In this document: piece by piece, positions 1-64,000 of the stretch
Layout: every line of letters begins with the position of its first letter
How positions within the stretch are numbered: the stretch's first letter is position 1
Assembly: GCA_959601495.1 (NCBI GenBank)
Contig: CAUGPT010000004.1
Span: 14,844 to 78,843 of the forward strand
Reading direction: 5' to 3'
DNA length: 64,000 bases
Source of the DNA: an uncultured Eubacteriales bacterium
Lineage (GTDB): Bacteria > Bacillota > Clostridia > Oscillospirales > CAG-272
Notes under the pieces: model-generated
What the model saw: the letters and a program-made list of their open reading frames with translations, nothing else
Told to the model about the DNA's origin: nothing
Databases searched by the model: none
Made by a program: the position numbers and the translations under genes

Positions 1-812
1 ACAGCGACGGTACGGTTCTCGATACCTACGGCACAAAGGTGAAAAGGCAGGTGGTCAGCACCGATGTTTGCAAGAATATCGCCGATATTCTCGAAGAAGG
101 CGTTGCAACGGACGGCGGCGCGAGAAACGCATATGTAATGGGCTACAAGGTGGCTGCCAAAACAGGCACGTCAGAAAAAATAGATACAAAGGACGCAAGC
201 GGACAGACAACGCTGCGCATCGGCTCATGCGCTGCGTTCGCTCCTGCGGACGATCCCGAGATTGCCGTTATTATGGTTGTCGACGAGCCTATGGGCGGCA
301 GTGTCTACGGAAGCGTGGTCGCTGCTCCCTACGTTTCGCAGTTTCTTTCCGATGTGCTGCCTTATATGGGATACGAGCCGCAGTATACGGACGAAGAGCT
401 TGAAAACGTCGAGCTCAGCGTTCGCGACTACACGGGCTTTGACATTGACGGCGCAAAACTTGATATAGCAAACAAGGGTATACGCGCGGTGACCGTAGGA
501 AACGGCGGCACCGTAACGGCACAGATCCCCGCCGCGGGCGCAACGCTTATGAAGGACGGCGGCAAGATCATACTGTATACCGGCGGCGAGACACCCAAGG
601 ATACGATCGAAGTTCCCGACGTTACCGGCAAGACCGCGGAGGCGGCAAACAGAATGATCACAAACGCGGGTCTCAACCTGAGCGTCAGCGGAACGACAAG
701 CAACCAGGATGCGACCGTTTCCACCCAGACACCCGCGGCGGGGACCAAGGTCCCCGAGGGAAGCGTTGTGGAGATAACCATGCGCGTTACGAGCGGCGTT
801 GCCGACGATTGA
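1..812 (+). CDS. Class B penicillin-binding protein (SpoVD/PBP2B-like), C-terminal fragment; 5' end outside the window
   Basis: Frame 3 is open from the window edge to the stop at 810-812. Contains KTGTSE (KTG box) followed by two PASTA-like repeats (SVRDYTGFDIDGA..., EVPDVTGKTAEAA...). Lies directly upstream of murE, as in dcw clusters. Confidence 0.85.
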   Translation, partial: SDGTVLDTYGTKVKRQVVSTDVCKNIADILEEGVATDGGARNAYVMGYKVAAKTGTSEKIDTKDASGQTTLRIGSCAAFAPADDPEIAVIMVVDEPMGGSVYGSVVAAPYVSQFLSDVLPYMGYEPQYTDEELENVELSVRDYTGFDIDGAKLDIANKGIRAVTVGNGGTVTAQIPAAGATLMKDGGKIILYTGGETPKDTIEVPDVTGKTAEAANRMITNAGLNLSVSGTTSNQDATVSTQTPAAGTKVPEGSVVEITMRVTSGVADD

Positions 813-872
813 CGAAAATACTGCGGGCAAATGCCCTCCGGAAGTTCAAAGATAATCTTTCGGAGGGCATTT

Positions 873-2333
873 ATGCAATTGACTAAATTACTTGACGGGA
901 TCGGCTGTGCATTCGACGAAATAAAGGCGGACGCGGAAATATCGACGCCGGTCACAGACTCAAGAGAAGCCGTGGACGGCAGCCTGTTCGTATGCATAAA
1001 AGGCAGCTGCAGAAACGGTGCCGATTACATAGAAGAAGCCGTGAAAAACGGCGCCGCCGCATACGTTACCGAGAAAGATATGCAATTGCCGAAATCCGAT
1101 CTTGGCGGCGCTGTTCATATTGTGACGGACGATACACGGCTTTGCGCCGCGGCGGTGTGGAACAACTATTACGGCAGACCCGCAAAGGATATGCGGCTGT
1201 ACGGCATAACGGGCACAAACGGCAAGACATCCACCGCGGAGTTTCTTGAGTCCGTACTCCGCTGTTCGGGCAGAAAGTGCGGCATAATTGGCACTCTCGG
1301 ATGCAGGGCTTGCGGCGAGAGGATCGAAAACTCACGCGCGGAGGTCAGCGACACTCCCGCCGCCATGACGACTCCGGACCCCAAATATTTGTACGGCGCG
1401 CTGGCGCATATGAAAAGCCTCGGTATCACAGACGTTGTGATGGAGGTGTCGAGCCATGCGCTTTTGCAGAAGAAAACCGCGCCGCTTGATTTCGAATGGG
1501 GCATATTTACAAATCTTTCTCCGGAGCATCTTGATACGCACGGCACGATGGAAAACTATTTTGCAGCAAAAGCGTCACTGTTCGAACACTGCCGCCATGC
1601 TCTTGTGAACGCCGACGATCCGTGGGCGTCAAGGGTGAGCGGCATTCGCGCGGGAGCGTGGCTTGCGCACAATGTGCACTGCGGTCTTGACGGGGTATCG
1701 TATACTCTCGGCTATGCGGGCAAAAGTCTTAACATAAGAACGCGGGTGGCGGGATCATATACCGTGTACAACACAATGTTTACCGCGGTGTGCGCGCTTG
1801 AAGCGGGCATTGAGCCGTATGCCGTGGAAGAGGGAATTGCCGCAGTTAAAAGCGTTTGCGGCAGAACGGAGCTTATAGCGGACCGCGCCTCTTACGGTAT
1901 CGATGTTATAATTGACTACGCCCATACACCCGATGCCATGAGAGCGGCGCTGTCGGGACTTCGCCGCAAGGGTGGGTACCTTACGGTTGTGTTCGGCTGC
2001 GGCGGCGACAGGGACAGCGAAAAGCGTCCGCTTATGGGGCGCGCCGCGTATGAAATGTGCGACAGAGTAATAGTCACATCAGACAACCCGCGAACGGAAG
2101 ACCGCGGGAAGATCATAGACGATATACTGAGAGGCATACCCGACGGCGGCTGCGCCGTTATCCCCGACAGACGCTCGGCAATAGCGTACGCCATTGAGTC
2201 GGCGCGCCCGGGGGAGACCGTTGCTCTCATGGGCAAAGGGCATGAAAACTACGAAACGGACGCAGAGGGAAAGCACAGCTTCAGCGAGCGCGATATATGC
2301 CGCGATGTGCTGAGGCGCAAGTTCGGCAGATGA
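873..2333 (+). CDS. murE: UDP-N-acetylmuramoyl-L-alanyl-D-glutamate--2,6-diaminopimelate ligase
   Basis: Mur ligase motifs GITGTNGKTS and DYAHTPDA. TSDNPR (DNPR) near the C-terminus is typical of meso-DAP-adding MurE. A GGAGGG RBS lies about 7 nt before ATG 873; the longest ORF starts at 831. Confidence 0.9.
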   Translation: MQLTKLLDGIGCAFDEIKADAEISTPVTDSREAVDGSLFVCIKGSCRNGADYIEEAVKNGAAAYVTEKDMQLPKSDLGGAVHIVTDDTRLCAAAVWNNYYGRPAKDMRLYGITGTNGKTSTAEFLESVLRCSGRKCGIIGTLGCRACGERIENSRAEVSDTPAAMTTPDPKYLYGALAHMKSLGITDVVMEVSSHALLQKKTAPLDFEWGIFTNLSPEHLDTHGTMENYFAAKASLFEHCRHALVNADDPWASRVSGIRAGAWLAHNVHCGLDGVSYTLGYAGKSLNIRTRVAGSYTVYNTMFTAVCALEAGIEPYAVEEGIAAVKSVCGRTELIADRASYGIDVIIDYAHTPDAMRAALSGLRRKGGYLTVVFGCGGDRDSEKRPLMGRAAYEMCDRVIVTSDNPRTEDRGKIIDDILRGIPDGGCAVIPDRRSAIAYAIESARPGETVALMGKGHENYETDAEGKHSFSERDICRDVLRRKFGR

Positions 2334-2431
2334 TGCCGGATGTACCCGACTGCGCGGTAAAGCCGATTCTTTTGATGAATACAGAGCTGCGTAAATGCTG
2401 CGGGATATACCCGACTGCGCGGCGGTGCCGA
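2334..2431 (+). repeat. Pair of 33-nt GC-rich direct repeats, 65-nt period, in the murE-mraY spacer
   Basis: 2334-2366 TGCCGGATGTACCCGACTGCGCGGTAAAGCCGA and 2399-2431 TGCGGGATATACCCGACTGCGCGGCGGTGCCGA, 27/33 identical. The period is not a multiple of 3. Confidence 0.8.
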
Positions 2432-2547
2432 CTGCCGTGCGCTTTATCTGCGTGCCGCATTCGGCAAGCCGAGAACGACCGTTTTCGCTGCGGGACGCGG
2501 CGAGCGGGAAAGAGACGGCGGGTACGGCGCAAATATGCGATTAATTG

Positions 2548-2576
2548 TTGACCGACGACATAAACAGTGATATAAT
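2548..2576 (+). promoter_or_regulatory. Sigma-A-type promoter upstream of mraY
   Basis: TTGACC (2548-2553), 17-nt spacer, TGaTATAAT with TATAAT at 2571-2576, about 50 nt before the mraY ATG. Confidence 0.55.
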
Positions 2577-2626
2577 TATATAAGCTATAATTTTATTAAG
2601 ATGACTGAAACAGGCAGGAGAAACAT

Positions 2627-3622
2627 ATGCAGTATCCCGTAATGTACGCCGTCGGCACGGTGCTGACCTTTATAATAACGGTTCTTGCGGAGCGCAAGCT
2701 GATACCGGTGCTCGCCTCCAAAAAAATGGGGCAGAAGATTTTGGAGATCGGTCCGCGCTGGCATAAGAACAAAGAGGGTACCCCCACCATGGGCGGCCTT
2801 GCGTTTATAGCCGCATCGTGCATAACCGGCGCGGCAATGTGCGTATATATCGGCGTCATGCGCGGCGCGGCTGCCGCGGCTCCGCTCATAATGACCCTCG
2901 CCATGGCGCTGGCATCCGGACTCATCGGCATGATAGACGACAGAGCAAAGCTTCGCAAAAAGCGCAACGAGGGACTTACCGCGCCGCAGAAATTCCTTTT
3001 GCAGCTTGTCCTTTCGGGGCTGTATCTTCTCGGTATGAGGCTTATAGGCGCCATAAATACGTCCATGCGCATACCGTTTACAGGCATTCATCTTGAACTC
3101 GGCATATTCTATTACATCATCGCGCTGCTTCTTCTCTGCGGAGTGATGAACAGCGTAAACCTTACGGACGGCATTGACGGCCTTGCCTCGTCTGTCACGA
3201 GCGTTGTTGCTCTGTTTTTCGGCGCGGCGGCGTTCTTTACGGGCAAAACTGACCCGTCTCTCGCGGCGGTCTCCGCACTTATGCTCGGCAGCTGCACGGG
3301 ATTTCTTGTGTACAACGCATATCCCGCAAGAGTTTTCATGGGCGACACGGGCTCGCTGTTCCTCGGCGGACTTGTGGTCGGCGCGGCATTTCTTGCCGAT
3401 AATCCGCTTATAGTTATCATCTGCGGCCTTGTCTATATCTGCGAGACCGCGTCGGATATCCTTCAGGTTGGATATTTCAAGCTGACCCACGGCAAACGCC
3501 TTTTCAAAATGGCGCCCATACACCATCATTTTGAGCAGTGCGGCTGGAGCGAAAGAAAGATCGTGGCGGTCTTTACCGTCGCGACGGTGCTGTTTTGCGC
3601 CGCGGCGTGGTTCGGGCTTTGA
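2627..3622 (+). CDS. mraY: Phospho-N-acetylmuramoyl-pentapeptide transferase
   Basis: Polytopic membrane protein with MraY motifs (MIDDRAKL, NLTDGIDGLA, MGDTGSLFLGG, HHHFE). GGAGA RBS before the ATG. dcw context. Confidence 0.9.
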   Translation: MQYPVMYAVGTVLTFIITVLAERKLIPVLASKKMGQKILEIGPRWHKNKEGTPTMGGLAFIAASCITGAAMCVYIGVMRGAAAAAPLIMTLAMALASGLIGMIDDRAKLRKKRNEGLTAPQKFLLQLVLSGLYLLGMRLIGAINTSMRIPFTGIHLELGIFYYIIALLLLCGVMNSVNLTDGIDGLASSVTSVVALFFGAAAFFTGKTDPSLAAVSALMLGSCTGFLVYNAYPARVFMGDTGSLFLGGLVVGAAFLADNPLIVIICGLVYICETASDILQVGYFKLTHGKRLFKMAPIHHHFEQCGWSERKIVAVFTVATVLFCAAAWFGL

Positions 3623-3716
3623 CAGAGATACGAGTATTATCTCTCGGTATGTGATCGGCAAATAGAATATTTTTTAACAGATCTGCCCTGATAAATGCGG
3701 AAAGGAGCGCGGCAAA

Positions 3717-5360
3717 ATGGATCGGGACTATTACGGCGAAAGAAAACCGAATACGCAAAGCGGTGCGCAGCACCGCCGCGATCCGCAGAGCGGCGCTCAG
3801 GTCTCGCGAAATGATCAGGCGGGGCGCTACGGGCAGACTGCTTTTGGCAGGGATGCACGCGGCGGCAGTGGCTCGGCACAGGGCAGCGGCACCGCGGACA
3901 CACGGCGAAACGGCTATCAAAGCGGCAGAACCCCATCGGGCTCGGCGCAGAATGTCGGCAGAACGCAGGGAGCGTCTTCCGGAAGCGGCCCGGCACAGCC
4001 TATAGGCGGCGGGTCGGGCGGCACACCTCAGAGCCGCGCGGCTGACCGTATTTCAAGCGGCAGAGCGCCTGCGAGCACTCACGGGCACACTGCAGGCGGT
4101 ACCGCACACGGCGCACCCGTGAGAGTCCGCAGAGCGGCTGATGTGCAAAAGCGTCCCGGCGCTCTTACGACAAGCGAGCAGCGCGCTCTCGCAAAACGAG
4201 AGAAAAAAGACAGGGAATGGGAAGCGGGCATACAGCGCGTTCGCCACGGAGTGGACCGTCCTCTTGCCGTTATAATCATAATCCTTCTTTGCCTCGGCAC
4301 CGTTATGGTGTTTTCGGCAAGCTATCCCAACGCCATAACAGATAAAGGAGACGCGACATTTTATATCCGCCGCCAGCTGATGTGGCTCGCGGTCGGCGCG
4401 GTCGTCATGATCGCCGCGGCTGCAGTGCCCCATCAGGCATACAAAAAAGCGGCGCCTTCCGTCGCCATTGCCTCTCTTGCGCTTCTGGTGCTTGTACTTA
4501 TCATGGGTACGGCGCGCGGCGTCGCAAGGCGCTGGATATATGTGGGCAGCGTGTCCATTCAGCCCTCCGAGATCGCAAAGCTTGCGCTTATACTGACGCT
4601 TGCCTGGTACATAGACAAACATTTTGAAGAAGTTTCGTCCGGGCGGCTTTCCAAAAAGAAAACGTACCGCCGCAGCGTGCTTGTTCCCGGAGTTATAATG
4701 TTTACGTTCTGCGGTCTGGTGCTTTTGGAAAAGCATCTGTCAGGCACGGTAATACTTGCCGCTATAGGAGTGTGCGTAATATTTCTGAGCGGCGCCAACG
4801 TATGGCATATGGCGCTGACATACGGCATTCCCGCGATCCTTGCGGGCGGTGTGTATCTTCTGACAAACAGCTACGCGCTGCAGCGCATACTCACCCATAC
4901 GGACGAAAACGCCGATAAGCTTAAGGAACTGTGGCAGACGACGCAGGGCCTTTACGCGATCGGCAGCGGCGGACTTCTTGGCGTGGGTCTGGGACATTCC
5001 AATCTGAAATACAACTACGTTTCCGAGGCGCAGAACGACTTTATCTTCACAATCTGGTGCGAGGAAACCGGACTTATAGGCGCAGTTCTGCTCATAGCAC
5101 TGTACGGTCTGTTTGTCTGGCGCGGCATTACCGTTGCAAGGCGCGCCCCCGACACGTTCACGTCCCTTACCGCCTTCGGCATAACCTGTCAGGTGGGCAT
5201 ACAGGCGCTGCTGAACATTCTCGTGGTCACAGACCTTATACCCAATACAGGCATATCCCTGCCGTTCTTTTCGTACGGGGGCTCGTCACTGGTGCTGCTC
5301 ATGTGCGAAATGGGCATACTTCTGTCTGTTTCAAAGCATTCGTTCCAAAAGAATAAATAA
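3717..5360 (+). CDS. ftsW: SEDS-family peptidoglycan glycosyltransferase (FtsW/SpoVE-like) with a ~180-aa low-complexity N-terminal extension
   Basis: The C-terminal ~365 aa is a typical FtsW/RodA/SpoVE polytopic protein (VSEAQNDFIF, SLPFFSYGGSS). The N-terminus is Gly/Ser/Arg/Gln-rich. AAGGAG RBS 9 nt before the ATG. FtsW and SpoVE cannot be told apart by eye. Confidence 0.85.
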   Translation: MDRDYYGERKPNTQSGAQHRRDPQSGAQVSRNDQAGRYGQTAFGRDARGGSGSAQGSGTADTRRNGYQSGRTPSGSAQNVGRTQGASSGSGPAQPIGGGSGGTPQSRAADRISSGRAPASTHGHTAGGTAHGAPVRVRRAADVQKRPGALTTSEQRALAKREKKDREWEAGIQRVRHGVDRPLAVIIIILLCLGTVMVFSASYPNAITDKGDATFYIRRQLMWLAVGAVVMIAAAAVPHQAYKKAAPSVAIASLALLVLVLIMGTARGVARRWIYVGSVSIQPSEIAKLALILTLAWYIDKHFEEVSSGRLSKKKTYRRSVLVPGVIMFTFCGLVLLEKHLSGTVILAAIGVCVIFLSGANVWHMALTYGIPAILAGGVYLLTNSYALQRILTHTDENADKLKELWQTTQGLYAIGSGGLLGVGLGHSNLKYNYVSEAQNDFIFTIWCEETGLIGAVLLIALYGLFVWRGITVARRAPDTFTSLTAFGITCQVGIQALLNILVVTDLIPNTGISLPFFSYGGSSLVLLMCEMGILLSVSKHSFQKNK

Positions 5361-5414
5361 ACGGCGCCGGCGGCGCATTTTACCGATTTTACCGAATACG
5401 GAAGGTATTTGAAA

Positions 5415-6542
5415 ATGAGAGTTCTTATGACAGGAGGGGGCACCGGAGGTCATGTAAATCCGGCGCTTGCAATTGCAAATACAATAAAAGAAAACGATCC
5501 CGCCTCGGAGATAGCGTTTGTGGGCACTCCCCGCGGAATCGAAAACAAGCTTGTGCCCGCGGCGGGCTACAAGCTTTACCATGTTGACGTAAGAGGTCTG
5601 CGACGCAGCTTTTCGCCCGCGAATATACGGGCTGCGTGGCTTGCGCTCACATCTCCCGCAAAAGCGAAAAAGCTTATAAAGCAGTTCCGACCCGATGTTG
5701 TTATCGGCACGGGCGGATATGTGTCGTGGCCCGTTGTGAAGGCTGCGGCAAAAATGGGCATTCCCACCGCACTGCATGAGTCAAACGCGACCCCGGGTAT
5801 GGCTGTGCGTATGCTCTCCGGCGACGTTGACAGGATATACCTCAACTTTGAGGCAGCCGGTGCCGGTATACGCGATAAGGATAAGCTTATGCTTGTGGGC
5901 TGCCCCATGCTCGGCGCACCTGCGGCATCTCTTACAAAAGCCGAGGCGAGAAAAAAGCTTGGAATACCGGACGATGTTTCCACCGTTATTCTTTCTTTCG
6001 GCGGCAGCATGGGCGCGGAGAAGGTGAACGATGCCGTCTTTACGCTTATGCAGCGCTATACCGGCGGCAGAGAAGGCGTTTGGCATACCCATGCCACGGG
6101 CGCTATAGAAAAGGATATTGCCGCGGGCTGGTTCAGGGAAAGAGGACTTGACAAATACAAAAACCTTGAACTTCTGGAGTACATATACGATATGCCGATA
6201 CGTATGGCGGCTGCGGACATAGTCATCTCCCGCGCGGGCGCAATGACCGTTTCCGAGCTTGCGCTGCACGGGAAATGCACCGTGTTTATCCCGTCGCCGA
6301 ACGTTACCGACGATCAGCAGTATAAAAACGCCAAGGTGCTGGCGGAAGCCGACGCGGCGCTGATAATCCGCGAGGGAGCTGACTGCGGCGACAGACTGTG
6401 CGCAGCAGTGACCGGGCTTTGCGAACATCCCGAAAACCGCGCGAAAATGGAGGAAAACATCAAAAAGTTTGCCTCTCCCGACGCAAATCGGCTGATCTAC
6501 AACGATATCGTAAAGCTTGTTAAAAAGGGAAAAAAGGCATAA
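5415..6542 (+). CDS. murG: Undecaprenyldiphospho-muramoylpentapeptide beta-N-acetylglucosaminyltransferase
   Basis: N-terminal GGGTGGHVNPALA motif and GT28 architecture. ATG 5415 follows a GGAAGG RBS; the ORF caller starts at TTG 5409. Confidence 0.9.
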   Translation: MRVLMTGGGTGGHVNPALAIANTIKENDPASEIAFVGTPRGIENKLVPAAGYKLYHVDVRGLRRSFSPANIRAAWLALTSPAKAKKLIKQFRPDVVIGTGGYVSWPVVKAAAKMGIPTALHESNATPGMAVRMLSGDVDRIYLNFEAAGAGIRDKDKLMLVGCPMLGAPAASLTKAEARKKLGIPDDVSTVILSFGGSMGAEKVNDAVFTLMQRYTGGREGVWHTHATGAIEKDIAAGWFRERGLDKYKNLELLEYIYDMPIRMAAADIVISRAGAMTVSELALHGKCTVFIPSPNVTDDQQYKNAKVLAEADAALIIREGADCGDRLCAAVTGLCEHPENRAKMEENIKKFASPDANRLIYNDIVKLVKKGKKA

Positions 6543-6607
6543 AGAGTTTTTTTGTATCGGCTTTGCCGATGACTATGCGGTAATTTCCGCGGCGGGAGGT
6601 GAGAGCG

Positions 6608-8119
6608 TTGCCGAAATCCGTAAACGATTACTATGCCGAAAAAATGAAGCGGCTTCTGGAACTGCAAAAGCAGGAAGAAGACAGCCGCTTGTCTGGCAGG
6701 CCCATGACTCTTGCCGCGCCGTCGGATCAGCTTTCGATCGAGACACGCGGACATGGGTATTATAACAGCTTTCGCACGAAAAGCCGCGAACAGCGCACCG
6801 GCGCAGCCGAGGCGGGCGAAAGACCGCTCGGCACCGCCCCGGGTCATGCGCCGCGTCCCGTGCGTACCGTCGGCAGTGACGCTTCCCGCTTAAGTGCTGC
6901 CGCTCCTCACACAAGAACGGGCGGCGCGAATACGGGCGCGGTCGGTACGGATGCAGGCGCGGGCGCCGCACCGCGCGGCTCGGGCCCAAACAGCGGCGCG
7001 TGGGCGAGAATCTCTCCCGACGATATATACGAAAACGCACGCAGACGCACGGAGCAGCAGAAAGCCGAAGAAGAAAAGCGCCGCGCCCTTAATGAAAAAC
7101 TAAAAAAAGAAAACGCCGCGGCGGCTGCCGCAAGAGCCCGCGCGGCAGAAAAAAAGGCGTATGAAAGTCCTCATGCCAACGTCGGCACGCCGGGACAAGC
7201 AGTCGACGGCGCGGGGCAAAGCGCACGCGGACGAAGTGCGGGAAGCGCGCGGAATGCCCGCGGGGTAAACGGCGGCGCATCCTTTGAGCAGACCGAAGCG
7301 GACAAGCGCCGCGAGAGAGCCGCAAAACAAGAGGCGCTCGAAAAAGCAAAACGCGCACGAAGACTCAGAAAAATACGCGATGCCGTTATATCATTTGTGC
7401 TGATCCTTGCGGTCTTTGCCGTTATGTGCATAGTGGTGTACAGACTTCTGTTTGTGATATCAGATATTAGCGTTGACGGCAGCGAAAACTACAGTGCCGA
7501 TGAAATAATCGCGGCATCCGGTGTGGCTGAGGGGGATCATCTGTATTCCTTCCGCGCAAGCAGCACGGAGCAAAGCATTATACTGCGCTGCCCGCTTGTA
7601 AGCAGCGTCAGGGTAAAGCGCAGCGCTCCCCGCAAGGTAACTTTTCAGATCACCGAGGAAAAAAGCACCTACTACGCCGATTTCTACGGCGAGTACAGGG
7701 CTATGTCCTCAGATCTTAGGGTGCTTTACTCGGTAACAAGAGACGAGGCACGGGAACAGGGGCTTGTGCTTCTGAAGCTGCCCGCAGTGTCAAAAGCGGT
7801 CTCGGGAACGGCGGCGCAGTATTCTTCGGTGAGAAGAGACAGCTACATATACGATACAGTAAAGGCGCTTTCCGAATCAGAGCTTTGGGGCAGGATCGGT
7901 GCCGTGGATCTTACGGGAAAATATGATATAAAAATGGTCTGCGACGGAAAATATCTGCTTTCCTTCGGCGATTCAGGCTCCGCGGATTCAAAGCTGCGCA
8001 TAGCCGCGGCGGTCCTCAAGGACGATATGTTCTCGGGAGACGATAAGGCGAAGATCGATCTCACAAATCTTGCTCAGACCGGCGTTGTTGTCGACAACAG
8101 GCTGGAGCTTGACTGGTAA
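6608..8119 (+). CDS. ftsQ: Cell division protein FtsQ/DivIB with a ~260-aa charged, low-complexity cytoplasmic N-terminus
   Basis: Single TM (AVISFVLILAVFAVMCIVVY) followed by a POTRA-like segment (ISVDGSENYSADEIIAASGVAEGDHLYSF) and an FtsQ-type C-terminal domain. Sits between murG and ftsZ. TTG 6608 is 8 nt after GGGAGG, whereas GTG 6599 overlaps the RBS. Confidence 0.7.
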   Translation: MPKSVNDYYAEKMKRLLELQKQEEDSRLSGRPMTLAAPSDQLSIETRGHGYYNSFRTKSREQRTGAAEAGERPLGTAPGHAPRPVRTVGSDASRLSAAAPHTRTGGANTGAVGTDAGAGAAPRGSGPNSGAWARISPDDIYENARRRTEQQKAEEEKRRALNEKLKKENAAAAAARARAAEKKAYESPHANVGTPGQAVDGAGQSARGRSAGSARNARGVNGGASFEQTEADKRRERAAKQEALEKAKRARRLRKIRDAVISFVLILAVFAVMCIVVYRLLFVISDISVDGSENYSADEIIAASGVAEGDHLYSFRASSTEQSIILRCPLVSSVRVKRSAPRKVTFQITEEKSTYYADFYGEYRAMSSDLRVLYSVTRDEAREQGLVLLKLPAVSKAVSGTAAQYSSVRRDSYIYDTVKALSESELWGRIGAVDLTGKYDIKMVCDGKYLLSFGDSGSADSKLRIAAAVLKDDMFSGDDKAKIDLTNLAQTGVVVDNRLELDW

Positions 8120-8171
8120 AATCGCTTAGACAATTGCATAAAATACCGATAAAAGACAAATGCATAAAAAT

Positions 8172-8212
8172 GCCGTCCGCAGTGCGCAAGCCCACTGAGG
8201 ACGGCGTTTTTT
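8172..8212 (+). terminator. Intrinsic terminator after ftsQ
   Basis: GCCGTCC-g-CAGTG ... CACTG-a-GGACGGC stem followed by GTTTTTT. Confidence 0.7.
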
Positions 8213-8254
8213 GCAAAAAAATAAAATAAAACGAAAAAAATTCGGCAAAACATC

Positions 8255-8283
8255 TTGAAAAACAGCGCCGGATAGTATATTAT
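8255..8283 (+). promoter_or_regulatory. Sigma-A-type promoter upstream of ftsZ
   Basis: TTGAAA (8255-8260), 17-nt spacer, TATTAT (8278-8283), with overlapping TATATT/TATAAA alternatives. Lies after the ftsQ terminator. Confidence 0.45.
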
Positions 8284-8372
8284 AAATGTAAGTGTAAAAA
8301 CGGCGAAAGCCGAAACTGCGCATAATTCGCGCAAAGCGGCGCGGGTCCATATAAAAAACGGAGGATAATAAA

Positions 8373-9548
8373 ATGCCTTTTGAACTTGACGAAGAATTTG
8401 AAAGCGGCGTTAATATTAAGGTCGTAGGTGTAGGCGGCGGCGGAAACAATGCTGTCAACAGAATGATCTCTTCCAACGTACGCGGCGTGGATTTTATTGC
8501 TATCAATACCGATAAGCAGGCTCTTCAGAAGTCTGCCGCAACTCATAAGATCCCGATCGGCGAGAAGATTACCAAGGGTCACGGCGCGGGCTCAAACCCC
8601 GACATCGGCGCAAAAGCCGCAGAGGAGAGCATTGAAGAAATAAAGACAAGCCTTACCGGTGCGGACATGGTGTTCATCACCACCGGCATGGGCGGCGGCA
8701 CCGGCACCGGCGCTGCTCCCATCGTTGCGCGCATCGCAAAAGAGATGGGCATGCTCACCATCGGTATTGTCACAAAGCCTTTCGCGTTTGAGGGCAAAAA
8801 GAGAAAAGTACAGGCAGACGCGGGCATCGCCTCTCTCAGCCAGTACGTTGACTCTCTCGTTATAATTCCCAACGAAAGACTTAAGCAGGTCTCCGATAAG
8901 CCCATTACAATGATAAACGCTTTTGAGATCGCCGACGACGTGCTCAGCCACGGCGTTCAGTCCATTTCCGAGCTTATCAACGTTCCCGGTTACATAAACC
9001 TTGATTTTGCGGACGTTACCTCCGTAATGCAGGATGCGGGATACGCACACATGGGCGTCGGCTATGCTACCGGCAAGGAGAAGGCAGAGCTTTCGGCAAA
9101 GGCTGCAATTTCCAGCCCGCTGCTTGAAACTTCCATCAACGGCGCACACGGTATTCTCGGTAACATCACCGCTTCTCCCGATATATCCATGGAGGACATC
9201 GACATTGCATGCACCATGATCGCCAACGAAGCGCATGAGGATGCAACGGTCATCTGGGGTGTTGCTTTCGATCCCGATATGGAAGACGCTATGAAGATCA
9301 CCATCATAGCAACAGGCTTTGAGAACGAAAATGAGGATCTCAGCGTTCCCGCAGCTACAGCTGCAAAGGCTGCTCCCGCAGCAGCGGCGGCAAAGCCCGC
9401 GGAAAAGCCTGCAGAAAGCGCTCAGCCTTCCGCGGATGACGATATTTCCGACGACGAGCTTGACGAGCTTCTCGGTATAGTCAACGTAAAGAGCAAGGAG
9501 CACAAGCTTGACACTGCCGAGAACAGCGGACTCAAGAGATATTTCTGA
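8373..9548 (+). CDS. ftsZ: Cell division GTPase FtsZ
   Basis: [11 protein letters not shown] and the tubulin signature [10 protein letters not shown]. Acidic C-terminal tail. GGAGGA RBS. Confidence 0.95.
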
Positions 9549-9568
9549 GACGAATATATATGAAAAAA

Positions 9569-9593
9569 GGATGCCGTGCGGCATCCTTTTTTT
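9569..9593 (+). terminator. Intrinsic terminator after ftsZ
   Basis: GGATGCC-gtgc-GGCATCC followed by TTTTTTT. The preceding A-run makes it potentially bidirectional. Confidence 0.75.
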
Positions 9594-9655
9594 GTCGCTC
9601 GGCTGAATTTGCGGCACACGGACAGGCGGGCGCTCGATATAGTCCCGGCATGGCG

Positions 9656-9753
9656 GACAGACCCGCACCGCCCGTGGGGGATGATGCAAGCGGCGCCGCG
9701 CTGCCTGCCTCAAGCTCGCGCAGACAGATCCGTGCCGCCCGTGCGGGATGATG
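9656..9753 (+). repeat. Pair of 31-nt GC-rich direct repeats, 67-nt period, in the ftsZ-hom spacer
   Basis: 9656-9686 GACAGACCCGCACCGCCCGTGGGGGATGATG and 9723-9753 GACAGATCCGTGCCGCCCGTGCGGGATGATG, 27/31 identical. A related GGCGGACAGATACCGTGCGCGGG occurs at 44005-44027. Confidence 0.8.
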
Positions 9754-9884
9754 TTCTGTTTCGGCGGCTTCCCGACGATCGGCCCCGACACCCCCGCCTG
9801 CGGGCGTCTTTGCAAAATAATGCGAAAAACCCGCCTGCATGCGGAAAAAATTGCCCGCAGCGCACTGTTTTTTATATATCTCTG

Positions 9885-9913
9885 TTGAAGTCCGCATTTT
9901 TATGTGGTATACT
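9885..9913 (+). promoter_or_regulatory. Sigma-A-type promoter upstream of hom
   Basis: TTGAAG (9885-9890), 17-nt spacer, TATACT (9908-9913). Confidence 0.45.
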
Positions 9914-9954
9914 TATAAAAATTCATAAATATACACTTTGGGAGAATTTCGGAA

Positions 9955-11190
9955 ATGACAAATATCGCAATACTCGGTTTCGGCGTCGTCGGCGGAGGCA
10001 TAACCGAGGTCATAGAGCAGAACGGCAAGGCGCTTGAAAAATATACGGGGGACGGAATGTACGTAAAGTATATCCTCGATCTCCGTGATTTTCCGGACTC
10101 TCCGTACAGCGACAGGGTAGTTCACGACATAAACATAATCGCTAAGGATCCAGAGGTCAGCATTGTGTGCGAGGCTATGGGCGGTGTGAATCCCGCGTAT
10201 GATTTTTCCGTAATGCTCATGGAGCACGGCAAAAGCGTTGTTACCTCCAACAAAGAGCTTGTGGCAAAAAGAGGCGTTGAGCTTTGCGAGACGGCGGAGA
10301 AGAACGGCGTAAGCTATATGTTTGAGGCAAGCGTCGGCGGCGGTATACCCGAGATACGCGGTATGCGCACATCCCTTGCGGGAGACACTGTAGGCGCTGT
10401 AAACGGCATACTCAACGGTACGACGAACTACATCCTTACAAGAATGAAAAAGGACGGCGCCACATTTGCCGAGGCGCTTTCCGAGGCGCAGCGGCTCGGA
10501 TACGCCGAGAGAGATCCCAGCGCCGACGTGGACGGTCTTGACGCGCAGCGCAAGATCATGATACTGACGGCTGTCGCCACCGGCTGCCTTGCTGATGAGA
10601 GTGATGTTTACGCGGAGACGCTGAGAAATATAACCCCCCTCGACATGGACGCGGCTGCCCGCTGGGGCGGCACGGTAAAGCTTGTGGGCAGCGCGAGAAT
10701 AAAGCCGGACGCCGGCGGCGCCTCAATGTACGTTTGCCCCACGTTTGTACCTTCGGACTGCCCCCTGTCGTTTGTGGACGACGTTTATAACGCTATATCC
10801 GTCGCAAGCCCCGTTACGGGAGACGTGATGTTCTACGGCAGAGGCGCGGGCAGAATGCCTACGGCGGGCGCGATGGTGGCGGATGCGGCGTCGATCGCCT
10901 CGGGACTTTGCAATGGTGAGAAGAAGATGGCATGGCAGAGCGCGCCCGACGGTTGGGTAACGCCCTTTGAAGAACTCAGCTTTTCATACTATGTACGTGT
11001 GAAAACAGACGACCCCGCGCAGGCGCTTGAGGCGGCGGCCCTTGCCCTCGGCACGGCGGAAAAACTTCCTTCGACCCCCGCGGGATACGTCGAGTATATA
11101 ACTCCCGAAGTAAAAGAGTCCGAAGCGAGACGGCTGTTCTCCGGCGAGCTTTGCAAGGCGGAGTCCGTCATTCGCATACTCGCAAAATAA
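9955..11190 (+). CDS. hom: Homoserine dehydrogenase
   Basis: N-terminal Rossmann motif ILGFGVVGGG, the central homoserine dehydrogenase catalytic region and a C-terminal ACT-like domain. 411 aa. Confidence 0.85.
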   Translation: MTNIAILGFGVVGGGITEVIEQNGKALEKYTGDGMYVKYILDLRDFPDSPYSDRVVHDINIIAKDPEVSIVCEAMGGVNPAYDFSVMLMEHGKSVVTSNKELVAKRGVELCETAEKNGVSYMFEASVGGGIPEIRGMRTSLAGDTVGAVNGILNGTTNYILTRMKKDGATFAEALSEAQRLGYAERDPSADVDGLDAQRKIMILTAVATGCLADESDVYAETLRNITPLDMDAAARWGGTVKLVGSARIKPDAGGASMYVCPTFVPSDCPLSFVDDVYNAISVASPVTGDVMFYGRGAGRMPTAGAMVADAASIASGLCNGEKKMAWQSAPDGWVTPFEELSFSYYVRVKTDDPAQALEAAALALGTAEKLPSTPAGYVEYITPEVKESEARRLFSGELCKAESVIRILAK

Positions 11191-11199
11191 AAAACGAAA

Positions 11200-11231
11200 G
11201 CGGAAAACGGCGCAGCCGTTTTCCGCTTTTT
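11200..11231 (+). terminator. Intrinsic terminator after hom
   Basis: GCGGAAAACGGC-gca-GCCGTTTTCCGC followed by TTTTT. Confidence 0.75.
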
Positions 11232-11243
11232 CACAATATGAAA

Positions 11244-11290
11244 GCGCAGCCTTTGGCAGAAACCGTTCTGCCAAAGGCTGCGCCGTTTTT
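11244..11290. terminator. Second long hairpin between the convergent hom and coaW genes (likely bidirectional terminator)
   Basis: GCGCAGCCTTTGGCAGAA-accg-TTCTGCCAAAGGCTGCGC (18-bp arms), followed by cgTTTTTa on the plus strand and TTTCAT on the minus strand. Confidence 0.6.
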
Positions 11291-11323
11291 ATACCGCCGG
11301 GCGGCTGATAAATTACAAGGCGT

Positions 11324-12184
11324 TTATTCGTCAAAGCCCGCTCTGCGGCAGCCCGCGAGAGCCGCGCCGATGACTGTGCCGAACTGCGAATATTTGGGGA
11401 TTATGAAATTCATGTCAAACATTCTGTTGAGGTTATCGAATATCTTCGGCGCCTGGGAAACGCTTGTCAGGTTTCCTGTCAGCACAACGTTTTTCAGCGA
11501 ATAGTTGCGCGCGGCGAAAAGACTTACCATGCCTACGGTCTCAAACACCATGTTTATAAGCGCGAGCGCGAGATCCGCTTTTGTGGCGATGTCGCTGACG
11601 TTGCCGAAGTTTGAAGCCGTCATTGTATCGGCAAAGCCGGGGACGATATCCTGCTTTGTAATGTCGTTGATCTTAAGGTCCACATTGCGCAGATCTCCCC
11701 CTTCGGCAAGCTCTTCGATGTGGGCAACGGTGTCCATACCCAAAATCTTTTTGGAAAGCCCCACGAGCGTGCCGCCGCCGACGCCTGTACCGCCGAGATA
11801 TACGGGCGGCGCGCCCGCTTCGGCATAAACAAGCGCCGTGCCTGTGCCGAGGCTTGCGATGATAGCCTTGTCATAGCTGCAGAGATAAAGACCGCCGAGC
11901 CCTATGCAGTCGAATTCGGGCACGATCTCGCAGTCAAGCGAAAATATATCGTTTTTGATGTAGGACGCGCCTACACCGGTGATCATCACTTTTTCAATGT
12001 CGGCAAGAGTCAGATCGTTTTGATCGGTAAACTTTCCGAAAGCGCCGTAAACAGACGTAACGGGGTCTGCCGCGCGGACGAATATGGGCTCGATCAGCCG
12101 TCTTTCTCCGCTCGTAAGGTCGAAGCCAACGATCTTCGTGGTGCTTCCGCCGACGTCGATGCCGATTATGGTTCTTTTTTTCAT
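11324..12184 (-). CDS. coaW: Type II pantothenate kinase (CoaW-like, ASKHA fold)
   Basis: Aligns by eye with Staphylococcus CoaW: GIDVGGSTTKIVG, LGTGTAL, GGTGVGGGTLVGL, MTASNFG and the C-terminal FGTVIGAAL. Confidence 0.7.
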   Translation of the reverse strand: MKKRTIIGIDVGGSTTKIVGFDLTSGERRLIEPIFVRAADPVTSVYGAFGKFTDQNDLTLADIEKVMITGVGASYIKNDIFSLDCEIVPEFDCIGLGGLYLCSYDKAIIASLGTGTALVYAEAGAPPVYLGGTGVGGGTLVGLSKKILGMDTVAHIEELAEGGDLRNVDLKINDITKQDIVPGFADTMTASNFGNVSDIATKADLALALINMVFETVGMVSLFAARNYSLKNVVLTGNLTSVSQAPKIFDNLNRMFDMNFIIPKYSQFGTVIGAALAGCRRAGFDE

Positions 12185-12280
12185 AGATATACACTTCCCG
12201 TGGTAGAGCTTTGCGCCGGCCGCGCCGAAGAGTGTGTTATCGGCTGCCGCGCGTATACCTATAATATCACATAAAAGGCG

Positions 12281-13462
12281 TTAATGCAAGCCGTATTCTT
12301 CTGCAATATCGGCATACTGCCCGCCGAGATCCTCTCCGGTGATATACCCTGACAGCACACAGCCGAACATGACCGCGCTGCGCTTTGCCTCGGTGAGGGT
12401 GTTTGCGCACGTGCCGAACTCGATAAGCAGCGCCCCGGGAGATGTGTCCTGATAGAAGGAAGCGCACCTGAGATCGATAGGACGCATCAGCGTGTTGTCG
12501 GCGTTCCATAGGCGGGACTGCAGCGAGAGCGCAAAGCTGAGGTTCTCTCTCCAGTTTTTATGCGCGCTGCCGCCGCTGTCCGTGCCGCATACTATCATTA
12601 GCTGGGCGGCTTCGTCACCGCCGATATCGGTAACGCTGCGCACATAGCCCGCGTCGTCGTTGCCTATGCAGTCGCGGTGAACGTCGAAAACGTATTTTAC
12701 GGACGGATAGCGGGACAAAACGTCCCGCACGGCGAGAGTGCTGCTGTCGTATGCTCCGCTCCAGGACTTTTCATCAAACATTTCTTCGATATGCATTGTG
12801 ACGACGCCGCATTTTTCAAGAGTTTCGGCAAGTATTTTTCCAACGGCGACGGTGTTTTTCTCCGTATCGCGGGAGCGAAAAGAGTTGCCGGCACAGTCGG
12901 CGTACGCCTCCGTGCCGTGGGTGTGATATATGAGCACGAGCGGCGCATCGCTTTGCTCGGCGCCTGTCGGGGAGCTTGCGGCGGGAACGGAGCTCATAAG
13001 CGCTTCTATGTTTGTCTCGTATTCCGTTTCGTTCGATATCGCAAGTCCGCCTGCGGCGCGGGCGGAAAGGTCTTCGTTCATGACCTTGAGGCTCGGCGGG
13101 ATGCTGTCGGTATCCCCATTGCCGTCCTCGGACGCTTCTTCGTCCCCATCAAGAACAACGGGATCGGGATCATCCGCTTTTTCTTCTATGACCACATCGG
13201 GGAAAATAAGCGATACGATGCGGTTCTGCCAGCCGTTTTTCAGATAGGAGAACAGCTCCGCGGCGGCAGCCGCGTGCACAAGTATGCCGACGGCACAGAG
13301 TATAAGACATGAAGCCGAGGCCGCAGCCTTTGCTATCCGCAGCCCCCTTGCGCCTCTGTCCGACACCGTCGGAGCGCCGTACACGCTTTCTGGCGGCGCT
13401 TCGAGCCGCTCCGCATCTGTCGGAGCGTCAAGCGTTCTTTCGCTGTAAGTTTTCATATCCAT
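12281..13462 (-). CDS. spoIIP: Stage II sporulation protein P (SpoIIP amidase/endopeptidase)
   Basis: N-terminal TM, an acidic linker, then the SpoIIP core (LIYHTHGTEAY ... FDVHRD ... LIEFGT). ATG 13462 follows GGGAGG by 9 nt; the longest ORF starts at 13516. Confidence 0.85.
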   Translation of the reverse strand: MDMKTYSERTLDAPTDAERLEAPPESVYGAPTVSDRGARGLRIAKAAASASCLILCAVGILVHAAAAAELFSYLKNGWQNRIVSLIFPDVVIEEKADDPDPVVLDGDEEASEDGNGDTDSIPPSLKVMNEDLSARAAGGLAISNETEYETNIEALMSSVPAASSPTGAEQSDAPLVLIYHTHGTEAYADCAGNSFRSRDTEKNTVAVGKILAETLEKCGVVTMHIEEMFDEKSWSGAYDSSTLAVRDVLSRYPSVKYVFDVHRDCIGNDDAGYVRSVTDIGGDEAAQLMIVCGTDSGGSAHKNWRENLSFALSLQSRLWNADNTLMRPIDLRCASFYQDTSPGALLIEFGTCANTLTEAKRSAVMFGCVLSGYITGEDLGGQYADIAEEYGLH

Positions 13463-13785
13463 AATGTGTAACCTCCCGCGTTTTTTCTTTTTTCGTCCGC
13501 AGCGCAAAGCCGTCACTCACTAAAGCGTGCGTCTTGTCCGCGCGGCATAGATGTGCACGCCTGTATTTTCTGCGCTGTTCAAGTATATTGGCACTACGTG
13601 CGCAATATTCCGCATGGCAGCGTGCATTTCGGCTTTCGGCTCGACGGCTCGGGCAGGATTTGCATAGGGACATATACTGCCGCGCGGTATGTGACGGCGA
13701 AGAGAGCGACAGCCGCCGAGAGCTGCGGGAGAGCGGCACCGAAAAGCTTTACAAAAAGGTATGCGGCGCCCATCGACGGCGCGGC

Positions 13786-13813
13786 AAAAAATAAAAACGC
13801 TGCGGACAGCGTT
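13786..13813 (-). terminator. Intrinsic terminator ending candidate unit 2
   Basis: Minus strand AACGCUG-UCCG-CAGCGUU followed by UUUAUUUUUU. Confidence 0.65.
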
Positions 13814-13901
13814 CTTGATGAGAATTTTTCATAACGAAGAAGAGGATGCCTTCGGAGGTAAACGGTTTTTAAAACCGCATCGACCGGAAGCACCCTCATC
13901 C
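13786..13901 (-). ncRNA. Candidate small non-coding transcription unit 2 (family unknown)
   Basis: Bounded by a TTGATA-17-TATACT promoter (13936-13908) and an intrinsic terminator (13813-13786). Can form a 14-bp stem (GAGGGUGCUUCCGG with CCGAAGGCAUCCUC) that encloses a CGGUUU/AAACCG hairpin. No SD-led ORF. Confidence 0.3.
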
Positions 13902-13907
13902 GAAATC

Positions 13908-13936
13908 AGTATATGTCACAAGTTCTCGCCTATCAA
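13908..13936 (-). promoter_or_regulatory. Sigma-A-type promoter of candidate unit 2
   Basis: On the minus strand: TTGATA (13936-13931), 17-nt spacer, TATACT (13913-13908). Confidence 0.45.
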
Positions 13937-14020
13937 GGAATACGGAAAAGCATTGCGGGGAAAATAGATCAATTCCGAACTTTCGAACGGTGACGGAATG
14001 CCGAAGGTGTTATAAGCATA

Positions 14021-14045
14021 TAAAAAGCAGCCGAAGCCTCGGCTG
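14021..14045 (-). terminator. Intrinsic terminator ending candidate unit 1
   Basis: Minus strand CAGCCGA-GGCU-UCGGCUG followed by CUUUUUAU. Confidence 0.65.
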
Positions 14046-14311
14046 ACGCCAATGTGGAACAAAGCCACAAGGACGTATCAACAATGGGGTCTTCGACTAC
14101 TGCCTGTACTGTATCAGATTTGTATTCGTTTGTCAAGCGCTTCGACAACGGTTTTGCCGCGCGCAAACTGTGAATGAAGGACGGGCTCAGTGCTGAAAGA
14201 CTGCGGCGCCGCGCAGGTGGCAATGCGGAAATGCTTTGCATAAAAGAAGACACGGGTCATCAAGAGTATCGCCCTGATTTAACAGAGTCAACAGGTCTCC
14301 GTCGCCGTGCC
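14021..14311 (-). ncRNA. Candidate non-coding transcription unit 1, ~290 nt (family unknown)
   Basis: Bounded by a TTGACA-17-TATATT promoter with a TGn extension (14346-14318) and an intrinsic terminator (14045-14021). Only short ORFs (34 and 48 aa), with no or poor RBS and rare codons. Several local hairpins. Confidence 0.35.
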
Positions 14312-14317
14312 GCCTAT

Positions 14318-14346
14318 AATATATCACAAATGATTCCGTTTGTCAA
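14318..14346 (-). promoter_or_regulatory. Sigma-A-type promoter of candidate unit 1
   Basis: On the minus strand: TTGACA (14346-14341), 17-nt spacer ending TGa, TATATT (14323-14318). Starts 15 nt after the gpr stop. The -35 lies inside a CCGTT-GACA-AACGG palindrome. Confidence 0.5.
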
Positions 14347-14361
14347 CGGCAGGAAAGTGCC

Positions 14362-15288
14362 TTACAGCCCCTCCGCCATATATGCTCGGTTTATTGCCGA
14401 GGCTATAAGCGCCGCCACCTCGTCGCATATGATATCCCCGTCCTTCGGGGATACAAAATAGCTGCGCTCCTTTTCAAGAGAGGCGCGCATTTCCTCGCCG
14501 CACTCGCATCCCGCGCGCTCAAGCGCGTCCCAGACAAGCGTGGCGCAGTCCACAACGGTGGGCACGCCGATAGCTATCACGGGGCAGCCGATGCTCTCTC
14601 TGTTGACGGCGCTGCGGCGGTTTCCTATCCCGCTGCCGGGCTCGATGCCCGTGTCCGACAGCTGTATGGTGGAGGCAAGCCGCTTTGTGGAGCGCGCAGC
14701 AAGGGCGTCTATGGCAATGACCACATCCGGCTTTACATAGTCCGCCGCACCCTTGATCATCGCTCCCGCCTCTATCCCCGTCTGCCCCATAACGCCGGGA
14801 TGCACTGCGGAAATGCTGGAGCAGCCGATGCTGTCAAGAAGTCCCGACTCCATGACGTGACTTGTAACGGCGACTTTGTCCGCGGCGCGGGGACCGAGGG
14901 CGTCAGCCGTTATAAAACGGTTGCCCAGCCCCGCCACAAGCACTTTCGTGGCGCTTGAAACGGGCGCGCCGCACAGCTTTTGCGTAAATTCGCGAAGGAG
15001 GACAGACAGCGCCTCGGTTATGTTTTCCGCGTCATTTGCGTCGAGGTATTTCATAAGCGGACAGTACAGGGTAACATAGCTTCCGCGCTTGCGGCCGGTC
15101 TCGATCTCGCCCTCTTTATTCAGCACTTCAAGGCGTGACACGGGCACGGAGCATATTTCGCCCTCCTCGCTTACCGCCCCGCGGTATGGCTTGTTCAGCG
15201 CCCCCACGCTTTCGCAGGCAAGGTCGGTCCTTGGAAAAGCCGCGCTTTCTGTGACGTTTTCCGTCGGTATTTGTGAATTTTTTAACAT
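14362..15288 (-). CDS. gpr: Germination protease GPR (spore SASP endopeptidase)
   Basis: Aligns by eye to B. subtilis GPR: RTDLACE, VAGLGN..TADALGP, HPGVMGQTGIE, IAIDALAARS, SDTGIEPGSGIGN, VIAIGVPTVVD. ATG 15288 gives MLKNSQ... Confidence 0.9.
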   Translation of the reverse strand: MLKNSQIPTENVTESAAFPRTDLACESVGALNKPYRGAVSEEGEICSVPVSRLEVLNKEGEIETGRKRGSYVTLYCPLMKYLDANDAENITEALSVLLREFTQKLCGAPVSSATKVLVAGLGNRFITADALGPRAADKVAVTSHVMESGLLDSIGCSSISAVHPGVMGQTGIEAGAMIKGAADYVKPDVVIAIDALAARSTKRLASTIQLSDTGIEPGSGIGNRRSAVNRESIGCPVIAIGVPTVVDCATLVWDALERAGCECGEEMRASLEKERSYFVSPKDGDIICDEVAALIASAINRAYMAEGL

Positions 15289-15587
15289 AATCGTTGCCTT
15301 TCCCGAAAAATATATTATAATAATAATATAATTTGCCGCATAAGCGCCGTCTATACCGCACAAAGCCCGAAAGACGGTATCCGCCGATGATATCAGCGCG
15401 GTTTTTGCGGGTTTTTTGCGCGCATTGCCGCCGCGCCGCGGCGCACTTTGACAAAGGCGCTGCTTTGTCGGGAGGGCGCGACGCGCGCCGCAGGCCGAAA
15501 TGCCCTCGTTATATGTAGATTTTTACCAAATTGCCGAATTTTTATTGTGCAAATAAATGAAACTGTGCCGTTTTTCCGCTTTACAGA

Positions 15588-15616
15588 TTGATTATCGGAC
15601 GATATTGTGCTATAAT
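15588..15616 (+). promoter_or_regulatory. Sigma-A-type promoter upstream of the OppA-like lipoprotein gene
   Basis: TTGATT (15588-15593), 17-nt spacer ending TGc, TATAAT (15611-15616). Confidence 0.55.
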
Positions 15617-15713
15617 TTACCGTATGTAAACGTATCGTTTGAAAAAGGCGCGGCGGCACATATCGCAGCCTTTTGAAAACAATAAGCCGCCGGGGGCGGC
15701 GTGGAGGTAATAT

Positions 15714-17477
15714 ATGAAAAAAGTGATATGCATCGTTCTTGCGGCAGTATGCGTTATCGGAATGCTTTCCGCATGCTCAACCTTGAAAAAGGACGACAAG
15801 GGCGCTATCGTCACAATGTATCTGGCAAACCAGATATACAATTTCGATCCCATCGTCGGATACAACGACACGGCGACCGCAAAGATTTTGTCGCTGGCGT
15901 TCGAGGGTCTTACCGTTCTTGATGAGGACGGCGACTGGCACAAGGGCATGATGAAGAGCTACAAGTACCTTGAGCCCGATGAAAAAGAGGATACATACAG
16001 ACTTGAGATCAACCTCCGTTCCACAAAGTGGAGCGACGGCAGAACCGTTCAGGCAAACGATTTCGTCTATGCGTGGAAGCGCATCGTTGAGGCTACCAAC
16101 AAGTGCGACGCGGCTTGCCTCCTTTACGATGTTAAGAACGCCCGCGACATCAAGATGGGCAACGCCACCGTTGACGATCTCGGTATCTATTCAGTCGAGT
16201 CGTACGTTCTCAAGATCGAATTTGAGCACGATATAAACGTAGATGAGTTCTTTAAGACCTGCGCAAGCGTGGCGCTCGTTCCTCTGCGCGAGGATAAGAT
16301 CGGCAACGACGATACCTGGGCAAAGCGCGCCTCCACAATTGTTACAAACGGTCCCTTCGACATCAGAAATGTTTCTTACGGCGACAAGCTCGTTCTCGAG
16401 CGTTCTTCCTATTACAAGCGCGATACCGACTCCAACCAGGCACTTGACAAGTACGTTATCCCCTACAGACTTGTAATAAAATATTCTTACGGAGACAACA
16501 CGGCACAGGCAGACGCATTTGATGCCGGCAACATTTTCTATCTCGGTGAGATAGCTCTCAGCGCCCGCGACTTCTACAAAAAGCGCGCCGAAATAGTGGA
16601 TACTCCCATAACTGCATCACTTTATTTCAACACCACCAACAGACTGTTTGAAAAGGCAGAGGTAAGGCGTGCGCTTTCTCTTGCCCTTGACAGACAGGCG
16701 ATAGCAGACACTCTTGTGTATGCAAAGCCCGCGACGGGTCTTGTCCCCGGCGGCGTTGACGACGCAAACGCAAAGGGCGATTTCCGCAAGACCGGCGGCG
16801 ATCTTCTGGCGACAAGCGCGGATGTTGACGAGGCAAAATCCCTTCTCAAATCTGCAGGCGTTACAAGCGGCAGCTTCAGCATCAAGGTAAGAGACAATGA
16901 GGCTGACGTCGCGTTCGCTGAGGCGGTCGCCGAGGCGTGGAAGTCTCTCGGCTTCAGCGTCAAGGTTGAAAAGATGGGCACAAAGAAGATCTCATCAGAA
17001 AATACCAACCAGTCCGTAATATACCGCGATCTCTATCAGGAGGCGCTCGACGAGGGCGACTTCGACGTTATCGCTCTTGACTACAACATGCTCGCGCCCA
17101 ACGCTTTCGCGGCGCTTGCACCCTTTGCGACGGAGTTTTCCGGCAACGGCGTTGATATGTCAAACGACAACTACGATCCGTTCCCCCATGTGACCGGCTA
17201 TTCCGACAGTGACTACGACGATATTATCGACAAGGCAAGCAAGACGTCCGACAGCAAGGAAAGAGCACAGCTTCTCCATGACGCGGAAGAAAAGCTTATG
17301 GAGGATATGCCCATAGTTCCCGTGCTGTTCCTGCAGGATGCATACGTGACGAGCAAGGTAATAAGCGGTGTTAAGAACACCTATTGGGGCAGAGACTTCG
17401 ACAATCTGAAGATGAAGAACTACATGAAATACAAGGAGTCCATCCAAGCAGAGGATAGCGAAAACGAATTCGAGTAA
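15714..17477 (+). CDS. ABC transporter substrate-binding lipoprotein, peptide/nickel (OppA/DppA, family 5) type
   Basis: Lipoprotein signal with lipobox (VIGMLSAC). 587 aa with family-5 SBP-like sequence throughout. No permease or ATPase genes adjacent. Confidence 0.8.
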   Translation: MKKVICIVLAAVCVIGMLSACSTLKKDDKGAIVTMYLANQIYNFDPIVGYNDTATAKILSLAFEGLTVLDEDGDWHKGMMKSYKYLEPDEKEDTYRLEINLRSTKWSDGRTVQANDFVYAWKRIVEATNKCDAACLLYDVKNARDIKMGNATVDDLGIYSVESYVLKIEFEHDINVDEFFKTCASVALVPLREDKIGNDDTWAKRASTIVTNGPFDIRNVSYGDKLVLERSSYYKRDTDSNQALDKYVIPYRLVIKYSYGDNTAQADAFDAGNIFYLGEIALSARDFYKKRAEIVDTPITASLYFNTTNRLFEKAEVRRALSLALDRQAIADTLVYAKPATGLVPGGVDDANAKGDFRKTGGDLLATSADVDEAKSLLKSAGVTSGSFSIKVRDNEADVAFAEAVAEAWKSLGFSVKVEKMGTKKISSENTNQSVIYRDLYQEALDEGDFDVIALDYNMLAPNAFAALAPFATEFSGNGVDMSNDNYDPFPHVTGYSDSDYDDIIDKASKTSDSKERAQLLHDAEEKLMEDMPIVPVLFLQDAYVTSKVISGVKNTYWGRDFDNLKMKNYMKYKESIQAEDSENEFE

Positions 17478-17510
17478 TTGCAATCAAATTAGTTTTCACA
17501 CCGGTTTTCA

Positions 17511-17539
17511 CGCGGGGGGCTTATGCCTCCCGCGTTTTA
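17511..17539 (+). terminator. Intrinsic terminator after the OppA-like gene
   Basis: CGCGGGGGGC-ttat-GCCTCCCGCG (one G-U pair) followed by TTTTA. Confidence 0.65.
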
Positions 17540-17575
17540 TCCTGCTTACTTATAAAACGGTATATCAGAAAGGAA

Positions 17576-18289
17576 ATGACGGATATGGCCTCTCATTTGA
17601 AGGATGAAAATGAGATAAAGATTTTTATTCTGTACTTGCTTGATAAAATAGGATACCCCCTTGATTACCCCAGCATCGGCTCAATAATGATGCAGGACGG
17701 GATAGTCAACTTTTTCGATTTTGCCCAGTGCTTTTTTGCGCTCGTGGACGCAGGCCATATTCGTGAGATCATAGTCGATCGGGACAAAGACGAGGCGGCG
17801 GATAAAAAGGATCCTGAAGGCGGCGCAGGCAGCGCCGAAGTCGCTAAAACGGACTCCGGCGTCAACGGCACATCGGACGACGGGGCGCATATTTCGCGCT
17901 ACGGCACCGATGACGACGAGGACGAATACGAAAGCTCCGCAACTGTATTGTATGAGGTCACGGATACGGGCAGGCAGGTCGCCCGCGCCCTTTCGGACAA
18001 CCTTATGATAAGCGTCAGAGAAAAAAGCTACCGCAGCGCGCTGCGCCACCTTTCGTTCGCCAAAAAAGGCGCGTGGATCGACCAGACCTATAAGCCGGAC
18101 GGCGACGGATACCTTGTGACATGCTCCATAAAGGATAAGGGCGGAGTGATCATGGACCTCACCGTCAGAGCCGACAGCGAATATCAGCTGAAAAGAATGC
18201 TTAACAACTATTCCGAAAAGCCGGAGGTTGTTTTCCGAGGCATCGTGGCGCTTTTATCAGGGGATGTCAACTACCTGTTTGAACAGTGA
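17576..18289 (+). CDS. DUF4364-like putative DNA-binding protein with an acidic insertion
   Basis: The N-terminus (IKIFILYLLDKIGYPLDY...IMMQDGIVNFFDF) resembles the DUF4364 family as I recall it. A central Asp/Glu/Gly-rich insert is present. Assignment is from memory only. Confidence 0.45.
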   Translation: MTDMASHLKDENEIKIFILYLLDKIGYPLDYPSIGSIMMQDGIVNFFDFAQCFFALVDAGHIREIIVDRDKDEAADKKDPEGGAGSAEVAKTDSGVNGTSDDGAHISRYGTDDDEDEYESSATVLYEVTDTGRQVARALSDNLMISVREKSYRSALRHLSFAKKGAWIDQTYKPDGDGYLVTCSIKDKGGVIMDLTVRADSEYQLKRMLNNYSEKPEVVFRGIVALLSGDVNYLFEQ

Positions 18290-18365
18290 CCGCGGCGCGA
18301 AAAAGTAAAACAGATATGATTATGAATAAAATTTTGACGTATAATGAAAAATATTCAAAATAGTG

Positions 18366-18393
18366 TTGACATTTTCTACATTTGTGATATAAT
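18366..18393 (+). promoter_or_regulatory. Sigma-A-type promoter upstream of the small sigma factor gene
   Basis: TTGACA (18366-18371), 16-nt spacer ending TGa, TATAAT (18388-18393). Confidence 0.55.
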
Positions 18394-18425
18394 AATCGTA
18401 AATTAGATGTTCAAATTTCAACAAG

Positions 18426-19013
18426 TTGCACGATTCGACAAGAGCAGACAGGAAAAAAGTGGCTCAGAACACAAATGAATTGCTTATCGGCATAAAAAAC
18501 GGCAGACACGAGGATTTCGATGTCCTGCGCGGTATGTATTCACCGCTTATAGATTCCATGGCGGCAAGCTTTGAGGCAAGCGGTGCCGGCAGCAGGGCAG
18601 AGCTCGAGCAGGAAGCGGAAAGCGCGTTGCTTCGCGCCGCACTGAGCTATGACGAAGAAAAAAAGGACGTTACATTCGGTCTGTATGCCAAGGTCTGTGT
18701 GCGCAACGCGCTTGTGTCGGTCCGCCGTGCAAAGCTTTCGAGAGAGCGTCGCAGCAGTGCGGCAAACAGGACCGCTGCCCGCCGCTCAGCGAGAAAGCGT
18801 ATGCCTGTTGATGCGGATGCGGCGGATGAAATTATTGAGCGCATGAGCACAGAGCTTTCCGCATATGAAAAGTCCGTTTTGCGGGAGTATATCGCAGGCG
18901 CCGACATTCGGCAGATAGCGGAAAAGCTCGGCAAAAGCACAAGAAGTATAAATAACTGCCTGTACCGCGCGCGCCGCAAGCTGAAGCAGGCTGCAGGAAA
19001 GGCAAAAAGCTGA
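18426..19013 (+). CDS. Small sigma-70 family RNA polymerase sigma factor (regions 2 and 4; SigH/ECF-like)
   Basis: Region-2-like segment (FGLYAKVCVRNALVSVRRA) and a region-4 HTH (LSAYEKSVLREYIAGADIRQIAEKLGKSTRSINNCLYRARRKLK). Start is uncertain (TTG 18426 or GTG 18459). Confidence 0.7.
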   Translation: MHDSTRADRKKVAQNTNELLIGIKNGRHEDFDVLRGMYSPLIDSMAASFEASGAGSRAELEQEAESALLRAALSYDEEKKDVTFGLYAKVCVRNALVSVRRAKLSRERRSSAANRTAARRSARKRMPVDADAADEIIERMSTELSAYEKSVLREYIAGADIRQIAEKLGKSTRSINNCLYRARRKLKQAAGKAKS

Positions 19014-19154
19014 TTATAAGGTATCACCGGAGAGATCCGTTTGATATATATATATGCCCGAATAGCTTAAACAGAGCGTTGTTTTTTCAAAGGTAACGGT
19101 GCAAATCCGTTTTGGGGCAAAAAATTCATTCCCAAATTCAGAGAGAGGTAAACC

Positions 19155-19430
19155 ATGTACGAGGACAAGACATTAGTTTGCAAGGACTGCGGAAAGGAAT
19201 TCGTTTTCACCGCCGGTGAGCAGGAGTTCTACGCTGAGAAAGGATTCCAGAACGAGCCCCAGAGATGTAAGGCTTGCCGCGATGCACGAAAGAACGCTTC
19301 CAGAGCACAGAGAGAGATGTACACGACTGTGTGCGCTCAGTGCGGCAAAGAGGCAAAAGTTCCTTTCGAGCCTACAAGCGACAGACCCGTATACTGCAGC
19401 GAGTGCTTTGCGGCAATGAAGCAGCAGTAA
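19155..19430 (+). CDS. Double zinc-ribbon protein (CxxC...CxxC then CxxC-x17-CxxC)
   Basis: 91 aa. First pair is CKDC...CKAC, second is CAQC-x17-CSEC. Matches the widespread CxxC-x17-CxxC domain family as I recall it. GAGAGAGG RBS. Confidence 0.7.
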   Translation: MYEDKTLVCKDCGKEFVFTAGEQEFYAEKGFQNEPQRCKACRDARKNASRAQREMYTTVCAQCGKEAKVPFEPTSDRPVYCSECFAAMKQQ

Positions 19431-19507
19431 GCCCTGCAAACGGTGTATTATACATAACTGTTTTTCAGAGAGTATAAAAATGCCAACAACGGCGGCTTAA
19501 TCAGGCA

Positions 19508-19570
19508 GCGCCCCTCTTGCCGGACGGATGAACATTTCATCCGCCCGGCAAGAGGGGCGCCTGCTTTTTA
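19508..19570 (+). terminator. Very long hairpin terminator after the CxxC zinc-ribbon gene
   Basis: 25-nt arms GCGCCCCTCTTGCCGGACGGATGAA / TTCATCCGCCCGGCAAGAGGGGCGC (one mismatch) followed by CTGCTTTTTA. Confidence 0.7.
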
Positions 19571-20019
19571 CCGAATCTCACCGGAAAGGCACTGCAGAAG
19601 AACCTTTTTCGGCGGGAGATAAGACACGCCGAGCCCTTCGCAGCCATGTGGCGCGGCGGGACGCGGCAGCATGACCGACACGCTTCTTTGCAGCCAGTTT
19701 GCTTCAAATCGACGGGAGCCGGACGGTGATAAGGTCTGCGGCGGGTTGCCGCGGGATAAGGACGGTGCCTGCGATGGGTCGGATATTGACGGCTCAGCTT
19801 CGCCCGGGCAATCCGGGAGCCTTTGCTGCGTTTTATCCGTGCCGACGGTGCGAAAAAATGATCCGCCGCCTGTGCCGCGGTGCGCGGTGCTATGAGCGCG
19901 CATACCTTGTTGCAGTCCGTTTTTGCCGCAGCGGTCGCGCCGCTGCGTGCAGAAAACAACCCTTACTCAATCAGATATTCCCGACTCCGTCAGTATGCGT
20001 CGCACGCCGGGGAGTTTTC

Positions 20020-20643
20020 TTATCTTGTCATATTTCTGCGGCTTCTGTTGCGGTCAAATTCCGGATTCCAGCCGTAGAAATTTCTGCAGTCGCTGTCGTC
20101 CTGCGCTATGCGCAGCGCTTCGCCGAAGCGCTGGAAGTGCACAATCTCCCGCTCACGCAGAAACTTTATGGGATCGCAGATGTCGGGATCGTCAACGAGA
20201 CGCAGAATGTTGTCATACGTCACGCGGGCTTTTTGCTCTGCCGCAAGGTCCTCGTGAAGGTCGGCGAAAACGTCGCCCTTGACGCCGAAATAATCGGCGC
20301 GGAACGGAACTCCCGCAGCAGCAATCGGGTATATCCCCGTTGTATGATCCACGAAGTAGGTGTCAAATCCGCTGCGCTTGATCTCGTCAATGCTGAGGTT
20401 TTTCGTAAGCTGGTAAACTATCGCCGAAACCATCTCAACATGAGCAAGCTCTTCTGTTGCAATGTCGGTAAGAACACCTACGATCTTGTCATTCGGCATG
20501 GTGTAGCGCTGACACAGGTATCTGAGCGATGCACCCAATTCACCGTCCGGACCTCCGAGCTGACTGACTATGACCTTTGCGGCTGCCGCGTTGGGCGTTT
20601 TAATGTTTACGGGGTACTGAAGCTTCTTTTCGTATTGCCACAT
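20020..20643 (-). CDS. cotJC: Spore coat protein CotJC (manganese-catalase/ferritin-like)
   Basis: MWQYEKKLQYPV N-terminus, SLRYLCQRY, TEELAHVEM, AAEQKAR and REIVHFQRF motifs of CotJC-type Mn catalases. AAAGGAG RBS. Last gene of cotJABC. Confidence 0.85.
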   Translation of the reverse strand: MWQYEKKLQYPVNIKTPNAAAAKVIVSQLGGPDGELGASLRYLCQRYTMPNDKIVGVLTDIATEELAHVEMVSAIVYQLTKNLSIDEIKRSGFDTYFVDHTTGIYPIAAAGVPFRADYFGVKGDVFADLHEDLAAEQKARVTYDNILRLVDDPDICDPIKFLREREIVHFQRFGEALRIAQDDSDCRNFYGWNPEFDRNRSRRNMTR

Positions 20644-20655
20644 ATTCTTTCTCCT

Positions 20656-20937
20656 TTATCTCGCACGCCCGGAGCACGTACATTCGTTCTGCCAGGGCCA
20701 CGGGCCGTCTGTCCAGCTCCAGGAGCCGTCTGCGGGATCGGCGAAAGCTGTCATGGGACCGTATTTGTTCTCATATTCTTTTACAAGAGCGCACAGCTCG
20801 TTTCTCCGCATACGGAAAAACTCAAGGGCATCTCTGTCCGTCGGATGGGTGTCCAGAAACAATGCTGCCTCGTGTACGCAAAGTCCTACTGCGCTTATTC
20901 TGTTTATAAGCGCATTTCTTGTTCTGTCGGCGGTCAT
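20656..20937 (-). CDS. cotJB: Spore coat protein CotJB
   Basis: CotJB-like core (AVGLCVHEAALFLDTHPTDRDALEFF...YENKYGPMT). ATG 20937 follows AAGGAGG by 8 nt and overlaps the cotJA stop as ATGA; the longest ORF starts at 20958. Confidence 0.8.
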   Translation of the reverse strand: MTADRTRNALINRISAVGLCVHEAALFLDTHPTDRDALEFFRMRRNELCALVKEYENKYGPMTAFADPADGSWSWTDGPWPWQNECTCSGRAR

Positions 20938-21482
20938 ATGCTGCGCCTCCTTTGACATCCTTCGTTATTGCAGGGGGTGGGGTAGAACGGCAAAACCAGC
21001 TCGCCGAACAGTGTACCGTTTGCGAGAGCGTCCTCGCAGTCCAGGATGTCTCTCCACTGCTGCATCGGCACATACGCCATGGCAAGGCTCGGGGCGGGTA
21101 TGCGTCTGTCGGGGCAGCCGTCACCGGCGTTTCTGCCGCTGCCGCTGCGTATTTGCGCGGTACGGGAGGTCTCACCGCAGCCGCATCCGCAGCCGCAGCC
21201 GGAGGTACGCGTCTGAGCTGTGCGGGCGGCATTTGCGCATCCGCAGCCGGAGGTACGAGTCTGAGCTGTGCGGGCGGCATTTGCGCATCCGCAGCCTGTG
21301 GTACGGGTCTCGGCAGTACGTGCGGCATTTGCGCATCCGCAGCCGGTGGTACGGGTCTGGGCGGTACGTGCGGTATTTCCGCATCCGCAGCCGGAGGTGC
21401 GCATCTCGGTGCCGTATTCAGAGAAAAACAGCTCGGCGGAGATTCTGTCTCTCGGCGTGCTGTTCTCATCGCAGTAATTCAT
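20934..21482 (-). CDS. cotJA: Spore coat-associated protein CotJA with an N-terminal Cys/Gly-rich 16-aa tandem repeat
   Basis: The C-terminal motif LAMAYVPMQQW...EDALANGTLFGELVLPFY is the CotJA signature. The N-terminus holds about 4.5 copies of CGCANAARTAQTRT(S/T)G. Translationally coupled to cotJB. Confidence 0.7.
   Translation of the reverse strand: MNYCDENSTPRDRISAELFFSEYGTEMRTSGCGCGNTARTAQTRTTGCGCANAARTAETRTTGCGCANAARTAQTRTSGCGCANAARTAQTRTSGCGCGCGCGETSRTAQIRSGSGRNAGDGCPDRRIPAPSLAMAYVPMQQWRDILDCEDALANGTLFGELVLPFYPTPCNNEGCQRRRSI
21172..21412 (-). repeat. 48-bp in-frame tandem repeat (about 4.5 copies) inside cotJA
   Basis: Unit boundaries at 21236/21237, 21284/21285, 21332/21333 and 21380/21381. 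Encodes CGCANAARTAQTRT(S/T)G. Confidence 0.9.
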
Positions 21483-21588
21483 CTTTTATATTTCCTTTCT
21501 TTACTTTTATCATTCGGGAGCGCCGCGGCGCTCATTACAGTATATGAACTCTCGCTGCCGCGTGCAAACGGCACGGCTGTGCTGTATA

Positions 21589-21617
21589 TTGACAAATTTG
21601 TCGTATTGTGATATAAT
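21589..21617 (+). promoter_or_regulatory. Sigma-A-type promoter upstream of the zinc-ribbon membrane protein gene, with a palindrome over the -35
   Basis: TTGACA (21589-21594), 17-nt spacer ending TGa, TATAAT (21612-21617). The perfect 12-bp palindrome GACAAATTTGTC (21591-21602) overlaps the -35. Confidence 0.55.
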
Positions 21618-21673
21618 CTGATAAATTATAAGTCGGTTACGAAAAAACTATATTAAATTAAGGAGAACAGAAA

Positions 21674-24172
21674 ATGTATTGTGCCAAATGCGGTCGGGAG
21701 ATCGACAGTAACGCAGCATTTTGTCCCTATTGCGGTGAAAAGACAGGGTGTGCCCCCGCAGAGAAGAACAACGATGTAAAGACCGAGAACGCGAAGGAAA
21801 ATACGGTAGGAATAACTGCAGCGCCCGAGACTCCCGCAGCGGAAACATACGCGGCACCCGTAGCGCCCGAGGTTCCCGCAACAGAAACATACGCAGCGCC
21901 TGCAGCGCCCGAGACTCCCGCAGCGGAAACATACGCGGCACCCGTAGCGCCCGAGGCTCCTGCAGCGGAAACATACGCGGCACCTGCAGCGCCCGAGGCT
22001 CCCGCAGCGGATACATACGCCGCACCCGCAGCACCCGAGGCTCCGGCAGCGGAAACATATGCCGCACCCGCGGCACACGAGGCTCCGGCAGCGGATACAT
22101 ACACCGCACCCGCAGCACCCGAGGCTCCGGCAGCGGATACATACACCGCACCCGCAGCACCCGAGGCTCCGGCAGCGGATACATACACCGCACCCGCGGC
22201 ACCCGCGGCTCCGGCAGCGGATACATACGCCGCACCCACGGCGGGCGCATATGCAGCGCCCGAACAGGGCTATTATCAGCCTGCACCCGCGCCGACAGCT
22301 CCCGAAACACCCAAGAAGAAAATGAAGCTGTGGCTGAAGCTGCTTTTGTTTATCGGCATTCCCGTAGTTGTAATCGCCGCGCTTATTGCAATAAACTTCA
22401 ACGCGCTTAAAGGGCTGTTCGTAAAGAATTTCATGTCCGCCGACGCGTATATCGCAACGGTCGAGGGAGATTCTCTCAAGGAATATTACGATGCCGTAAC
22501 AAATATTTACGCCAAAGGCGTGGGCACAGTCGTCAGCAGCACCTCCGATGGCTCCGCATCCGCCGAACTGAATTTCAGCCTTTCCGACAGCTTTGCCGAG
22601 ATGCTCGGCGATTCGGCATACACCGACCTTTCGTGGCTGTCCGACATAACCGTAAAAACGGCTTCATCCTCCGAAAACGGCGTAACTGCCACGGATGTGG
22701 ACATATTGCTCGGAGAGAGCAAGATTACGTCGTTTACGCAGACGATCGACACAGAAAGCGGCAAAACGTATCTGTCCGTTCCCGATCTGTCGTCGCAGGT
22801 AATCGCAGTTGACGACGCTGCTGTCGATAACGAGTATTCCGTTTCCGATATAATTGAGTTTGTTTCAGAGCTCCCCGAGGCGGAGCGGCTGAATGCGCTC
22901 CTCGCAAAGTATGTTGAAATCGTTCTCAGAAATATCGAGGGCACTCAGATGGCCGACGGCACCATCGCTGCGGGCGGCATTGATCAGCAGTGCACCGAGC
23001 TGCGCCTTGAGTTTGACAAAGCGCTTCTGCAAAAGATATTCACGGCTGTTATTGAAGAGATGAAGAATGACGGCGAGCTCAAAGATATAATCATTTCGCT
23101 GGAGGACAGCGGCAACGAGCTTTTCGGTACAGACGACGTCAGCGGTGAAGAGGTATACGACAATTTCCTGTCCGCCCTTGACGATCTGCTTGACAATGTG
23201 AATAGCATTGACGGATCCGAGCTCGGAGACAAGGTGTTCACGCTTACGGACTACGTGGATTCTCACAATAAGATAATCGGCAGAAAGATCGAAACAGCCG
23301 AGGACGGCCGCACGTATTTTATCGGAAAAGCCACGGCAAACGGCAAAACGGGCATTGAGCTCGACCTTGACGGCGAAATAACCGTAAAGGGCACCGGAAA
23401 TGAAAAGGGAAGCCTTATAAACGGAGATTATGTTCTGTTCGTGCAGGGCAGCGAGATCCTCAATTTCAGACTTGAGGACTTTGATACCGACTCGCTGAAG
23501 AACGGCATGATAAACGGCGACATCACGCTTGAACTCGGACGTGTAGTCGACGGTATGTTCTATTACGGCTCCGAAGATAACGCCCTCGCGATGCTCAGAC
23601 AGTTTGCGTATAAGATCTCCGCCCGTACGGATAACGATTCATACAGTCTTTCTCTCAGCGCTCTCAGCGGAGATGAAGAAGCTATCGCCCTGTCCGTTTC
23701 CGGCGGCACGAAAAAAGGCTCCGGAAAAGCGGTCATTCCCGACGCGGATATAGAATGCGAGCACGGCGACGGCAATGCTATAGACGCGTGGATCGACGGC
23801 ATGGACTTCGACTCTCTTGAGAAAAAACTTGAGGATGCGGGAGTGCCTTCGCAGTTCGCGCCATATCTGAGATACTACCTGACGGATGCAATGTATTCTC
23901 TTGCCGGAGTTGTGGAGATCTACGATGACGGGAATGACGGAGATTGGTATTATGACGATCGGAACGATTACGATTGGAACGACGACTGGTATGACGACAA
24001 TGAAGATTGGTACAATGACGATAATGACGATTGGTACAATGACGACTGGTATGACGACAATGATGATTGGTACAATGACGACTGGTACAATGATGACAAT
24101 GACGACTGGTACGACGATTGGTTCGGCGACGACAGTTCGGACGGCATCGGCTCGGGCAACACGCACATCTGA
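21674..24172 (+). CDS. Zinc-ribbon / single-pass membrane protein of unknown function (832 aa) with a Pro/Ala repeat linker and a DDWY-repeat tail
   Basis: N-terminal MYCAKCG...CPYCG zinc ribbon, ~10 copies of a 14-aa AAPxAPExPAA(E/D)TY unit, a TM helix (LWLKLLLFIGIPVVVIAALIAI), a ~520-aa extracytoplasmic region and a C-terminal (D/N)DDWY repeat. AAGGAG RBS. Confidence 0.8.
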   Translation: MYCAKCGREIDSNAAFCPYCGEKTGCAPAEKNNDVKTENAKENTVGITAAPETPAAETYAAPVAPEVPATETYAAPAAPETPAAETYAAPVAPEAPAAETYAAPAAPEAPAADTYAAPAAPEAPAAETYAAPAAHEAPAADTYTAPAAPEAPAADTYTAPAAPEAPAADTYTAPAAPAAPAADTYAAPTAGAYAAPEQGYYQPAPAPTAPETPKKKMKLWLKLLLFIGIPVVVIAALIAINFNALKGLFVKNFMSADAYIATVEGDSLKEYYDAVTNIYAKGVGTVVSSTSDGSASAELNFSLSDSFAEMLGDSAYTDLSWLSDITVKTASSSENGVTATDVDILLGESKITSFTQTIDTESGKTYLSVPDLSSQVIAVDDAAVDNEYSVSDIIEFVSELPEAERLNALLAKYVEIVLRNIEGTQMADGTIAAGGIDQQCTELRLEFDKALLQKIFTAVIEEMKNDGELKDIIISLEDSGNELFGTDDVSGEEVYDNFLSALDDLLDNVNSIDGSELGDKVFTLTDYVDSHNKIIGRKIETAEDGRTYFIGKATANGKTGIELDLDGEITVKGTGNEKGSLINGDYVLFVQGSEILNFRLEDFDTDSLKNGMINGDITLELGRVVDGMFYYGSEDNALAMLRQFAYKISARTDNDSYSLSLSALSGDEEAIALSVSGGTKKGSGKAVIPDADIECEHGDGNAIDAWIDGMDFDSLEKKLEDAGVPSQFAPYLRYYLTDAMYSLAGVVEIYDDGNDGDWYYDDRNDYDWNDDWYDDNEDWYNDDNDDWYNDDWYDDNDDWYNDDWYNDDNDDWYDDWFGDDSSDGIGSGNTHI
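21818..22228 (+). repeat. 42-bp in-frame tandem repeat (about 10 copies) inside the zinc-ribbon protein gene
   Basis: Each unit encodes AAPxAPExPAA(E/D)TY (14 codons). The copies differ by a few point substitutions. Confidence 0.9.
23924..24135 (+). repeat. Irregular short coding repeat giving a (D/N)DDWY tail
   Basis: Encodes DDGNDGDWYYDDRNDYDWNDDWYDDNEDWYNDDNDDWYNDDWYDDNDDWYNDDWYNDDNDDWYDDWFGDD at the C-terminus of the 832-aa protein. Confidence 0.85.
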
Positions 24173-24195
24173 TAAAACAAACCGACAATAAAACG

Positions 24196-24225
24196 CAAAT
24201 GAGCCGATATATATCGGCTCATTTG
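24196..24225 (+). terminator. Perfect 30-nt palindrome between the zinc-ribbon protein gene and the ABC ATPase gene
   Basis: CAAATGAGCCGATAT|ATATCGGCTCATTTG. The U-rich tail lies partly within the stem, so termination efficiency is unclear. Confidence 0.45.
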
Positions 24226-24242
24226 TATATGCGGAGAAGGCT

Positions 24243-24920
24243 ATGACGGCAGAAGTAAGAGAAATAAGCAAGAAATACAAAGATAAAACCGTGCTTGACA
24301 AAGTTTCATTTGAGGCGCGCTCGGGAGAGTTTGTCGGCATTATCGGCGCAAACGGCTGCGGAAAGTCAACGCTTTTGTCGGTTCTTGCAGGTGTTGCGGA
24401 GCGCGGCGGCGGAGACTTTCTCATAGACTCGGTATCGCTTTTCAGTAAAGGCGGAGCGCGGCTGCGGAGCGCTGTCGGCTATGTGCCGCAGGGAGATCCG
24501 CTGCTCGAAGAGCTCAGCGCAAAGGATAATCTCAGAATGTGGTATTCGGAGAAAGAAATCAAAAGTGCTGCCGCTCCCGGGGGCGTTCTGTCCATGCTCG
24601 GCATAGACGCTTTTATGAATAAGCGCGTATCCCGTATGTCGGGCGGTATGAAACGCCGCCTGACCATTGCCTGCGCGGTCGCGGGAGACCCGAAGGTGCT
24701 GCTTCTGGACGAGCCGACGGCGTCTCTCGACGCCGAATGCCGCAGCAGTATATACGCGTATTTCGACAGTCTGAAAAAACGGGGCTGCATACTTATAGTC
24801 GCGACCCACAGCATTGCCGAGATCGGTCGGTGCGACAGGGTGTATCTGCTGAAAGACGGCACTGCCGCACCGTACAGCAGAACGCCGGAAAGTCTTACCG
24901 AGCTTGCGGAGGATCTTTGA
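24243..24920 (+). CDS. ABC transporter ATP-binding protein
   Basis: Walker A GANGCGKST, signature MSGGMKRRL and Walker B LLLDEPT. 225 aa. Confidence 0.9.
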   Translation: MTAEVREISKKYKDKTVLDKVSFEARSGEFVGIIGANGCGKSTLLSVLAGVAERGGGDFLIDSVSLFSKGGARLRSAVGYVPQGDPLLEELSAKDNLRMWYSEKEIKSAAAPGGVLSMLGIDAFMNKRVSRMSGGMKRRLTIACAVAGDPKVLLLDEPTASLDAECRSSIYAYFDSLKKRGCILIVATHSIAEIGRCDRVYLLKDGTAAPYSRTPESLTELAEDL

Positions 24921-24921
24921 T

Positions 24922-26178
24922 TTGAAAAGATACGGTATGTACTTTTTGATGCAGCTGAGACGCGCGGCAAAAATACTTCCCGCCGTTCTGTGCGTCAATC
25001 TGGTGCTTTGCGCGCTGGCGGGGGCTGCCATCGGCACACTGTCAGGCAGAAATACCGCGGATGACGCAAAAAAGCGGCTGCGCATCGGAATATCGGGGGA
25101 CGCGGGGGACACATATCTCGGCTTCGGCATAAACGCGGTTTCAAAACTCGACTCCTCGCGATATTATGTGGAGTTCGTGCAGCTTGACATAGAGGAGGCC
25201 GCGTCGGAGCTTGACGCTGGCAGGCTGAGCGCGTATGTCGTGATACCGGACGGATTCGTTGACGCCGTGTCGCACGGCGAGATCATGACCGTAAAATACG
25301 TAACGTCCCCGTCCGAGAGCGGGATCGCCGCTATGCTGCGTGAGGAAATTCTCGACGCGGTGACTGTAATGCTGCGCGAATCTCAGCTGGGGGTATACGG
25401 CGCGGCGGACGTCCTGCGTGACACCGAGCCTGAGAGAAGTTTGGGAGAGGTATACGACAAAGCCTTTGTCGAGTACGCCGACTACATACTCAGCCGAGGA
25501 AAAATATGCGCCGTTGAGACGGTCGGCAGTGCCGTGTCGGTGTCTCTTCCGAAGTATATGATATGCGCTCTTGCGCTGTTTTCCGTCTGCCTTGTTTCAA
25601 TGGCGGCTTCGCCGCTTTTTGCGAAGGACAAAACGGATATAAGCGCGTTTCTCATGTCAAAATGGCACGGTGCAGCGCCCATGGTTTTGCCGGAGGCGCT
25701 TGCATATACGCTGCTTATCGCTGCGGTGTCCGCAGTGACATTCGGTGCGGCAGCTGCGGCATTTACCGCCGTGCCGCAAAAGCTCGGCATAAGCCTCGGC
25801 ATCGAAGCGGCGGAAATTTTCAGCTTTGCGGCGCGCCTTCCCTTGTGCATTGCCTCTTTTGCGTTTTGCCAGTTTCTTATATATGAAGTCTCCGACGGCA
25901 TCTCCGGCGGAGTTGCGGCTCAGTTTTTCTGCGCTGCCGCAGGTGCGTATTTCGGCGGGCTCATATATCCCATAAGCTTTTTTCCGGACGCGATGCAAAG
26001 CCTTTCTCATTATATCCCCACGGGAGCTGCAAGAGAGTTTCTTTTGCACGGCACTGCGGGAGGGATGCGCCCCGTGTTTGTTATTCTGATATGGGGACTT
26101 TCGGCGCTTTGCGTATCCGTTTTGCTGCGCCGCCGCAGAATACGCCTCGGCGGAACGCTTTGGAGACGGGGGCGGTGA
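24922..26178 (+). CDS. ABC-2-type transporter permease (N-terminal TM, large loop domain, C-terminal TM bundle)
   Basis: Topology is typical of ABC-2 permeases. TTG 24922 lies 8 nt after GGAGGA and directly after the ATPase stop; the longest ORF starts at 24904. Confidence 0.65.
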   Translation: MKRYGMYFLMQLRRAAKILPAVLCVNLVLCALAGAAIGTLSGRNTADDAKKRLRIGISGDAGDTYLGFGINAVSKLDSSRYYVEFVQLDIEEAASELDAGRLSAYVVIPDGFVDAVSHGEIMTVKYVTSPSESGIAAMLREEILDAVTVMLRESQLGVYGAADVLRDTEPERSLGEVYDKAFVEYADYILSRGKICAVETVGSAVSVSLPKYMICALALFSVCLVSMAASPLFAKDKTDISAFLMSKWHGAAPMVLPEALAYTLLIAAVSAVTFGAAAAAFTAVPQKLGISLGIEAAEIFSFAARLPLCIASFAFCQFLIYEVSDGISGGVAAQFFCAAAGAYFGGLIYPISFFPDAMQSLSHYIPTGAAREFLLHGTAGGMRPVFVILIWGLSALCVSVLLRRRRIRLGGTLWRRGR

Positions 26179-26183
26179 AGGGT

Positions 26184-27584
26184 ATGAAAAGAGTATTCAA
26201 AGAGGCTGCGGCAGCGCTTCGCCGTATGCTTCTCATCAACAAACGGCTTTTGAAAAAGCCCGGATTTATTGCGTTCCTTTGCCTTATCCCGCTGCTTGCG
26301 GGGGCGGCGTCCCATATGGCGCAGCTTGATTCCGGTGTGCTGACGATAGCTCTTGCCTGCGAGGATCCCGACGACGCGACGGCGAATGATATTATAGAAA
26401 GCCTTGAAAAAGGGTCGCAGATGCTGCGCTTTGTGCGCTGCGGGCAGCCGGACAAGGCTAAAGAGCTTGTGTACGGCGGCAGAGCCGACGCTGCGTGGAT
26501 ATTCCACGCTGATATGAGGGCGGCGGTGGACAGATACGTGAGAAACAGAGTTCCGAGCAGCGCCGCCGTTACCGTTATAGAAAGAGAGGAGAGCGCAGCC
26601 CTTGCCCTCACGCGGGAAAAGCTGTGCTCGGCGCTGTATCCCTATGCTTCGTACTCGCTGTATCTTCTGTGCCTTGAGGAGCTCGGCGTCGACACTGACG
26701 CTCTCAGCGAAAAACAGCTGAGAGAGTATTACGCGGGAAGCGATGTGGACGCCGATATGTTTGAGGTCGTGTATCCGGACGGCGAGCGCCTGTCGGCGGG
26801 CGGCGATGAGCGGACAACTGACGGTGACAGTGTCTCCGACGGAGGGGAAAACACTGACACCGGGATACAGGGCGTCAAAGCTGCGGACGGTGAGCAGGGC
26901 GAAGGCAGAGCGGACGGGCAGAGCGGAAAAACCATGGACAAAAATGCCGGAGATAAAGACAGCGCTGGCGGGCATGAGAGCAAAACCGCGGGCAGCGCGG
27001 CAGCATCTTCAGAGGCAGCGCGGGAAAGCTATCTTGTATCTCCCGTTCGCGGCATACTTGCCGCGTGCGTTGTCGCTGCGGGACTCGCCTCTGCAATGTA
27101 CCTCGGCGACGATATGAGCGCGGGGCGCTTTGCATGGCTGGCCAAAAGGCGCAGAGCGTTTGTTCCGGCGGCATACATTTTCGGCGCCGCCATCGATACA
27201 ACGGTCATAATGTGCCTGTCCCTTGCGGTTTTCGGGCTTTCGTCTGGCTTTGCAAGGGAAGTGTCCTGCGGTGCGGCGTTCGCTTTTGCGAGTGCGGCGT
27301 TCTGCATATTTGTAAGGGAGCTTTTGCCGAACAATAAGCTGCTCGCGGCGGCGCTTCCGGTGCTTTCGGCATCGTCTCTCGTACTTTGCCCCGTGTTTCT
27401 GAATTTTACAGCCGTGCGCCCGCTGAGCCTTTGCCTGCCGGGATATTACTATCTTTTGTCTTTCAGAGACATAAAGTATCTGCATTTTATGCTTTTGTAT
27501 GCGGCGGCGGCACTTGCGGCGGCAGCGTCGGTGCACACATTGCGCGCGCTTTTATTGCGCCGGTTAAAAAGCAGGGAATCGTAA
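26184..27584 (+). CDS. Second ABC-2-type permease paralogue with an acidic Gly/Asp/Ser-rich insertion
   Basis: Same architecture as the preceding gene. ATG 26184 is 5 nt after the upstream stop. The insertion reads GGDERTTDGDSVSDGGENTDTG...KDSAGGHESK. Confidence 0.6.
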   Translation: MKRVFKEAAAALRRMLLINKRLLKKPGFIAFLCLIPLLAGAASHMAQLDSGVLTIALACEDPDDATANDIIESLEKGSQMLRFVRCGQPDKAKELVYGGRADAAWIFHADMRAAVDRYVRNRVPSSAAVTVIEREESAALALTREKLCSALYPYASYSLYLLCLEELGVDTDALSEKQLREYYAGSDVDADMFEVVYPDGERLSAGGDERTTDGDSVSDGGENTDTGIQGVKAADGEQGEGRADGQSGKTMDKNAGDKDSAGGHESKTAGSAAASSEAARESYLVSPVRGILAACVVAAGLASAMYLGDDMSAGRFAWLAKRRRAFVPAAYIFGAAIDTTVIMCLSLAVFGLSSGFAREVSCGAAFAFASAAFCIFVRELLPNNKLLAAALPVLSASSLVLCPVFLNFTAVRPLSLCLPGYYYLLSFRDIKYLHFMLLYAAAALAAAASVHTLRALLLRRLKSRES

Positions 27585-27717
27585 GGCGATTTTGCCGCTT
27601 TTTCGGCGGCATATTGCCCGATATTAAATTTATCGCAGCTTTTTTAATAAGCTTAACAAATTATTATTATTTTAAGCGGTGTGTGCGGGATCGGTGCACT
27701 GTAGAATTATAAACCCC

Positions 27718-27846
27718 GCCCCACACAGCGGGACTTTTGCGATCCCGGAGCTGCAAAATCTAACTCACACGGTGAGGCTCAGCGATCGCTGAATCGCAAA
27801 ACCCAACCTACACGGTGAGACTTTGCGAGCCCGGAACCTCAAAAAG
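27718..27846. repeat. Three degenerate tandem copies of a ~43-nt unit in a convergent intergenic region
   Basis: Units at about 27720-27763, 27764-27806 and 27807-27845 share the frame C-ACAC-GGTGAG-CT-GCGA-C-GA-C-CAAAA. They end directly at the bidirectional terminator. Confidence 0.7.
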
Positions 27847-27849
27847 AAG

Positions 27850-27881
27850 CAGCGGGCATGACCGAAAGGTCATGCCCGCTG
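27850..27881. terminator. Bidirectional hairpin terminator between the convergent ABC permease and lipoprotein genes
   Basis: CAGCGGGCATGACC-gaaa-GGTCATGCCCGCTG (14-bp stem). Followed by CTTCTTTTT on the minus strand and AATATTTTC on the plus strand. Confidence 0.7.
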
Positions 27882-27904
27882 AATATTTTCATAAATTGTT
27901 TTTA

Positions 27905-28360
27905 CTATTCAGTATCGGTGTCGATCTGCGCAAAAGCGTCTTGCAGGCCGAGGTTGAGGTTTATATTGCTGTCCGTTTCTGCGCCGTCCAGCACATAGCT
28001 TTTCGGCGAATCTCCCATGAGTGTCAGCTTTGCGTGGTTATGCATAAAGCATATTTCCGTACCGTCGGCCTTGTCAAATGAAATAAAGTTCAATCCGTAA
28101 AGAAGCTCGCCTTTTTCATTCCTGTTGCTCAGGTGCTTATCGGTCTCTTTCAGTTTCAGACTTTTGAGATAACGTATGACAGGTGCCATCTGCTCGCTGC
28201 CTTCTGCAATGCCGGCGACGCAGCGTATACGGACTACATCACTGAAAAACTCATCGGTAAAAAGATCGTTTGCGGCAGCTTCTTCTTTATCGCTTTTTGC
28301 GCAGCTGCAAATGCCGAAAATCAAAACCGATACAAGTAAAAATGCCAATATTCTTTTCAT
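27905..28360 (-). CDS. Lipoprotein of unknown function (151 aa)
   Basis: MKRILAFLLVSVLIFGICSC signal with lipobox, followed by a terminator. The longest ORF (start 28465) would bury the signal peptide. Confidence 0.6.
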   Translation of the reverse strand: MKRILAFLLVSVLIFGICSCAKSDKEEAAANDLFTDEFFSDVVRIRCVAGIAEGSEQMAPVIRYLKSLKLKETDKHLSNRNEKGELLYGLNFISFDKADGTEICFMHNHAKLTLMGDSPKSYVLDGAETDSNINLNLGLQDAFAQIDTDTE

Positions 28361-28504
28361 AGTTCCCGTCCTTTCAAAATGTTTTATTATTTCGGATGCG
28401 TACGGTACCATCGAGATCAGCGCCACCTCCTCTGCTATGCGGCATTGCCGCAGATATCCGTTCACCGTTGAGTGTTTATAAGTTATAAGTGCTTTTTTAA
28501 AATA

Positions 28505-28533
28505 ATCATACTATAAAATATTTGCAATTTCAA
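28505..28533 (-). promoter_or_regulatory. Sigma-A-type promoter upstream of the 151-aa lipoprotein gene
   Basis: On the minus strand: TTGAAA (28533-28528), 17-nt spacer, TATGAT (28510-28505). Confidence 0.45.
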
Positions 28534-28669
28534 CCATGCCGCACGTTTTTTACCTTTAGAATGAAACTTTATTGTGAACATCGGAAAACGCCTGCATTAC
28601 CTTTATATCGCGGCGCGCCCCGCGGACGGGCGCCGCTGTGATGACAGTGTGCATTTTGCCCGAAAACGG

Positions 28670-28698
28670 TTGCAAAAGATATATTTGCGTGGTAAAAT
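28670..28698 (+). promoter_or_regulatory. Sigma-A-type promoter upstream of rnhA
   Basis: TTGCAA (28670-28675), 17-nt spacer, TAAAAT (28693-28698). Confidence 0.45.
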
Positions 28699-28734
28699 AT
28701 AAGTCAGTACCACCCACGGCGGAGGAAATGCATT

Positions 28735-29175
28735 TTGAAAAATGTGGATATATACACGGACGGCTCCTGCAAAATAAATCCCGGTCCCGGCGGCTGGGCG
28801 GCAATTCTCGTGTACGGCAGCGCCGAAAGAGAGATATGCGGCGGAGAGGCGGATACCACCAACAACCGCATGGAGCTTAAAGCGGTCATAAACGCTCTTA
28901 AAATGCTGAAAGAGCCGTGCAGCGTCCGCATTACCACCGATTCGCGGTACGTAGCCGACGGCATCGGAAAGGGCTGGGCGGCGTCATGGAAAAAGCGCGG
29001 CTGGAAAAAGGCGGACAAATCTCCCGCGCTCAACCCCGAACTGTGGGACGAGCTTCTCGGTCTTTGCGAAAAGCACGATGTGAGCTTTGAGTGGGTAAAG
29101 GGGCACGCGGGTCACCCGTACAACGAGCGCTGCGACACCCTTGCTCAGACCGAGGCGGAAAAATACAGAAAATAA
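28735..29175 (+). CDS. rnhA: Ribonuclease HI
   Basis: [29 protein letters not shown] and [13 protein letters not shown] motifs. TTG start 8 nt after GGAGGA. Confidence 0.9.
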
Positions 29176-29213
29176 TTAAAATACCGCGCTGCGGCGCGGC
29201 AAAGGAGAAACCT

Positions 29214-29708
29214 ATGAAAACAAAGATCATTTCGCTTATTCTTGTGTCGGTATTTGCGGCGGCGCTGCTTATGGGCTGCGCTTCTTCCGATGTTGCCGCC
29301 GAGACCGCATGGGTCGACGTAAACTCCGGAAACGTCAGAAAAAGCACCCATTCCGAAACTCAGGCGGAAACCGCGCCCGATACGGACGCCGACGGCAATC
29401 TTCTTCTGACCACCGACGAGAACCGCCTCGTATACCAGACAGAGTACGGCTGCGAGGTGCTCGTGTTCAACGGCACATATGTAAGTAAGATTTATCTTGT
29501 ATATACTTTTGCGAGCGCCGACGATGCCTCGCAGTATCTGAACAGCAATGCCAACGAGATTATGTCGGCAGGAGACGTTATGGATATAAAGCAGCAGGAC
29601 AATATGCTTATTCTCAGTGCTAAAATGGCAGCTCAGAAATATATTAAGTACCTCTCCATGACACGAGAGCAGGTTGAAGAAGAGTTCGCTTCTTTCAAGA
29701 AGCAGTAA
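29214..29708 (+). CDS. Lipoprotein of unknown function (164 aa)
   Basis: MKTKIISLILVSVFAAALLMGC signal with lipobox. AAGGAGA RBS before ATG 29214. The longest ORF (29091) overlaps rnhA. Confidence 0.6.
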   Translation: MKTKIISLILVSVFAAALLMGCASSDVAAETAWVDVNSGNVRKSTHSETQAETAPDTDADGNLLLTTDENRLVYQTEYGCEVLVFNGTYVSKIYLVYTFASADDASQYLNSNANEIMSAGDVMDIKQQDNMLILSAKMAAQKYIKYLSMTREQVEEEFASFKKQ

Positions 29709-29725
29709 TTTCAGAGGAGATATAT

Positions 29726-30937
29726 ATGGGAGAAACCATTTTCGGCGCAGCCGACATACTCCTGCCCCCCTTTGACGACCCCGCAGAATGGAGCGCGTAT
29801 TCGGTTATAGCGTGTGACCAGTTTACAAGCGAGCCGGAGTACTGGGAAAAGGCGGAAAAGCTGAGTGGCACGCTTTCAACGCTTGATATGATCCTGCCCG
29901 AGGCGTACCTCGGTACCAATAAAGAGGCGGCGGCTAAATGGCGCATTGCCGAAAAAATGCCCCTTGCTTTGCAAAAGCTGCATTGCTATAAAAGCAGCAT
30001 GGTGTATGTGGAGAGAGTTCTGCCGGACGGCGGAGTTCGCCGCGGAATTGTAGGCAGTATCGATCTTGAAGAATATGACTATACGCCATCCTCGGCATCC
30101 CCTGTCAGAGCAACGGAGAAAACCGTCGTGGAGAGGATCCCGCCTCGCGTGGAGATACGCCGAGGCGCTCCGATAGAGCTTCCGCACGTCATGGTATTTG
30201 CCGACGACAGAAAAGGTATGCTTATACAGTACCTTTGCGATCGCAGAGAGAGTCTTCGCCGCCTTTACGATTTCGATCTCATGCTCGGCGGCGGACATAT
30301 AACCGCATACCTTGTTGACGGTGAGATACTCAGAGCGCTCCTTTGCAATATTGCGGACTATGAGGCGGAAAAAAGCGGCTCCGTCGTGTACGCAATGGGC
30401 GACGGCAACCACTCGCTCGCAAGCGCAAAAGCATACTGGGAACAGCTGAAGGCGGACGGGGCGGCGCCCGATCATCCCGCGCGCCGCGCGCTTGTTGAAC
30501 TTGTTGACCTCGGCGACGGCGCTATCGCCTTTGAACCTATATACAGGCTTATCACAAACTGCGATACCGAGAAGCTTATATCGGCGCTGCGCGAGAGCGC
30601 CGAAAAACACGGCAGCAAAAAAACTGCCGTCGCTGTGACGGCTGACGGAGAAAGGGAAGTGCCCCTTCCCGATCTTCACCCGCTTGCGATCGGCTGCCTG
30701 CAGCAGTTTCTCGACACCTGCGGTCTTACTTTCGACTGTGACTATATCCACGGCGAGGATACTCTGCGCACTCTCAGCCGCCGTCCCGACGCGGTGGGAT
30801 TTCTGTGCGGCGGTATAGAAAAAAGCGAGCTGTTTGACTATGTGACGCGCCACGGCGTTCTGCCCAGAAAGACATTTTCCATGGGTGAGGCGCGCAGCAA
30901 ACGCTATTATCTAGAGGCAAGAAAGATAACTTTCTGA
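29726..30937 (+). CDS. DUF1015-like protein
   Basis: ~400 aa. The internal MGDGNHSLASAK resembles the DGHHR motif of DUF1015 proteins. Assignment is from memory and moderate. Confidence 0.5.
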   Translation: MGETIFGAADILLPPFDDPAEWSAYSVIACDQFTSEPEYWEKAEKLSGTLSTLDMILPEAYLGTNKEAAAKWRIAEKMPLALQKLHCYKSSMVYVERVLPDGGVRRGIVGSIDLEEYDYTPSSASPVRATEKTVVERIPPRVEIRRGAPIELPHVMVFADDRKGMLIQYLCDRRESLRRLYDFDLMLGGGHITAYLVDGEILRALLCNIADYEAEKSGSVVYAMGDGNHSLASAKAYWEQLKADGAAPDHPARRALVELVDLGDGAIAFEPIYRLITNCDTEKLISALRESAEKHGSKKTAVAVTADGEREVPLPDLHPLAIGCLQQFLDTCGLTFDCDYIHGEDTLRTLSRRPDAVGFLCGGIEKSELFDYVTRHGVLPRKTFSMGEARSKRYYLEARKITF

Positions 30938-31272
30938 AGACGGAATACATAACACATCCGATTATAGGCGGCTGCATAAGGGTTTTAGGCAAATGTGACA
31001 AAGGAACCCTGCGCAGCTGCCTGTTTTGCACTTGCCGAAGCCCGAAACCGGCGACGGATTCGACAAAAAATTACATTTTTATATATATAATAACCAAACA
31101 CGATTTTTTGCGCGCCCGATAGATAAATGCTTTTCGTCATATGATTCGACATAAAAACCGTGCCGAAAAACGCAAAATACTGCATTTTAATATCAAAAAT
31201 GTGAACATATTGTACACGCACTGTGCAATTTGAAAAATTAGGGTAAATTTTTATTTATTTTTTTATAAACTA

Positions 31273-31301
31273 TTGACAATGCGGGGGCAGAAAAGTATAA
31301 T
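31273..31301 (+). promoter_or_regulatory. Consensus sigma-A-type promoter of the 1533-aa surface protein gene
   Basis: TTGACA (31273-31278), 17-nt spacer, TATAAT (31296-31301). Preceded by a ~300-nt AT-rich tract. AGGAGG RBS at 31319-31324. Confidence 0.6.
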
Positions 31302-31331
31302 GTAAGTACCAATATTTTAGGAGGTAAGCTC

Positions 31332-34300
31332 ATGAAAAAATTACTTTCTGTAATTGTAATTGTCACCATGCTTGTGACCGCAATGTGTCCTGCGTTCGCA
31401 ACCATGGCAGCTGACACGATTGACATTTCCGCCGAAAACACATACTTTACAAAGAATGATGACGGAAACGGCGAGTCAACTATGACTGTTTCAGTTACAA
31501 ACAACCCCGGATTTTCCGATCTTACATTTGTGGTGTATTACGATACCACCTATGTAAGCTCCATTGAACCCGATACCGCAAGTTCCGTGTTCGGTGACGA
31601 TTTCATAACTGTAAACGGTGCAAGAAAATCAACTGTTGCAGCTGTGAAGAAGCTTTTCACCGCTGCAGGCCTTGCGACCGGCGCTACGATCTACGCAAGG
31701 CAGATCGACGTTAATTATACTGATGCAAACGGCGAACCGCTGAATACTGCCGAGCTCGGCGAGATTCTGAAGTTTGTCGTAACATCTGCCGGGACTTATG
31801 ATGAGATCCCCAACGAAGCAGTCACTGTCGGCTACTTCGTTGCGTCTGCTTCAAACGTGGGCGGCGATAATCTGGAGTTCAGCGCTCCCGGCACCTGCGC
31901 AATAGAGAAAGACCCCTGGGCTTCTTTCGAGACCGAAAAGACGTATGACAATTTCACACTTGCGGCCGGCGATATGAACGTTTATGCGGGCACTACTACC
32001 GTTGACGTTCCCGTAAGAGTCTACAACAATACTAATGAGTATGGCTTCTTGTCAACGGCACTCACCATTGTTTTCCCGAAAGAGCTTCATCTTGATTCTC
32101 TCATTTTCAACACAAAGGCGCAGTCCGTAAACCCCATTAAGCGTATTAGTGACGATGCACACACCGACTATGCTATTCAGGATCATCTTGATAATTTCAA
32201 TGAACAGTGCCAGGGCGTGTTTGAGCAGAATAACATCGACTGGAGAACCCTGGATGCAAAGTGCGAATACTTTTTGACAGAGCCTACCGAGCCAACTGTC
32301 GAAGGCAGTATGAGAGAAACCAACGCTTTGTTCTACACGCTCAGATTTGTGCTTCCCGAGAACGCAAGACCCGGTACAAAGTATGATATTAAGGTTTACA
32401 CCAGAGTCAGAGACGGCGTTGTCGGATTTGTCGGCGGCGACGGCAACGAAAATATCGTTTCCATGACACACAACCTCGGCAACGGTTCCATTAAGGTCCT
32501 GAGCAAGTCCGCTTGTGACCACTCCGAGACCGAAGAGAAAATCGTAACTCCCGCAACCTGCACATCCGTCGGTACAAAGAATATCGTCTGCAAGCTTTGC
32601 GGCGAGATCATTGATACCGTTGAGATCCCCATGACGGATCATACCTACGTATCATCTGTAACCGAGCCTACCTGTGAAAAGGGCGGCTACACCACATACA
32701 CCTGCTCCGTATGTAACCACAGTTACACCGGCGATGAGACCGATGCTCTCGGACATGTAGCCGGCGAAAAGAAAGTTACCGTCGAGCCTACATACGAAGC
32801 AGAGGGTACATATGAGATCCGCTGCACAAGATGTGACAAGGTTCTCGAGACCGGTTCTATCCCGAAACTTGTAAAGACAACTATTACCGTAGGCGATGCG
32901 GCTACAAAGCCCGGCAACGATATAGTAGTTCCCGTAACTGTTGCAGACAACCCGGGTATGTTCATTACAAGACTTACAGTTAAATACGACGCAACAAAGC
33001 TTACCTTCGTAGAGGCAGTTAACGGCGAAGTATTTGCAGACGCTACAAACGTGCTCTTCACTAAAGTAGAGGACGGCAACCTCACTCTGTATTTCGAGAC
33101 AGCAGACGAGGCCGATACTTCCGTAAACGGCGTTCTTGCAAACCTGAAGTTTACTGTTAACTCCGATGAAAGCATAGTAGGAACAACCGATATTACAGTT
33201 GAGGTTGAGGACGCAGTCAACTATGCAGGCAAGGATCTTGACATCGTTACCGCAAACGGTACCGTAACCATCGCGGCTAACCAGAAGATCACTGCCGAGA
33301 GCCGTGAAGTTGAAATCAACAAGACTGTTGAAGTTCCCGTTGCAATCGCTGCAAACGAGGGCGTTTGGGCACTCCGTCTTGAGGTTGCATATAATGCGGA
33401 TCTCATAACTCTTGAGTCCATCAAGTCCGGACTGCTCTCGCTCGAAGAGGGCGTGAACTACAGCGTAAAAGACGGTGTCATCACTATCTTCAAGGACGCT
33501 GACGATCTTGCTAACATTGAAGCTGACGGCACACTCTTTACCCTCGTATTCAAGGCAGGCGCCGCGACCGGCGAGTCTGCTGTCGGTATTACAGTGCTTA
33601 ATGCAATTAATAACAAGGGCGAGGACCTCTCCATTAAGATATTCAACGGTGCCGTAAAGGTTATCCCCTGCACGCACTCTGAATACAAGACCGAAGTAAC
33701 CAAGGCTCCTACAGTTGAGGAAGAGGGCGTTCTGTCCTACATCTGCACCAACTGCGGCGAGACCTTCAAGACCGAGCCTATCGCACGTCTTGCAGGACTT
33801 ACTATCGGTAAGGTTACTGCCAATGCAGGCGGCGCAGTCGCAGTTCCCGTAACTGTTTCTTCCAACCCCGGCACATACTCCATCAGAATGGAATACAGAT
33901 ATGATGCCGAAGCTCTTACGTTCGTAAACGTAACCGGCGGTATCTTCACTGCTGACGAGTTCAGCGCTTCCGTACATGACGGCGTTGTTACAGTATATGT
34001 AGAGGCTGACACGGTTGCCAACATAACCGATGACGGCGTTGCATTTACCCTCAACTTCACCGCAGCAAGCACTGCTGAGGGCACATACGAGGTTGCCGGT
34101 ACTCTCCTTCAGGACAGCACTCTTAACGTAGACGGCGATGAGATCGCTTACACTGTTGTAAACGGCGAAGTTGCAATCACCAATAACTTCGTAGCAAGAA
34201 TAGGCGATAACTATTACACCGACCTTAAGACCGCATTCAATGCAGCAGTTGACGGCGACACTGTAGTTATCACCAAGAACTTCAGCTACGGCGTTGACGA

Positions 34301-35933
34301 AAGCTTCGCCATCTACGGCGTACATGTACGCAGCAAGAAGGTAACTCTTGACCTTAACGGTCACACTATCACCACCGACTTCGGCGAGGGCAACAATAAC
34401 TGGTGCGCGCTGTACCTTAATAATGCCGAACTTACCGTTATCGGTGACGGCACAATTACTGCATATGCTACTACAGGCGGCTATGTATTCAACCTTGTTA
34501 ATTCCAAACTCTATATTGAGAACGGTACATTCAGCGGTAATCCCAGTGTTGTAAATGTTGAGTCCGGTACGGCATATATCCGCGGCGGCAGATTCTATAC
34601 CGACGACGAGAATAAGAACTTCCTGGTTAACTGTATTGATAAGGCTTATAAAGACGGTATTGCCAACATTGAAGTAACCGGCGGTACATTCAGAGACTTT
34701 GACCCCAACAACTGCAAGGCTGAGGGCGAAGGCACAGACTTTGTTCCCGTAGACTACAAGTCCGTAGCTTCCGAGGAAGAGGGCTGGTTCAATGTAGTTC
34801 CCTGTGATCCTCACGAGTATGAGGTGAGCGAGAGAGTTGAGTCCACCTGTGTAGTTGCAGGTCATATTACTTACACCTGTAAGAATTGCGGCAGAAGCTA
34901 TGATGAGCCTCTGGAGCTTGCAGATCATACTCCCGGCGAGTGGACCGTTGAAAAAGAGCCTACCGCTGGTGCTCCCGGTCTCGAGGTGCTTCGCTGTGCA
35001 GTTTGCGGAGAGATCCTTGATTCCCGCGAGATCCCCGCTCTCGGATTCATCACAAAGGTTTCCGCTAACAGCTATGTCAAGTCCGCAACTCTTGACGGTA
35101 CTGTAATCAGAATCGTCACCAGCGGCACTGCAATTTCAACCGCAAGATTTGCAATCGGATACACCAAGGGCGTTACCTTCACGACCGAAGGCTGCACCGC
35201 ACCCGTGGTACGCAGCACATGGGCTTACATCGACCTTGATCTGCCTTGCGAAGGCGGCAAGATCATCTGCACCGATACAGCCGGCAATACTCAGGAATAC
35301 ACCGTTGAGGTTACCTCCTCTCCTTCTTCCTACAAGTATTACACCGCAGTAGCAGGCGGCTATACCGTTGACAGAGTTGACGATACGACCGCAGCAGATA
35401 CGTTCTATGTATACGCTAAGCCGAACATGAACAACGCAACCCTCATGCTCCAGATTCCCGCAGCTAACACCTATACCTACAGCGAGGGTCTGACGCTTGT
35501 TAAGGCAGGTAATAAGGTATACTTTAAGGCACTCTCGACCGCAGATACCCACGAGTACACCATCACCATTACTACTCCCAACGGCGTAGCAAAGACATAC
35601 ACTGTATACTACGTATTCGATAACACCAACATTGCAGACTGTCTGGGCGGTTACATGGTAGACAGATGTGAGATGAACGGCGACGTAATCAACCTTGCCG
35701 TAAGTGCTGATTACACATATGCTTCCTTCAGATTTATATTCAACAACACCACCACTACTCTTGTATGGCCGGATGATGTTGATGTAGTAATGGGAGGTAA
35801 AGGCGGCATCCACTGGTTCAAGATCTACAACGACGGCACAGGCGCTGTAACCAAGCAGTTCACTGCAAGAGATACAGCTACCGGCGTAGTTGAGACCTAT
35901 ACAGTTAACGTTACTTTCGGTGCTCTCAACTGA
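31332..35933 (+). CDS. Secreted 1533-aa multi-domain surface/scaffold-like protein: cohesin-like modules, His/Cys mini-modules, beta-helix-like block, Ig-like C-terminal region
   Basis: Signal peptide MKKLLSVIVIVTMLVTAMCPAFA. There are three clear cohesin-like modules (e.g. TITVGDAATKPGNDIVVPVTVADNPGMFITRLTVKYDATKLTFVEAV...) plus two divergent N-terminal ones. Six PTCxxxGxxxxxCxxCG-type modules are present. Strong promoter and AGGAGG RBS. Confidence 0.85.
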   Translation: MKKLLSVIVIVTMLVTAMCPAFATMAADTIDISAENTYFTKNDDGNGESTMTVSVTNNPGFSDLTFVVYYDTTYVSSIEPDTASSVFGDDFITVNGARKSTVAAVKKLFTAAGLATGATIYARQIDVNYTDANGEPLNTAELGEILKFVVTSAGTYDEIPNEAVTVGYFVASASNVGGDNLEFSAPGTCAIEKDPWASFETEKTYDNFTLAAGDMNVYAGTTTVDVPVRVYNNTNEYGFLSTALTIVFPKELHLDSLIFNTKAQSVNPIKRISDDAHTDYAIQDHLDNFNEQCQGVFEQNNIDWRTLDAKCEYFLTEPTEPTVEGSMRETNALFYTLRFVLPENARPGTKYDIKVYTRVRDGVVGFVGGDGNENIVSMTHNLGNGSIKVLSKSACDHSETEEKIVTPATCTSVGTKNIVCKLCGEIIDTVEIPMTDHTYVSSVTEPTCEKGGYTTYTCSVCNHSYTGDETDALGHVAGEKKVTVEPTYEAEGTYEIRCTRCDKVLETGSIPKLVKTTITVGDAATKPGNDIVVPVTVADNPGMFITRLTVKYDATKLTFVEAVNGEVFADATNVLFTKVEDGNLTLYFETADEADTSVNGVLANLKFTVNSDESIVGTTDITVEVEDAVNYAGKDLDIVTANGTVTIAANQKITAESREVEINKTVEVPVAIAANEGVWALRLEVAYNADLITLESIKSGLLSLEEGVNYSVKDGVITIFKDADDLANIEADGTLFTLVFKAGAATGESAVGITVLNAINNKGEDLSIKIFNGAVKVIPCTHSEYKTEVTKAPTVEEEGVLSYICTNCGETFKTEPIARLAGLTIGKVTANAGGAVAVPVTVSSNPGTYSIRMEYRYDAEALTFVNVTGGIFTADEFSASVHDGVVTVYVEADTVANITDDGVAFTLNFTAASTAEGTYEVAGTLLQDSTLNVDGDEIAYTVVNGEVAITNNFVARIGDNYYTDLKTAFNAAVDGDTVVITKNFSYGVDESFAIYGVHVRSKKVTLDLNGHTITTDFGEGNNNWCALYLNNAELTVIGDGTITAYATTGGYVFNLVNSKLYIENGTFSGNPSVVNVESGTAYIRGGRFYTDDENKNFLVNCIDKAYKDGIANIEVTGGTFRDFDPNNCKAEGEGTDFVPVDYKSVASEEEGWFNVVPCDPHEYEVSERVESTCVVAGHITYTCKNCGRSYDEPLELADHTPGEWTVEKEPTAGAPGLEVLRCAVCGEILDSREIPALGFITKVSANSYVKSATLDGTVIRIVTSGTAISTARFAIGYTKGVTFTTEGCTAPVVRSTWAYIDLDLPCEGGKIICTDTAGNTQEYTVEVTSSPSSYKYYTAVAGGYTVDRVDDTTAADTFYVYAKPNMNNATLMLQIPAANTYTYSEGLTLVKAGNKVYFKALSTADTHEYTITITTPNGVAKTYTVYYVFDNTNIADCLGGYMVDRCEMNGDVINLAVSADYTYASFRFIFNNTTTTLVWPDDVDVVMGGKGGIHWFKIYNDGTGAVTKQFTARDTATGVVETYTVNVTFGALN

Positions 35934-35970
35934 TAGTACGGATGCAAAAGTCAAATAATTGAGAAACGGT

Positions 35971-36003
35971 GCACCCCGCTCCATATGGAGCGGGGTGCAT
36001 TTG
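35971..36003 (+). terminator. Hairpin terminator after the 1533-aa protein gene
   Basis: GCACCCCGCTCC-atat-GGAGCGGGGTGC (12-bp stem) followed by ATTT. The weak U-tract may allow read-through into the glycan locus. Confidence 0.55.
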
Positions 36004-36018
36004 AGAACGGAGATTTTT

Positions 36019-37146
36019 ATGGCAGAACGTATACTTTGCGTGCTCGGCAAGCTGCGTGCCGGCGGAGTCGAAAGCATGATGTACTCATATTACCGCGTGC
36101 TTGACAAAAGCCGCTGGCAATACGATTTTGTATATGAGGAGGGCTCGGAGTTTGATGTGCCCGCAGGGCTTACCGCTATGGGCGCCGGTGCATATAAGGT
36201 GCCCTCTGTATCGTCACCGCATAAATACATAAAGGCTATGAAAAAGCTTATACGCGACGGCGGATACCGCATAGTTCACACAAACCTAAACACGCTGTCG
36301 CTGTTTTCGCTTTGGGCGGCAAAATGCTGCGGCGTGAAAATACGTATACTACATAACCATTCCACATCATCGGGTGTGGAGAAAAAGCGTGATATAATTA
36401 AAAAAGTCCTGCGCCCGTTCAACAGAATGCTCACAACGCACCCATGCGCCTGCTCGGAATACGCCGCGCGCTGGATGTACGGTGACAAAGCTGTCGACAG
36501 CGGGAAAATTAAGGTTTTTCCGAACGGCGTCGATACGGAAAAATTCAGCTATGATCCCGGGTCCCGGGATGAGATCCGACGCGAATTCAATTTAGGAAAC
36601 AACACTGTGATAGGTCACATAGGAAGGTTCAATACGCAGAAGAACCATAAATTCCTTATAGACATTTTCAGTGAGTATCATAAAATCGACAAAAACGCAT
36701 ACCTCCTTTGCGTCGGCGGGGGAGAACTGATGGATGAGATCAAAGAGTATGCGAACAAGTGCGGTGTGGCGGACAGAGTGATTTTCGCCGGATACCGCAA
36801 CGCCGATGTTCAGAAGTTTTACAGCGCATTTGACATTTTTGTGCTGCCTTCGCTTTATGAGGGACTGCCGGTCGTGGCAGTCGAAGCCTGCGCCGCGGGA
36901 CTGCCTGTGCTCATGTCAGAACACGTTACGAAAGAGGCTCTCATAACCGACAGATGCGAAATGCTTTCCATAAACGGCGAGAATGACGCTTCTGCCTGGG
37001 CAGAGCACATAAAGTCGGCACTCGGCGAAAACGACCGCGCGAAAACCGCCGCTCAGATGGCAAACGGATGCTTTAATATCAGAAACAGCGCAGCGGAGCT
37101 TGAAAACTACTATGCGGCATGTGCAGCGGAGCTTGACAGGGCATGA
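36019..37146 (+). CDS. Glycosyltransferase family 4 (GT-B, EpsF-like)
   Basis: N-terminal GKLRAGGVESMM and the C-terminal EGLPVVAVEACAAGLPV motif typical of GT4. ATG 36019 lies after the upstream terminator. Confidence 0.8.
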   Translation: MAERILCVLGKLRAGGVESMMYSYYRVLDKSRWQYDFVYEEGSEFDVPAGLTAMGAGAYKVPSVSSPHKYIKAMKKLIRDGGYRIVHTNLNTLSLFSLWAAKCCGVKIRILHNHSTSSGVEKKRDIIKKVLRPFNRMLTTHPCACSEYAARWMYGDKAVDSGKIKVFPNGVDTEKFSYDPGSRDEIRREFNLGNNTVIGHIGRFNTQKNHKFLIDIFSEYHKIDKNAYLLCVGGGELMDEIKEYANKCGVADRVIFAGYRNADVQKFYSAFDIFVLPSLYEGLPVVAVEACAAGLPVLMSEHVTKEALITDRCEMLSINGENDASAWAEHIKSALGENDRAKTAAQMANGCFNIRNSAAELENYYAACAAELDRA

Positions 37147-38177
37147 AAACTGTAATACATTTTCTTATAACCGATATATACTCCGGCGCGGAAAGCGTCG
37201 CCGCACATATTATCAAAAACCTCCCCTCCGGTTGGGATGGATACTATGCGGCACCCGCCGGCAGCGGGCTTGAAAAAGTCAGCGCCATGGGTATAAAAAC
37301 GATAGAGTGCAACACCTCCGATATAAACGATATAAAGCGGGTGTGCAGAGAGTATTCTCCGGACGCCCTTCACGCACATGATCCTCATATGAGCTTTAAC
37401 TGCGCGCGTGCGGGCATTCCGTTTGTGGCGCATCTGCACTGCAACTGTCCGTGGCTTTCAAAGCTTTGCCCCAACAGCATAGCTCTTGCATATGTTTGTC
37501 TCAGGGCTTCAAAGGTCATATGCGTTTCAAACAGCATAGTTGACAGCTACATTTTCAAAAACATCCTCAAAAAAAAGGCGGCTGTCCTCAATAACTGCAT
37601 TGACGCCGCCGAAATACGGGACCTCGCGTTGGAGCCGTGCGGCGAAAGCTATGATATTTGCTTTACGGGGAGGCTTGAGGAGGAAAAAGGCCCGCTTGAG
37701 TTTGTCAGGGTCGTGGCTGATGTTAAGAAGGCTCTTCCTAATGTGTCCGCTGTTATGCTGGGAGACGGCAGCCTCAGAAAGGCGACTTCGGCTCTCATCG
37801 GGGAACTGAACCTTAGCGCAAATATCACACTCAAGGGTTTTGTGGATAATCCGTATAAGTATATGATGGCTTCAAAGCTCGGCGTCCTCACCCCGGTCGT
37901 CGAGGGCTTCGGACTTGCGGCGGCGGAGCAGCTGTTGCTGGGGCATCCGTTCTTGGCATATCCCGTGGGCGGGCTTACGGAGATCGTAAACGACAGGTGC
38001 GGCAAGCTGTGCCGCTCGAAAAAAGAGATGTGCGCGGAGATCGTCCGCCTGCTTTCGGACAGCGCCTACTACGCCGCGAAATCGTCATATGCACCCATGG
38101 CGGCAGCACGCTTTGCCGATATGAAAAGTTATATGGAAAGCATTACGTCATGGTATTCGGCGCTGCCGAAGGTTTGA
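37143..38177 (+). CDS. Glycosyltransferase family 4
   Basis: GRLEEEKGP and VEGFGLAAAEQLLLGHP motifs. ATGA overlap with the upstream GT4 gene. Confidence 0.75.
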   Translation: MKTVIHFLITDIYSGAESVAAHIIKNLPSGWDGYYAAPAGSGLEKVSAMGIKTIECNTSDINDIKRVCREYSPDALHAHDPHMSFNCARAGIPFVAHLHCNCPWLSKLCPNSIALAYVCLRASKVICVSNSIVDSYIFKNILKKKAAVLNNCIDAAEIRDLALEPCGESYDICFTGRLEEEKGPLEFVRVVADVKKALPNVSAVMLGDGSLRKATSALIGELNLSANITLKGFVDNPYKYMMASKLGVLTPVVEGFGLAAAEQLLLGHPFLAYPVGGLTEIVNDRCGKLCRSKKEMCAEIVRLLSDSAYYAAKSSYAPMAAARFADMKSYMESITSWYSALPKV

Positions 38178-38286
38178 CGGCTTCTCGTATTTTTTGCCGA
38201 ACCATGCCGCACGCGCGCGGGGATTGACAGCTATTTCGCAATGTGATAAAATATTAGAAAAGCAACCGAAAGGCACGGGCTGAACA

Positions 38287-39666
38287 GTGGAGTATATACT
38301 TTCATTTTTGCTGCTCTTACTCAATCTTGTGAACTATGAGCAAAGTATAAATAAAGTAGTATTTTTTGCTGCGGGACTCGTGCTTTTTTGCGCACTTTTC
38401 GTTTTTTGTATGCGAAAGGCGAAAAACTTTCTTGCCGCGTGCATCATGATGCTGTGCCACACATGGCAGATATCGTGGATAAACATTTTCGGCGATCCTT
38501 CGACGAGCCTGCAGCTGCCGTGGTTCTATTTAACGGGCGTGCTGATAGCCGGATACGCGCTTTTCAACATCCGCAGCATGATGAAAACAAAGGTGGGCAG
38601 TGTACTGCTTGCGTCCTTTGCGGCAATTTTTCTTATATTCACGTACCCTCTTGCCACTTCACATTCCAAGTCGGAGGGACTTAAGGAATATATAATGATC
38701 GGATTTTTCCTTGTGCTCACATTCATTGCGGTGCTGTTTTCTTCAACTGTTCCGCATGAGTGCAAGCGTCACATAGAAAACGCGTTCATTTTTGCCGTTG
38801 TCGTTTCATCGGCGCTGCTCATATTCCAGTACGTATATTACACGGCGACCGGACGGTTCATTTTCAAATTTGCCGTCGGTCAGTATAACGGATCGAGCAT
38901 GCGCAGCGCGAAGCTGTTGATGGAGGACACCAGCTGCTCTACCCTTATGCTCGGCTGCGGCGTGTTCTATATGCTGGACAGGCTGAACAAGAAAAACTGG
39001 GTTTTGTACGGCGCGATGATCGTGGTGACCGTTGTGGGTCTTGCGTTTACCACAAGACGTACAAGTGTGGTCACTTTGATGATAGTGCTTGTACTGTATG
39101 TTTTGCTCCATTATAAGGGAGCAATGAAAAAGGCGCTGATGCTCTTGATAATCTGCGGCATTATAGCGGTAATGATAACATATCTTCTCGCGGCGCGTCC
39201 GGTGGATGATATACGCCTCGTTTTTGACGAAAACGGACGTGTGGAGTATTATCGGAACAGCCTTGAGGTGCTGCTGAAAAATCCGCTGGGTATAGGATAC
39301 GACAACAATTACCTTGTTGACGTTGTGGGCGGCATAGTTCCGCACAATACTGTGCTTCGCTGGCTCGTAATGGGCGGCTATCCGTTTGCCGTGCCGATGG
39401 TGGCGATAATGGTGCTGATTTTGCGCGAGTCGTACGTAAAGAAGTTTTCCGCCGAGTTCTGGATAGTGCTTTATACGCTCATCGGCTCAAACTTTATACC
39501 GGATATACTCAACGCGCGGTTTTTCGTTATACCGTGTATGACGGTGTTTCTGTTCAGCCGCGCGGCGAGCCCCGTTCCGGGCGCCGAAACAACAGCGGCG
39601 GCTCCGTCCGGCGGCACCGCTTTGCCGAACGCGGGTGCAGCACAGACAAAGAAGTACAGGGTGTGA
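38287..39666 (+). CDS. O-antigen ligase/polymerase-like (Wzy-type) polytopic membrane protein
   Basis: ~12 predicted TM helices with a large periplasmic-type loop. Positioned in the glycan locus between the GTs and Wzx. GTG start. Confidence 0.6.
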   Translation: MEYILSFLLLLLNLVNYEQSINKVVFFAAGLVLFCALFVFCMRKAKNFLAACIMMLCHTWQISWINIFGDPSTSLQLPWFYLTGVLIAGYALFNIRSMMKTKVGSVLLASFAAIFLIFTYPLATSHSKSEGLKEYIMIGFFLVLTFIAVLFSSTVPHECKRHIENAFIFAVVVSSALLIFQYVYYTATGRFIFKFAVGQYNGSSMRSAKLLMEDTSCSTLMLGCGVFYMLDRLNKKNWVLYGAMIVVTVVGLAFTTRRTSVVTLMIVLVLYVLLHYKGAMKKALMLLIICGIIAVMITYLLAARPVDDIRLVFDENGRVEYYRNSLEVLLKNPLGIGYDNNYLVDVVGGIVPHNTVLRWLVMGGYPFAVPMVAIMVLILRESYVKKFSAEFWIVLYTLIGSNFIPDILNARFFVIPCMTVFLFSRAASPVPGAETTAAAPSGGTALPNAGAAQTKKYRV

Positions 39667-39729
39667 CAAATGCTTTTCCGCCGCAGCGGATGCGGCACAA
39701 ATCAGAAGTTTGAAAGGCACGACTCAGAT

Positions 39730-40944
39730 ATGAAAAAAGTTCTCATGTATAACCACGGCAGCAGCCAGAACCACGGCTGCGAAGCGATAATAAGAACGGT
39801 TTCGGGCATAATATCCCGCCGCTATCCCGACGCGCGCTATACTGTCTCCTCCTTCAGACCCGGCGACGACATAGAGTTCATCGGACCCGACGGCGGAAGA
39901 TATAATTTTGTGTATGCCGACAGACTGAGCCGCAGGGGAAACTATGCCATGCGCACAAAGATAATCGGCGGCTTCAGCCAGCTTTTTCACCGCATCCCCG
40001 CGTTTTCGTATCTGTTTAAGGACACCGTCAACGCCGCAAAAGAGGCGGATCTCATAATTTCCGTCGGCGGTGATAACTACTCCTACGGACGCAGCCTCGG
40101 ACGTACAACCATTGACAACGGACTGCGCCGCATCTGCAAAAAATCCGTGCTTTGGGGATGCTCCATAAATCCCGAACTTCTTGACGGCAAAAAGCAGAAG
40201 TATAAGCTTGACGGCCTCCGCCGTTTTTCGCTCATAACCGCCCGCGAGAGTCTTACGTACGAAGCGCTTAAGGCTCACGGACTTGATAACGTAAAGCTGT
40301 ATCCCGACCCGGCGTTCACCCTGCCGACGGGAGAAGTGAAGGAGCCCATGTTTGACAATGACCGCGACATTGTGGGTATAAACCTCAGTCCTCTCATCCG
40401 CAGCTACGAAACGGGAGACGACATAACGCTCAAATGCTACGTCGCTCTTGTGAAATACATACTTGAAAATACCGATTTCAATATTGCTCTTATATCCCAT
40501 GTAATAAGCCGCACGTCCAACGACAGCGACGCCGCGCGCGATATTATGAAGTTTTTCCCCGATTGCGGCGACAGAATGAAGCTGTTTGACCGCGGCAACA
40601 CGATAGACATAAAGGGATATATCTCAAAATGCCGCTATTTTGTCGCGGCAAGGACCCACGCATCGATCGCGGCATATTCCAATTGTATCCCTACCCTTGT
40701 CGTGGGATATTCCGTAAAGGCAAAGGGAATAGCAAAGGACCTGTTCGGCACGTGGGACGGCTATGTTATTCCCGTAGACAGCCTATGCGAGGAAGACAGC
40801 CTTATTTCGGCGTTCAAAAACCTTTGCAAAAACGAAGAGAGCATCCGCGCGCATCTGGAAAGCATAATGCCGGAATATATAAAGCGTGCCGACGCGGCAG
40901 GCGATGAGATAGTTCGTCTTCTCGGGGAGGACGACCGTGCTTAA
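39730..40944 (+). CDS. Polysaccharide pyruvyl transferase family protein
   Basis: MKKVLMYNHGSSQNHGCEAI... N-terminus and ISVGGDNYSYG, typical of PF04230-type pyruvyl transferases as I recall them. Locus context. Confidence 0.7.
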   Translation: MKKVLMYNHGSSQNHGCEAIIRTVSGIISRRYPDARYTVSSFRPGDDIEFIGPDGGRYNFVYADRLSRRGNYAMRTKIIGGFSQLFHRIPAFSYLFKDTVNAAKEADLIISVGGDNYSYGRSLGRTTIDNGLRRICKKSVLWGCSINPELLDGKKQKYKLDGLRRFSLITARESLTYEALKAHGLDNVKLYPDPAFTLPTGEVKEPMFDNDRDIVGINLSPLIRSYETGDDITLKCYVALVKYILENTDFNIALISHVISRTSNDSDAARDIMKFFPDCGDRMKLFDRGNTIDIKGYISKCRYFVAARTHASIAAYSNCIPTLVVGYSVKAKGIAKDLFGTWDGYVIPVDSLCEEDSLISAFKNLCKNEESIRAHLESIMPEYIKRADAAGDEIVRLLGEDDRA

Positions 40945-42472
40945 TCAGCGCCGCAGCGGTGCGGTGCTTTCGTATGTCTATATAATCGTCAATATGCTGG
41001 TCATTCTCGTGTACCAGCCTTTTGTGCTGCGCACTCTCGGCTCATCCGAGTACGGACTGTACCAGCTTGCCGCCTCTGTCATAAACTATCTGACGGTAAT
41101 GGATCTCGGTTTCGGCAACGGCATAGTTGTATACAGCACAAAATACCGCGCTGCTGGCAGATACGAGGAAGAAAAGCGCCTATTGGGAATGTTCTCCGTA
41201 ATATTTCTTGGCATCGGAGCGGTGGCAGCCTGCGCGGGAGTCGTTATCGCGCTGAACGCGGGCAGGATCTTTGCCGCCTCTCTTACAGCCGCGGAAATAG
41301 CGAAGAGCAAGATACTCATGCTTATTCTGTCAGCCAACGTGGGCATGACATTTGCATTTACCATATACGGCAATATAATAATTTCGCACGAGCGTTTTGT
41401 GTTTTCAAAGCTTGTGACCATACTGCGCGTGCTGCTGAATCCCCTTATAATGCTGCCCCTGCTTCTCCTCGGCGCCGATTCCGTTGCCATGGTGTCTGTG
41501 CTTGCGGCGGTAAACGTGGGCTGCCTTTTGTCAAATTTCATATACTGCCGCAAAAAGCTCGGAGTCAGAGTGCGTTTTGCGGGCTTTGACAAGAAAATAT
41601 TTCTTACGATATTCTCATTTTCCGTTTTCATATTTATGACGGAAGTGGTCGATAAGATCAACTGGTATGTCGATCAGGCGATACTGGGCGTTGTCAGCGG
41701 AACGAGGGAAGTAACGGTATATTCCATGGCGTCCAACTACAATCAGATGGTGCTGTTGGTTTCGTCCGCCCTTGCTTCCGTAATGCTGCCGAAAATTTCG
41801 GCAATGGTCGCGCGCGGCGAGGGTGACAGAAAACTCAGCGACGAGTTTATAAAGGTCAGCCGTCTGCAGTTTTTCACGGTGTTCTTTATAGCAAGCGGCT
41901 TTGTGCTTTTCGGCAAAGAATTTGTAGTCTGGCACGCGGGTGAGATATGCGCACGCTCGTATTACGTCGCCGCTCTTCTCATATGCGGAGCGCTCATTCC
42001 AATAACGCAGACGGTCGCCACAAGCATAGTGCAGGCTAAAAACCTTTTCAGGCCCCGCGCGTGTATAACGCTTGTAATGGCATTATTTAACGTGGCGATA
42101 AGCATTCCGCTTGCCATGCGCTTCGGCAGCGTCGGCAGCGCGGCGGGTACGGCACTGGCGCTTGTGATTGCAAACGGAGTTGCCATGAATATATATTACG
42201 CAAAATGGTGCGGCATAGATATAGCCGGATACTGGAAAAATATTCTGCGTATCCTGCCGGGGGCGGTTGCTCCCATCACCGTGGGTGTGCTTTTCAGAGT
42301 GTTTGTACCCATTAACGCCGTGTGGAAGTTTATTGTCGGTGTGGCGCTGTATTCCGCAATATATGCGCTGTCCATGTGGCTTGTAAGCTTCAATACTTAT
42401 GAAAAGGGAATATTCATGGGCGTTCTTCGTAAAATTACAGGGGGCAAAATAAATGCAGATAGAAACGCTTGA
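40937..42472 (+). CDS. wzx: Oligosaccharide flippase (Wzx, MOP superfamily)
   Basis: 511 aa, ~14 TM, N-terminus typical of polysaccharide biosynthesis/flippase proteins. GTG start after GGGGAGGA, overlapping the upstream stop. Confidence 0.75.
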   Translation: MLNQRRSGAVLSYVYIIVNMLVILVYQPFVLRTLGSSEYGLYQLAASVINYLTVMDLGFGNGIVVYSTKYRAAGRYEEEKRLLGMFSVIFLGIGAVAACAGVVIALNAGRIFAASLTAAEIAKSKILMLILSANVGMTFAFTIYGNIIISHERFVFSKLVTILRVLLNPLIMLPLLLLGADSVAMVSVLAAVNVGCLLSNFIYCRKKLGVRVRFAGFDKKIFLTIFSFSVFIFMTEVVDKINWYVDQAILGVVSGTREVTVYSMASNYNQMVLLVSSALASVMLPKISAMVARGEGDRKLSDEFIKVSRLQFFTVFFIASGFVLFGKEFVVWHAGEICARSYYVAALLICGALIPITQTVATSIVQAKNLFRPRACITLVMALFNVAISIPLAMRFGSVGSAAGTALALVIANGVAMNIYYAKWCGIDIAGYWKNILRILPGAVAPITVGVLFRVFVPINAVWKFIVGVALYSAIYALSMWLVSFNTYEKGIFMGVLRKITGGKINADRNA

Positions 42473-43640
42473 TAAAAGATGTACCGGCTGCGGCGCCTGC
42501 GCTGCGGCGTGTCCCATAAGTTGCATAACCATGACGCCTGACAAAGACGGATTTCTGTTTCCTCAGGTCAGCGACTCCTGCCTCGGGTGCGACCGCTGCA
42601 CGGATGCCTGCCCCGTTATAGGCTTTCGCAAAAAGGCGGCAGAGCGTCCGACGGCGTATGTCGCATATAACAAATGCCGCGACGAGAGAGAGACATCGTC
42701 CTCCGGGGGCATATTTGTGTTGATTGCGAAAAAGATCATCTCCGAGGGCGGAGCGGTGTACGGCGCCGCTGTTTGCGAAAATATGGAGGTGCGTCATGTG
42801 CGTGCCTGTACGAATGACGATATAAAGCGCTTGCAGGGTTCAAAATACGTGCAGAGTATTGTCAGCCGGGAAATATACGAATCGGTGAAAAAAGACCTTG
42901 AGAACGGCAAAAAAGTGCTGTTCAGCGGCACGCCTTGTCAGATTGCCGCAGTGAGCCGTGCGGTAGGGCAGCGAGAAGGATTTTACACAGCAAGCTTTAT
43001 TTGCCACGGCGTGCCGTCTCCGAAGATCTGGGCTGACTACGTTGCCGACAGAGAAGAGAAGGCAGGCGCGCGTATGACGTCCGCAAGCTTCAGAGACAAG
43101 AGCGCGGGTTGGGAGCGTATTTCAATGAAGACCGGATACGACAACGGAACGTTTCATGCGGCAACGCTTGACAAGGATTTGTATCTGCGGGCGTTTCTCC
43201 GAAATCTGTGTCTGAGAGAAAGCTGTTATGAGTGCATTTTCAAAGGCGACGGCGCATATATCGGCGCGGATATACTTCTGTCCGACTGGTGGAGCGCCGC
43301 AGACGGCGTTCTGCCGGAAAAGCTTGACGGGCGGGGAGTTTCGGCTTTGTATACGCTGACCGAAAAAGGCAGCGCCTTGTGGGATGCCGTAAGCGGTGAC
43401 TGCGTTTGGGCGGCAACTGAGTTCGGCAGGGCATCGGGCAACAATTCGTCATATTTTTCGTCCGCGCATAGACCTTCGGCGAGAGACGGTTTTATGTGCG
43501 AATGCACACCCGCAACGTTTGAAGAAAGCATTAAAAAATACGCCCGCACGCCGCTTAAAGCAAGGATGCGAGCCTCATTTATAAGATTGGCAAAAAAGCT
43601 GAAGATATATCAGCTTTTGAAGAATCTTTGCGGCAAATGA
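42453..43640 (+). CDS. Coenzyme F420 hydrogenase/dehydrogenase beta subunit-like (FrhB-like) protein with an N-terminal 2x[4Fe-4S] ferredoxin domain
   Basis: Cysteine clusters [12 protein letters not shown] and [12 protein letters not shown], followed by an FrhB-type body (SSSGGIF...GTPCQI...ICHGVPSP). Overlaps the wzx 3' end by 20 nt. Confidence 0.7.
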
Positions 43641-43761
43641 TATAATGTTTTGCACTTTGAGCAAAAAGCAGGAAAAAACTGTTGCATACAGCGCCGCTCC
43701 GTGCTATAATCTCATCTGTGATTTTAAGAGACGAAGGAAACGAAAGGACAAAGAGAGAAAA

Positions 43762-43920
43762 ATGAAGTACGAATGCACTGTCTGCGGATATGTTTATGAC
43801 GAAGATGAGGGCGATCCCGATAATGGTATCGAGCCGGGCACGGCGTGGGAAGATATACCCGACAGCTTCACCTGCCCCATCTGCGGCGTGGAAAAGGCTG
43901 ATTTCGAGCCGGTTGAGTGA
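43762..43920 (+). CDS. Rubredoxin
   Basis: 53 aa, [19 protein letters not shown]...[17 protein letters not shown]. Two CxxCG knuckles and the conserved aromatic core. Followed by a strong terminator. Confidence 0.9.
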
Positions 43921-43934
43921 CATATAAAATAAAG

Positions 43935-43963
43935 GGCTGACATATAGTCAGCCTTTTATTTTT
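43935..43963 (+). terminator. Intrinsic terminator after rubredoxin (end of the glycan locus)
   Basis: GGCTGAC-atata-GTCAGCC followed by TTTTATTTTT. Confidence 0.75.
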
Positions 43964-44137
43964 GCCGTACTTATCCTGCCGCGCGGCGGGCGTGTATTCA
44001 TAACGGCGGACAGATACCGTGCGCGGGCGCCTGCGGCGGCGCCCGTCGGCATCTGATCTATCGCGCGGCGCAGCGGCAGACACATATCAGAGAGCGGTCA
44101 GACGTCTACCGGGAGCGGTGCGTTTGCGCATTACGGG

Positions 44138-44171
44138 AAAAATACCCGTGCGGGGCATCCCGCACGGGTAT
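44138..44171 (-). terminator. Intrinsic terminator after the flotillin gene
   Basis: ATACCCGTGCGG-ggcatc-CCGCACGGGTAT (12-bp stem) followed on the minus strand by TTTT. Confidence 0.7.
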
Positions 44172-44180
44172 TTGCTGTAT

Positions 44181-45590
44181 TTATGCTTCGGCGTCCGCTG
44201 CGGCGTCTGCCTTTGCCGACGTGTCGGCGGTGTCTGTTTTCTTGCCGAGTATTTCGGGAAGCTGCATACCTGCCATGGAGAATACCTCTTCAAGAGGAGG
44301 GACGGATTTCATCATGCCCGAGAGAAAGTTCGCGGTGGCGTTCTTGCCGTCCGCACCCTGACCGTTATCCCAGACGGTGACCTTGTCGATCTTGATGTTC
44401 TTGATAGCGTCTACCTGAACCCTCATAAGATCTTCAAGCTTATCCGCAATCAGCAGCTTCAGCGCGGCTTCCGCGTCTCCGCCGGCGCTCTTGACTATCT
44501 CCGCAAAACCTGCGGCCTGCTTTTTCAGAATTTCCTCAGCGCCGCGCGCTTCGGCAGCCATCTTTGCGTATATTGCGTCCGCTTCACCCTGTGCCTTGCG
44601 GCGGGTCTGCTCTGCCTCTGCCTCGGCTTCAAGCTCCATCTGGCGCTTCTTTGCCTCGGTGCGCACGATTATGTCGGCTTCAAGCGTTGCCTGCTCCTTG
44701 GAGCGGCGGGCTTCCTCAGCCTCGCGCTCTGCGGCGTACGACTCCTCCAGCGCCTTTGCTGCCTGTATCTTTTCGGCGGCGGTGGATATGCGCATTGCCT
44801 CCGCTTCCTTTTCCTTAAGGGCAGCGTCGGACATAGCGACCTTCATTTTTGCTTCGTTTTCACCCTGGATAGCTACGGAGTCCGCCTCGGATACCTTGAT
44901 ACGCTGATCCATCTGGGCGTTTGCCTCACCGATAGAACCGTCGCGTTCCTTTTCGGCAACGCTGCGCTTTGCGTCGTTGATAGCTTTTGCTGCAGCCTCT
45001 TTACCGAGAGCCGCGATATATCCGGATTCGTCGCTTATATCCGTAACGTTTACGTTTATAAGCCTGAGACCTATCTTTTTAAGCTCGGTCTCAACGTTGT
45101 TGCTGACAGCCGCAAGGAATTTGTCGCGGTCGGTGTTGATCTCCTCAATATCCATTGTCGCAATGATAAGACGGAGCTGACCGAAGATAATATCCTTTGA
45201 AAGCTCCTGTATCTCGGAAAGCTTCAGCCCGAGAAGACGCTCTGCCGCGTTCTGCATAACTCCGGGCTCCGTGGAGATACCTACGGTAAAGCGGGAGGGA
45301 ACATCTATACGGATGTTCTGGCGGGACAGTGCGCTTTTCAGGTCGACCTGAATGGATATGGGGGTCAGATCGAGAAATTCGTAGGACTGGAACACGGGGA
45401 TAACGAACGAAGCGCCGCCGTGGATACATTTAGCGCTGCGCGCCGAGCCGTCCTTGTTTTTACCTACGGAACCGTAGATGACCATGATCTTGTCCGAGGG
45501 GCATTTTTTGTAGCGCGAGCATATCCACATGATAAACGAGAACGCCACAAGTGCCAGGACGCTGATGAGAATGATGGTTTGAGAAGACAT
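44181..45590 (-). CDS. Flotillin (SPFH/band-7 domain, FloT/YuaG-like)
   Basis: N-terminal TM, an SPFH domain, then a long Ala/Glu-rich coiled-coil flotillin region. AGGAGG RBS. Lies downstream of an NfeD-like gene. Confidence 0.85.
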   Translation of the reverse strand: MSSQTIILISVLALVAFSFIMWICSRYKKCPSDKIMVIYGSVGKNKDGSARSAKCIHGGASFVIPVFQSYEFLDLTPISIQVDLKSALSRQNIRIDVPSRFTVGISTEPGVMQNAAERLLGLKLSEIQELSKDIIFGQLRLIIATMDIEEINTDRDKFLAAVSNNVETELKKIGLRLINVNVTDISDESGYIAALGKEAAAKAINDAKRSVAEKERDGSIGEANAQMDQRIKVSEADSVAIQGENEAKMKVAMSDAALKEKEAEAMRISTAAEKIQAAKALEESYAAEREAEEARRSKEQATLEADIIVRTEAKKRQMELEAEAEAEQTRRKAQGEADAIYAKMAAEARGAEEILKKQAAGFAEIVKSAGGDAEAALKLLIADKLEDLMRVQVDAIKNIKIDKVTVWDNGQGADGKNATANFLSGMMKSVPPLEEVFSMAGMQLPEILGKKTDTADTSAKADAAADAEA

Positions 45591-45622
45591 TTGTTTTCCT
45601 CCTGTAAAAATGTATGTCTAAG

Positions 45623-46420
45623 CTACTTTTTCTTAATGATAAGTGTATCTTTTGAGCTTATGCCGATGACGATGACCTCGCAGCCGGTAGAGAGCGGAGC
45701 GTCGGAATCGGTGACGGCGTCAAACTCCGAGTATGTGCCCTGAACGGTCACATTTACTTTTCCGCGGCCGCTGCGGTTTGCGGGGACGGTAAGATATACC
45801 GTGCCGCTTTGTCCCAGCGCGTTGCGGATGTCTATGGTGCCGTCACTTTGCAGCCGCATTGCGGCGCGGATGAGAAACGCTATGAGAAGCATTACGGCAA
45901 AGCCCGAGACAAATGCGACGGAGAGGGATATAATGTGGTCAAGTCCCGCCGCGTCAAGCACAACGCCTACCCAGCCGAACACCGCGAAGAAGGATATGAC
46001 CGTGCGGAATGTGAATATTCGCAGCCCGTACGAGCCTGTGGGATCGTGATCTCCTCCCGCTTCGTTTCCTCCGTATATGCCGTCGCCGTGAACGTCGCCG
46101 ATGTCGTGATCAAACCCGCAGTCGTGACCGCCGATGTCGTGGTCGAATTCCACGTCATGACCGCCGATATCGTGATCGAATCCCACGTCGTGACCGCCTA
46201 TGTCGTGATCGAATCCCACGTCATGACCGCTGATATCGTGGTCAAAGCCGCAGTCATGGTCTCCGATGTCGTGATCTCCGCCGACGTCGCTGTCTCCGCC
46301 GTGATCGCCCATGCCGATAAACGACAGTATCGTCTGTATCAGCAGAATGATCGTTGCGGGAACGGCAATGCAGCACAGGACCTGTGAAAACAGGCTCATA
46401 GAGTCCCACCAGTTTGCCAA
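45623..46420 (-). CDS. NfeD-like membrane protein with a His/Asp-rich 11-aa tandem repeat
   Basis: TM helices plus a C-terminal OB-fold-like segment (GRGKVNVTVQGTYSEFDAVT...EVIVIGI), as in NfeD/YuaF partners of flotillins. TTG 46420 is 8 nt after GGAGG, whereas GTG 46429 overlaps the RBS. Confidence 0.65.
   Translation of the reverse strand: MANWWDSMSLFSQVLCCIAVPATIILLIQTILSFIGMGDHGGDSDVGGDHDIGDHDCGFDHDISGHDVGFDHDIGGHDVGFDHDIGGHDVEFDHDIGGHDCGFDHDIGDVHGDGIYGGNEAGGDHDPTGSYGLRIFTFRTVISFFAVFGWVGVVLDAAGLDHIISLSVAFVSGFAVMLLIAFLIRAAMRLQSDGTIDIRNALGQSGTVYLTVPANRSGRGKVNVTVQGTYSEFDAVTDSDAPLSTGCEVIVIGISSKDTLIIKKK
46101..46280 (-). repeat. 33-bp in-frame tandem repeat (5 full copies plus a partial one) inside the NfeD-like gene
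   Basis: Plus-strand units start at 46101, 46134, 46167, 46200, 46233 and 46266. Encodes DHDI(G/S)GHD(V/C)(G/E)F. Confidence 0.9.
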
Positions 46421-46599
46421 TTGTAACACCTCCGATAGTATTATCAGTTCAGTCGAAAATTATAGATTTGTGAAAGTACGAGCCGCGGCGCAAGACTAAG
46501 CGTCTGCGGAAAAAACCTGAAGACAAGCGCCCGAGCGCGGGGTTATTGTACCGGCGAAAGGCTTGTGCAAAGGAAAGCGCCGCGCGGCCGTCACACCCT

Positions 46600-47169
46600 T
46601 TATATATCAAGCGCCGAGGCAAGCTCAAGCGCGCGCCGCCGCGCTTCCGACGCCATGTGCGCGTATGCCATGACCCGAAAAACTTCGTACAGCCGCTTTG
46701 CGTCGCCGCTTGTCTGCACTCCTGCTTCACCGAAGCCTGTGCAGCCCTCGGCTGCCGCTTTGTCTACCGCGGAAGCGTCAAGGCTTTCGCAGCTTTCAAG
46801 AGTCGCCGCGGTGTCTACGTATCTGTGATAAAGCTCGTCGTCCGGTATAAGATCGTCGCTTTCGTCGCTGAGAGAGCCGTTTATATAAGAGAGCAGGGCG
46901 GTTATGTGCTCTATCTGCAGTGTCTGCCGCAGCATATTTATGATAACTATACGCGCAAACTGCCTTGCAGAATACACCCTGCGCTGCGGAGGGGAGACAA
47001 ATCCGCGCTTCACCCAGTTCTGTATGACGTACGGCTCAAGACCCGTCATGGATGACACCTGCGAAAGTGCGATGCCGCCGCCGGCAAATATGCCCGCAAA
47101 CAGCGTGCGCGACGCTCCGACTTCGAGCTTTGATGTTTCAATTACCGTGCCCGGAAAGCATGCCGACAT
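46600..47169 (-). CDS. DUF1836-like putative DNA-binding protein
   Basis: The segment LSQVSSMTGLEPYVIQNWVKRGFVSPPQRRVYSARQFARIVIINMLRQTLQIEHI resembles the MerR-like HTH core of DUF1836 proteins. AAGGAGG RBS. Assignment is from memory. Confidence 0.5.
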   Translation of the reverse strand: MSACFPGTVIETSKLEVGASRTLFAGIFAGGGIALSQVSSMTGLEPYVIQNWVKRGFVSPPQRRVYSARQFARIVIINMLRQTLQIEHITALLSYINGSLSDESDDLIPDDELYHRYVDTAATLESCESLDASAVDKAAAEGCTGFGEAGVQTSGDAKRLYEVFRVMAYAHMASEARRRALELASALDI

Positions 47170-47196
47170 ATTGCACCTCCTTTATGAGTTTACTTG

Positions 47197-47225
47197 ATTG
47201 TATCACATGGTCACGTGATTGTCAA
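47197..47225 (-). promoter_or_regulatory. Sigma-A-type promoter of the DUF1836-like gene with an inverted repeat filling the spacer
   Basis: On the minus strand: TTGACA (47225-47220), 17-nt spacer, TACAAT (47202-47197). The spacer holds ATCACGTG-ac-CATGTGAT (47219-47202), an 8-2-8 inverted repeat with one mismatch. Confidence 0.55.
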
Positions 47226-47284
47226 GAGGGGCGGCAAATATTTTTCAAATTTTGTTCGGTAAATTTATCCTTGCGGGGCGAATA

Positions 47285-47323
47285 TGAAAAAACCGCATTT
47301 TTGCAAAGGCAAAAACGCGGTTT
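47285..47323 (-). terminator. Intrinsic terminator after the Nif3-like gene
   Basis: Minus strand AAACCGCGTTTTTGC-cttt-GCAAAAATGCGGTTT (one mismatch) followed by TTTTCAT. Confidence 0.65.
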
Positions 47324-47338
47324 CGATGCTTTTTAAAA

Positions 47339-48100
47339 TCAGAAATACTGTTCCATGATCTTCGTATAGATCTCTGTCTCGGCTCCCGCTATCTGCGAGG
47401 CGAGTCTTGCGAGCTGGCGGCAGACGGGGAACTCCGTATAGTAGTGTCCCGCGCAGAAAACGTTGATGCCCGCTTCGGCAGCGTCGATGCCGTCGTTATA
47501 TCCGGCTTCTCCCGTCACCAAAGTGTCTGCGCCGCGTGCTTTGGCGGCGCTTATAAAATCGTCGCCGCGCCCGCCTACGACTGCTATCTTTCGAACGGGA
47601 CGGCAGATATAAGCGGTGACCGTCGGCGCGCCGAGGCTCTTCTTTATATGCTCGGCAAAATCTTTTGCGTCATGTATGTCACTTTCTCCCATTCGCCCGA
47701 GTTCAGGCTCCTCGTCCGTGCCGAATACGCGCACATCGGAAAGCCCGAGCGCTTCCGCAAGCGCGTCGTTGACGCCGCCGGCGCCCGCGTCCATGCGGGT
47801 GTGCATGGAGATGACTGAAAGACCGTTTTTTACAGCGTATATGACCCGATCGGAGCAGAAATCTCCTTCGGCAACGCTTCTGAGCGGGCGAAATATCATG
47901 GGATGATGGGCGAGCACCGTGTCAAAGCCGTTCTGTGCCGCATAGTGCAGCACATCGGCTGTGGCGTCAAGTGCGCACAAAACGCGCTTTACCTGTGCGC
48001 CCCGGTCGGCGCAGCACATAAGCCCGTCGTTATCCCACTCGCAGCGCAGACTGTCGGGATAAAGCTCTCTGAGGTTGTTCCAAAAGCTTTCTATGTTCAT
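47339..48100 (-). CDS. Nif3-like dinuclear metal centre protein (YqfO family)
   Basis: Contains the VLAHHP and GHYYTE motifs. Lies downstream of trmK, as in the B. subtilis yqfN-yqfO pair. AAGGAG RBS before ATG 48100. Confidence 0.8.
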   Translation of the reverse strand: MNIESFWNNLRELYPDSLRCEWDNDGLMCCADRGAQVKRVLCALDATADVLHYAAQNGFDTVLAHHPMIFRPLRSVAEGDFCSDRVIYAVKNGLSVISMHTRMDAGAGGVNDALAEALGLSDVRVFGTDEEPELGRMGESDIHDAKDFAEHIKKSLGAPTVTAYICRPVRKIAVVGGRGDDFISAAKARGADTLVTGEAGYNDGIDAAEAGINVFCAGHYYTEFPVCRQLARLASQIAGAETEIYTKIMEQYF

Positions 48101-48207
48101 GCTTTTCTCCTTTTCGGTGCTTTGCGTCCGCTTATGGCGGCACGCGGCAAAGTCGCTGTCATGTGCGAAGTATCCTGTCAAACGGCTTGCGCCGCAGGCG
48201 TATTCAT

Positions 48208-48936
48208 TTATTCCTGTGCTGTGCCGATCGCGCCGCGCTGTATTTCATAAAGCTCGCGCAGCATCTGCTCGTCCGCATCGCAAGACTCGCCTCCGCGCCG
48301 CTTACCCGCCATTGCTTTTTCCAAACGGCGTATTTCCTTATCAACAAGCGCGCCGTAAAGGGGGGAGCGGCGTATAGCTTCGCCCTCGGTGCCGACTGTT
48401 GCCTCCGCCGCGGAGATTTCATAAGGCTTTTTGCAAAAACGGCACACAATGCACTGGTAAAGCTTTCCCGCGGCCTGCGCCGTGCCTCCGTCAGTTATTT
48501 CAAACCCGTTTTTTGCGAGATACTGTCTCAGCTCCGCAACGGCGGACATGGGCTGAAGTATAAGGCGGGGGCTGTGCCCGCTTTCCGCGTTTTTCAGCCT
48601 GGGATCGTCGATAATTCGCGCAATAAGCTCGCCGCCCATGCCGCATATTACAATATCGGTAACGTCCGTGAGCGGCACGCCGCAAAGACCGTCGGTGAGA
48701 TAGAAGTCGATGCTGTCGCCGAGAGAGTATGCCTCGGCGTTTATTCGCGCCCTTTCAAGCGGACCTTCGTTTATATCGGTGGCTGCGGCACTGCGTACTT
48801 TTCCGCTTTTCAGAAGATATATGGGCAGATATGCGTGATCCGTTCCCACATCAACAACGCGGCTGCCTTTTACAAATGAGGCTGCCAGCGCAAGGCGTGC
48901 GTCAAGCGGGGGGAGCTTTTGTATATTTGTGTTCAT
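48208..48936 (-). CDS. trmK: tRNA (adenine22-N1)-methyltransferase TrmK
   Basis: VVDVGTDHAYLPIYLL and ATDINEGPL motifs of the TrmK/YqfN class I methyltransferases. Confidence 0.8.
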   Translation of the reverse strand: MNTNIQKLPPLDARLALAASFVKGSRVVDVGTDHAYLPIYLLKSGKVRSAAATDINEGPLERARINAEAYSLGDSIDFYLTDGLCGVPLTDVTDIVICGMGGELIARIIDDPRLKNAESGHSPRLILQPMSAVAELRQYLAKNGFEITDGGTAQAAGKLYQCIVCRFCKKPYEISAAEATVGTEGEAIRRSPLYGALVDKEIRRLEKAMAGKRRGGESCDADEQMLRELYEIQRGAIGTAQE

Positions 48937-48997
48937 GTTTTTTATTCAAGATAAAGAATTGCCGCCGCATATGCGGCGGCAATTCTTGTCGGCATTC

Positions 48998-49207
48998 TTA
49001 TTTTCCCGCTTTTTCCGCGAGAAAAGCGTTGATCTTTTCGCAAAGCTCGTCGGCGTCGGTCCCGTGGACCTCGCAGGCATCCTCAATGCTTTCGCCTCTG
49101 GAGTGGGGGCAGCCCAGGCAGTGCATTCCTATCTCAAAGAAGAACTGCGCGGTTTCAATATCGTAGTCAAGTATATCGCCGATAACGGTTTCTCTTGTAA
49201 CTTCCAT
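48998..49207 (-). CDS. DUF1858 domain protein (hybrid-cluster-protein-associated redox disulfide type)
   Basis: 69 aa with GMHCLGCPHSRGESIEDAC, the typical DUF1858 core. 17 nt downstream of murA. Confidence 0.7.
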   Translation of the reverse strand: MEVTRETVIGDILDYDIETAQFFFEIGMHCLGCPHSRGESIEDACEVHGTDADELCEKINAFLAEKAGK

Positions 49208-49224
49208 GTTTTTGTACCTCTCTT

Positions 49225-50523
49225 TTAGTTTGCTTTTTTTATTATCACGTCCTCGGGGTCGGGGACGGTGATTTTCTTGATATCGGCGCCCAGGGAGCGA
49301 AGCTTGCCTACGATGTCGTCGTATCCGCGCTCTATGAGCTGTATGTCGGCAATTTCGGTCGTGCCCTCAGCGATAAGACCTGCTATTACCATAGAAACGC
49401 CGCCGCGAAGGTCCGTTGCAAGGACCTCTGCGCCGTGCAGGGGTCTGCCGCCCTCGATAACAGCCGTTCTGCCGTCTACCTTTATAACGGCGCCCATTTT
49501 TGTCAGCTCCTCAACGTATCTGAAGCGCTTTTCGTAAACGCCCTCGGAAACGTAGCTGACGCCTCCCGCACGGCAAAGCAGCACTGCCATCTGAGGCTGC
49601 ATATCCGTGGGAAAACCGGGGTAGGGATGTGTCTTTATATTTGCTTTGCGTATCTGCTCGCGGCCCGTTACTATAACGGCGTCGTCGAATTCGTCAACGA
49701 CCGCGCCCGTCTCCTCAAGCTTTGCGGAGATTGATTCAAGGTGTTTGGGGATAACGTTTGTAAGCTTTACGCAGCCGCCCGTCGCGGCAGCAGCAACCAT
49801 GTAGGTGCCAGCCTCTATCATATCGGGGATGATAGCGTACGTACAGCCGTGCAGACGGTTAACGCCCTTTATCTTTATAACGTCCGTGCCCGCGCCGCTT
49901 ATCTTCGCGCCGCAGGTATTGAGAAAGTTCGCAAGGTCAACTATGTGCGGCTCTCTTGCCGCGTTTTCGATAACAGTAACGCCGTCTGCAAGGACTGCGG
50001 CGAGCATGACGTTTATGGTAGCGCCGACGGTCACAACGTCAAAGAAGATGCTTGCGCCGACGGGACCGCCCTCGGAGTTTATCTCTATGCTGCCCGTGCT
50101 GTCGCTCGTGACCGTGCCGCCGAGACATTCAAAGCCCTTGACGTGCTGGTCTATGGGTCTGCCGCCGAAATCGCAGCCGCCGGGATACGCCACTTTCGCG
50201 TTACCGAAACGACCGAACTCGGAGCCGAGCAGATAATACGAGCCGCGTATCTTGCGGGCAAGATCGGGGCGTGCGGAGCCCTGGCGAATATCGGTGCAGT
50301 CTATTTCAACGGTGTTTCTGCCGAGAGTTTTGATGTGGGCGCCCATGTTGCGGAGGATATCAAGGGAAAGGGAAACGTCGCGGACATTGGGCACGTTTTC
50401 GATAACGCACTTGTCCTCAACCATGACGCAGGCATAAATTATGGGCATAGCGGCGTTTTTCATACCGCTTATCTCCACGCTGCCGCGCAGTGGCGTACCT
50501 CCGTTTATGATTATTTTATCCAT
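49225..50523 (-). CDS. murA: UDP-N-acetylglucosamine 1-carboxyvinyltransferase
   Basis: MDKIIINGGTPLRGSVEISGMKNAA N-terminus and full-length MurA similarity (PGGCDFGGRPIDQH). ATG 50523 follows GAAAGGA; the longest ORF starts at 50667. Confidence 0.9.
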   Translation of the reverse strand: MDKIIINGGTPLRGSVEISGMKNAAMPIIYACVMVEDKCVIENVPNVRDVSLSLDILRNMGAHIKTLGRNTVEIDCTDIRQGSARPDLARKIRGSYYLLGSEFGRFGNAKVAYPGGCDFGGRPIDQHVKGFECLGGTVTSDSTGSIEINSEGGPVGASIFFDVVTVGATINVMLAAVLADGVTVIENAAREPHIVDLANFLNTCGAKISGAGTDVIKIKGVNRLHGCTYAIIPDMIEAGTYMVAAAATGGCVKLTNVIPKHLESISAKLEETGAVVDEFDDAVIVTGREQIRKANIKTHPYPGFPTDMQPQMAVLLCRAGGVSYVSEGVYEKRFRYVEELTKMGAVIKVDGRTAVIEGGRPLHGAEVLATDLRGGVSMVIAGLIAEGTTEIADIQLIERGYDDIVGKLRSLGADIKKITVPDPEDVIIKKAN

Positions 50524-50842
50524 ATGATAATAGTTCCTTTCATGCGGACGAATCCGTAAATAGGCAGCTTGCGCTTCTGCCTTGCCGCGGGGCGGCATAT
50601 ACAATATATAGAGCCGCAAGTGCGGCATACAGGCAAATTTATGTGAGTACATTCGTACACATTCCACACTATTATAACAGATTGGTTCATAAAAAGGAAG
50701 TATTTTTTCCTCTTTTTTATATTATTCGCGTATTGTTGTGCAAAATGTATTATAGTCTTAGTAACGAATTGTATAAATTATGTAAAACAGTCCTGTATTT
50801 ATATACTACAGTATATATTGTATTCCCGCAGGGGCGGGAGTG

Positions 50843-51925
50843 TCAGTCCATGTAGTAAGAAACCGCCAGATTTACCACCATATCGTAGCTGACGACGCCC
50901 GCGGTGCCCTGACTTTCAAGATAGGAATTATTGAGCGAGTCGGAAATATCCGCGGCTTTGTTCTCTCTGTATTTGTCGAAAAAGCTGCTGTATGAGCGCA
51001 TTTCTCCGCGGGCTGCGGCGCAAAGGGTCGAGTACGCGTTGAAATACATTTCGGGCGAGGCTTTGTAAAGCGCGCCCGCCAGATACTCGTACATATTAAG
51101 AGCGCCGCAGTAGCGCACATACGCGTTGTCGGAAGCTCTGCACACGAGAAAAGCCGCAAAGTTTGCTTCGTCCTCGCGGGAGATGCCGCGCTGGTGCGCC
51201 ATTTCGTGGGCGGCGGTATAAACGGTCACATAGTCGGGATAGTTTGTGTTGATGTTCGCGTCTCCCGTGAAAAATCCGTATATGCCCGAAAGATGAGTGT
51301 ATGTCATGTATTTGCTTATGACAAGAGGCTTTGCGTACGTGTCATAGCGGTCTATAAAGTCGTACTCGCCGCATACGGTGTCATATGAGCGGCAGAGGAT
51401 ATCTGACATTTCACGAAATCCGAAGGGCATTTTCGTTGAGCCGTCAGCGGGAAAATTGACGTCTTTTGCCGCTTCGTTTACTTCTTCTCCGATCAAAAGC
51501 GCTGTTTTGTAAAGCTCCTCGACGCTTACGTCCCGCTCGGAAAGCGACATTTTCGACGCCATTGACGTGCCGCGGTATCCCGGCGCGAAATCAACGGCGA
51601 ACAGAGTATATACAAGCGCTGCTGTGGCAAGCACGCAGGATACGCATCTTATTGCGTGCCTCCCGCCGCGAGAGACGCTTTTTGCAACTATCATGCAAAG
51701 CCCGAACAAAAGAACGGGAGAGGCAAACAGCATAAATTCCATAACGGAAAAAGGGAAAATGCCGCTTATTTTCGCAAGCGCAAAGCGAACCGCGCGTCCG
51801 ACGCTTACGTTGAATGCGTCGGCAAAAGCGGCGCTTTTATAGAAAATGATATGACATATGCCCGCCGCGGCGAAAAGCGCAAACGATACAACGGCATACA
51901 GCGGCACGGGGCGCAGCTTTTTCAT
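50843..51925 (-). CDS. DUF3810-like membrane zinc-metallopeptidase-fold protein
   Basis: N-terminal TM helices and the motif TYTHLSGIYGFFTGDANIN...AAHEMAHQRG..EDEANFAAFLVC (HExxH). Confidence 0.65.
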   Translation of the reverse strand: MKKLRPVPLYAVVSFALFAAAGICHIIFYKSAAFADAFNVSVGRAVRFALAKISGIFPFSVMEFMLFASPVLLFGLCMIVAKSVSRGGRHAIRCVSCVLATAALVYTLFAVDFAPGYRGTSMASKMSLSERDVSVEELYKTALLIGEEVNEAAKDVNFPADGSTKMPFGFREMSDILCRSYDTVCGEYDFIDRYDTYAKPLVISKYMTYTHLSGIYGFFTGDANINTNYPDYVTVYTAAHEMAHQRGISREDEANFAAFLVCRASDNAYVRYCGALNMYEYLAGALYKASPEMYFNAYSTLCAAARGEMRSYSSFFDKYRENKAADISDSLNNSYLESQGTAGVVSYDMVVNLAVSYYMD

Positions 51926-51944
51926 GTGTCTTTTCCTTTCCTTT

Positions 51945-52931
51945 TTATCTTTTATCAGAAGCACGGCTTTTCAGAGTGAGAAGATATTTTTCGGCATCCT
52001 CCGTACTGCCGCCGAAGGCGGACAGCACTTTGTCAAAGTCCGGCATAAGCGATCTTATATCCTCGGGAGGCGGGGCGAAAAGGTGTATCCTTTCTTTTGA
52101 CTCGGGATGGGGAAACGAAAGGTACGCGGCGTGCAGCGCCTGTCTGCCCGGCTCGCCGCACGGACTGCCGTAAAGACTGTCGCCGCACAGCGGACAGCCG
52201 AGAGCGGCAAAGTGCACTCTGAGCTGGTGCGTTCTGCCCGTTACGGGGGAAGCGAGAACGGCGCATCTGCCGCTTTCGGGGTCGGCATAAAGCACTTTAT
52301 AGTATGTCAGCGCGCTTTTCGCACCCAAGTCATCGATGGTGCAGGTGCGCCTTTTTATAATGCTGTCGTCGCAGCGCCTGAGCGGGATATCTATTGTACC
52401 CTCGGCTTCCTTCGGCGCGCTTGTCAGAACGGCTATATACATTTTCACTATCTCTCCGCTTATCATGGAACGGTAGAGAAGGGATGCCGCAAGGCGGGAG
52501 TTCGCCGTGAGCATTATTCCGCTCGTGTCGCTGTCAAGGCGGTTCACGGGGCGAAACACATACGGCGCACCGCTGTATCTGAAGCTGAGGGCGTTTGCCA
52601 CGGTGTCAAGTCTGTGGCCGAATGACGGGTGCGCGGGCATAAACGGAGGCTTGTTCACCGCCGTTATGTGATCGTCCTCGAACAGCACGGGCAGCTCAAG
52701 GTCGACTGGTATCATATAAGGGCAGGTATCCTCTTCGCGGTCCTCTGTCTTAAGAGACAGGATATCGCCGAATTTCAGCACATATCTTACGGTTACAAAT
52801 TTCGAATTTACGGTTATGCCGCCCTCGGTGAATTTCAGCTTTTTCAGCATGCCGGAGGAATATCCCATGTCGCCGCGCAAAAGCTCGCGGATGGTTTTTC
52901 CCGCTTCTTTTTCTGTGATTTCAATTGTCAT
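51945..52931 (-). CDS. RluA-family pseudouridine synthase (S4 domain + catalytic domain)
   Basis: Catalytic-loop motif HRLDTVANA... and GRTHQLRVH. 328 aa. Overlaps the lnt 3' end by 11 nt. Confidence 0.8.
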   Translation of the reverse strand: MTIEITEKEAGKTIRELLRGDMGYSSGMLKKLKFTEGGITVNSKFVTVRYVLKFGDILSLKTEDREEDTCPYMIPVDLELPVLFEDDHITAVNKPPFMPAHPSFGHRLDTVANALSFRYSGAPYVFRPVNRLDSDTSGIMLTANSRLAASLLYRSMISGEIVKMYIAVLTSAPKEAEGTIDIPLRRCDDSIIKRRTCTIDDLGAKSALTYYKVLYADPESGRCAVLASPVTGRTHQLRVHFAALGCPLCGDSLYGSPCGEPGRQALHAAYLSFPHPESKERIHLFAPPPEDIRSLMPDFDKVLSAFGGSTEDAEKYLLTLKSRASDKR

Positions 52932-54561
52932 GCGGGTCTCCTTTATCGCTTTTTCGGCGTCTTAGATCGGAAAGTATCAGCACAAGAGATGCCGACATGG
53001 CGTACAGCGCGCAAAGCGGCACGGCAATGTTGCCGACGGTGCCGTATAAAGTGCGCGCCTCTATATACTCTGCGTCGGCCGCGGCATAGCAGCGCTCGCC
53101 CGACTCGGTTTTTGCGACCGTTTTGCCGTACGGGGATATTACAGACGAAATGCCCGTGTTTGCGCTGCGCAGCACGTATCTGCCGTTTTCAACGGCGCGC
53201 AGTATTGCGTGAGAATTGTGCTGCTCCTTGGCGGCGCTGCCGTCGAACCAGCTGTCGTTTGTGGATATGCATATGATCTCGGCACCGTCGCGAACGCTTT
53301 CAAGGCAAAGGCTTTCATAAACGCTGTCAAAGCAGATAAGGCTGCCGGCTTTGCCCGCGGCGGTATCAAAGACTGCGGTTTCACAGCCGCCCGTTATCTC
53401 CGTATCTTTCGTAAGACCGACAAGAGAGGGCATAAGATTTTCGGTAAAGCGGCGGGCAGGGATATACTCGCCGAATGGTACGGGATGGCGTTTGTCATAG
53501 ACCGTGTCCGAGCCGTCCCCGGGCAGCATGATTACGGAATTATAAAGCTTTTCGCCGTCCTTGCGGAAAGCTCCGCACAGAATATCGGCGTTGTATTTTT
53601 CTGCGATATATTCAAGACTGTTTTTTCTGTGCGGTTCTGCGGCTATGTCGCAGGGCAGCGCGGTCTCCGGCAGAACGATAAGCTCTGCGCCGTCCTTTGC
53701 AGCCTGAGATGCAAGGGAAGTGTACACGCGCACGCTTTGAGTTGTCTGCGACCATTTTTCGCTGAAAAGAATATTTCCCTGCAGCACTGCGCAGCGCACT
53801 GCCGTGCCGTGCAGGTCGTTTTTTGAAATGCGGACGGCTCCGAAGCCGAAATTGAATATGAGAACAAGCGCCGCAATGACTGCCGAGACGCGCTGCGCCC
53901 TTTTAGCCGAGCCTTTTGCGGGCAGAGCTCCGGATATGAGCGCATTTGACATTATTATAAGAAATGATACAAAATACGAGCCGAAAAGGGAGGCAGTCTG
54001 TATTGCAGGCGCAAAGTATGTCTGTCCTGCGGCAAGCCTGCCCCACGGAACGCCGAGCCATGTGCGGCTCTGAAGCCACTCGGCGCAGACCCACAGGGAA
54101 GAAACGAACAGAGAGTATGCGACAGGGTGTTTTTCTTTGTCGGAGTGTCTTGTAAAAAACGCCGACAGTACGAATATAAACGCCGACACAGCGCCCTGCA
54201 CCGTCGGCAGACCTATAAACGCCGCAAGAACTACGGCGAGGGACTGCGCTTTGCCGTAGCCGAGAAAATCAAGTGGGTACAGCTGCCAGAACCAGCTGTA
54301 GGTCATAAACCCGTATACGGTGAAAAACGCCATGCCGCGCAGCCATGCCGCAATAAGATATTTATGTGTGCCGCGGCGAACGGCACGCGTTTCGGAGTAC
54401 AAAAGCGGGGCAAGCGAAAACCAGGCGATAAACCAAAGCCTCGGTTCTGTGAGCGGCACAGCAAAAACGGCGCCGCAAAGCGCCGATGCCGCGCAGTATA
54501 AAGCCCCCGTCGGCTTGACGCTGCCGACGCGGCGGGGGACTGTGTCCGCCGTATCCTTCAT
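52921..54561 (-). CDS. lnt: Apolipoprotein N-acyltransferase homologue (Lnt; N-terminal TM domain + CN-hydrolase domain)
   Basis: ~8 TM helices, then a nitrilase-type domain with a candidate E-K-C triad (LIVLPETALP, YDKRHPVPFGEYIP, SLICFDSVY) aligned by eye to E. coli Lnt E267/K335/C387. Confidence 0.75.
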   Translation of the reverse strand: MKDTADTVPRRVGSVKPTGALYCAASALCGAVFAVPLTEPRLWFIAWFSLAPLLYSETRAVRRGTHKYLIAAWLRGMAFFTVYGFMTYSWFWQLYPLDFLGYGKAQSLAVVLAAFIGLPTVQGAVSAFIFVLSAFFTRHSDKEKHPVAYSLFVSSLWVCAEWLQSRTWLGVPWGRLAAGQTYFAPAIQTASLFGSYFVSFLIIMSNALISGALPAKGSAKRAQRVSAVIAALVLIFNFGFGAVRISKNDLHGTAVRCAVLQGNILFSEKWSQTTQSVRVYTSLASQAAKDGAELIVLPETALPCDIAAEPHRKNSLEYIAEKYNADILCGAFRKDGEKLYNSVIMLPGDGSDTVYDKRHPVPFGEYIPARRFTENLMPSLVGLTKDTEITGGCETAVFDTAAGKAGSLICFDSVYESLCLESVRDGAEIICISTNDSWFDGSAAKEQHNSHAILRAVENGRYVLRSANTGISSVISPYGKTVAKTESGERCYAAADAEYIEARTLYGTVGNIAVPLCALYAMSASLVLILSDLRRRKSDKGDPHDN

Positions 54562-54576
54562 TGTGCCTCCGCTTAG

Positions 54577-55557
54577 TTAAAAGAGTTTCAGAAAATCTAT
54601 TTTGCCCCTGTCGGCTTCAAAATATCTGCCGTCAAGATATGAGAGGGGACCGTCAGGTACTCTGAAGCCTATGCGGTACGAGTACAGTGCCTGATATTTA
54701 TAGCCCATTTGCCTGTCGGCGGCGTTCTTTGCGTATTTTCCCTCGCCCAGAAGGGGGTAGCCGAGGTACGCCATGTGCGCGCGTATCTGATGGGTGCGTC
54801 CCGTGTGCAGCCGCACTTCGAGCAGGGAGAGGTCCTTCTCCTTTGAATATTTCAGCGTTTTAAATTCGGTAACGATCTCCTTTGCGCCCTCGGTCCGCTT
54901 TTCGGTGACGGTGACGGTCTTTCTGACGGAGTCTTTTCTGAGATATGCCTTCTTTGTGGCTTTTGGCGGCACCGGGCGTCCGTGAACGGCGCAGAGATAG
55001 CGCTTGTCAATAAGTCCCTCACGGATAAGCCTGTTCAATTCACGAAGAGCGGCGGCGTTCTTTGCCGCTACCACAAGCCCGCCCGTGTTTCTGTCTATTC
55101 TGTTGCACAGCGCGGGGGCAAACGAAGCCTCACTCTCGGGAGAGTATTCCCCTTTATTATAAAGATATGCTTTTATGGCGAATATAAGCGTTTCCCGCTC
55201 GCTGAGGCTTTCCGAAGCGTGCTCGCCGCGGTCTCCCGTATGCGCGAGCATACCCGGGCGCTTTGCGGCGATGATCATGTTTTCGTCCTCGTATACTATG
55301 TCCGGCACTGTCTTTACTCTGGCATATTCCGACGCGCCGTCGTCGGCGGGACGCGAAAATTCGTCGGGAATGTACATTTCAACAACATCGCCCGTGCAAA
55401 GCATCGTATCCTCTTTGGCGCGCCTGCCGTTTACTTTGATGCGCTTTTTTCTGATGTATTTGTACATGAGGGATTTCGGAATACCGTCAAGCGCTTTTGT
55501 CAGATATTTGTCAAGGCGCTGTCCGCCGTCGTTTTCGTTCAGCACTTTTTTTATCAA
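54577..55557 (-). CDS. RluA-family pseudouridine synthase (RluC/RluD-like)
   Basis: S4-like N-terminus, NRIDRNTGGLVV and GRTHQIRAHM motifs. TTG start. Confidence 0.8.
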   Translation of the reverse strand: MIKKVLNENDGGQRLDKYLTKALDGIPKSLMYKYIRKKRIKVNGRRAKEDTMLCTGDVVEMYIPDEFSRPADDGASEYARVKTVPDIVYEDENMIIAAKRPGMLAHTGDRGEHASESLSERETLIFAIKAYLYNKGEYSPESEASFAPALCNRIDRNTGGLVVAAKNAAALRELNRLIREGLIDKRYLCAVHGRPVPPKATKKAYLRKDSVRKTVTVTEKRTEGAKEIVTEFKTLKYSKEKDLSLLEVRLHTGRTHQIRAHMAYLGYPLLGEGKYAKNAADRQMGYKYQALYSYRIGFRVPDGPLSYLDGRYFEADRGKIDFLKLF

Positions 55558-55647
55558 AGAGAGCCGTCCCTCCTTCTTTTGTATTTTGTCCGTATATTGA
55601 AAATCGGCACCGGAGTGCCGATTTTCTTATTTCCCGGGTTCTTAAAC

Positions 55648-55842
55648 TCAATAGTCGCTGTCACAGTCGCATTGGAATGATTGTATCTGGAGATAGGCGG
55701 TCTGCCCCGCCAGCATACCGATCTGATTTTCAAGCCTTTCTATCTGCTCTTTCATTCTTGCGATCTCCGCTTCAAGCGCGGCGATACGGCGAGATTCACT
55801 GTCGCTTTCATAAGCGCCGAGCGCGTCGAAATCATGACTCAT
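55648..55842 (-). CDS. Small coiled-coil protein of unknown function (64 aa)
   Basis: AGGAG RBS 9 nt before the ATG. Heptad-like RRIAALEAEIARMKEQIERLENQIGML core. C-terminus CDCDSDY. No family recognised. Confidence 0.45.
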   Translation of the reverse strand: MSHDFDALGAYESDSESRRIAALEAEIARMKEQIERLENQIGMLAGQTAYLQIQSFQCDCDSDY

Positions 55843-55903
55843 AAATAACGCTCCTGCCCATCTGTCGGCACGGTGTGCCGAAGACTATATGATTATTTTA
55901 TGA

Positions 55904-56533
55904 TTATTTTGTTCCGAACAGTCTGTCGCCCGCGTCGCCCAGACCGGGAACGATATATTTGTTTTCGTTGAGCTTTTCATCCATTGCGGCGATGTATATA
56001 TCAACGTCGGGATGATCCTCCATGACCTTGCGCGCGCCCTCGGGAGCACCTACAAGGCACATGAGCTTTATGTTGGTGCAGCCGCGCTTTTTGAGCATTG
56101 CGATAGCGTCGGATGCACTGCCGCCTGTTGCGAGCATGGGGTCTACAACGATAACTATGCGCTCGTTGATGTCGGGCGGCATTTTGCAGTAGTATTCAAC
56201 GGGGAGGTGGGTCTCGGGATCGCGATACAGACCGATGTGACCTACCTTTGCAACGGGAACAAGGCTGAGCAGACCGTCAACCATGCCGAGACCCGCACGA
56301 AGAATGGGAACTATCGCAAGCTTTTTGCCGGAGACCTTTTTTGCGGTCATTTTGGAAACGGGGGTTTCGATGACTACGTCCTCCATGGGAAGGTCTCTTG
56401 TGATCTCGTAGCCCATAAGCATTGAAATCTCGTTGAGAAGCTGGCGGAAATCCTTTGCTCCCGTATCTGCCTCTCTCATTATTGTGAGCTTGTGGGTGAT
56501 CATGGGATGATCTATTACGTGAAGTGTGCTCAT
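55904..56533 (-). CDS. upp: Uracil phosphoribosyltransferase
   Basis: 209 aa. The [19 protein letters not shown] and [11 protein letters not shown] motifs are diagnostic of Upp. Confidence 0.95.
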
Positions 56534-56563
56534 TTATTTGCTCCTTTATATTATGTTTTATTT

Positions 56564-56592
56564 ATTATACACCGCTTTTTATGCGTTTTCAA
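56564..56592 (-). promoter_or_regulatory. Sigma-A-type promoter upstream of upp
   Basis: On the minus strand: TTGAAA (56592-56587), 17-nt spacer, TATAAT (56569-56564). Confidence 0.5.
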
Positions 56593-56766
56593 GTGCAATG
56601 GACAAAATACGCACAAAAATCGACCGCAAGTGACGGTAAATGAGCGGTGCCGTTTCCGGGCATACTACCACCGATACCATGCCGTACGGGAAGGGGCGGC
56701 GTTTGTATGGGCAATGCTCATATATTTTTGATATATCTGCTATGAAAAATTGGTATTGCCGAATGC

Positions 56767-56795
56767 TTGACTTATTTTAGTAAAGAGATTATAAT
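56767..56795 (+). promoter_or_regulatory. Sigma-A-type promoter of the atp operon
   Basis: TTGACT (56767-56772), 17-nt spacer, TATAAT (56790-56795), followed by AGGAGG at 56809-56814. Confidence 0.55.
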
Positions 56796-56894
56796 ACTCT
56801 TGCCCGAGAGGAGGGAAGCCGTACGGAAAGGATACTGTACTACGCGGCGTTCGCAGCCGCAGGTGTTGCGATCGGTGCCGCACAGGGAGCGCTT

Positions 56895-57104
56895 TTGTAT
56901 GTGCTTCTCAAGAAAATGACCTCCGCCGTATACGCGGCGGCAGCGCTTATTGGGGCGGCGAAGCTCGCGGTCTACGCGGCATGCGCCGTTATAATGGTGC
57001 TCTTCTTCAAGGGCGGGCTTATAGCCTTCGGCGGCGGACTGGGCGCGGGGATATTCGTTTCTGCCTGCCTTGCGTCGCTCATAAGCATTAAAAACAACGG
57101 TTGA
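56895..57104 (+). CDS. AtpI/AtpZ-like small hydrophobic protein preceding the atp operon (N-terminus probably longer)
   Basis: Two hydrophobic helices. The frame is open from 56784, and another helix (ILYYAAFAAAGVAIGAAQG) is encoded upstream of the first ATG/GTG/TTG. AGGAGG at 56809-56814. Confidence 0.45.
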   Translation: MYVLLKKMTSAVYAAAALIGAAKLAVYAACAVIMVLFFKGGLIAFGGGLGAGIFVSACLASLISIKNNG

Positions 57105-57122
57105 CCGATAGGAGATGATATA

Positions 57123-58013
57123 TTGGATGCACTTGATATAGCGCTTATAGGCGGCTCCGCCGTTTTGAGCGTTGCATTCGTTATACTGTTTTTCGCAGCA
57201 AGGGCAAAGTATGCCGAGGACCCCACGCCCAAGCGGAAAAAGACGAAAAAGCGGATGCTCATATTCGTAATTCTGTTTTCGTGGGTATTTATCGGCAGTA
57301 TCTTCAATATACTCATAGGCGGCTCAAAGGGCATACAGGTCGAGTTTGATCTGTTTTCGGAGAGAACGGAAATTTTCGGTCTGTCCGTTGCGCAAACGAG
57401 CGTGTATATGTGGGTGATAACGGCGATAATCGCGCTGCTTTGCCTTGTGTTCAGACTGTTCATCTTCCCCCGCTTTTCCAAGGATTCGCCGGGAAAGCTG
57501 CAGAACGTTATCGAAACGTGCGTTGAATTCTGCGAAAAGTTTGCAAGGGATACGCTTTGCGATTATTCGGGAGAGATAGCGCCCTATATGTTCTCCCTTG
57601 CGCTGTTCATGCTGGGCGCCGCGTGCTGTGAGCTGTTCGGGCTGCGCGCTCCGACCTCCGACATTGCGGTAACGTTTGCCATGGGTCTTATCACGTTCTT
57701 CATGATAAACTTCTACGGCATCAGGAAAAAGGGTATCGGCGGCAGACTTGCCTCAATGTGCAAGCCAAGCCCCATCATGTTCCCCATGAAGATCATAAGC
57801 GACGTCGCTGTCCCCGTTTCGCTTGCCTGCCGTCTTTTCGGCAACATGCTGGGCGGCATGATAGTCATGGATCTTCTCAAAGGAGTTCTGGGCGGCTACC
57901 GTATCGGAGTCATTCCCGTTGCGGGACTGTATTTCAACTTGTTCCATCCCATAATTCAGATATACATTTTCATCATACTTTCAATGACGTTTATCAACGA
58001 AGCCATTGAATAA
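57123..58013 (+). CDS. atpB: F-type ATP synthase subunit a, with a ~70-aa N-terminal extension
   Basis: The C-terminal part carries the subunit-a signature ([12 protein letters not shown] with the conserved Arg). 296 aa. TTG start after a GGAG RBS. Confidence 0.85.
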
Positions 58014-58036
58014 AAAAAGAAAGGTTAGGTAACAAC

Positions 58037-58246
58037 ATGACAGCAATCGGTGCAGGTATAGCAATTCTGGCAGTTCTCGGCGCAGGTCTCGGCATGGGCA
58101 TTGCAACAGGCAAGGCGTGCGAGTCCGCGGCAAGACAGCCCGAGGCCTCCGGTAAGATCAACACTCTGCTGCTTCTGGGCTGTGCCCTTGCAGAGTCCAC
58201 CGCTATCTATGCGTTCGTCGTAGCGCTTATCCTTGCGGTAAAGTAA
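58037..58246 (+). CDS. atpE: F-type ATP synthase subunit c
   Basis: 69-aa hairpin proteolipid with the ARQPE loop and the ion-binding Glu in ALAESTAIY. Confidence 0.95.
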
Positions 58247-58295
58247 GGACAAACCGATAAGAAGAGACGATCTTTTATAAGGAGGCGCAAACCAA

Positions 58296-58817
58296 GTGGG
58301 CGGACTTGATCTTACAAAGATCCCTATGGATCTTATAATGAACATCATAAACATTGTCATCCTTTTTGTCATCGTGCGTTTTCTGGCGTATAAGCCCGTC
58401 AAGAAGTTTCTTGACGCGCGCCGTGCCGGTATAGACGCGGAGAAAAAGGAGGCAGAGGATGCCGAAAACCGCGCGAAGGAAATGTGCGCGCAGTACGAGG
58501 CAAAACTTTCCGAGACGGACGCGGCACGTGCCGACGCCGTAAAGAGCGGCGAGCGCGAAGGGCAGCGCAAGGCGGACGAGATAGTCGCCGGCGCAAAGAA
58601 GGACGCGGAAAAGCTTATATCCGACGCAAAGAAGAATATTGCAGCGAAAGAGTCGGAGTCCCGCGAGAATATGAGAGACAGCGTTGTTGACCTGTCTCTG
58701 TCAATCGCGACGAAAGTCATCGGCAGAAATCTTTGCGACGACGACAACAAGCGTCTTGCCGAGGAGTTTTTCGCTGAGGAATGCGGCAAGGCAAAGGACG
58801 GTAGCGAAAATGGCTGA
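58296..58817 (+). CDS. atpF: F-type ATP synthase subunit b
   Basis: N-terminal TM, then a long charged helix. 173 aa. GTG start 10 nt after AAGGAGG. Confidence 0.85.
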   Translation: MGGLDLTKIPMDLIMNIINIVILFVIVRFLAYKPVKKFLDARRAGIDAEKKEAEDAENRAKEMCAQYEAKLSETDAARADAVKSGEREGQRKADEIVAGAKKDAEKLISDAKKNIAAKESESRENMRDSVVDLSLSIATKVIGRNLCDDDNKRLAEEFFAEECGKAKDGSENG

Positions 58818-59034
58818 AAACGCTTTGCTCCAGGTACCGGAGGGCACCGGCGAGGAAACGGTAAAGCTTATATGCTCGTCTTTTGAAAAAATGCTCGGCA
58901 AAGAGCTTACATTCCGCGTTGCGGTGAAAAAGGATCTCATGGGCGGTTTTATCGCGAAGATCGACGGAACTACTTATGATAACTCCGTTTCGTCACGGCT
59001 TGCCAGGATGAAAAAGTACCTGATGAAAAAATAA
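58810..59034 (+). CDS. atpH: F-type ATP synthase subunit delta, C-terminal-domain-only (74 aa)
   Basis: Matches only the C-terminal part of OSCP/delta (KDLMGGFIAKIDGTTYDNSVSSRLARMKKYL). ATG 58810 overlaps the atpF stop. Sits between atpF and atpA. Confidence 0.7.
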   Translation: MAENALLQVPEGTGEETVKLICSSFEKMLGKELTFRVAVKKDLMGGFIAKIDGTTYDNSVSSRLARMKKYLMKK

Positions 59035-59127
59035 AACCCGCAATTATTATTTTTACAGCCGCCGCGCTTGCGCGGCACGGCTCTTTTCCGAATACAGTAT
59101 TATTTTCGGGAAAGGAGGACGATTTAC

Positions 59128-60639
59128 GTGGATCTCAGAACTGAAGAAATAAACAAGCTTCTGCACGAGCGTATAGAAAGCTTTGACGAAATGTCGGCGG
59201 TATACGCAAGCGGCAGAGTTGCAAGCATATCCGACGGCGTTGTCAAGGTAGACAGACTGCCCGGGCGCTGCAACGGCGAGCTGCTGCGCTTCGGCAAAAA
59301 TACATGGGGAATTGCCATGGACCTTGACGAGGACGGCGTCGGCGCCGTTCTGCTGACGCATGACGCAAGCGTTTCCGTCGGCGATCCGGTAGGCGGCACG
59401 GGGCACCCCGTGGACGTGCCGGTATCCGACGAGGTCATAGGACGCATAATATCTCCTCTCGGACTGCCTCTTGACGGCCGTCCGCTGAAGGCAAAGAAAT
59501 ACGCGCCCATGGAAAAGCCCGCACCGTCCATAAACATGCGCCGTCCCGTTGATACTCCTATGGAAACGGGCATACTTGCCATTGACTCCATGATACCCAT
59601 AGGCCGCGGTCAGCGTGAGCTTATCATAGGCGACAGACAGACGGGCAAAACAGCCATCGCCATTGACACTATTATAAACCAGCGCGGCAAAAACGTTATA
59701 TGCGTGTACTGCGCCATCGGTCAGAAGGCTTCTACAATCGCTAAAGTGGCGCAGCAGCTCAGATCCTGCGGCGCAATGGACTATACGGTCGTTGTGGCTG
59801 CAACGGCATCGGATATGCCTGCAATGCAGTATCTTGCTCCCTACGCGGCTTGCTCCGTGGCAGAGGAGTTCATGAGCGGCGGGCGCGACGTGCTTGTGGT
59901 TTATGACGACCTTTCAAAGCACGCGGTCGCATACAGAACAATGTCGCTGCTTCTGCACAGACCGCCGGGACGTGAGGCGTACCCCGGAGACGTATTCTAC
60001 CTCCATTCGAGACTTCTGGAGCGCAGCGCCTGCCTTTCGGAGGCAATGGGCGGCGGCTCGATCACGGCACTGCCTATAATCGAAACTGTGGGCGGCAATA
60101 TTTCATCGTATATCCCCACAAACGTTATATCCATAACGGACGGTCAGATATTCCTTGAAACAGAGCTGTTTTACAGCGGCGTCCGCCCTGCGGTAAACAC
60201 GGGACTTTCCGTATCCCGCGTGGGCAGAAGCGCTCAGTTCAAGGCTATGCGCAAGGTCTCGGGACTTCTGCGTATAGAGCTTGCCCAGTATAAGGAGATG
60301 GCTGTGTTTGCGCGCTTCGGCTCAGACGCCGATCCTTCCACAAAGCATATTCTCGACCGCGGTGCCTGCCTTACCGAGCTTTTGAAGCAGGGACAACAGT
60401 CCCCGTATTCTACGGCACAGCAGGTAGCACTGCTTGCGGCATACCGCGACGGCATTTTCGACGGCATGAGCCCCGATAAGGTGTCATGCGCGAAGACCTC
60501 TTTCCTTGACTACATGGAAAAAGCGGCGTCTGCGGAATTTGCGGAGATCGCAAAAACCGGAGATATGTCCGAGGACTGTGAAAAGTCTCTCTGCGCGCAA
60601 ATGGCAGAGTGGAAAAAGACTTCGGAGGCAGAGCAGTGA
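59128..60639 (+). CDS. atpA: F-type ATP synthase subunit alpha
   Basis: P-loop GDRQTGKT and full-length alpha similarity. GTG 59128 follows AAGGAGG; the longest ORF starts at 59068. Confidence 0.95.
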   Translation: MDLRTEEINKLLHERIESFDEMSAVYASGRVASISDGVVKVDRLPGRCNGELLRFGKNTWGIAMDLDEDGVGAVLLTHDASVSVGDPVGGTGHPVDVPVSDEVIGRIISPLGLPLDGRPLKAKKYAPMEKPAPSINMRRPVDTPMETGILAIDSMIPIGRGQRELIIGDRQTGKTAIAIDTIINQRGKNVICVYCAIGQKASTIAKVAQQLRSCGAMDYTVVVAATASDMPAMQYLAPYAACSVAEEFMSGGRDVLVVYDDLSKHAVAYRTMSLLLHRPPGREAYPGDVFYLHSRLLERSACLSEAMGGGSITALPIIETVGGNISSYIPTNVISITDGQIFLETELFYSGVRPAVNTGLSVSRVGRSAQFKAMRKVSGLLRIELAQYKEMAVFARFGSDADPSTKHILDRGACLTELLKQGQQSPYSTAQQVALLAAYRDGIFDGMSPDKVSCAKTSFLDYMEKAASAEFAEIAKTGDMSEDCEKSLCAQMAEWKKTSEAEQ

Positions 60640-61526
60640 GCAGCCTCGGTGAGATAAAGAGTCATATAGGCGCAATTGAACAGACGCGGCAGATAACAAA
60701 CGCAATGTACCTCATATCCGCGTCAAAGATGCGCAGCACCATAAAGAAGATAGACTATAACGTCAAATATATGGCGCGTCTGCGCTCTACTATGAAGGAT
60801 ATTCTTTTGCATACGGACGATCTTTCGGGCTATCATTTCATAAGGCGCAGAAAAGAAAGCCGCAATGTGCTTCTTATCCTTGTAACGGGCGATAAGGGCA
60901 TGTGCGGCGGATACAATCTTAACGCCGAGGCGGTATTCAGAGACGCCGAAGAAAAATTCAAAAGCCGCGGCGTCGGCGTGCGCATAGGCACCGTCGGCAT
61001 CGTTGGCGAGGAGTTTCTGGAGAGCCGCAATACTCCGCCGGACTTTCGGTGGAGAGGCGTTATTCAGGATCCCACGCTGTACAGCGCGCGTCAGATAGCG
61101 TCGACCGTTATCGAAGAATACGACAGCGGCAGAGCGGATGAAATATACATGGTATATACCAGGTACCGCAATTCGGCGGTGCAGACGGCTGATATCATGC
61201 AGCTTCTGCCCATTGAGCTTGAGGACTACGAGGATGTCGGCGTTGAGTACAGCGAGAGAACACATATGAATTTCGAGCCGTCGCCGAAGGCGGTTTTCGC
61301 AAATCTTGTGCCGCAGTATCTTATAGCGCTTATTTTCAACATGCTTGTACAGTCGTCCACGGGCGAATACGCGGCGCGTATGAACGCCATGCAGACTTCG
61401 ACCTCCAATGCGGACGAAATGCTCTCTGCGCTGCGCAGCGAGTATAACAGAACAAGACAGCTTGACATTACAAACGAGATCATAGAAATTGCCGCCACCA
61501 CCGGAACGGTCAGCGACGGCAACTGA
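60636..61526 (+). CDS. atpG: F-type ATP synthase subunit gamma
   Basis: N-terminus LGEIKSHIGAIEQTRQITNAMYLISASKM and C-terminus ITNEIIEI. GTGA overlap with the atpA stop, with GGAGG 7 nt upstream. Confidence 0.9.
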   Translation: MSSLGEIKSHIGAIEQTRQITNAMYLISASKMRSTIKKIDYNVKYMARLRSTMKDILLHTDDLSGYHFIRRRKESRNVLLILVTGDKGMCGGYNLNAEAVFRDAEEKFKSRGVGVRIGTVGIVGEEFLESRNTPPDFRWRGVIQDPTLYSARQIASTVIEEYDSGRADEIYMVYTRYRNSAVQTADIMQLLPIELEDYEDVGVEYSERTHMNFEPSPKAVFANLVPQYLIALIFNMLVQSSTGEYAARMNAMQTSTSNADEMLSALRSEYNRTRQLDITNEIIEIAATTGTVSDGN

Positions 61527-62948
<1,422 letters not shown>

Positions 62949-62975
62949 TGCCGTGCCGGAAAGGAGAGTGGCGCA

Positions 62976-63383
62976 TTGAACACTTTCAAGCTTGAAGTGC
63001 TGACGCCGAAAAGAGAATTTTACAGCGGCGACGTTGAAGCGGTTACGATCGTACTTGACGACGGTGAGATGACCATTCTCAGAGATCACGAGCCGATGCT
63101 TGCCGCGCTTGAGATAGGCGAGATGCGAATAAAGACCGAAGAAGGGTGGAGAAGCGCTTTTGCTTCTCAGGGCTTTGTGGAGGTCAGACCGGATGAGACG
63201 CTTATATTCGTGCAGGCGTGCGAGTGGCCCGAGGATATAGACGAGGCACGCGCCGAGGAGACGCGTCAGCGCGCTGCGGAAGCCATGCGGCAGAAGCTGA
63301 GCATCATTGAGTATAAGGAGAGCCAGGCTGCCCTTGCAAGGGCTATGACAAGGCTCAGAGTCAAAAAGCATCTGAATTATTGA
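62976..63383 (+). CDS. atpC: F-type ATP synthase subunit epsilon
   Basis: 135 aa, N-terminal beta-sandwich plus a C-terminal helical hairpin. TTG start after AAGGAG. Last gene of the operon. Confidence 0.85.
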   Translation: MNTFKLEVLTPKREFYSGDVEAVTIVLDDGEMTILRDHEPMLAALEIGEMRIKTEEGWRSAFASQGFVEVRPDETLIFVQACEWPEDIDEARAEETRQRAAEAMRQKLSIIEYKESQAALARAMTRLRVKKHLNY

Positions 63384-63488
63384 TTTATTATATTTGCGGG
63401 GCTCCGCGCCCCGCACCCCGACCGATATATATGGGGCTTCACCCCATACCCCGACCCGAAAAAACCGGGCAGGATAGGTTTCAGACTA

Positions 63489-64000
63489 TCAAATAAAGAA
63501 AGCAAAAAGGCTGCCGCACGGCAGCCTTTTTTTCTCATCCGTTTCGGCAACAGCTTCCATGTCCGAAACAAGAGTATCCCTTGATGTTTCGGTCTCCTCG
63601 GAGAACTGCACATCCGAAGCCTGCTCAAGCTGATAGCTCTTCGCACCGTCGTAGTCGTCCTTTGAGAAATGACGAGTCTGCACATCGCTGTCGGAATTCA
63701 CCATGAACGCTATTTGCGGATTCTGATGATTCTTTGCTATGTTGTCATGGTCGTATTCCATGTTATAATCCATGACCGACGCGATTTTGAAACCCAAGTA
63801 CTTCTCATAAAACTTATGCAACGGCTGATTCGGCGACATATAGCAGTCAAGGGTACTTGTGCGTTCTTTCACAACAGGCGCTATTGCACTGAGAAATCCT
63901 CTTTGTGTTCCGAGGTTATAAACACTTACAATGTCACCGTCTTTAGTAATGGCAAAGCCGCTCATACCGTCGTCGGTGATGTAGTTCGTCATATCCTCAT
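63489..64000 (-). CDS. Hypothetical protein with a GNAT-like acetyltransferase-fold signature; may extend past the window edge
   Basis: GFAITKDGDIVSVYNL...GFLSAI...KFYEKYLGFKIAS resembles a GNAT core. The frame stays open upstream of ATG 63992 to the window end. The last codons overlap the atp terminator hairpin. Confidence 0.35.
   Translation of the reverse strand, partial: EDMTNYITDDGMSGFAITKDGDIVSVYNLGTQRGFLSAIAPVVKERTSTLDCYMSPNQPLHKFYEKYLGFKIASVMDYNMEYDHDNIAKNHQNPQIAFMVNSDSDVQTRHFSKDDYDGAKSYQLEQASDVQFSEETETSRDTLVSDMEAVAETDEKKRLPCGSLFAFFI
63509..63533 (+). terminator. Intrinsic terminator of the atp operon (bidirectional shape)
   Basis: GGCTGCC-gcac-GGCAGCC flanked by AAAAA upstream and TTTTTTT downstream. 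Overlaps the 3' end of the convergent ORF. Confidence 0.7.

Follow-up and report, generated by a model that had tools for sequence, protein, structure and literature searches.

A strain-variable array of candidate small RNA units, possibly derived from a mobile element, in the gpr-spoIIP spacer of an uncultured human-gut spore-former

Several mobile elements are controlled by cis-encoded antisense RNAs, among them IS10 RNA-OUT, CopA of plasmid R1 and RNA I of ColE1, and type I antitoxin RNAs such as RatA and SR4 overlap the 3' end of their target. Sibling small RNAs share a conserved seed and a site for a common regulator, and they are conserved across species. The locus described here is the spacer between gpr and spoIIP within a 64-kb window (the whole stretch of DNA that was analysed). 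As in the cis-antisense RNAs, a stable stem-loop with promoter-like and terminator sites of its own was present in the units of this spacer. Outside the promoters the unit bodies align at only ~26-35%, and no shared seed of the sibling type was found.

We found three minus-strand units in the spacer (A, B and C), all built on one plan: a sigma-70 promoter close to consensus with 17 nt between its hexamers, a predicted RNA of ~65-85 nt whose 5' end lies ~7 nt past the promoter, and a U-run. In the fold predictions the ends of each RNA pair with each other and enclose one or more inner hairpins. A 4-kb scan returned 10 promoter-like sites versus 2.7 +/- 1.9 in shuffled sequences, and three sites scoring at least 10/12 fell on one strand within 430 nt, compared with 36 on both strands across the window. 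The preliminary description of this spacer had reported only two units. Its promoter-like sites at 14346-14318 (TTGACA-17-TATATT, 11/12) and 13936-13908 (TTGATA-17-TATACT, 10/12) were recovered, as were its terminator-like hairpins at 14045-14028 and 13816-13793, but a third promoter at 14136-14108 and a hairpin with UUCUUUUAU ending at ~14240 had been overlooked. What was taken as a first unit of ~290 nt is therefore two units, A (~14311-14240) and B (~14101-14018). Folded as a single 304-nt piece, this region was unremarkable (z = -0.5), compared with z-scores of -4.7 for B alone and -1.5 for A alone. From the consensus matches we infer that A, B and C are transcribed.

The unit A promoter (14318-14346, minus strand) has a TG upstream of its -10 hexamer and was found in every conspecific contig bearing unit A. 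The predicted RNA of ~72 nt (14240-14311, minus strand) has a folding energy (dG) of -23.3, and its z-score does not set it significantly apart from shuffled sequences. Its closing stem of 7 bp (14311-14305 with 14255-14249) surrounds a three-helix hairpin and is followed by UUCUUUUAU. Strain variants turn G.U pairs of the stems into A-U or G-C, and the fold of the sense strand is 7 kcal/mol more stable than that of the antisense strand.

The promoter of unit B (14108-14136, minus strand; TTGACA-17-TACAGT with an upstream TG, 10/12) is a 35-nt repeat, 74% identical to the promoter of A, and in other strains it precedes another RNA body (type D). An inter-unit hairpin, GCGCGCGGCAAAACCGUUGUCGAAGCGC (14137-14164, minus strand), sits directly upstream of its -35 hexamer. 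Unit B itself is predicted as an RNA of ~84 nt (14018-14101, minus strand; covariance-model score 108 bits) closed by an 11-bp stem (14101-14091 with 14036-14026) around an inner hairpin whose loop, CUUUGUU, is kept in both B and the variant B*; U5 comes next. The hairpin at 14045-14028 forms an alternative local terminator. The internal GUCGAAG/GACGGAG repeats reported previously do sit at the 5' ends of B and A, but a closing-stem role was seen only in B, where the motif is the 5' arm; the minimum-energy fold of A makes no such use of it.

For unit C, the promoter (13908-13936, minus strand) has the -35 hexamer TTGATA in the window and TTGACA in most other strains, and it is weaker in strains bearing type D (CTAACA, 9/12). 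The predicted RNA hairpin of ~64 nt (13838-13901, minus strand; z -5.5) has a stem of 10 + 3 bp around GCGGUUU/AAACCGU, then the tail UCUUCUUCGUUAU, which in strain L037 is a clean UUCUUCUUUUU. Strain variants within it are structure-neutral (C-G to U.G, U.G to C-G, C.A to C-G). The long stem enclosing a second hairpin, as originally proposed for this unit, indeed folds well (z = -5.1 to -5.5), but the terminator assigned to it (13816-13786) lies outside unit C, in a spoIIP-proximal segment common to all strains.

The right-hand edge of the strain-variable DNA was placed at 13826 by BLAST of the window against strain L013 and by spacer comparisons, and the sequence from 13826 to spoIIP is shared by all strain types. 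Upstream of spoIIP there remains a conserved segment of 360 nt that belongs to the gene itself and includes a terminator and a sigma-E-like promoter. The intrinsic terminator (13786-13816, minus strand; 10-bp stem and U-run) is also present in L013, there beside unrelated DNA. The promoter (13582-13610, minus strand; GAATATT, 14 nt, AATATACT) is presumably a sporulation (sigma-E-type) promoter of spoIIP, matched to the B. subtilis sigma-E consensus. Both of its elements are invariant across strains, with 4-5 substitutions in the spacer between them.

The spacer varied extensively within the species. Among 32 same-species contigs it ranged from 750 to 1767 nt and contained one to five units drawn from at least eight types, and at least nine architectures were observed among 33 sequences, with unit gains, losses and reassortment of promoters and bodies. 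Some strains had the array reduced to A-D-C, while in L013 units A, B and C were wholly replaced by others. In genera with 56-69% Gpr identity (L001-L009) the gpr-spoIIP gap is 50-100 nt, and no Gpr relatives were found between 69% and 95% identity. Ca. Avispirillum, the sole GTDB match (56% Gpr identity), and the contigs at 64-69% have almost no gap, and covariation was therefore assessed among units of the one species. The array is not a conserved part of the gpr-spoIIP locus. Within the 64-kb window, no further unit copies were detected by BLAST, by a promoter-plus-closing-hairpin scan or with the covariance model.

Paralogous units within the species did allow their structures to be compared. 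In an alignment of B, B* and D, 92% of cells were paired versus 32-48% in slid controls, and compensatory change was observed in 10 of 25 pairs of the hairpin versus 0-3 in controls, counts that stem from one species and its paralogous units and so represent few independent events, and terminator hairpins alone would covary too. Type X showed a double change from U.G to G-C and type T6 a change from U-A to C-G, and inner hairpins had been exchanged for other sequences that still form hairpins. In six of the eight types, G.U pairs give the sense strand a fold 5-11 kcal/mol more stable than that of the antisense strand. All eight types are built alike, and the promoter spacer is exactly 17 nt in each. 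Across the seven types compared, the -35 hexamer was 100% identical, the -10 hexamer 82% and the flanking positions ~26-35%, a comparison that is partly circular because promoter scanning located the units.

No known family accounted for the units. As the preliminary description had suspected from motifs, an Rfam scan of 12500-15500 on the unit strand gave no match at E<=10; across the window no gathering-level match was found except one tRNA-like match elsewhere, and L012 and L013 gave none at E<=5. Other candidates were tried and rejected. Integron attC, MITE or REP elements would require a common core or other copies, and neither was found; single-stranded DNA (Frpo-type) promoters lie within a hairpin, and here the promoter lies outside it; no reverse-transcriptase gene of a retron was noted among ORFs and called genes near the spacer; and the short tandem repeat and toxin of a type III antitoxin system were absent. 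Their designation as candidate new ncRNAs holds insofar as the units are non-coding, match no Rfam family, and have promoter-like sites and hairpins with compensatory change. It needs amending in that they number three and belong to a copy-number-variable array, tied to mobile-element fragments and without conservation at the locus.

This association with mobile elements came from the other strains. Opposite-strand gene fragments in L013, L036, L039 and L040 belong to a polyvalent-protein family, whose HMM matched L013 at E=1e-112 and L036 at E=2e-18, and the opposite-strand sequence of L013 includes a fragment of MuF_C (PBECR) (Pfam E=4.8e-9). The MuF_C (PBECR) module sits inside proteins of 2000-4100 aa (database matches; PMC5512222), and the database search yielded ~900 polyvalent-protein genes. 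MuF-C/PBECR polyvalent proteins belong to phages and conjugative elements (Iyer et al. 2017, PMC5512222), and the terms "antisense" and "small RNA" do not occur in that paper. Unit type T6 was observed antisense inside a polyvalent-protein gene, opposite the motif KKRTRxWFQACGIQVPLGxTKFGFIRS, and the opposite-strand gene overlaps the unit in L013, L050 and L051. The latter two, from two other organisms, retain the T6 promoter, hairpin and U-run with conservation at the nucleotide level: synonymous codons differ by 8-25% in the T6 region versus 55-76% in the adjacent domain.

The window strain itself has no coding remnant recognisable with the family HMM (E>8 for the spacer), and A, B and C gave no detectable match to it. 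The opposite-strand frame of 14137-14164 (KRFDNGFAAR) resembles a polyvalent-protein linker (BLASTP to P0185, E=2e-4, a short alignment), and a frame in L016 matched the same protein at E=2e-7. This linker resemblance, which extends over the X/B promoters and inter-unit DNA, was to P0185 alone among 147 proteins, in a short alignment lying partly over promoter hexamers. We dropped as unproven the idea that the unit A promoter is the decayed "NDISKVRTFNA" segment of a MuF_C gene: tblastn reaches that point in L036, but the family HMM stops short. Using the MuF_C piece, tblastn found one weak E. coli phage match and none among plasmids, and the arrays had no blastn match to phages and plasmids. 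Pattern scans of viral and metagenome collections did not find the X/B 3' motif, and a looser form gave three metagenome matches without unit structure, read as chance. A T6 18-mer had four viral matches with unrelated flanks, viral contigs contained none of the core patterns of T6, X, C and A, and the phage, plasmid, viral and metagenome collections yielded no complementary target.

The units share the strand of spoIIP and lie upstream of it, as they would if the spacer were a long spoIIP leader with tandem attenuators, upstream transcription being gated at each terminator. A doubly attenuated leader of this kind had been put forward earlier; we consider it very improbable with unit numbers of one to five, replacement by other units in L013 and a gap of only 50-100 nt in relatives. 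The strong terminator at 13816-13786 and the conserved sigma-E-like promoter also stand between the array and spoIIP within its own 360-nt segment, and the unit promoters are of the vegetative type, whereas B. subtilis spoIIP is a sporulation-sigma gene. Hardly more credible is that the units encode small proteins, through ORFs of 34, 48 or 101 aa or ORFs on the opposite strand. Such ORFs exist mechanically, and gene callers at times call opposite-strand ORFs of 76-187 aa, but none in the spacer is credible, in agreement with the first assessment. They had no Pfam matches and no ribosome-binding sites, they cross terminators, and no ORF was conserved in frame across strains with homologues. 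Strain substitutions in unit A are all non-synonymous in the 34-aa frame; no conserved opposite-strand ORF was found for A, B and C, and the opposite-strand X/B frames were rejected as real proteins, their only database matches being spurious same-species ORFs. The 101-aa ORF (13594-13899), once suggested to be a leaderless membrane protein, likewise had no Pfam match and crosses the terminator; a 130-nt deletion interrupts it in the most frequent strain type, and its N-terminus is not the same in other strains.

A possible but doubtful reading is that the spacer is inert debris of a decayed mobile element, with the sites as leftovers or coding by-products and the variability as neutral loss and duplication of DNA at a hot spot. 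It agrees with a feature limited to one species, with the extensive insertions, deletions and rearrangements that reduce the array to A-D-C or replace it altogether, and with the gene fragments; antisense promoter-like hexamers can moreover arise from conserved coding motifs such as S-I-S...V-K. Against this, unit types with ~30% flank identity all retain TTGACA, the 17-nt spacer, a hairpin and a U-run; hairpins survive through compensatory change; the RNA units are intact where the coding frames have decayed; and T6 is constrained at the nucleotide level inside intact genes of other organisms. We regard as unlikely that the units are host sibling small RNAs, acting in trans on host genes (possibly of sporulation or the envelope) through exposed loops. 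Their tandem arrangement, each with promoter and terminator, would fit, as would the paralogy of X and B (flanks ~67% identical) and the cross-detection of X and T6 by the covariance model at ~14 bits, the loop CUUUGUU conserved in B and B*, and the CAU-containing or CCUCC single-stranded stretches of several bodies. However, nothing is conserved beyond one species, unit content depends on the strain (unusual for core regulators), mobile-element fragments are associated, and neither a target nor a common upstream regulator-binding motif was found.

Our preferred reading, to which we assign a probability of about one half, is that the array consists of small RNA genes of antisense type that came from a mobile element and were left orphaned in the chromosome. 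Each unit would have a strong vegetative (sigma-A type) promoter, and its RNA of 65-85 nt would begin ~7 nt downstream, with 5' and 3' ends paired around the inner hairpin(s). The base of the closing stem and the U-run would act as the unit's own terminator, leaving as product a free RNA folded into one long, imperfect hairpin, the shape of the classical antisense control RNAs. The array is not native to the sporulation locus. It would occupy a hot spot for insertions that only this human-gut species has, and it was most likely seeded by a mobile element whose opposite strand encoded a giant "polyvalent protein". Genes of this kind would hold embedded antisense promoter-hairpin-terminator units, T6 being the clear example; the coding sequence would then have decayed or been deleted, whereas the antisense RNA units would have been retained and then duplicated, diversified and reshuffled. 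On this reading T6 and units A, B and C have a common origin, and the units may pair in trans with transcripts of mobile elements. More speculative, and quite improbable in our judgement, is that the array is a chromosomal RNA-based exclusion locus. Antisense RNA genes captured from early-effector (polyvalent, anti-defence) genes of conjugative elements or phages would be kept, multiplied and swapped between strains, and would silence matching genes of incoming elements in trans, giving a heritable, sequence-specific immunity that uses promoter-driven hairpin RNAs and not CRISPR. As a corollary, giant polyvalent genes would commonly carry T6-like antisense units at module boundaries.

If transcribed, the units would be undescribed small RNAs in an uncultured human-gut spore-former, and an unusual case of antisense RNA genes that persist after their parent mobile-element gene is gone and go on to diversify within an array. 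What was found on T6 along the way may matter more: an antisense unit at a conserved MuF-C/PBECR boundary with suppressed synonymous sites suggests that early effector genes of phages and conjugative elements are subject to RNA control of a kind so far unrecognised. For annotation, the spacer is best treated as lying outside sporulation control, and the ORFs called there as spurious.

Compared with described systems, the units resemble intrinsic terminators and REP or MITE hairpins in having a hairpin followed by a U-run, in lying between genes and in varying in copy number. They differ from all of these in measuring 60-80 nt with several helices, in starting a fixed ~7 nt after a near-consensus promoter, and in that no other copies occur in the window and the bodies are not copies of one element. 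The sibling clusters (Listeria LhrC1-5, Vibrio Qrr1-5 and the streptococcal csRNAs) are likewise tandem, with a shared architecture and a promoter and intrinsic terminator for each member, but in this array each type has a completely different body, a common upstream operator is not apparent, the set of units varies within the species, and related genera lack the array. The cis-antisense RNAs IS10 RNA-OUT, CopA and RNA I share with the predicted RNAs of the units a length of 65-90 nt, strong constitutive promoters and a single long imperfect hairpin with its own terminator. Unlike them, the units here are tandem and reshuffled between strains, and A, B and C have no opposite-strand gene, so their targets would be elsewhere. 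T6 is like the type I antitoxin RNAs RatA and SR4 in its convergent overlap with the 3' boundary of a predicted RNase (PBECR/MuF-C) module, the putative target here being a giant polyvalent module rather than a small toxin peptide or a replication or transposition gene.

The spacer between gpr (ending at 14362) and spoIIP (starting at 13461), both on the minus strand, contained three minus-strand promoters in our sigma-70-type consensus scan, one each for units A (14346-14318, TTGACA-17-TATATT, 11/12), B (14136-14108, TTGACA-17-TACAGT, 10/12) and C (13936-13908, TTGATA-17-TATACT, 10/12). The preliminary description had claimed two units, and while the promoters it named were both recovered as those of A and C, the middle one had been overlooked, fusing A and B into one "unit 1" whose 304-nt piece was unremarkable when folded whole (z = -0.5). 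The same scan observed terminator-like hairpins at 14045-14028 and 13816-13793. Promoter-like sites numbered 10 in the 4-kb region versus 2.7 +/- 1.9 in shuffles, and only 36 sites of at least 10/12 were observed in the entire 64-kb window, both strands together. Each of the inspected 12/12 sites of the window precedes an ordinary gene, so the consensus is meaningful for this genome. The A and B promoters form a 35-nt direct repeat with 74% identity.

The predicted RNA start lies ~7 nt past the -10 box in all three units. Unit A (~14311-14240, minus strand) has a 7-bp closing stem enclosing a three-helix hairpin, then UUCUUUUAU (fold z = -1.5); unit B (~14101-14018, minus) has an 11-bp closing stem enclosing an inner hairpin, then U5 (z = -4.7), with a local terminator hairpin competing with the closing-stem fold; and unit C (~13901-13838, minus) has an interrupted 13-bp stem enclosing a 7-bp hairpin, then UCUUCUUCGUUAU (z = -5.5). 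An Rfam search of the units, proposed earlier as a check, returned no family at E <= 10. Two further structured stretches were observed on the plus strand of the window. At 15294-15410, ~300 nt upstream of an SBP_bac_5 transporter gene, a promoter-like TTGCCT-16-TATAAT leads into ~85 nt of structured sequence and then a U-run, which may be a regulatory leader. At 19056-19119, flanked by genes for a sigma-factor-like and a zinc-ribbon protein, lies a 64-nt tRNA-like element (Rfam tRNA model, 39.6 bits; no ARAGORN call) that is kept in a sister strain (L012, 111-174, minus).

We compared 32 contigs of the same species (Gpr at least 95% identical) that came from the human gut, Hadza samples among them. 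Spacer length ranged from 750 to 1767 nt, although the flanking genes were 97-99% identical. Splitting the spacers by promoter and body gave eight unit types built to a common plan (A, X, B, D, C, u1, u2 and T6). The architectures include A-B-C in this window and, in other strains, A-X-B-C, A-X-B'-X..., A-X-X-B-C, A-X-X-B*-C, A-B-D-C, A-D-C, remnant-T6-A-X-D-C and remnant-u1-u2-T6-fragment. Promoters and bodies were reassorted, with a B or D body behind the B promoter and the X body behind two different promoter spacers. Two conspecific contigs also carry different internal gpr deletions that truncate the protease, of ~110 nt in L013 (at ~4101; window 14797-14687 absent) and ~200-220 nt in L011 (at ~4404-4421; window 14818-14598 absent); these may be genuine strain losses of spore-germination function or assembly artefacts.

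The variable DNA stops at 13826, and the terminator at 13816-13786 plus the 320 nt preceding spoIIP are common to all strain types. The terminator of the former second unit (13816-13793) is thus present in the consensus scan but belongs to the shared segment rather than to the variable DNA. This segment also contains GAATATT-14-AATATACT (13610-13582, minus), which fits the B. subtilis sigma-E consensus; both boxes were unchanged across strains, against 4-5 substitutions in the 14 nt that separate them. We take this to be the putative promoter of spoIIP itself. A leaderless 101-aa protein (13594-13899) had also been suggested, but the ORF had no match in Pfam and is broken in the most frequent strain type (L014 among others) by the absence of 130 nt (13761-13632) of the otherwise shared segment. 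Both a long spoIIP leader and a small-protein reading of the units were effectively excluded.

The long spacer is no general feature of the gpr-spoIIP locus. The gap was ~50 nt in a Ca. Avispirillum sp. (56% Gpr identity), the sole relative found among GTDB representative genomes, and 80-100 nt, with an unchanged gene neighbourhood, in contigs with Gpr at 64-69% identity. No Gpr of 69%-95% identity was found in a collection of 5.8 billion proteins; the lineage is therefore isolated, and covariation is testable within the species and not across genera.

In a consensus-structure alignment of eight distinct bodies of B, B* and D, 92% of cells were paired versus 32-48% in controls whose 3' partners were shifted by 1-3 columns, and 10 of 25 pairs showed a compensatory double change versus 0-3 in the shifted controls; no more than 1 of 500 shuffles equalled the observed values. 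As all the sequences derive from a single species and its paralogues, events are few, and such covariation would also arise from terminator stems alone. Other types showed a double change from U.G to G-C (X), a pair change from U-A to C-G (T6) and an inner hairpin CGGAA/UUCCG in place of UGUGG/CCACA (B'), while all strain changes in C were structure-neutral, one closing a C.A mismatch. Because of G.U pairs, the promoter strand of six of the eight types is predicted to fold 5-11 kcal/mol better than its complement, a bias that speaks for RNA from that strand over a palindrome in the DNA.

A possible source of the units was observed in L013, where 1.4 kb replaces the A-B-C block and encodes on the opposite strand a MuF_C domain (PF18819, E=4.8e-9). 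Iyer et al. 2017 (PMC5512222) describe the MuF-C domain of MuF from phage Mu as a PBECR domain, a predicted RNase class that occurs in the "polyvalent proteins" encoded by phages and conjugative elements. A full HMMER search with the module gave 911 representatives, many with the module deep within proteins of 2000-4100 aa. Unit T6 is exactly antisense to KKRTRxWFQACGIQVPLGxTKFGFIRS, the motif at the module's end, and was observed antisense to this C-terminal boundary in L013 (5254-5360) and L036 (3770-3860), and within intact modules of two other organisms, L050 (861-755, minus) and L051 (3977-3870, minus). The latter share 64-66% amino-acid identity with the module; their antisense strand keeps the TTGACA-17-TAYACT promoter with upstream TG, the T6 hairpin and its U7 run, and the 17-nt promoter spacer varies freely. 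Counting identical amino acids only, codons differed synonymously in 8-25% of cases in the T6 region versus 55-76% in the adjacent domain, indicating nucleotide-level constraint. Across 90 representative proteins, the linker that follows GFIRSI(S)Q varies save for V/S (83/90) then N/K (86/90) at a fixed distance, coinciding with the expected place of the antisense -35 hexamer; this island, known from protein sequences, would fit selection for the antisense promoter.

In L051, an A7 run directly before the T6 hairpin (3865-3880) puts the MuF-C-family gene out of frame, where A8 would restore KKRTLNWFQACG...; sequencing error, pseudogene or slippage are possible. The opposite-strand remnant of L013 has a 53-nt repeat in 3.5 tandem copies (4522-4707; one copy in L036), and an 18-nt duplication, TGTAAGGCACTTYCCTGT, at the gpr stop codon (4422-4458) resembles an insertion junction. 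Four related IMG/VR viral contigs (L043-L046) have the 19-mer GGTTCCCCCTAAAGGGACT in common with T6 within unrelated flanks, which we judged chance or a very short shared motif.

The X/B promoters and inter-unit DNA read GLTDDSSATFDNSISNLYALVKRFGNGFAARGADFALAGGDGTPK in an opposite-strand frame, which aligns to the linker GLVPDTGSEISISNLYDLVKQFDKDFTPAKSVNPALLNEDGTPK of one polyvalent protein, P0185 (BLASTP E=2e-7; E=2e-4 for the window's B frame). Such a linker was present in only 1 of 147 proteins and the family HMM had no match in window-type spacers, so for A, B and C a mobile-element origin is one that we infer. No A, B, C, X or D units were found in phages, plasmids, IMG/VR or JGI metagenomes, nor further ones in the rest of the window and the relatives' loci; within the reach of these searches, they are restricted to one locus in one species.

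The main rival reading takes A, B and C for inert debris, which we consider unlikely. We give a probability of roughly one half to the best-supported reading, in which a mobile element with a polyvalent-protein gene inserted between gpr and spoIIP, and A, B and C descend from RNA units embedded antisense in that gene, whose coding strand would have decayed while the RNA units survived, gained copies and were reshuffled. Their present action may be in trans on matching mobile-element transcripts, on host genes, or none. So read, A, B and C would be small genes for hairpin RNAs of the antisense-control type, each driven by sigma-A and terminating itself.

Follow-up and report, generated by a model that had tools for sequence, protein, structure and literature searches.

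Within the window, the 64-kb stretch of DNA that was analysed, a + strand open reading frame (31332–35933) encodes a secreted protein of 1533 amino acids. From its computed composition the protein is ~162 kDa, acidic (pI 4.4) and rich in Thr, Val and Ala. Its N-terminus reads MKKLLSVIVIVTMLVTAMCPAFA followed by TMAADT and has the usual features of a Sec signal, including an AxA site; it is the sole hydrophobic segment of the protein, and its sequence is kept even among relatives with only 26–34% identity. The first-pass annotation had described a secreted product with a signal peptide, preceded by a consensus promoter, a strong RBS and an AT-rich tract, and our analysis agrees on each point. 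The features of the locus are listed below.

31273–31301, + strand: sigma-70-type promoter, TTGACA-17 nt-TATAAT, 12/12 consensus match, AT-rich tract upstream
31319–31324, + strand: RBS AGGAGG, 7 nt 5' of the ATG, read in the sequence
31332–31400, + strand: putative signal peptide, aa 1–23, predicted cleavage at the AxA site
31413–31931, + strand: divergent cohesin-fold module 1, aa ~28–200 (AlphaFold2 model, Foldseek, profile against PDB)
31944–32510, + strand: divergent cohesin-fold module 2, aa 205–393 (profile against PDB, AlphaFold2 model)
32514–32870, + strand: three tandem ZBD-like His/Cys repeats, aa 395–513, two of 3-Cys type and then one of 2-Cys 'HxxGE' type (repeat HMM)
32877–33281, + strand: cohesin module 1, aa 516–650 (PF00963, E=2.8e-14, 53.9 bits, match aa 517–647)
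33285–33668, + strand: cohesin module 2, aa 652–779 (PF00963, E=5.7e-10, 40 bits, match aa 656–759)
33669–33791, + strand: single ZBD-like repeat, aa 780–820, opening with C-x-H and keeping CxxC alone (i-E 4e-13)
33795–34184, + strand: cohesin module 3, aa 822–951 (PF00963, E=3.5e-15, 56.9 bits, match aa 823–948)
34185–34802, + strand: beta-rich, beta-helix-like cassette, aa 952–1157 (AlphaFold2 secondary structure: helix cap, then ~15 short strands)
34803–35045, + strand: two ZBD-like repeats, aa 1158–1238, 3-Cys type and then 2-Cys 'HxxGE' type (repeat HMM)
35046–35933, + strand: C-terminal module, aa 1239–1533, modelled as three Ig-like beta-sandwich domains, ending ETYTVNVTFGALN, with stop codon (AlphaFold2 model, pLDDT ~80–90)
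36019–43640, + strand: glycan locus of GT4, GT4, Wzy_C-family protein, polysaccharide pyruvyl transferase, Wzx-type flippase and FrhB-like Fe-S protein (Pfam matches)

Five cohesin-fold modules are present in the protein, three canonical and two divergent. PF00963 matches the entire protein with E=4.9e-31, and the three canonical modules all exceed its cut-off of 24.1 bits at coordinates agreeing with those noted before. Their pairwise identity is only 33–36%, and cohesin module 1 matches the CipC cohesin (2vn5/1g1k) among PDB sequences with E=1e-4. The two N-terminal modules, earlier called divergent cohesin-like, gave no match in the Pfam search, and the evidence for them is structural and profile-based. 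The AlphaFold2 model of this region (pLDDT 79; divergent module 1 mostly 80–94) matches the solved cohesins 3ul4_A and 5nrm_A in Foldseek with a TM of 0.79. Compared with PDB sequences, orthologue profile A1 matches 10uw_A 'Cohesin domain number 1' over positions 12–75, corresponding to divergent module 1 (E=2e-4), and the R. flavefaciens ScaC cohesin 5lxv_A over positions 269–367, corresponding to divergent module 2 (E=8e-6; also 4ums and 2zf9). Divergent module 2 carries a partly disordered, helix-containing insert, and the region homologous to it in the relative P0014 has a sub-threshold Pfam cohesin match (E=9e-5). The cohesin fold is borne out by Pfam for three modules and by structure and profile comparison for two.

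Between and behind the cohesins stand six His/Cys repeats of ~38 aa (aa 396–434, 436–473, 474–513, 782–820, 1161–1193 and 1198–1237), each recovered by a repeat HMM with i-E values from 1e-9 to 2e-16. As had been noted from the letters, half of them retain three Cys and half only CxxC; those at aa 474–513 and 1198–1237 keep His+Cys2 only, the first Cys being replaced by Tyr or Ala. In the AlphaFold2 model each tandem repeat of aa 395–513 is a three-stranded sheet (pLDDT ~76–89). Across the rest of the window the HMM found nothing beyond a trivial CxxC match in a rubredoxin ORF (E=2.7e-4). There is no Pfam or NCBIfam model for the repeat. Present in 27,350 representative proteins, it ranks among the most common extracellular repeats of Clostridia. 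Aligning 6117 copies gave the consensus GH-x9-10-(P/A)TC-T-x2-G-x5-C-x2-CG, with conservation of H 89%, C 91%, G 99%, C 100% and C 96%. As a stalk it recurs in numerous surface proteins that are unrelated to one another and carry domains such as LRR, F5/8-C and Big_2, and cohesin, dockerin or SLH domains are frequent companions. Against all PDB sequences its profile has a sole match, the Thomasclavelia ramosa IgA protease (E=3.8e-20), and by this sequence comparison the repeat is homologous to ZBD1/ZBD2 (CTD2/CTD4) of that enzyme. The alignment extends into the next Ig-like domain, and the repeats of aa 1158–1238 align to residues 854–975 of the protease. A 2025 description presents ZBD1/ZBD2 as rod-like "periscope" spacers with predicted structural zinc, and the region is extended in SAXS (PMC12237041, PMC12415215); their zinc binding is a prediction 'pending experimental validation' (PMC12237041). 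The architecture had been judged unusual. It is indeed not a described family. However, the combination of multiple cohesins with putative zinc rods is recurrent, since the repeat is very common, often accompanies cohesin, dockerin or SLH domains and is homologous to the IgA-protease ZBDs.

The block at aa 952–1157 had been called beta-helix-like. The short, regular strands predicted here are compatible with this, but searches of Pfam, NCBIfam and PDB returned no match to confirm it. Together with the following two repeats (to aa 1236) the block constitutes an indel between alleles, missing in P0003 and P0005, which are 90–99% identical. Another homologue, P0006, carries a fourth Ig domain.

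The ~300-aa C-terminus, previously noted as repetitive and beta-rich, is modelled over its last 295 aa as three Ig-like sandwiches. In Foldseek the C-terminal half matches generic arrays of tandem Ig domains, SbsB, Sap and EA1 from S-layers among them, at a low TM of 0.12–0.2. Searches of the 1533-aa protein for classical anchors found no LPxTG, SLH, CWB2 or choline-binding match and no hydrophobic segment after the signal. The earlier statement that no anchor is recognisable therefore stands for these classes, but it overlooked the triple-Ig module as a probable attachment module. The statement that the window holds no dockerin-bearing gene is upheld by a six-frame search, in which the only weak match was a cytoplasmic DUF4364 protein. 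Relatives that share this N-terminal architecture end either in the triple-Ig module or in a dockerin. P0010 and P0012 have the same signal peptide and the order CohL1-CohL2-ZBD-cohesin, and end in Pfam dockerins; P0008 has the same signal peptide, ZBD repeats and five cohesins, and ends in a duplicated F-hand, a sub-threshold dockerin. Because of these dockerin ends, the lineage appears to use cohesin-dockerin pairs. In homologues the triple-Ig module always occupies the extreme C-terminal position.

No + strand terminator was detected between 35933 and the first gene of the glycan locus, and the locus has no initiating phosphoglycosyl transferase. Homologues ending in the triple-Ig module are directly followed by GT4 genes in 5/5 cases with readable downstream DNA: this window and loci L003, L001, L002 and L007, with protein identities of 84%, 65%, 42% and 34%, respectively. 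Pyruvyl-transferase and Wzx genes follow wherever the contig extends far enough. L003 and L001 keep the glycan gene order and L002 keeps part of it; L007 shows the GT4-GT4 start, at which its contig ends, and its upstream context differs, yet the glycan linkage is kept. It is also kept in the Ca. Avispirillum locus without a Wzy_C gene. None of the three dockerin-ended homologues has adjacent glycan genes, and P0008 sits without them in the equivalent DUF1015-X-rubredoxin slot. As a new observation, the type of C-terminus (triple-Ig or dockerin) tracks the presence or absence of adjacent glycan genes, in a 5-versus-3 comparison that is small and phylogenetically non-independent. Because the triple-Ig module takes the dockerin position of close relatives and is co-inherited with the glycan locus, it is probably the attachment module.

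We propose, at roughly even odds, that the protein is a scaffoldin of sorts on the cell surface, attached through its C-terminal module, and that this module is linked to the adjacent glycan locus. The gene would be highly expressed and its product Sec-secreted in an uncultured human-gut Clostridia bacterium that appears related to Candidatus Avispirillum. Its five cohesin-fold modules are strung on a stalk of six His/Cys repeats. Judging by the homology to the IgA-protease ZBDs, structural zinc (His+Cys3) may clamp the sheet of one repeat to the next, giving rigid rods in which each unit measures ~3.7 nm. The zinc rods would hold the cohesins apart and carry them outwards, and the cohesins could dock putative dockerin-bearing partners encoded elsewhere in the genome. 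The comparative context suggests that the triple-Ig module is the attachment end, most likely binding a pyruvylated cell-envelope glycan made by the downstream locus, so that the scaffold would be held on the cell without an SLH, sortase or membrane anchor. The co-inherited glycan cluster probably explains this retention. The cassette with its two repeats is an optional, allele-variable insert altering stalk length.

It is possible, though we think it unlikely, that the protein is instead an abundant surface glycoprotein, S-layer-like or of another kind, which the adjacent locus glycosylates, the Wzy_C protein being an O-oligosaccharyl transferase, and that its cohesin folds are purely structural and lack dockerin partners. 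The strong promoter and RBS and the large, acidic, Thr/Val/Ala-rich product would suit this, as would the position of the gene directly upstream of glycosyltransferases, Wzy_C protein and flippase, possibly in one operon. In Geobacillus and Paenibacillus the structural genes of S-layers adjoin the clusters for S-layer glycosylation, and co-inheritance of module and locus suits a glycosylation target equally well as an anchor. However, linkage persists at the Ca. Avispirillum locus lacking Wzy_C, SLH and CWB2 domains were not found in the protein, and SbsB, Sap and EA1, although they rank high in Foldseek for the C-terminal half, score a TM of 0.12–0.18, and titin and cadherins are matched as well. 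Moreover, three modules are bona fide cohesins at the sequence level and close relatives carry dockerins, which points to a cohesin-dockerin network.

Still less probable, in our judgement, is an adhesin or binding protein, released from the cell or loosely attached to it, with the cohesin-like sandwiches and cassette binding dietary or host glycans or cells, the zinc rods serving only as periscope-type spacers and the locus being a neighbour by position. That no recognised anchor was found, that the repeat is a stalk of unrelated surface proteins and that alleles differ in length, as in periscope proteins (PMC12415215), agree with such an adhesin. Cohesins 2 and 1 also show sub-threshold CBM similarities (CBM_X2, 26.7 bits against a cut-off of 28.9; CBM77), but far stronger cohesin matches overlap them. 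Against a merely positional locus, the glycan linkage is kept at 34–42% identity and in the other upstream context of L007, and is lost exactly where the C-terminus is a dockerin.

Among known systems, the protein shares secretion and multiple cohesins with the scaffoldins of cellulosomes and amylosomes (such as C. cellulolyticum CipC, Pseudobacteroides cellulosolvens ScaB, R. flavefaciens ScaC/ScaE and Ruminococcus bromii Sca), whose cohesins are its best PDB sequence matches (CipC, 2vn5/1g1k; ScaB, 4ums; ScaC, 5lxv; ScaE, 2zf9). Adaptor scaffoldins have a C-terminal dockerin, as do relatives of our protein. However, it has no CBM, X module, SLH, sortase signal or dockerin of its own, two of its cohesins are too divergent for Pfam, and His/Cys rod repeats take the place of Pro/Thr linkers; no glycoside hydrolase or dockerin gene lies nearby, and there is no sign of fibre degradation.

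With the T. ramosa M64 IgA protease (9qa6 sequence) the homology covers three stretches. In both proteins the ZBDs or repeats are three-stranded antiparallel sheets (here in the AlphaFold2 model; PMC12237041) with His/Cys ligand sets and predicted zinc, forming a stalk between globular extracellular domains. The protease sites are mostly His2Cys2 whereas the family-typical set here is His+Cys3, and a metalloprotease cargo with a sortase-motif anchor contrasts with a cohesin cargo and no sortase motif. Periscope proteins (SasG/Aap, Rib-domain) are comparable in working but not homologous. Unlike in them, the metal here is predicted to be structural and not dimerisation-mediating (PMC12415215). 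The likeness lies in a rod stalk of small beta-sheet units without a large hydrophobic core and in allelic length variation (here the indel of aa 952–1236 and the fourth Ig domain of P0006), while fold and sequence differ, the repeats are not near-identical and LPxTG is missing.

In Bacillus anthracis, S-layer genes adjoin csaAB (a Wzx-like transporter and a pyruvyl transferase) and SLH is the anchoring domain. Locus order and content differ from ours and SLH is lacking here, but in both a major surface-protein gene has a gene for a flippase-like protein and one for a pyruvyl transferase (PF04230) as neighbours. This neighbourhood points to a pyruvylated wall glycan as the anchoring ligand, for which the triple Ig-like module is the candidate binder.

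The unbroken ORF at 31332..35933 (+), 1533 codons long, encodes a secreted multi-cohesin protein with rod-type His/Cys repeats and an Ig-like C-terminal module. This module is linked to a glycan locus that contains a pyruvyl transferase, and classical anchors are absent from the protein. The consensus promoter, strong RBS and AT-rich tract reported by the first-pass annotation were all located upstream of the gene: TTGACA-17-TATAAT at 31273-31301 agrees with the consensus at 12/12 positions, as no other stretch of the region does, and AGGAGG lies 7 nt 5' of the ATG. The N-terminus, MKKLLSVIVIVTMLVTAMCPAFA/TMAADT, is the single hydrophobic segment of the protein and, judged from its sequence, reads as a cleavable Sec signal. 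A lipoprotein signal (…TAMC) was considered as well and dismissed, because, on reading the sequence, a lipobox would not have Met at -1, and an AFA site comes next. The mature protein, ~162 kDa in mass with a pI of 4.4, has a composition dominated by Thr, Val, Ala and Gly. The signal peptide (window 31332-31400; MKKLLSVIV(I/T)V.ML) is near-invariant in the homologous proteins P0008-P0014, although their mature N-termini are 26-34% identical; judged from these sequences, such conservation is unusually strong.

A search with PF00963 matches the whole protein with E=4.9e-31 in three stretches, each above the Pfam gathering cut-off of 24.1 bits, in agreement with the three clear cohesin modules proposed earlier:

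Cohesin 1: aa 517-647, PF00963 E=2.8e-14, 53.9 bits
Cohesin 2: aa 656-759, PF00963 E=5.7e-10, 40.0 bits
Cohesin 3: aa 823-948, PF00963 E=3.5e-15, 56.9 bits

Pairwise identity among the three is only 33-36%, and type-I cohesins of CipC and ScaB are closest among solved sequences. Neither Pfam nor NCBIfam matches the N-terminal 370 residues, and both of the N-terminal modules described as divergent cohesins fall below the PF00963 cut-off. When aa 25-520 are modelled with AlphaFold2 on nine family members (mean pLDDT 79), these modules come out cohesin-like. The check for the nine-stranded jelly-roll beta-sandwich fold covered this same stretch, i.e. the N-terminal modules, and comparison with solved cohesins gave TM 0.79 for 3ul4_A (rmsd 4.1), 0.79 for 5nrm_A and 0.72 for 4uyp_C. 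Among PDB sequences, positions 12-75 of the alignment profile A1 match cohesin 10uw_A, while positions 269-367 match R. flavefaciens ScaC 5lxv_A (E=8e-6), ScaB 4ums and ScaE 2zf9, and these cohesin matches cover both modules. Fold and profile thus bear out the two additional modules in both halves of the region and, taken with the three PF00963 matches, give five cohesin-fold modules in one secreted polypeptide. The alignments used for structure prediction are shallow (9-10 sequences), because word-indexed homologue searches returned only one new protein for the N-terminal 369 aa and six for the C-terminal 293 aa.

All six of the ~38-aa His/Cys mini-modules claimed for the protein were found in their places (aa 396-434, 436-473, 474-513, 782-820, 1161-1193 and 1198-1237; window 32511-32870, 33669-33791 and 34803-35045), and their division into three with all three Cys (modules 1, 2 and 5) and three with CxxC alone (3, 4 and 6) holds. 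Modules 1, 2 and 5 are of His+Cys3 type, module 4 is Cys-x-His+Cys2, with an additional Cys two residues ahead of the His, and modules 3 and 6 are His+Cys2 alone with a conserved HxxGE; the subtype at each position is kept in orthologues. Each 2-Cys HxxGE unit is the final unit of its rod, with a beta-sandwich domain directly after it. Such a unit precedes cohesin 1, cohesin 3 and the C-terminal module, and also the Ig-like BB8 domain in the IgA protease of Thomasclavelia ramosa and the dockerin of the homologue P0008.

The first homologue search returned hundreds of matches with ~7% query coverage and yet 200-500 bits, because the matched proteins contain the His/Cys unit many times. An exhaustive phmmer search of 1.84 billion representative proteins, with a segment of three units as query, gave 27,350 matching proteins with E<=1e-3, 12,161 with E<=1e-10 and 2,463 with E<=1e-30; single proteins, the longest of 7,583 aa, show as many as 56 matched stretches. 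Other domains present in such proteins are SLH, dockerin, cohesin, LRR, Big_2 and F5/8-C. Alignment of 6117 copies from 266 proteins yields the consensus GH-x9-10-(P/A)TC-T-x2-G-x5-C-x2-CG, in which the His is conserved at 89%, the first Cys at 91%, the Gly at 99% and the last two Cys at 100% and 96%. The first Cys is absent in ~12% of parsed copies, where Glu is the commonest substitute and HxxG[ED] is enriched. Neither the local Pfam and NCBIfam libraries nor the precomputed Pfam assignments of repeat-rich proteins such as P0015 and P0018 hold a model for the unit. Against PDB sequences, the A3 profile of 53 units matches only 9qa6_A, the T. ramosa IgA protease, in three stretches (E=3.8e-20), the next-best matches being unrelated zinc fingers at E>=1e-5; a further profile, A2, matches 9qa6_A with E=1.2e-12. 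The matched region, ZBD1/ZBD2 (CTD2/CTD4), has been described in two 2025 papers (PMC12237041, PMC12415215), and its units were reported to form three-stranded antiparallel sheets placed end to end, with zinc predicted (PMC12237041). By profile similarity, the His/Cys unit is a homologue of the IgA-protease ZBD/CTD2-4. In our AF2 model of aa 395-513, DSSP assigns three strands to each of the three units (pLDDT 76-89), and this three-strand make-up agrees with the published description of the rod domains (PMC12237041). A different ~40-aa Cys/His unit (…EAVCHQTGNVEYWYCxxCEAVFxDAALTQLSN…), which could represent another, related type of mini-module, is located 5' of the C-terminal module in the homologues P0125-P0127 (relative's locus L006, 9001-10329).

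The architecture had been called unusual, and this stands in part only. The mini-modules are common and proteins combining cohesins with the repeat recur in metagenomes; on the other side, no described family was found, and our literature search on the combination returned nothing beyond the IgA-protease papers.

The beta-helix-like block between cohesin 3 and the last two repeats (aa 952-1157) has no match in Pfam, NCBIfam or PHROGs, nor does its four-sequence profile match the PDB. The block and the two repeats (aa 952-1236, window 34185-35039) are cleanly absent from the homologues P0003 (14 member sequences) and P0005, which are 90-99% identical elsewhere and run from cohesin 3 straight into the C-terminal module, while P0006 has an extra, fourth C-terminal Ig-like domain. 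Stalk length therefore differs between alleles.

The last 295 residues form three Ig-like sandwiches in the AF2 model (pLDDT ~80-90), which resemble, at low TM, generic tandem Ig arrays such as titin, cadherins and the S-layer proteins SbsB, Sap and EA1. In all of its few homologues this module is the protein end (…ETYTVNVTFG). The reported lack of LPxTG, SLH, choline-binding and C-terminal TM anchors agrees with our Pfam, motif and hydrophobicity scans: there is no [LSIV]PxT[GANS] motif in the whole protein, no hydrophobic window past the signal peptide, and no SLH, CWB2, choline-binding or LysM domain in Pfam. No scaffoldin-type targeting or anchoring module (CBM, SLH, sortase signal, dockerin) was detected in the protein by Pfam or motif search. 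As had also been noted, no dockerin is encoded in any of the six frames of the window. The one weak match, ORF 17576-18289 (BLAST E=0.003), was tried as a dockerin partner and rejected, since it encodes a DUF4364 protein of the cytoplasm. The homologues P0010 and P0012 have the same signal peptide and CohL1-CohL2-repeat-cohesin order at 26-30% identity and end in a Pfam dockerin. In P0008, which has 43% identity in the cohesin region, the C-terminal end is a duplicated F-hand pair ('DVNKDGVINFDDV…') for which Dockerin_1 is the best Pfam family, at 20.4 bits just below the cut-off of 22.9. The lineage thus uses dockerins, as far as Pfam assignments tell.

Directly downstream of the cohesin gene are six genes on the same strand, encoding two GT4 glycosyltransferases, a Wzy_C-family protein, a PF04230 pyruvyl transferase, a Wzx-type flippase and an FrhB-like Fe-S protein; no + strand terminator was detected between the cohesin gene and these glycan genes. 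Scans for more homologues of the C-terminal module yielded two loci in GTDB genomes and two in JGI metagenomes, which fixed the sample for co-occurrence.

C-terminal ends of the cohesin proteins and glycan genes downstream
Triple-Ig end, the window: glycan genes directly downstream, yes
Triple-Ig end, L003 (84% identity): directly downstream, yes
Triple-Ig end, L001 (65%, uncultured Clostridia MAG): directly downstream, yes
Triple-Ig end, L002 (42%, Candidatus Avispirillum): directly downstream, yes
Triple-Ig end, L007 (34%, other upstream genes): yes, GT4-GT4 and one 496-aa gene up to the contig end
Dockerin end, P0010 and P0012 (between his operon and smpB): downstream, no
Dockerin end, P0008 (between DUF1015 and rubredoxin): downstream, no

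Glycan genes adjoin 5/5 triple-Ig loci vs 0/3 dockerin loci, in a sample that is small and phylogenetically non-independent. The slot between DUF1015 and rubredoxin holds the cohesin gene and six glycan genes in L003, and the cohesin-dockerin gene alone in the locus of P0008. Because of this swap at the same slot, the most economical reading is that the C-terminal module and the glycan locus are functionally linked. In L009 the DUF1015-cohesin gene-rubredoxin slot is found without the six glycan genes. The ~16 kb at window 28001-44000, containing RNase H, a small secreted protein, DUF1015, the cohesin gene and the glycan locus, has a GC content of 0.49-0.51 vs 0.54-0.56 in both flanks. Together with the slot of L009, this suggests a variable surface island. 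The pyruvyl transferase and flippase are immediately followed by the FrhB/FdhB-like Fe-S protein and then by a small rubredoxin-like ORF (window 42453-43920 (+)), a pairing kept in L003, L001 and L002. A 98%-identical copy of the cohesin protein is present on a contig labelled human gut metagenome. NCBI assemblies hold the same protein too, in the cluster of P0001, for example P0274 and P0281 on contigs of 88-188 kb.

Several other genes of the window were recorded. An ECF-type sigma factor is located at 18426-19013, and 19155-19430 (+) encodes a 91-aa protein with strong matches to two 'probable treble clef' zinc-finger domains (PF13451 and PF23477). The only domain recognised in the 832-aa ORF at 21674-24172 (+) is a zinc ribbon (PF13240) at its N-terminus; the ORFs beside this one, 19699-20955 and 20919-21611, have no Pfam match. 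By its LNT_N and CN_hydrolase domains, the 546-aa protein at 52921-54561 (-) resembles apolipoprotein N-acyltransferase, a type unexpected for a Clostridia genome.

We propose that the cohesins would recruit dockerin proteins encoded elsewhere in the genome, that the His/Cys repeats would act as zinc-stapled spacers, and that the C-terminal module may bind the product of the adjacent locus and thereby attach the scaffold to the cell. The module is taken as the attachment end because it stands where relatives carry a dockerin, itself an attachment module. The main rival explanation, less likely but tenable, is that the glycan locus glycosylates the cohesin protein, as in an S-layer-like glycoprotein. 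Hints of an S-layer role are indirect (the strong promoter, the acidic pI and the generic Ig-array likeness to SbsB, Sap and EA1), and against it, the known S-layer anchoring domains SLH and CWB2 are absent by Pfam. A second rival, likewise tenable, that the protein is a released adhesin, has to be weighed with the lack of classical anchors on one side and the same-slot swap on the other.

Two wider claims go beyond these proposals; we hold them jointly and only tentatively, as they are rather doubtful. With >27,000 protein clusters, the His/Cys repeat would make up a major family of extracellular rods that are stapled by zinc and so far unannotated; and the triple-Ig module with its six downstream genes would be a self-contained 'anchor plus ligand' cassette, swappable with a dockerin at one chromosomal slot, for a previously unrecognised, SLH-independent attachment to pyruvylated cell-envelope glycan in Clostridia. 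To our knowledge, cohesin-dockerin systems beyond fibre-degrading specialists, and surface building in uncultured gut Clostridia, are poorly understood. The locus is a clean example of a very abundant extracellular repeat that lacks a database family and whose zinc-stapled rod has been predicted for one IgA protease alone. The natural swap of a dockerin for triple-Ig and glycan genes at one slot points to a possible new wall-attachment mechanism, and the multi-cohesin scaffold, in a human-gut organism, is a candidate for a docking role. Should the anchor hypothesis fail, the protein would still be well annotated, but ordinary among the many modular surface proteins of Clostridia.

Like the scaffoldins of cellulosomes and amylosomes, the protein carries multiple cohesins in one secreted chain. 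However, scaffoldins have a recognised CBM, SLH, sortase or dockerin module, which this protein lacks, though P0010, P0012 and P0008 have a dockerin. It also differs from sortase-anchored periscope proteins, which end in a C-terminal LPxTG signal with a TM helix and charged tail. Every component is of an already known or recently described kind, and the system is not categorically new. What is new is the recognition of the IgA-protease ZBD/CTD2-4 unit as a very large unannotated repeat family, the use of such a unit as the linker of a multi-cohesin scaffold, and the alternation of a dockerin with the triple-Ig module and its glycan locus.
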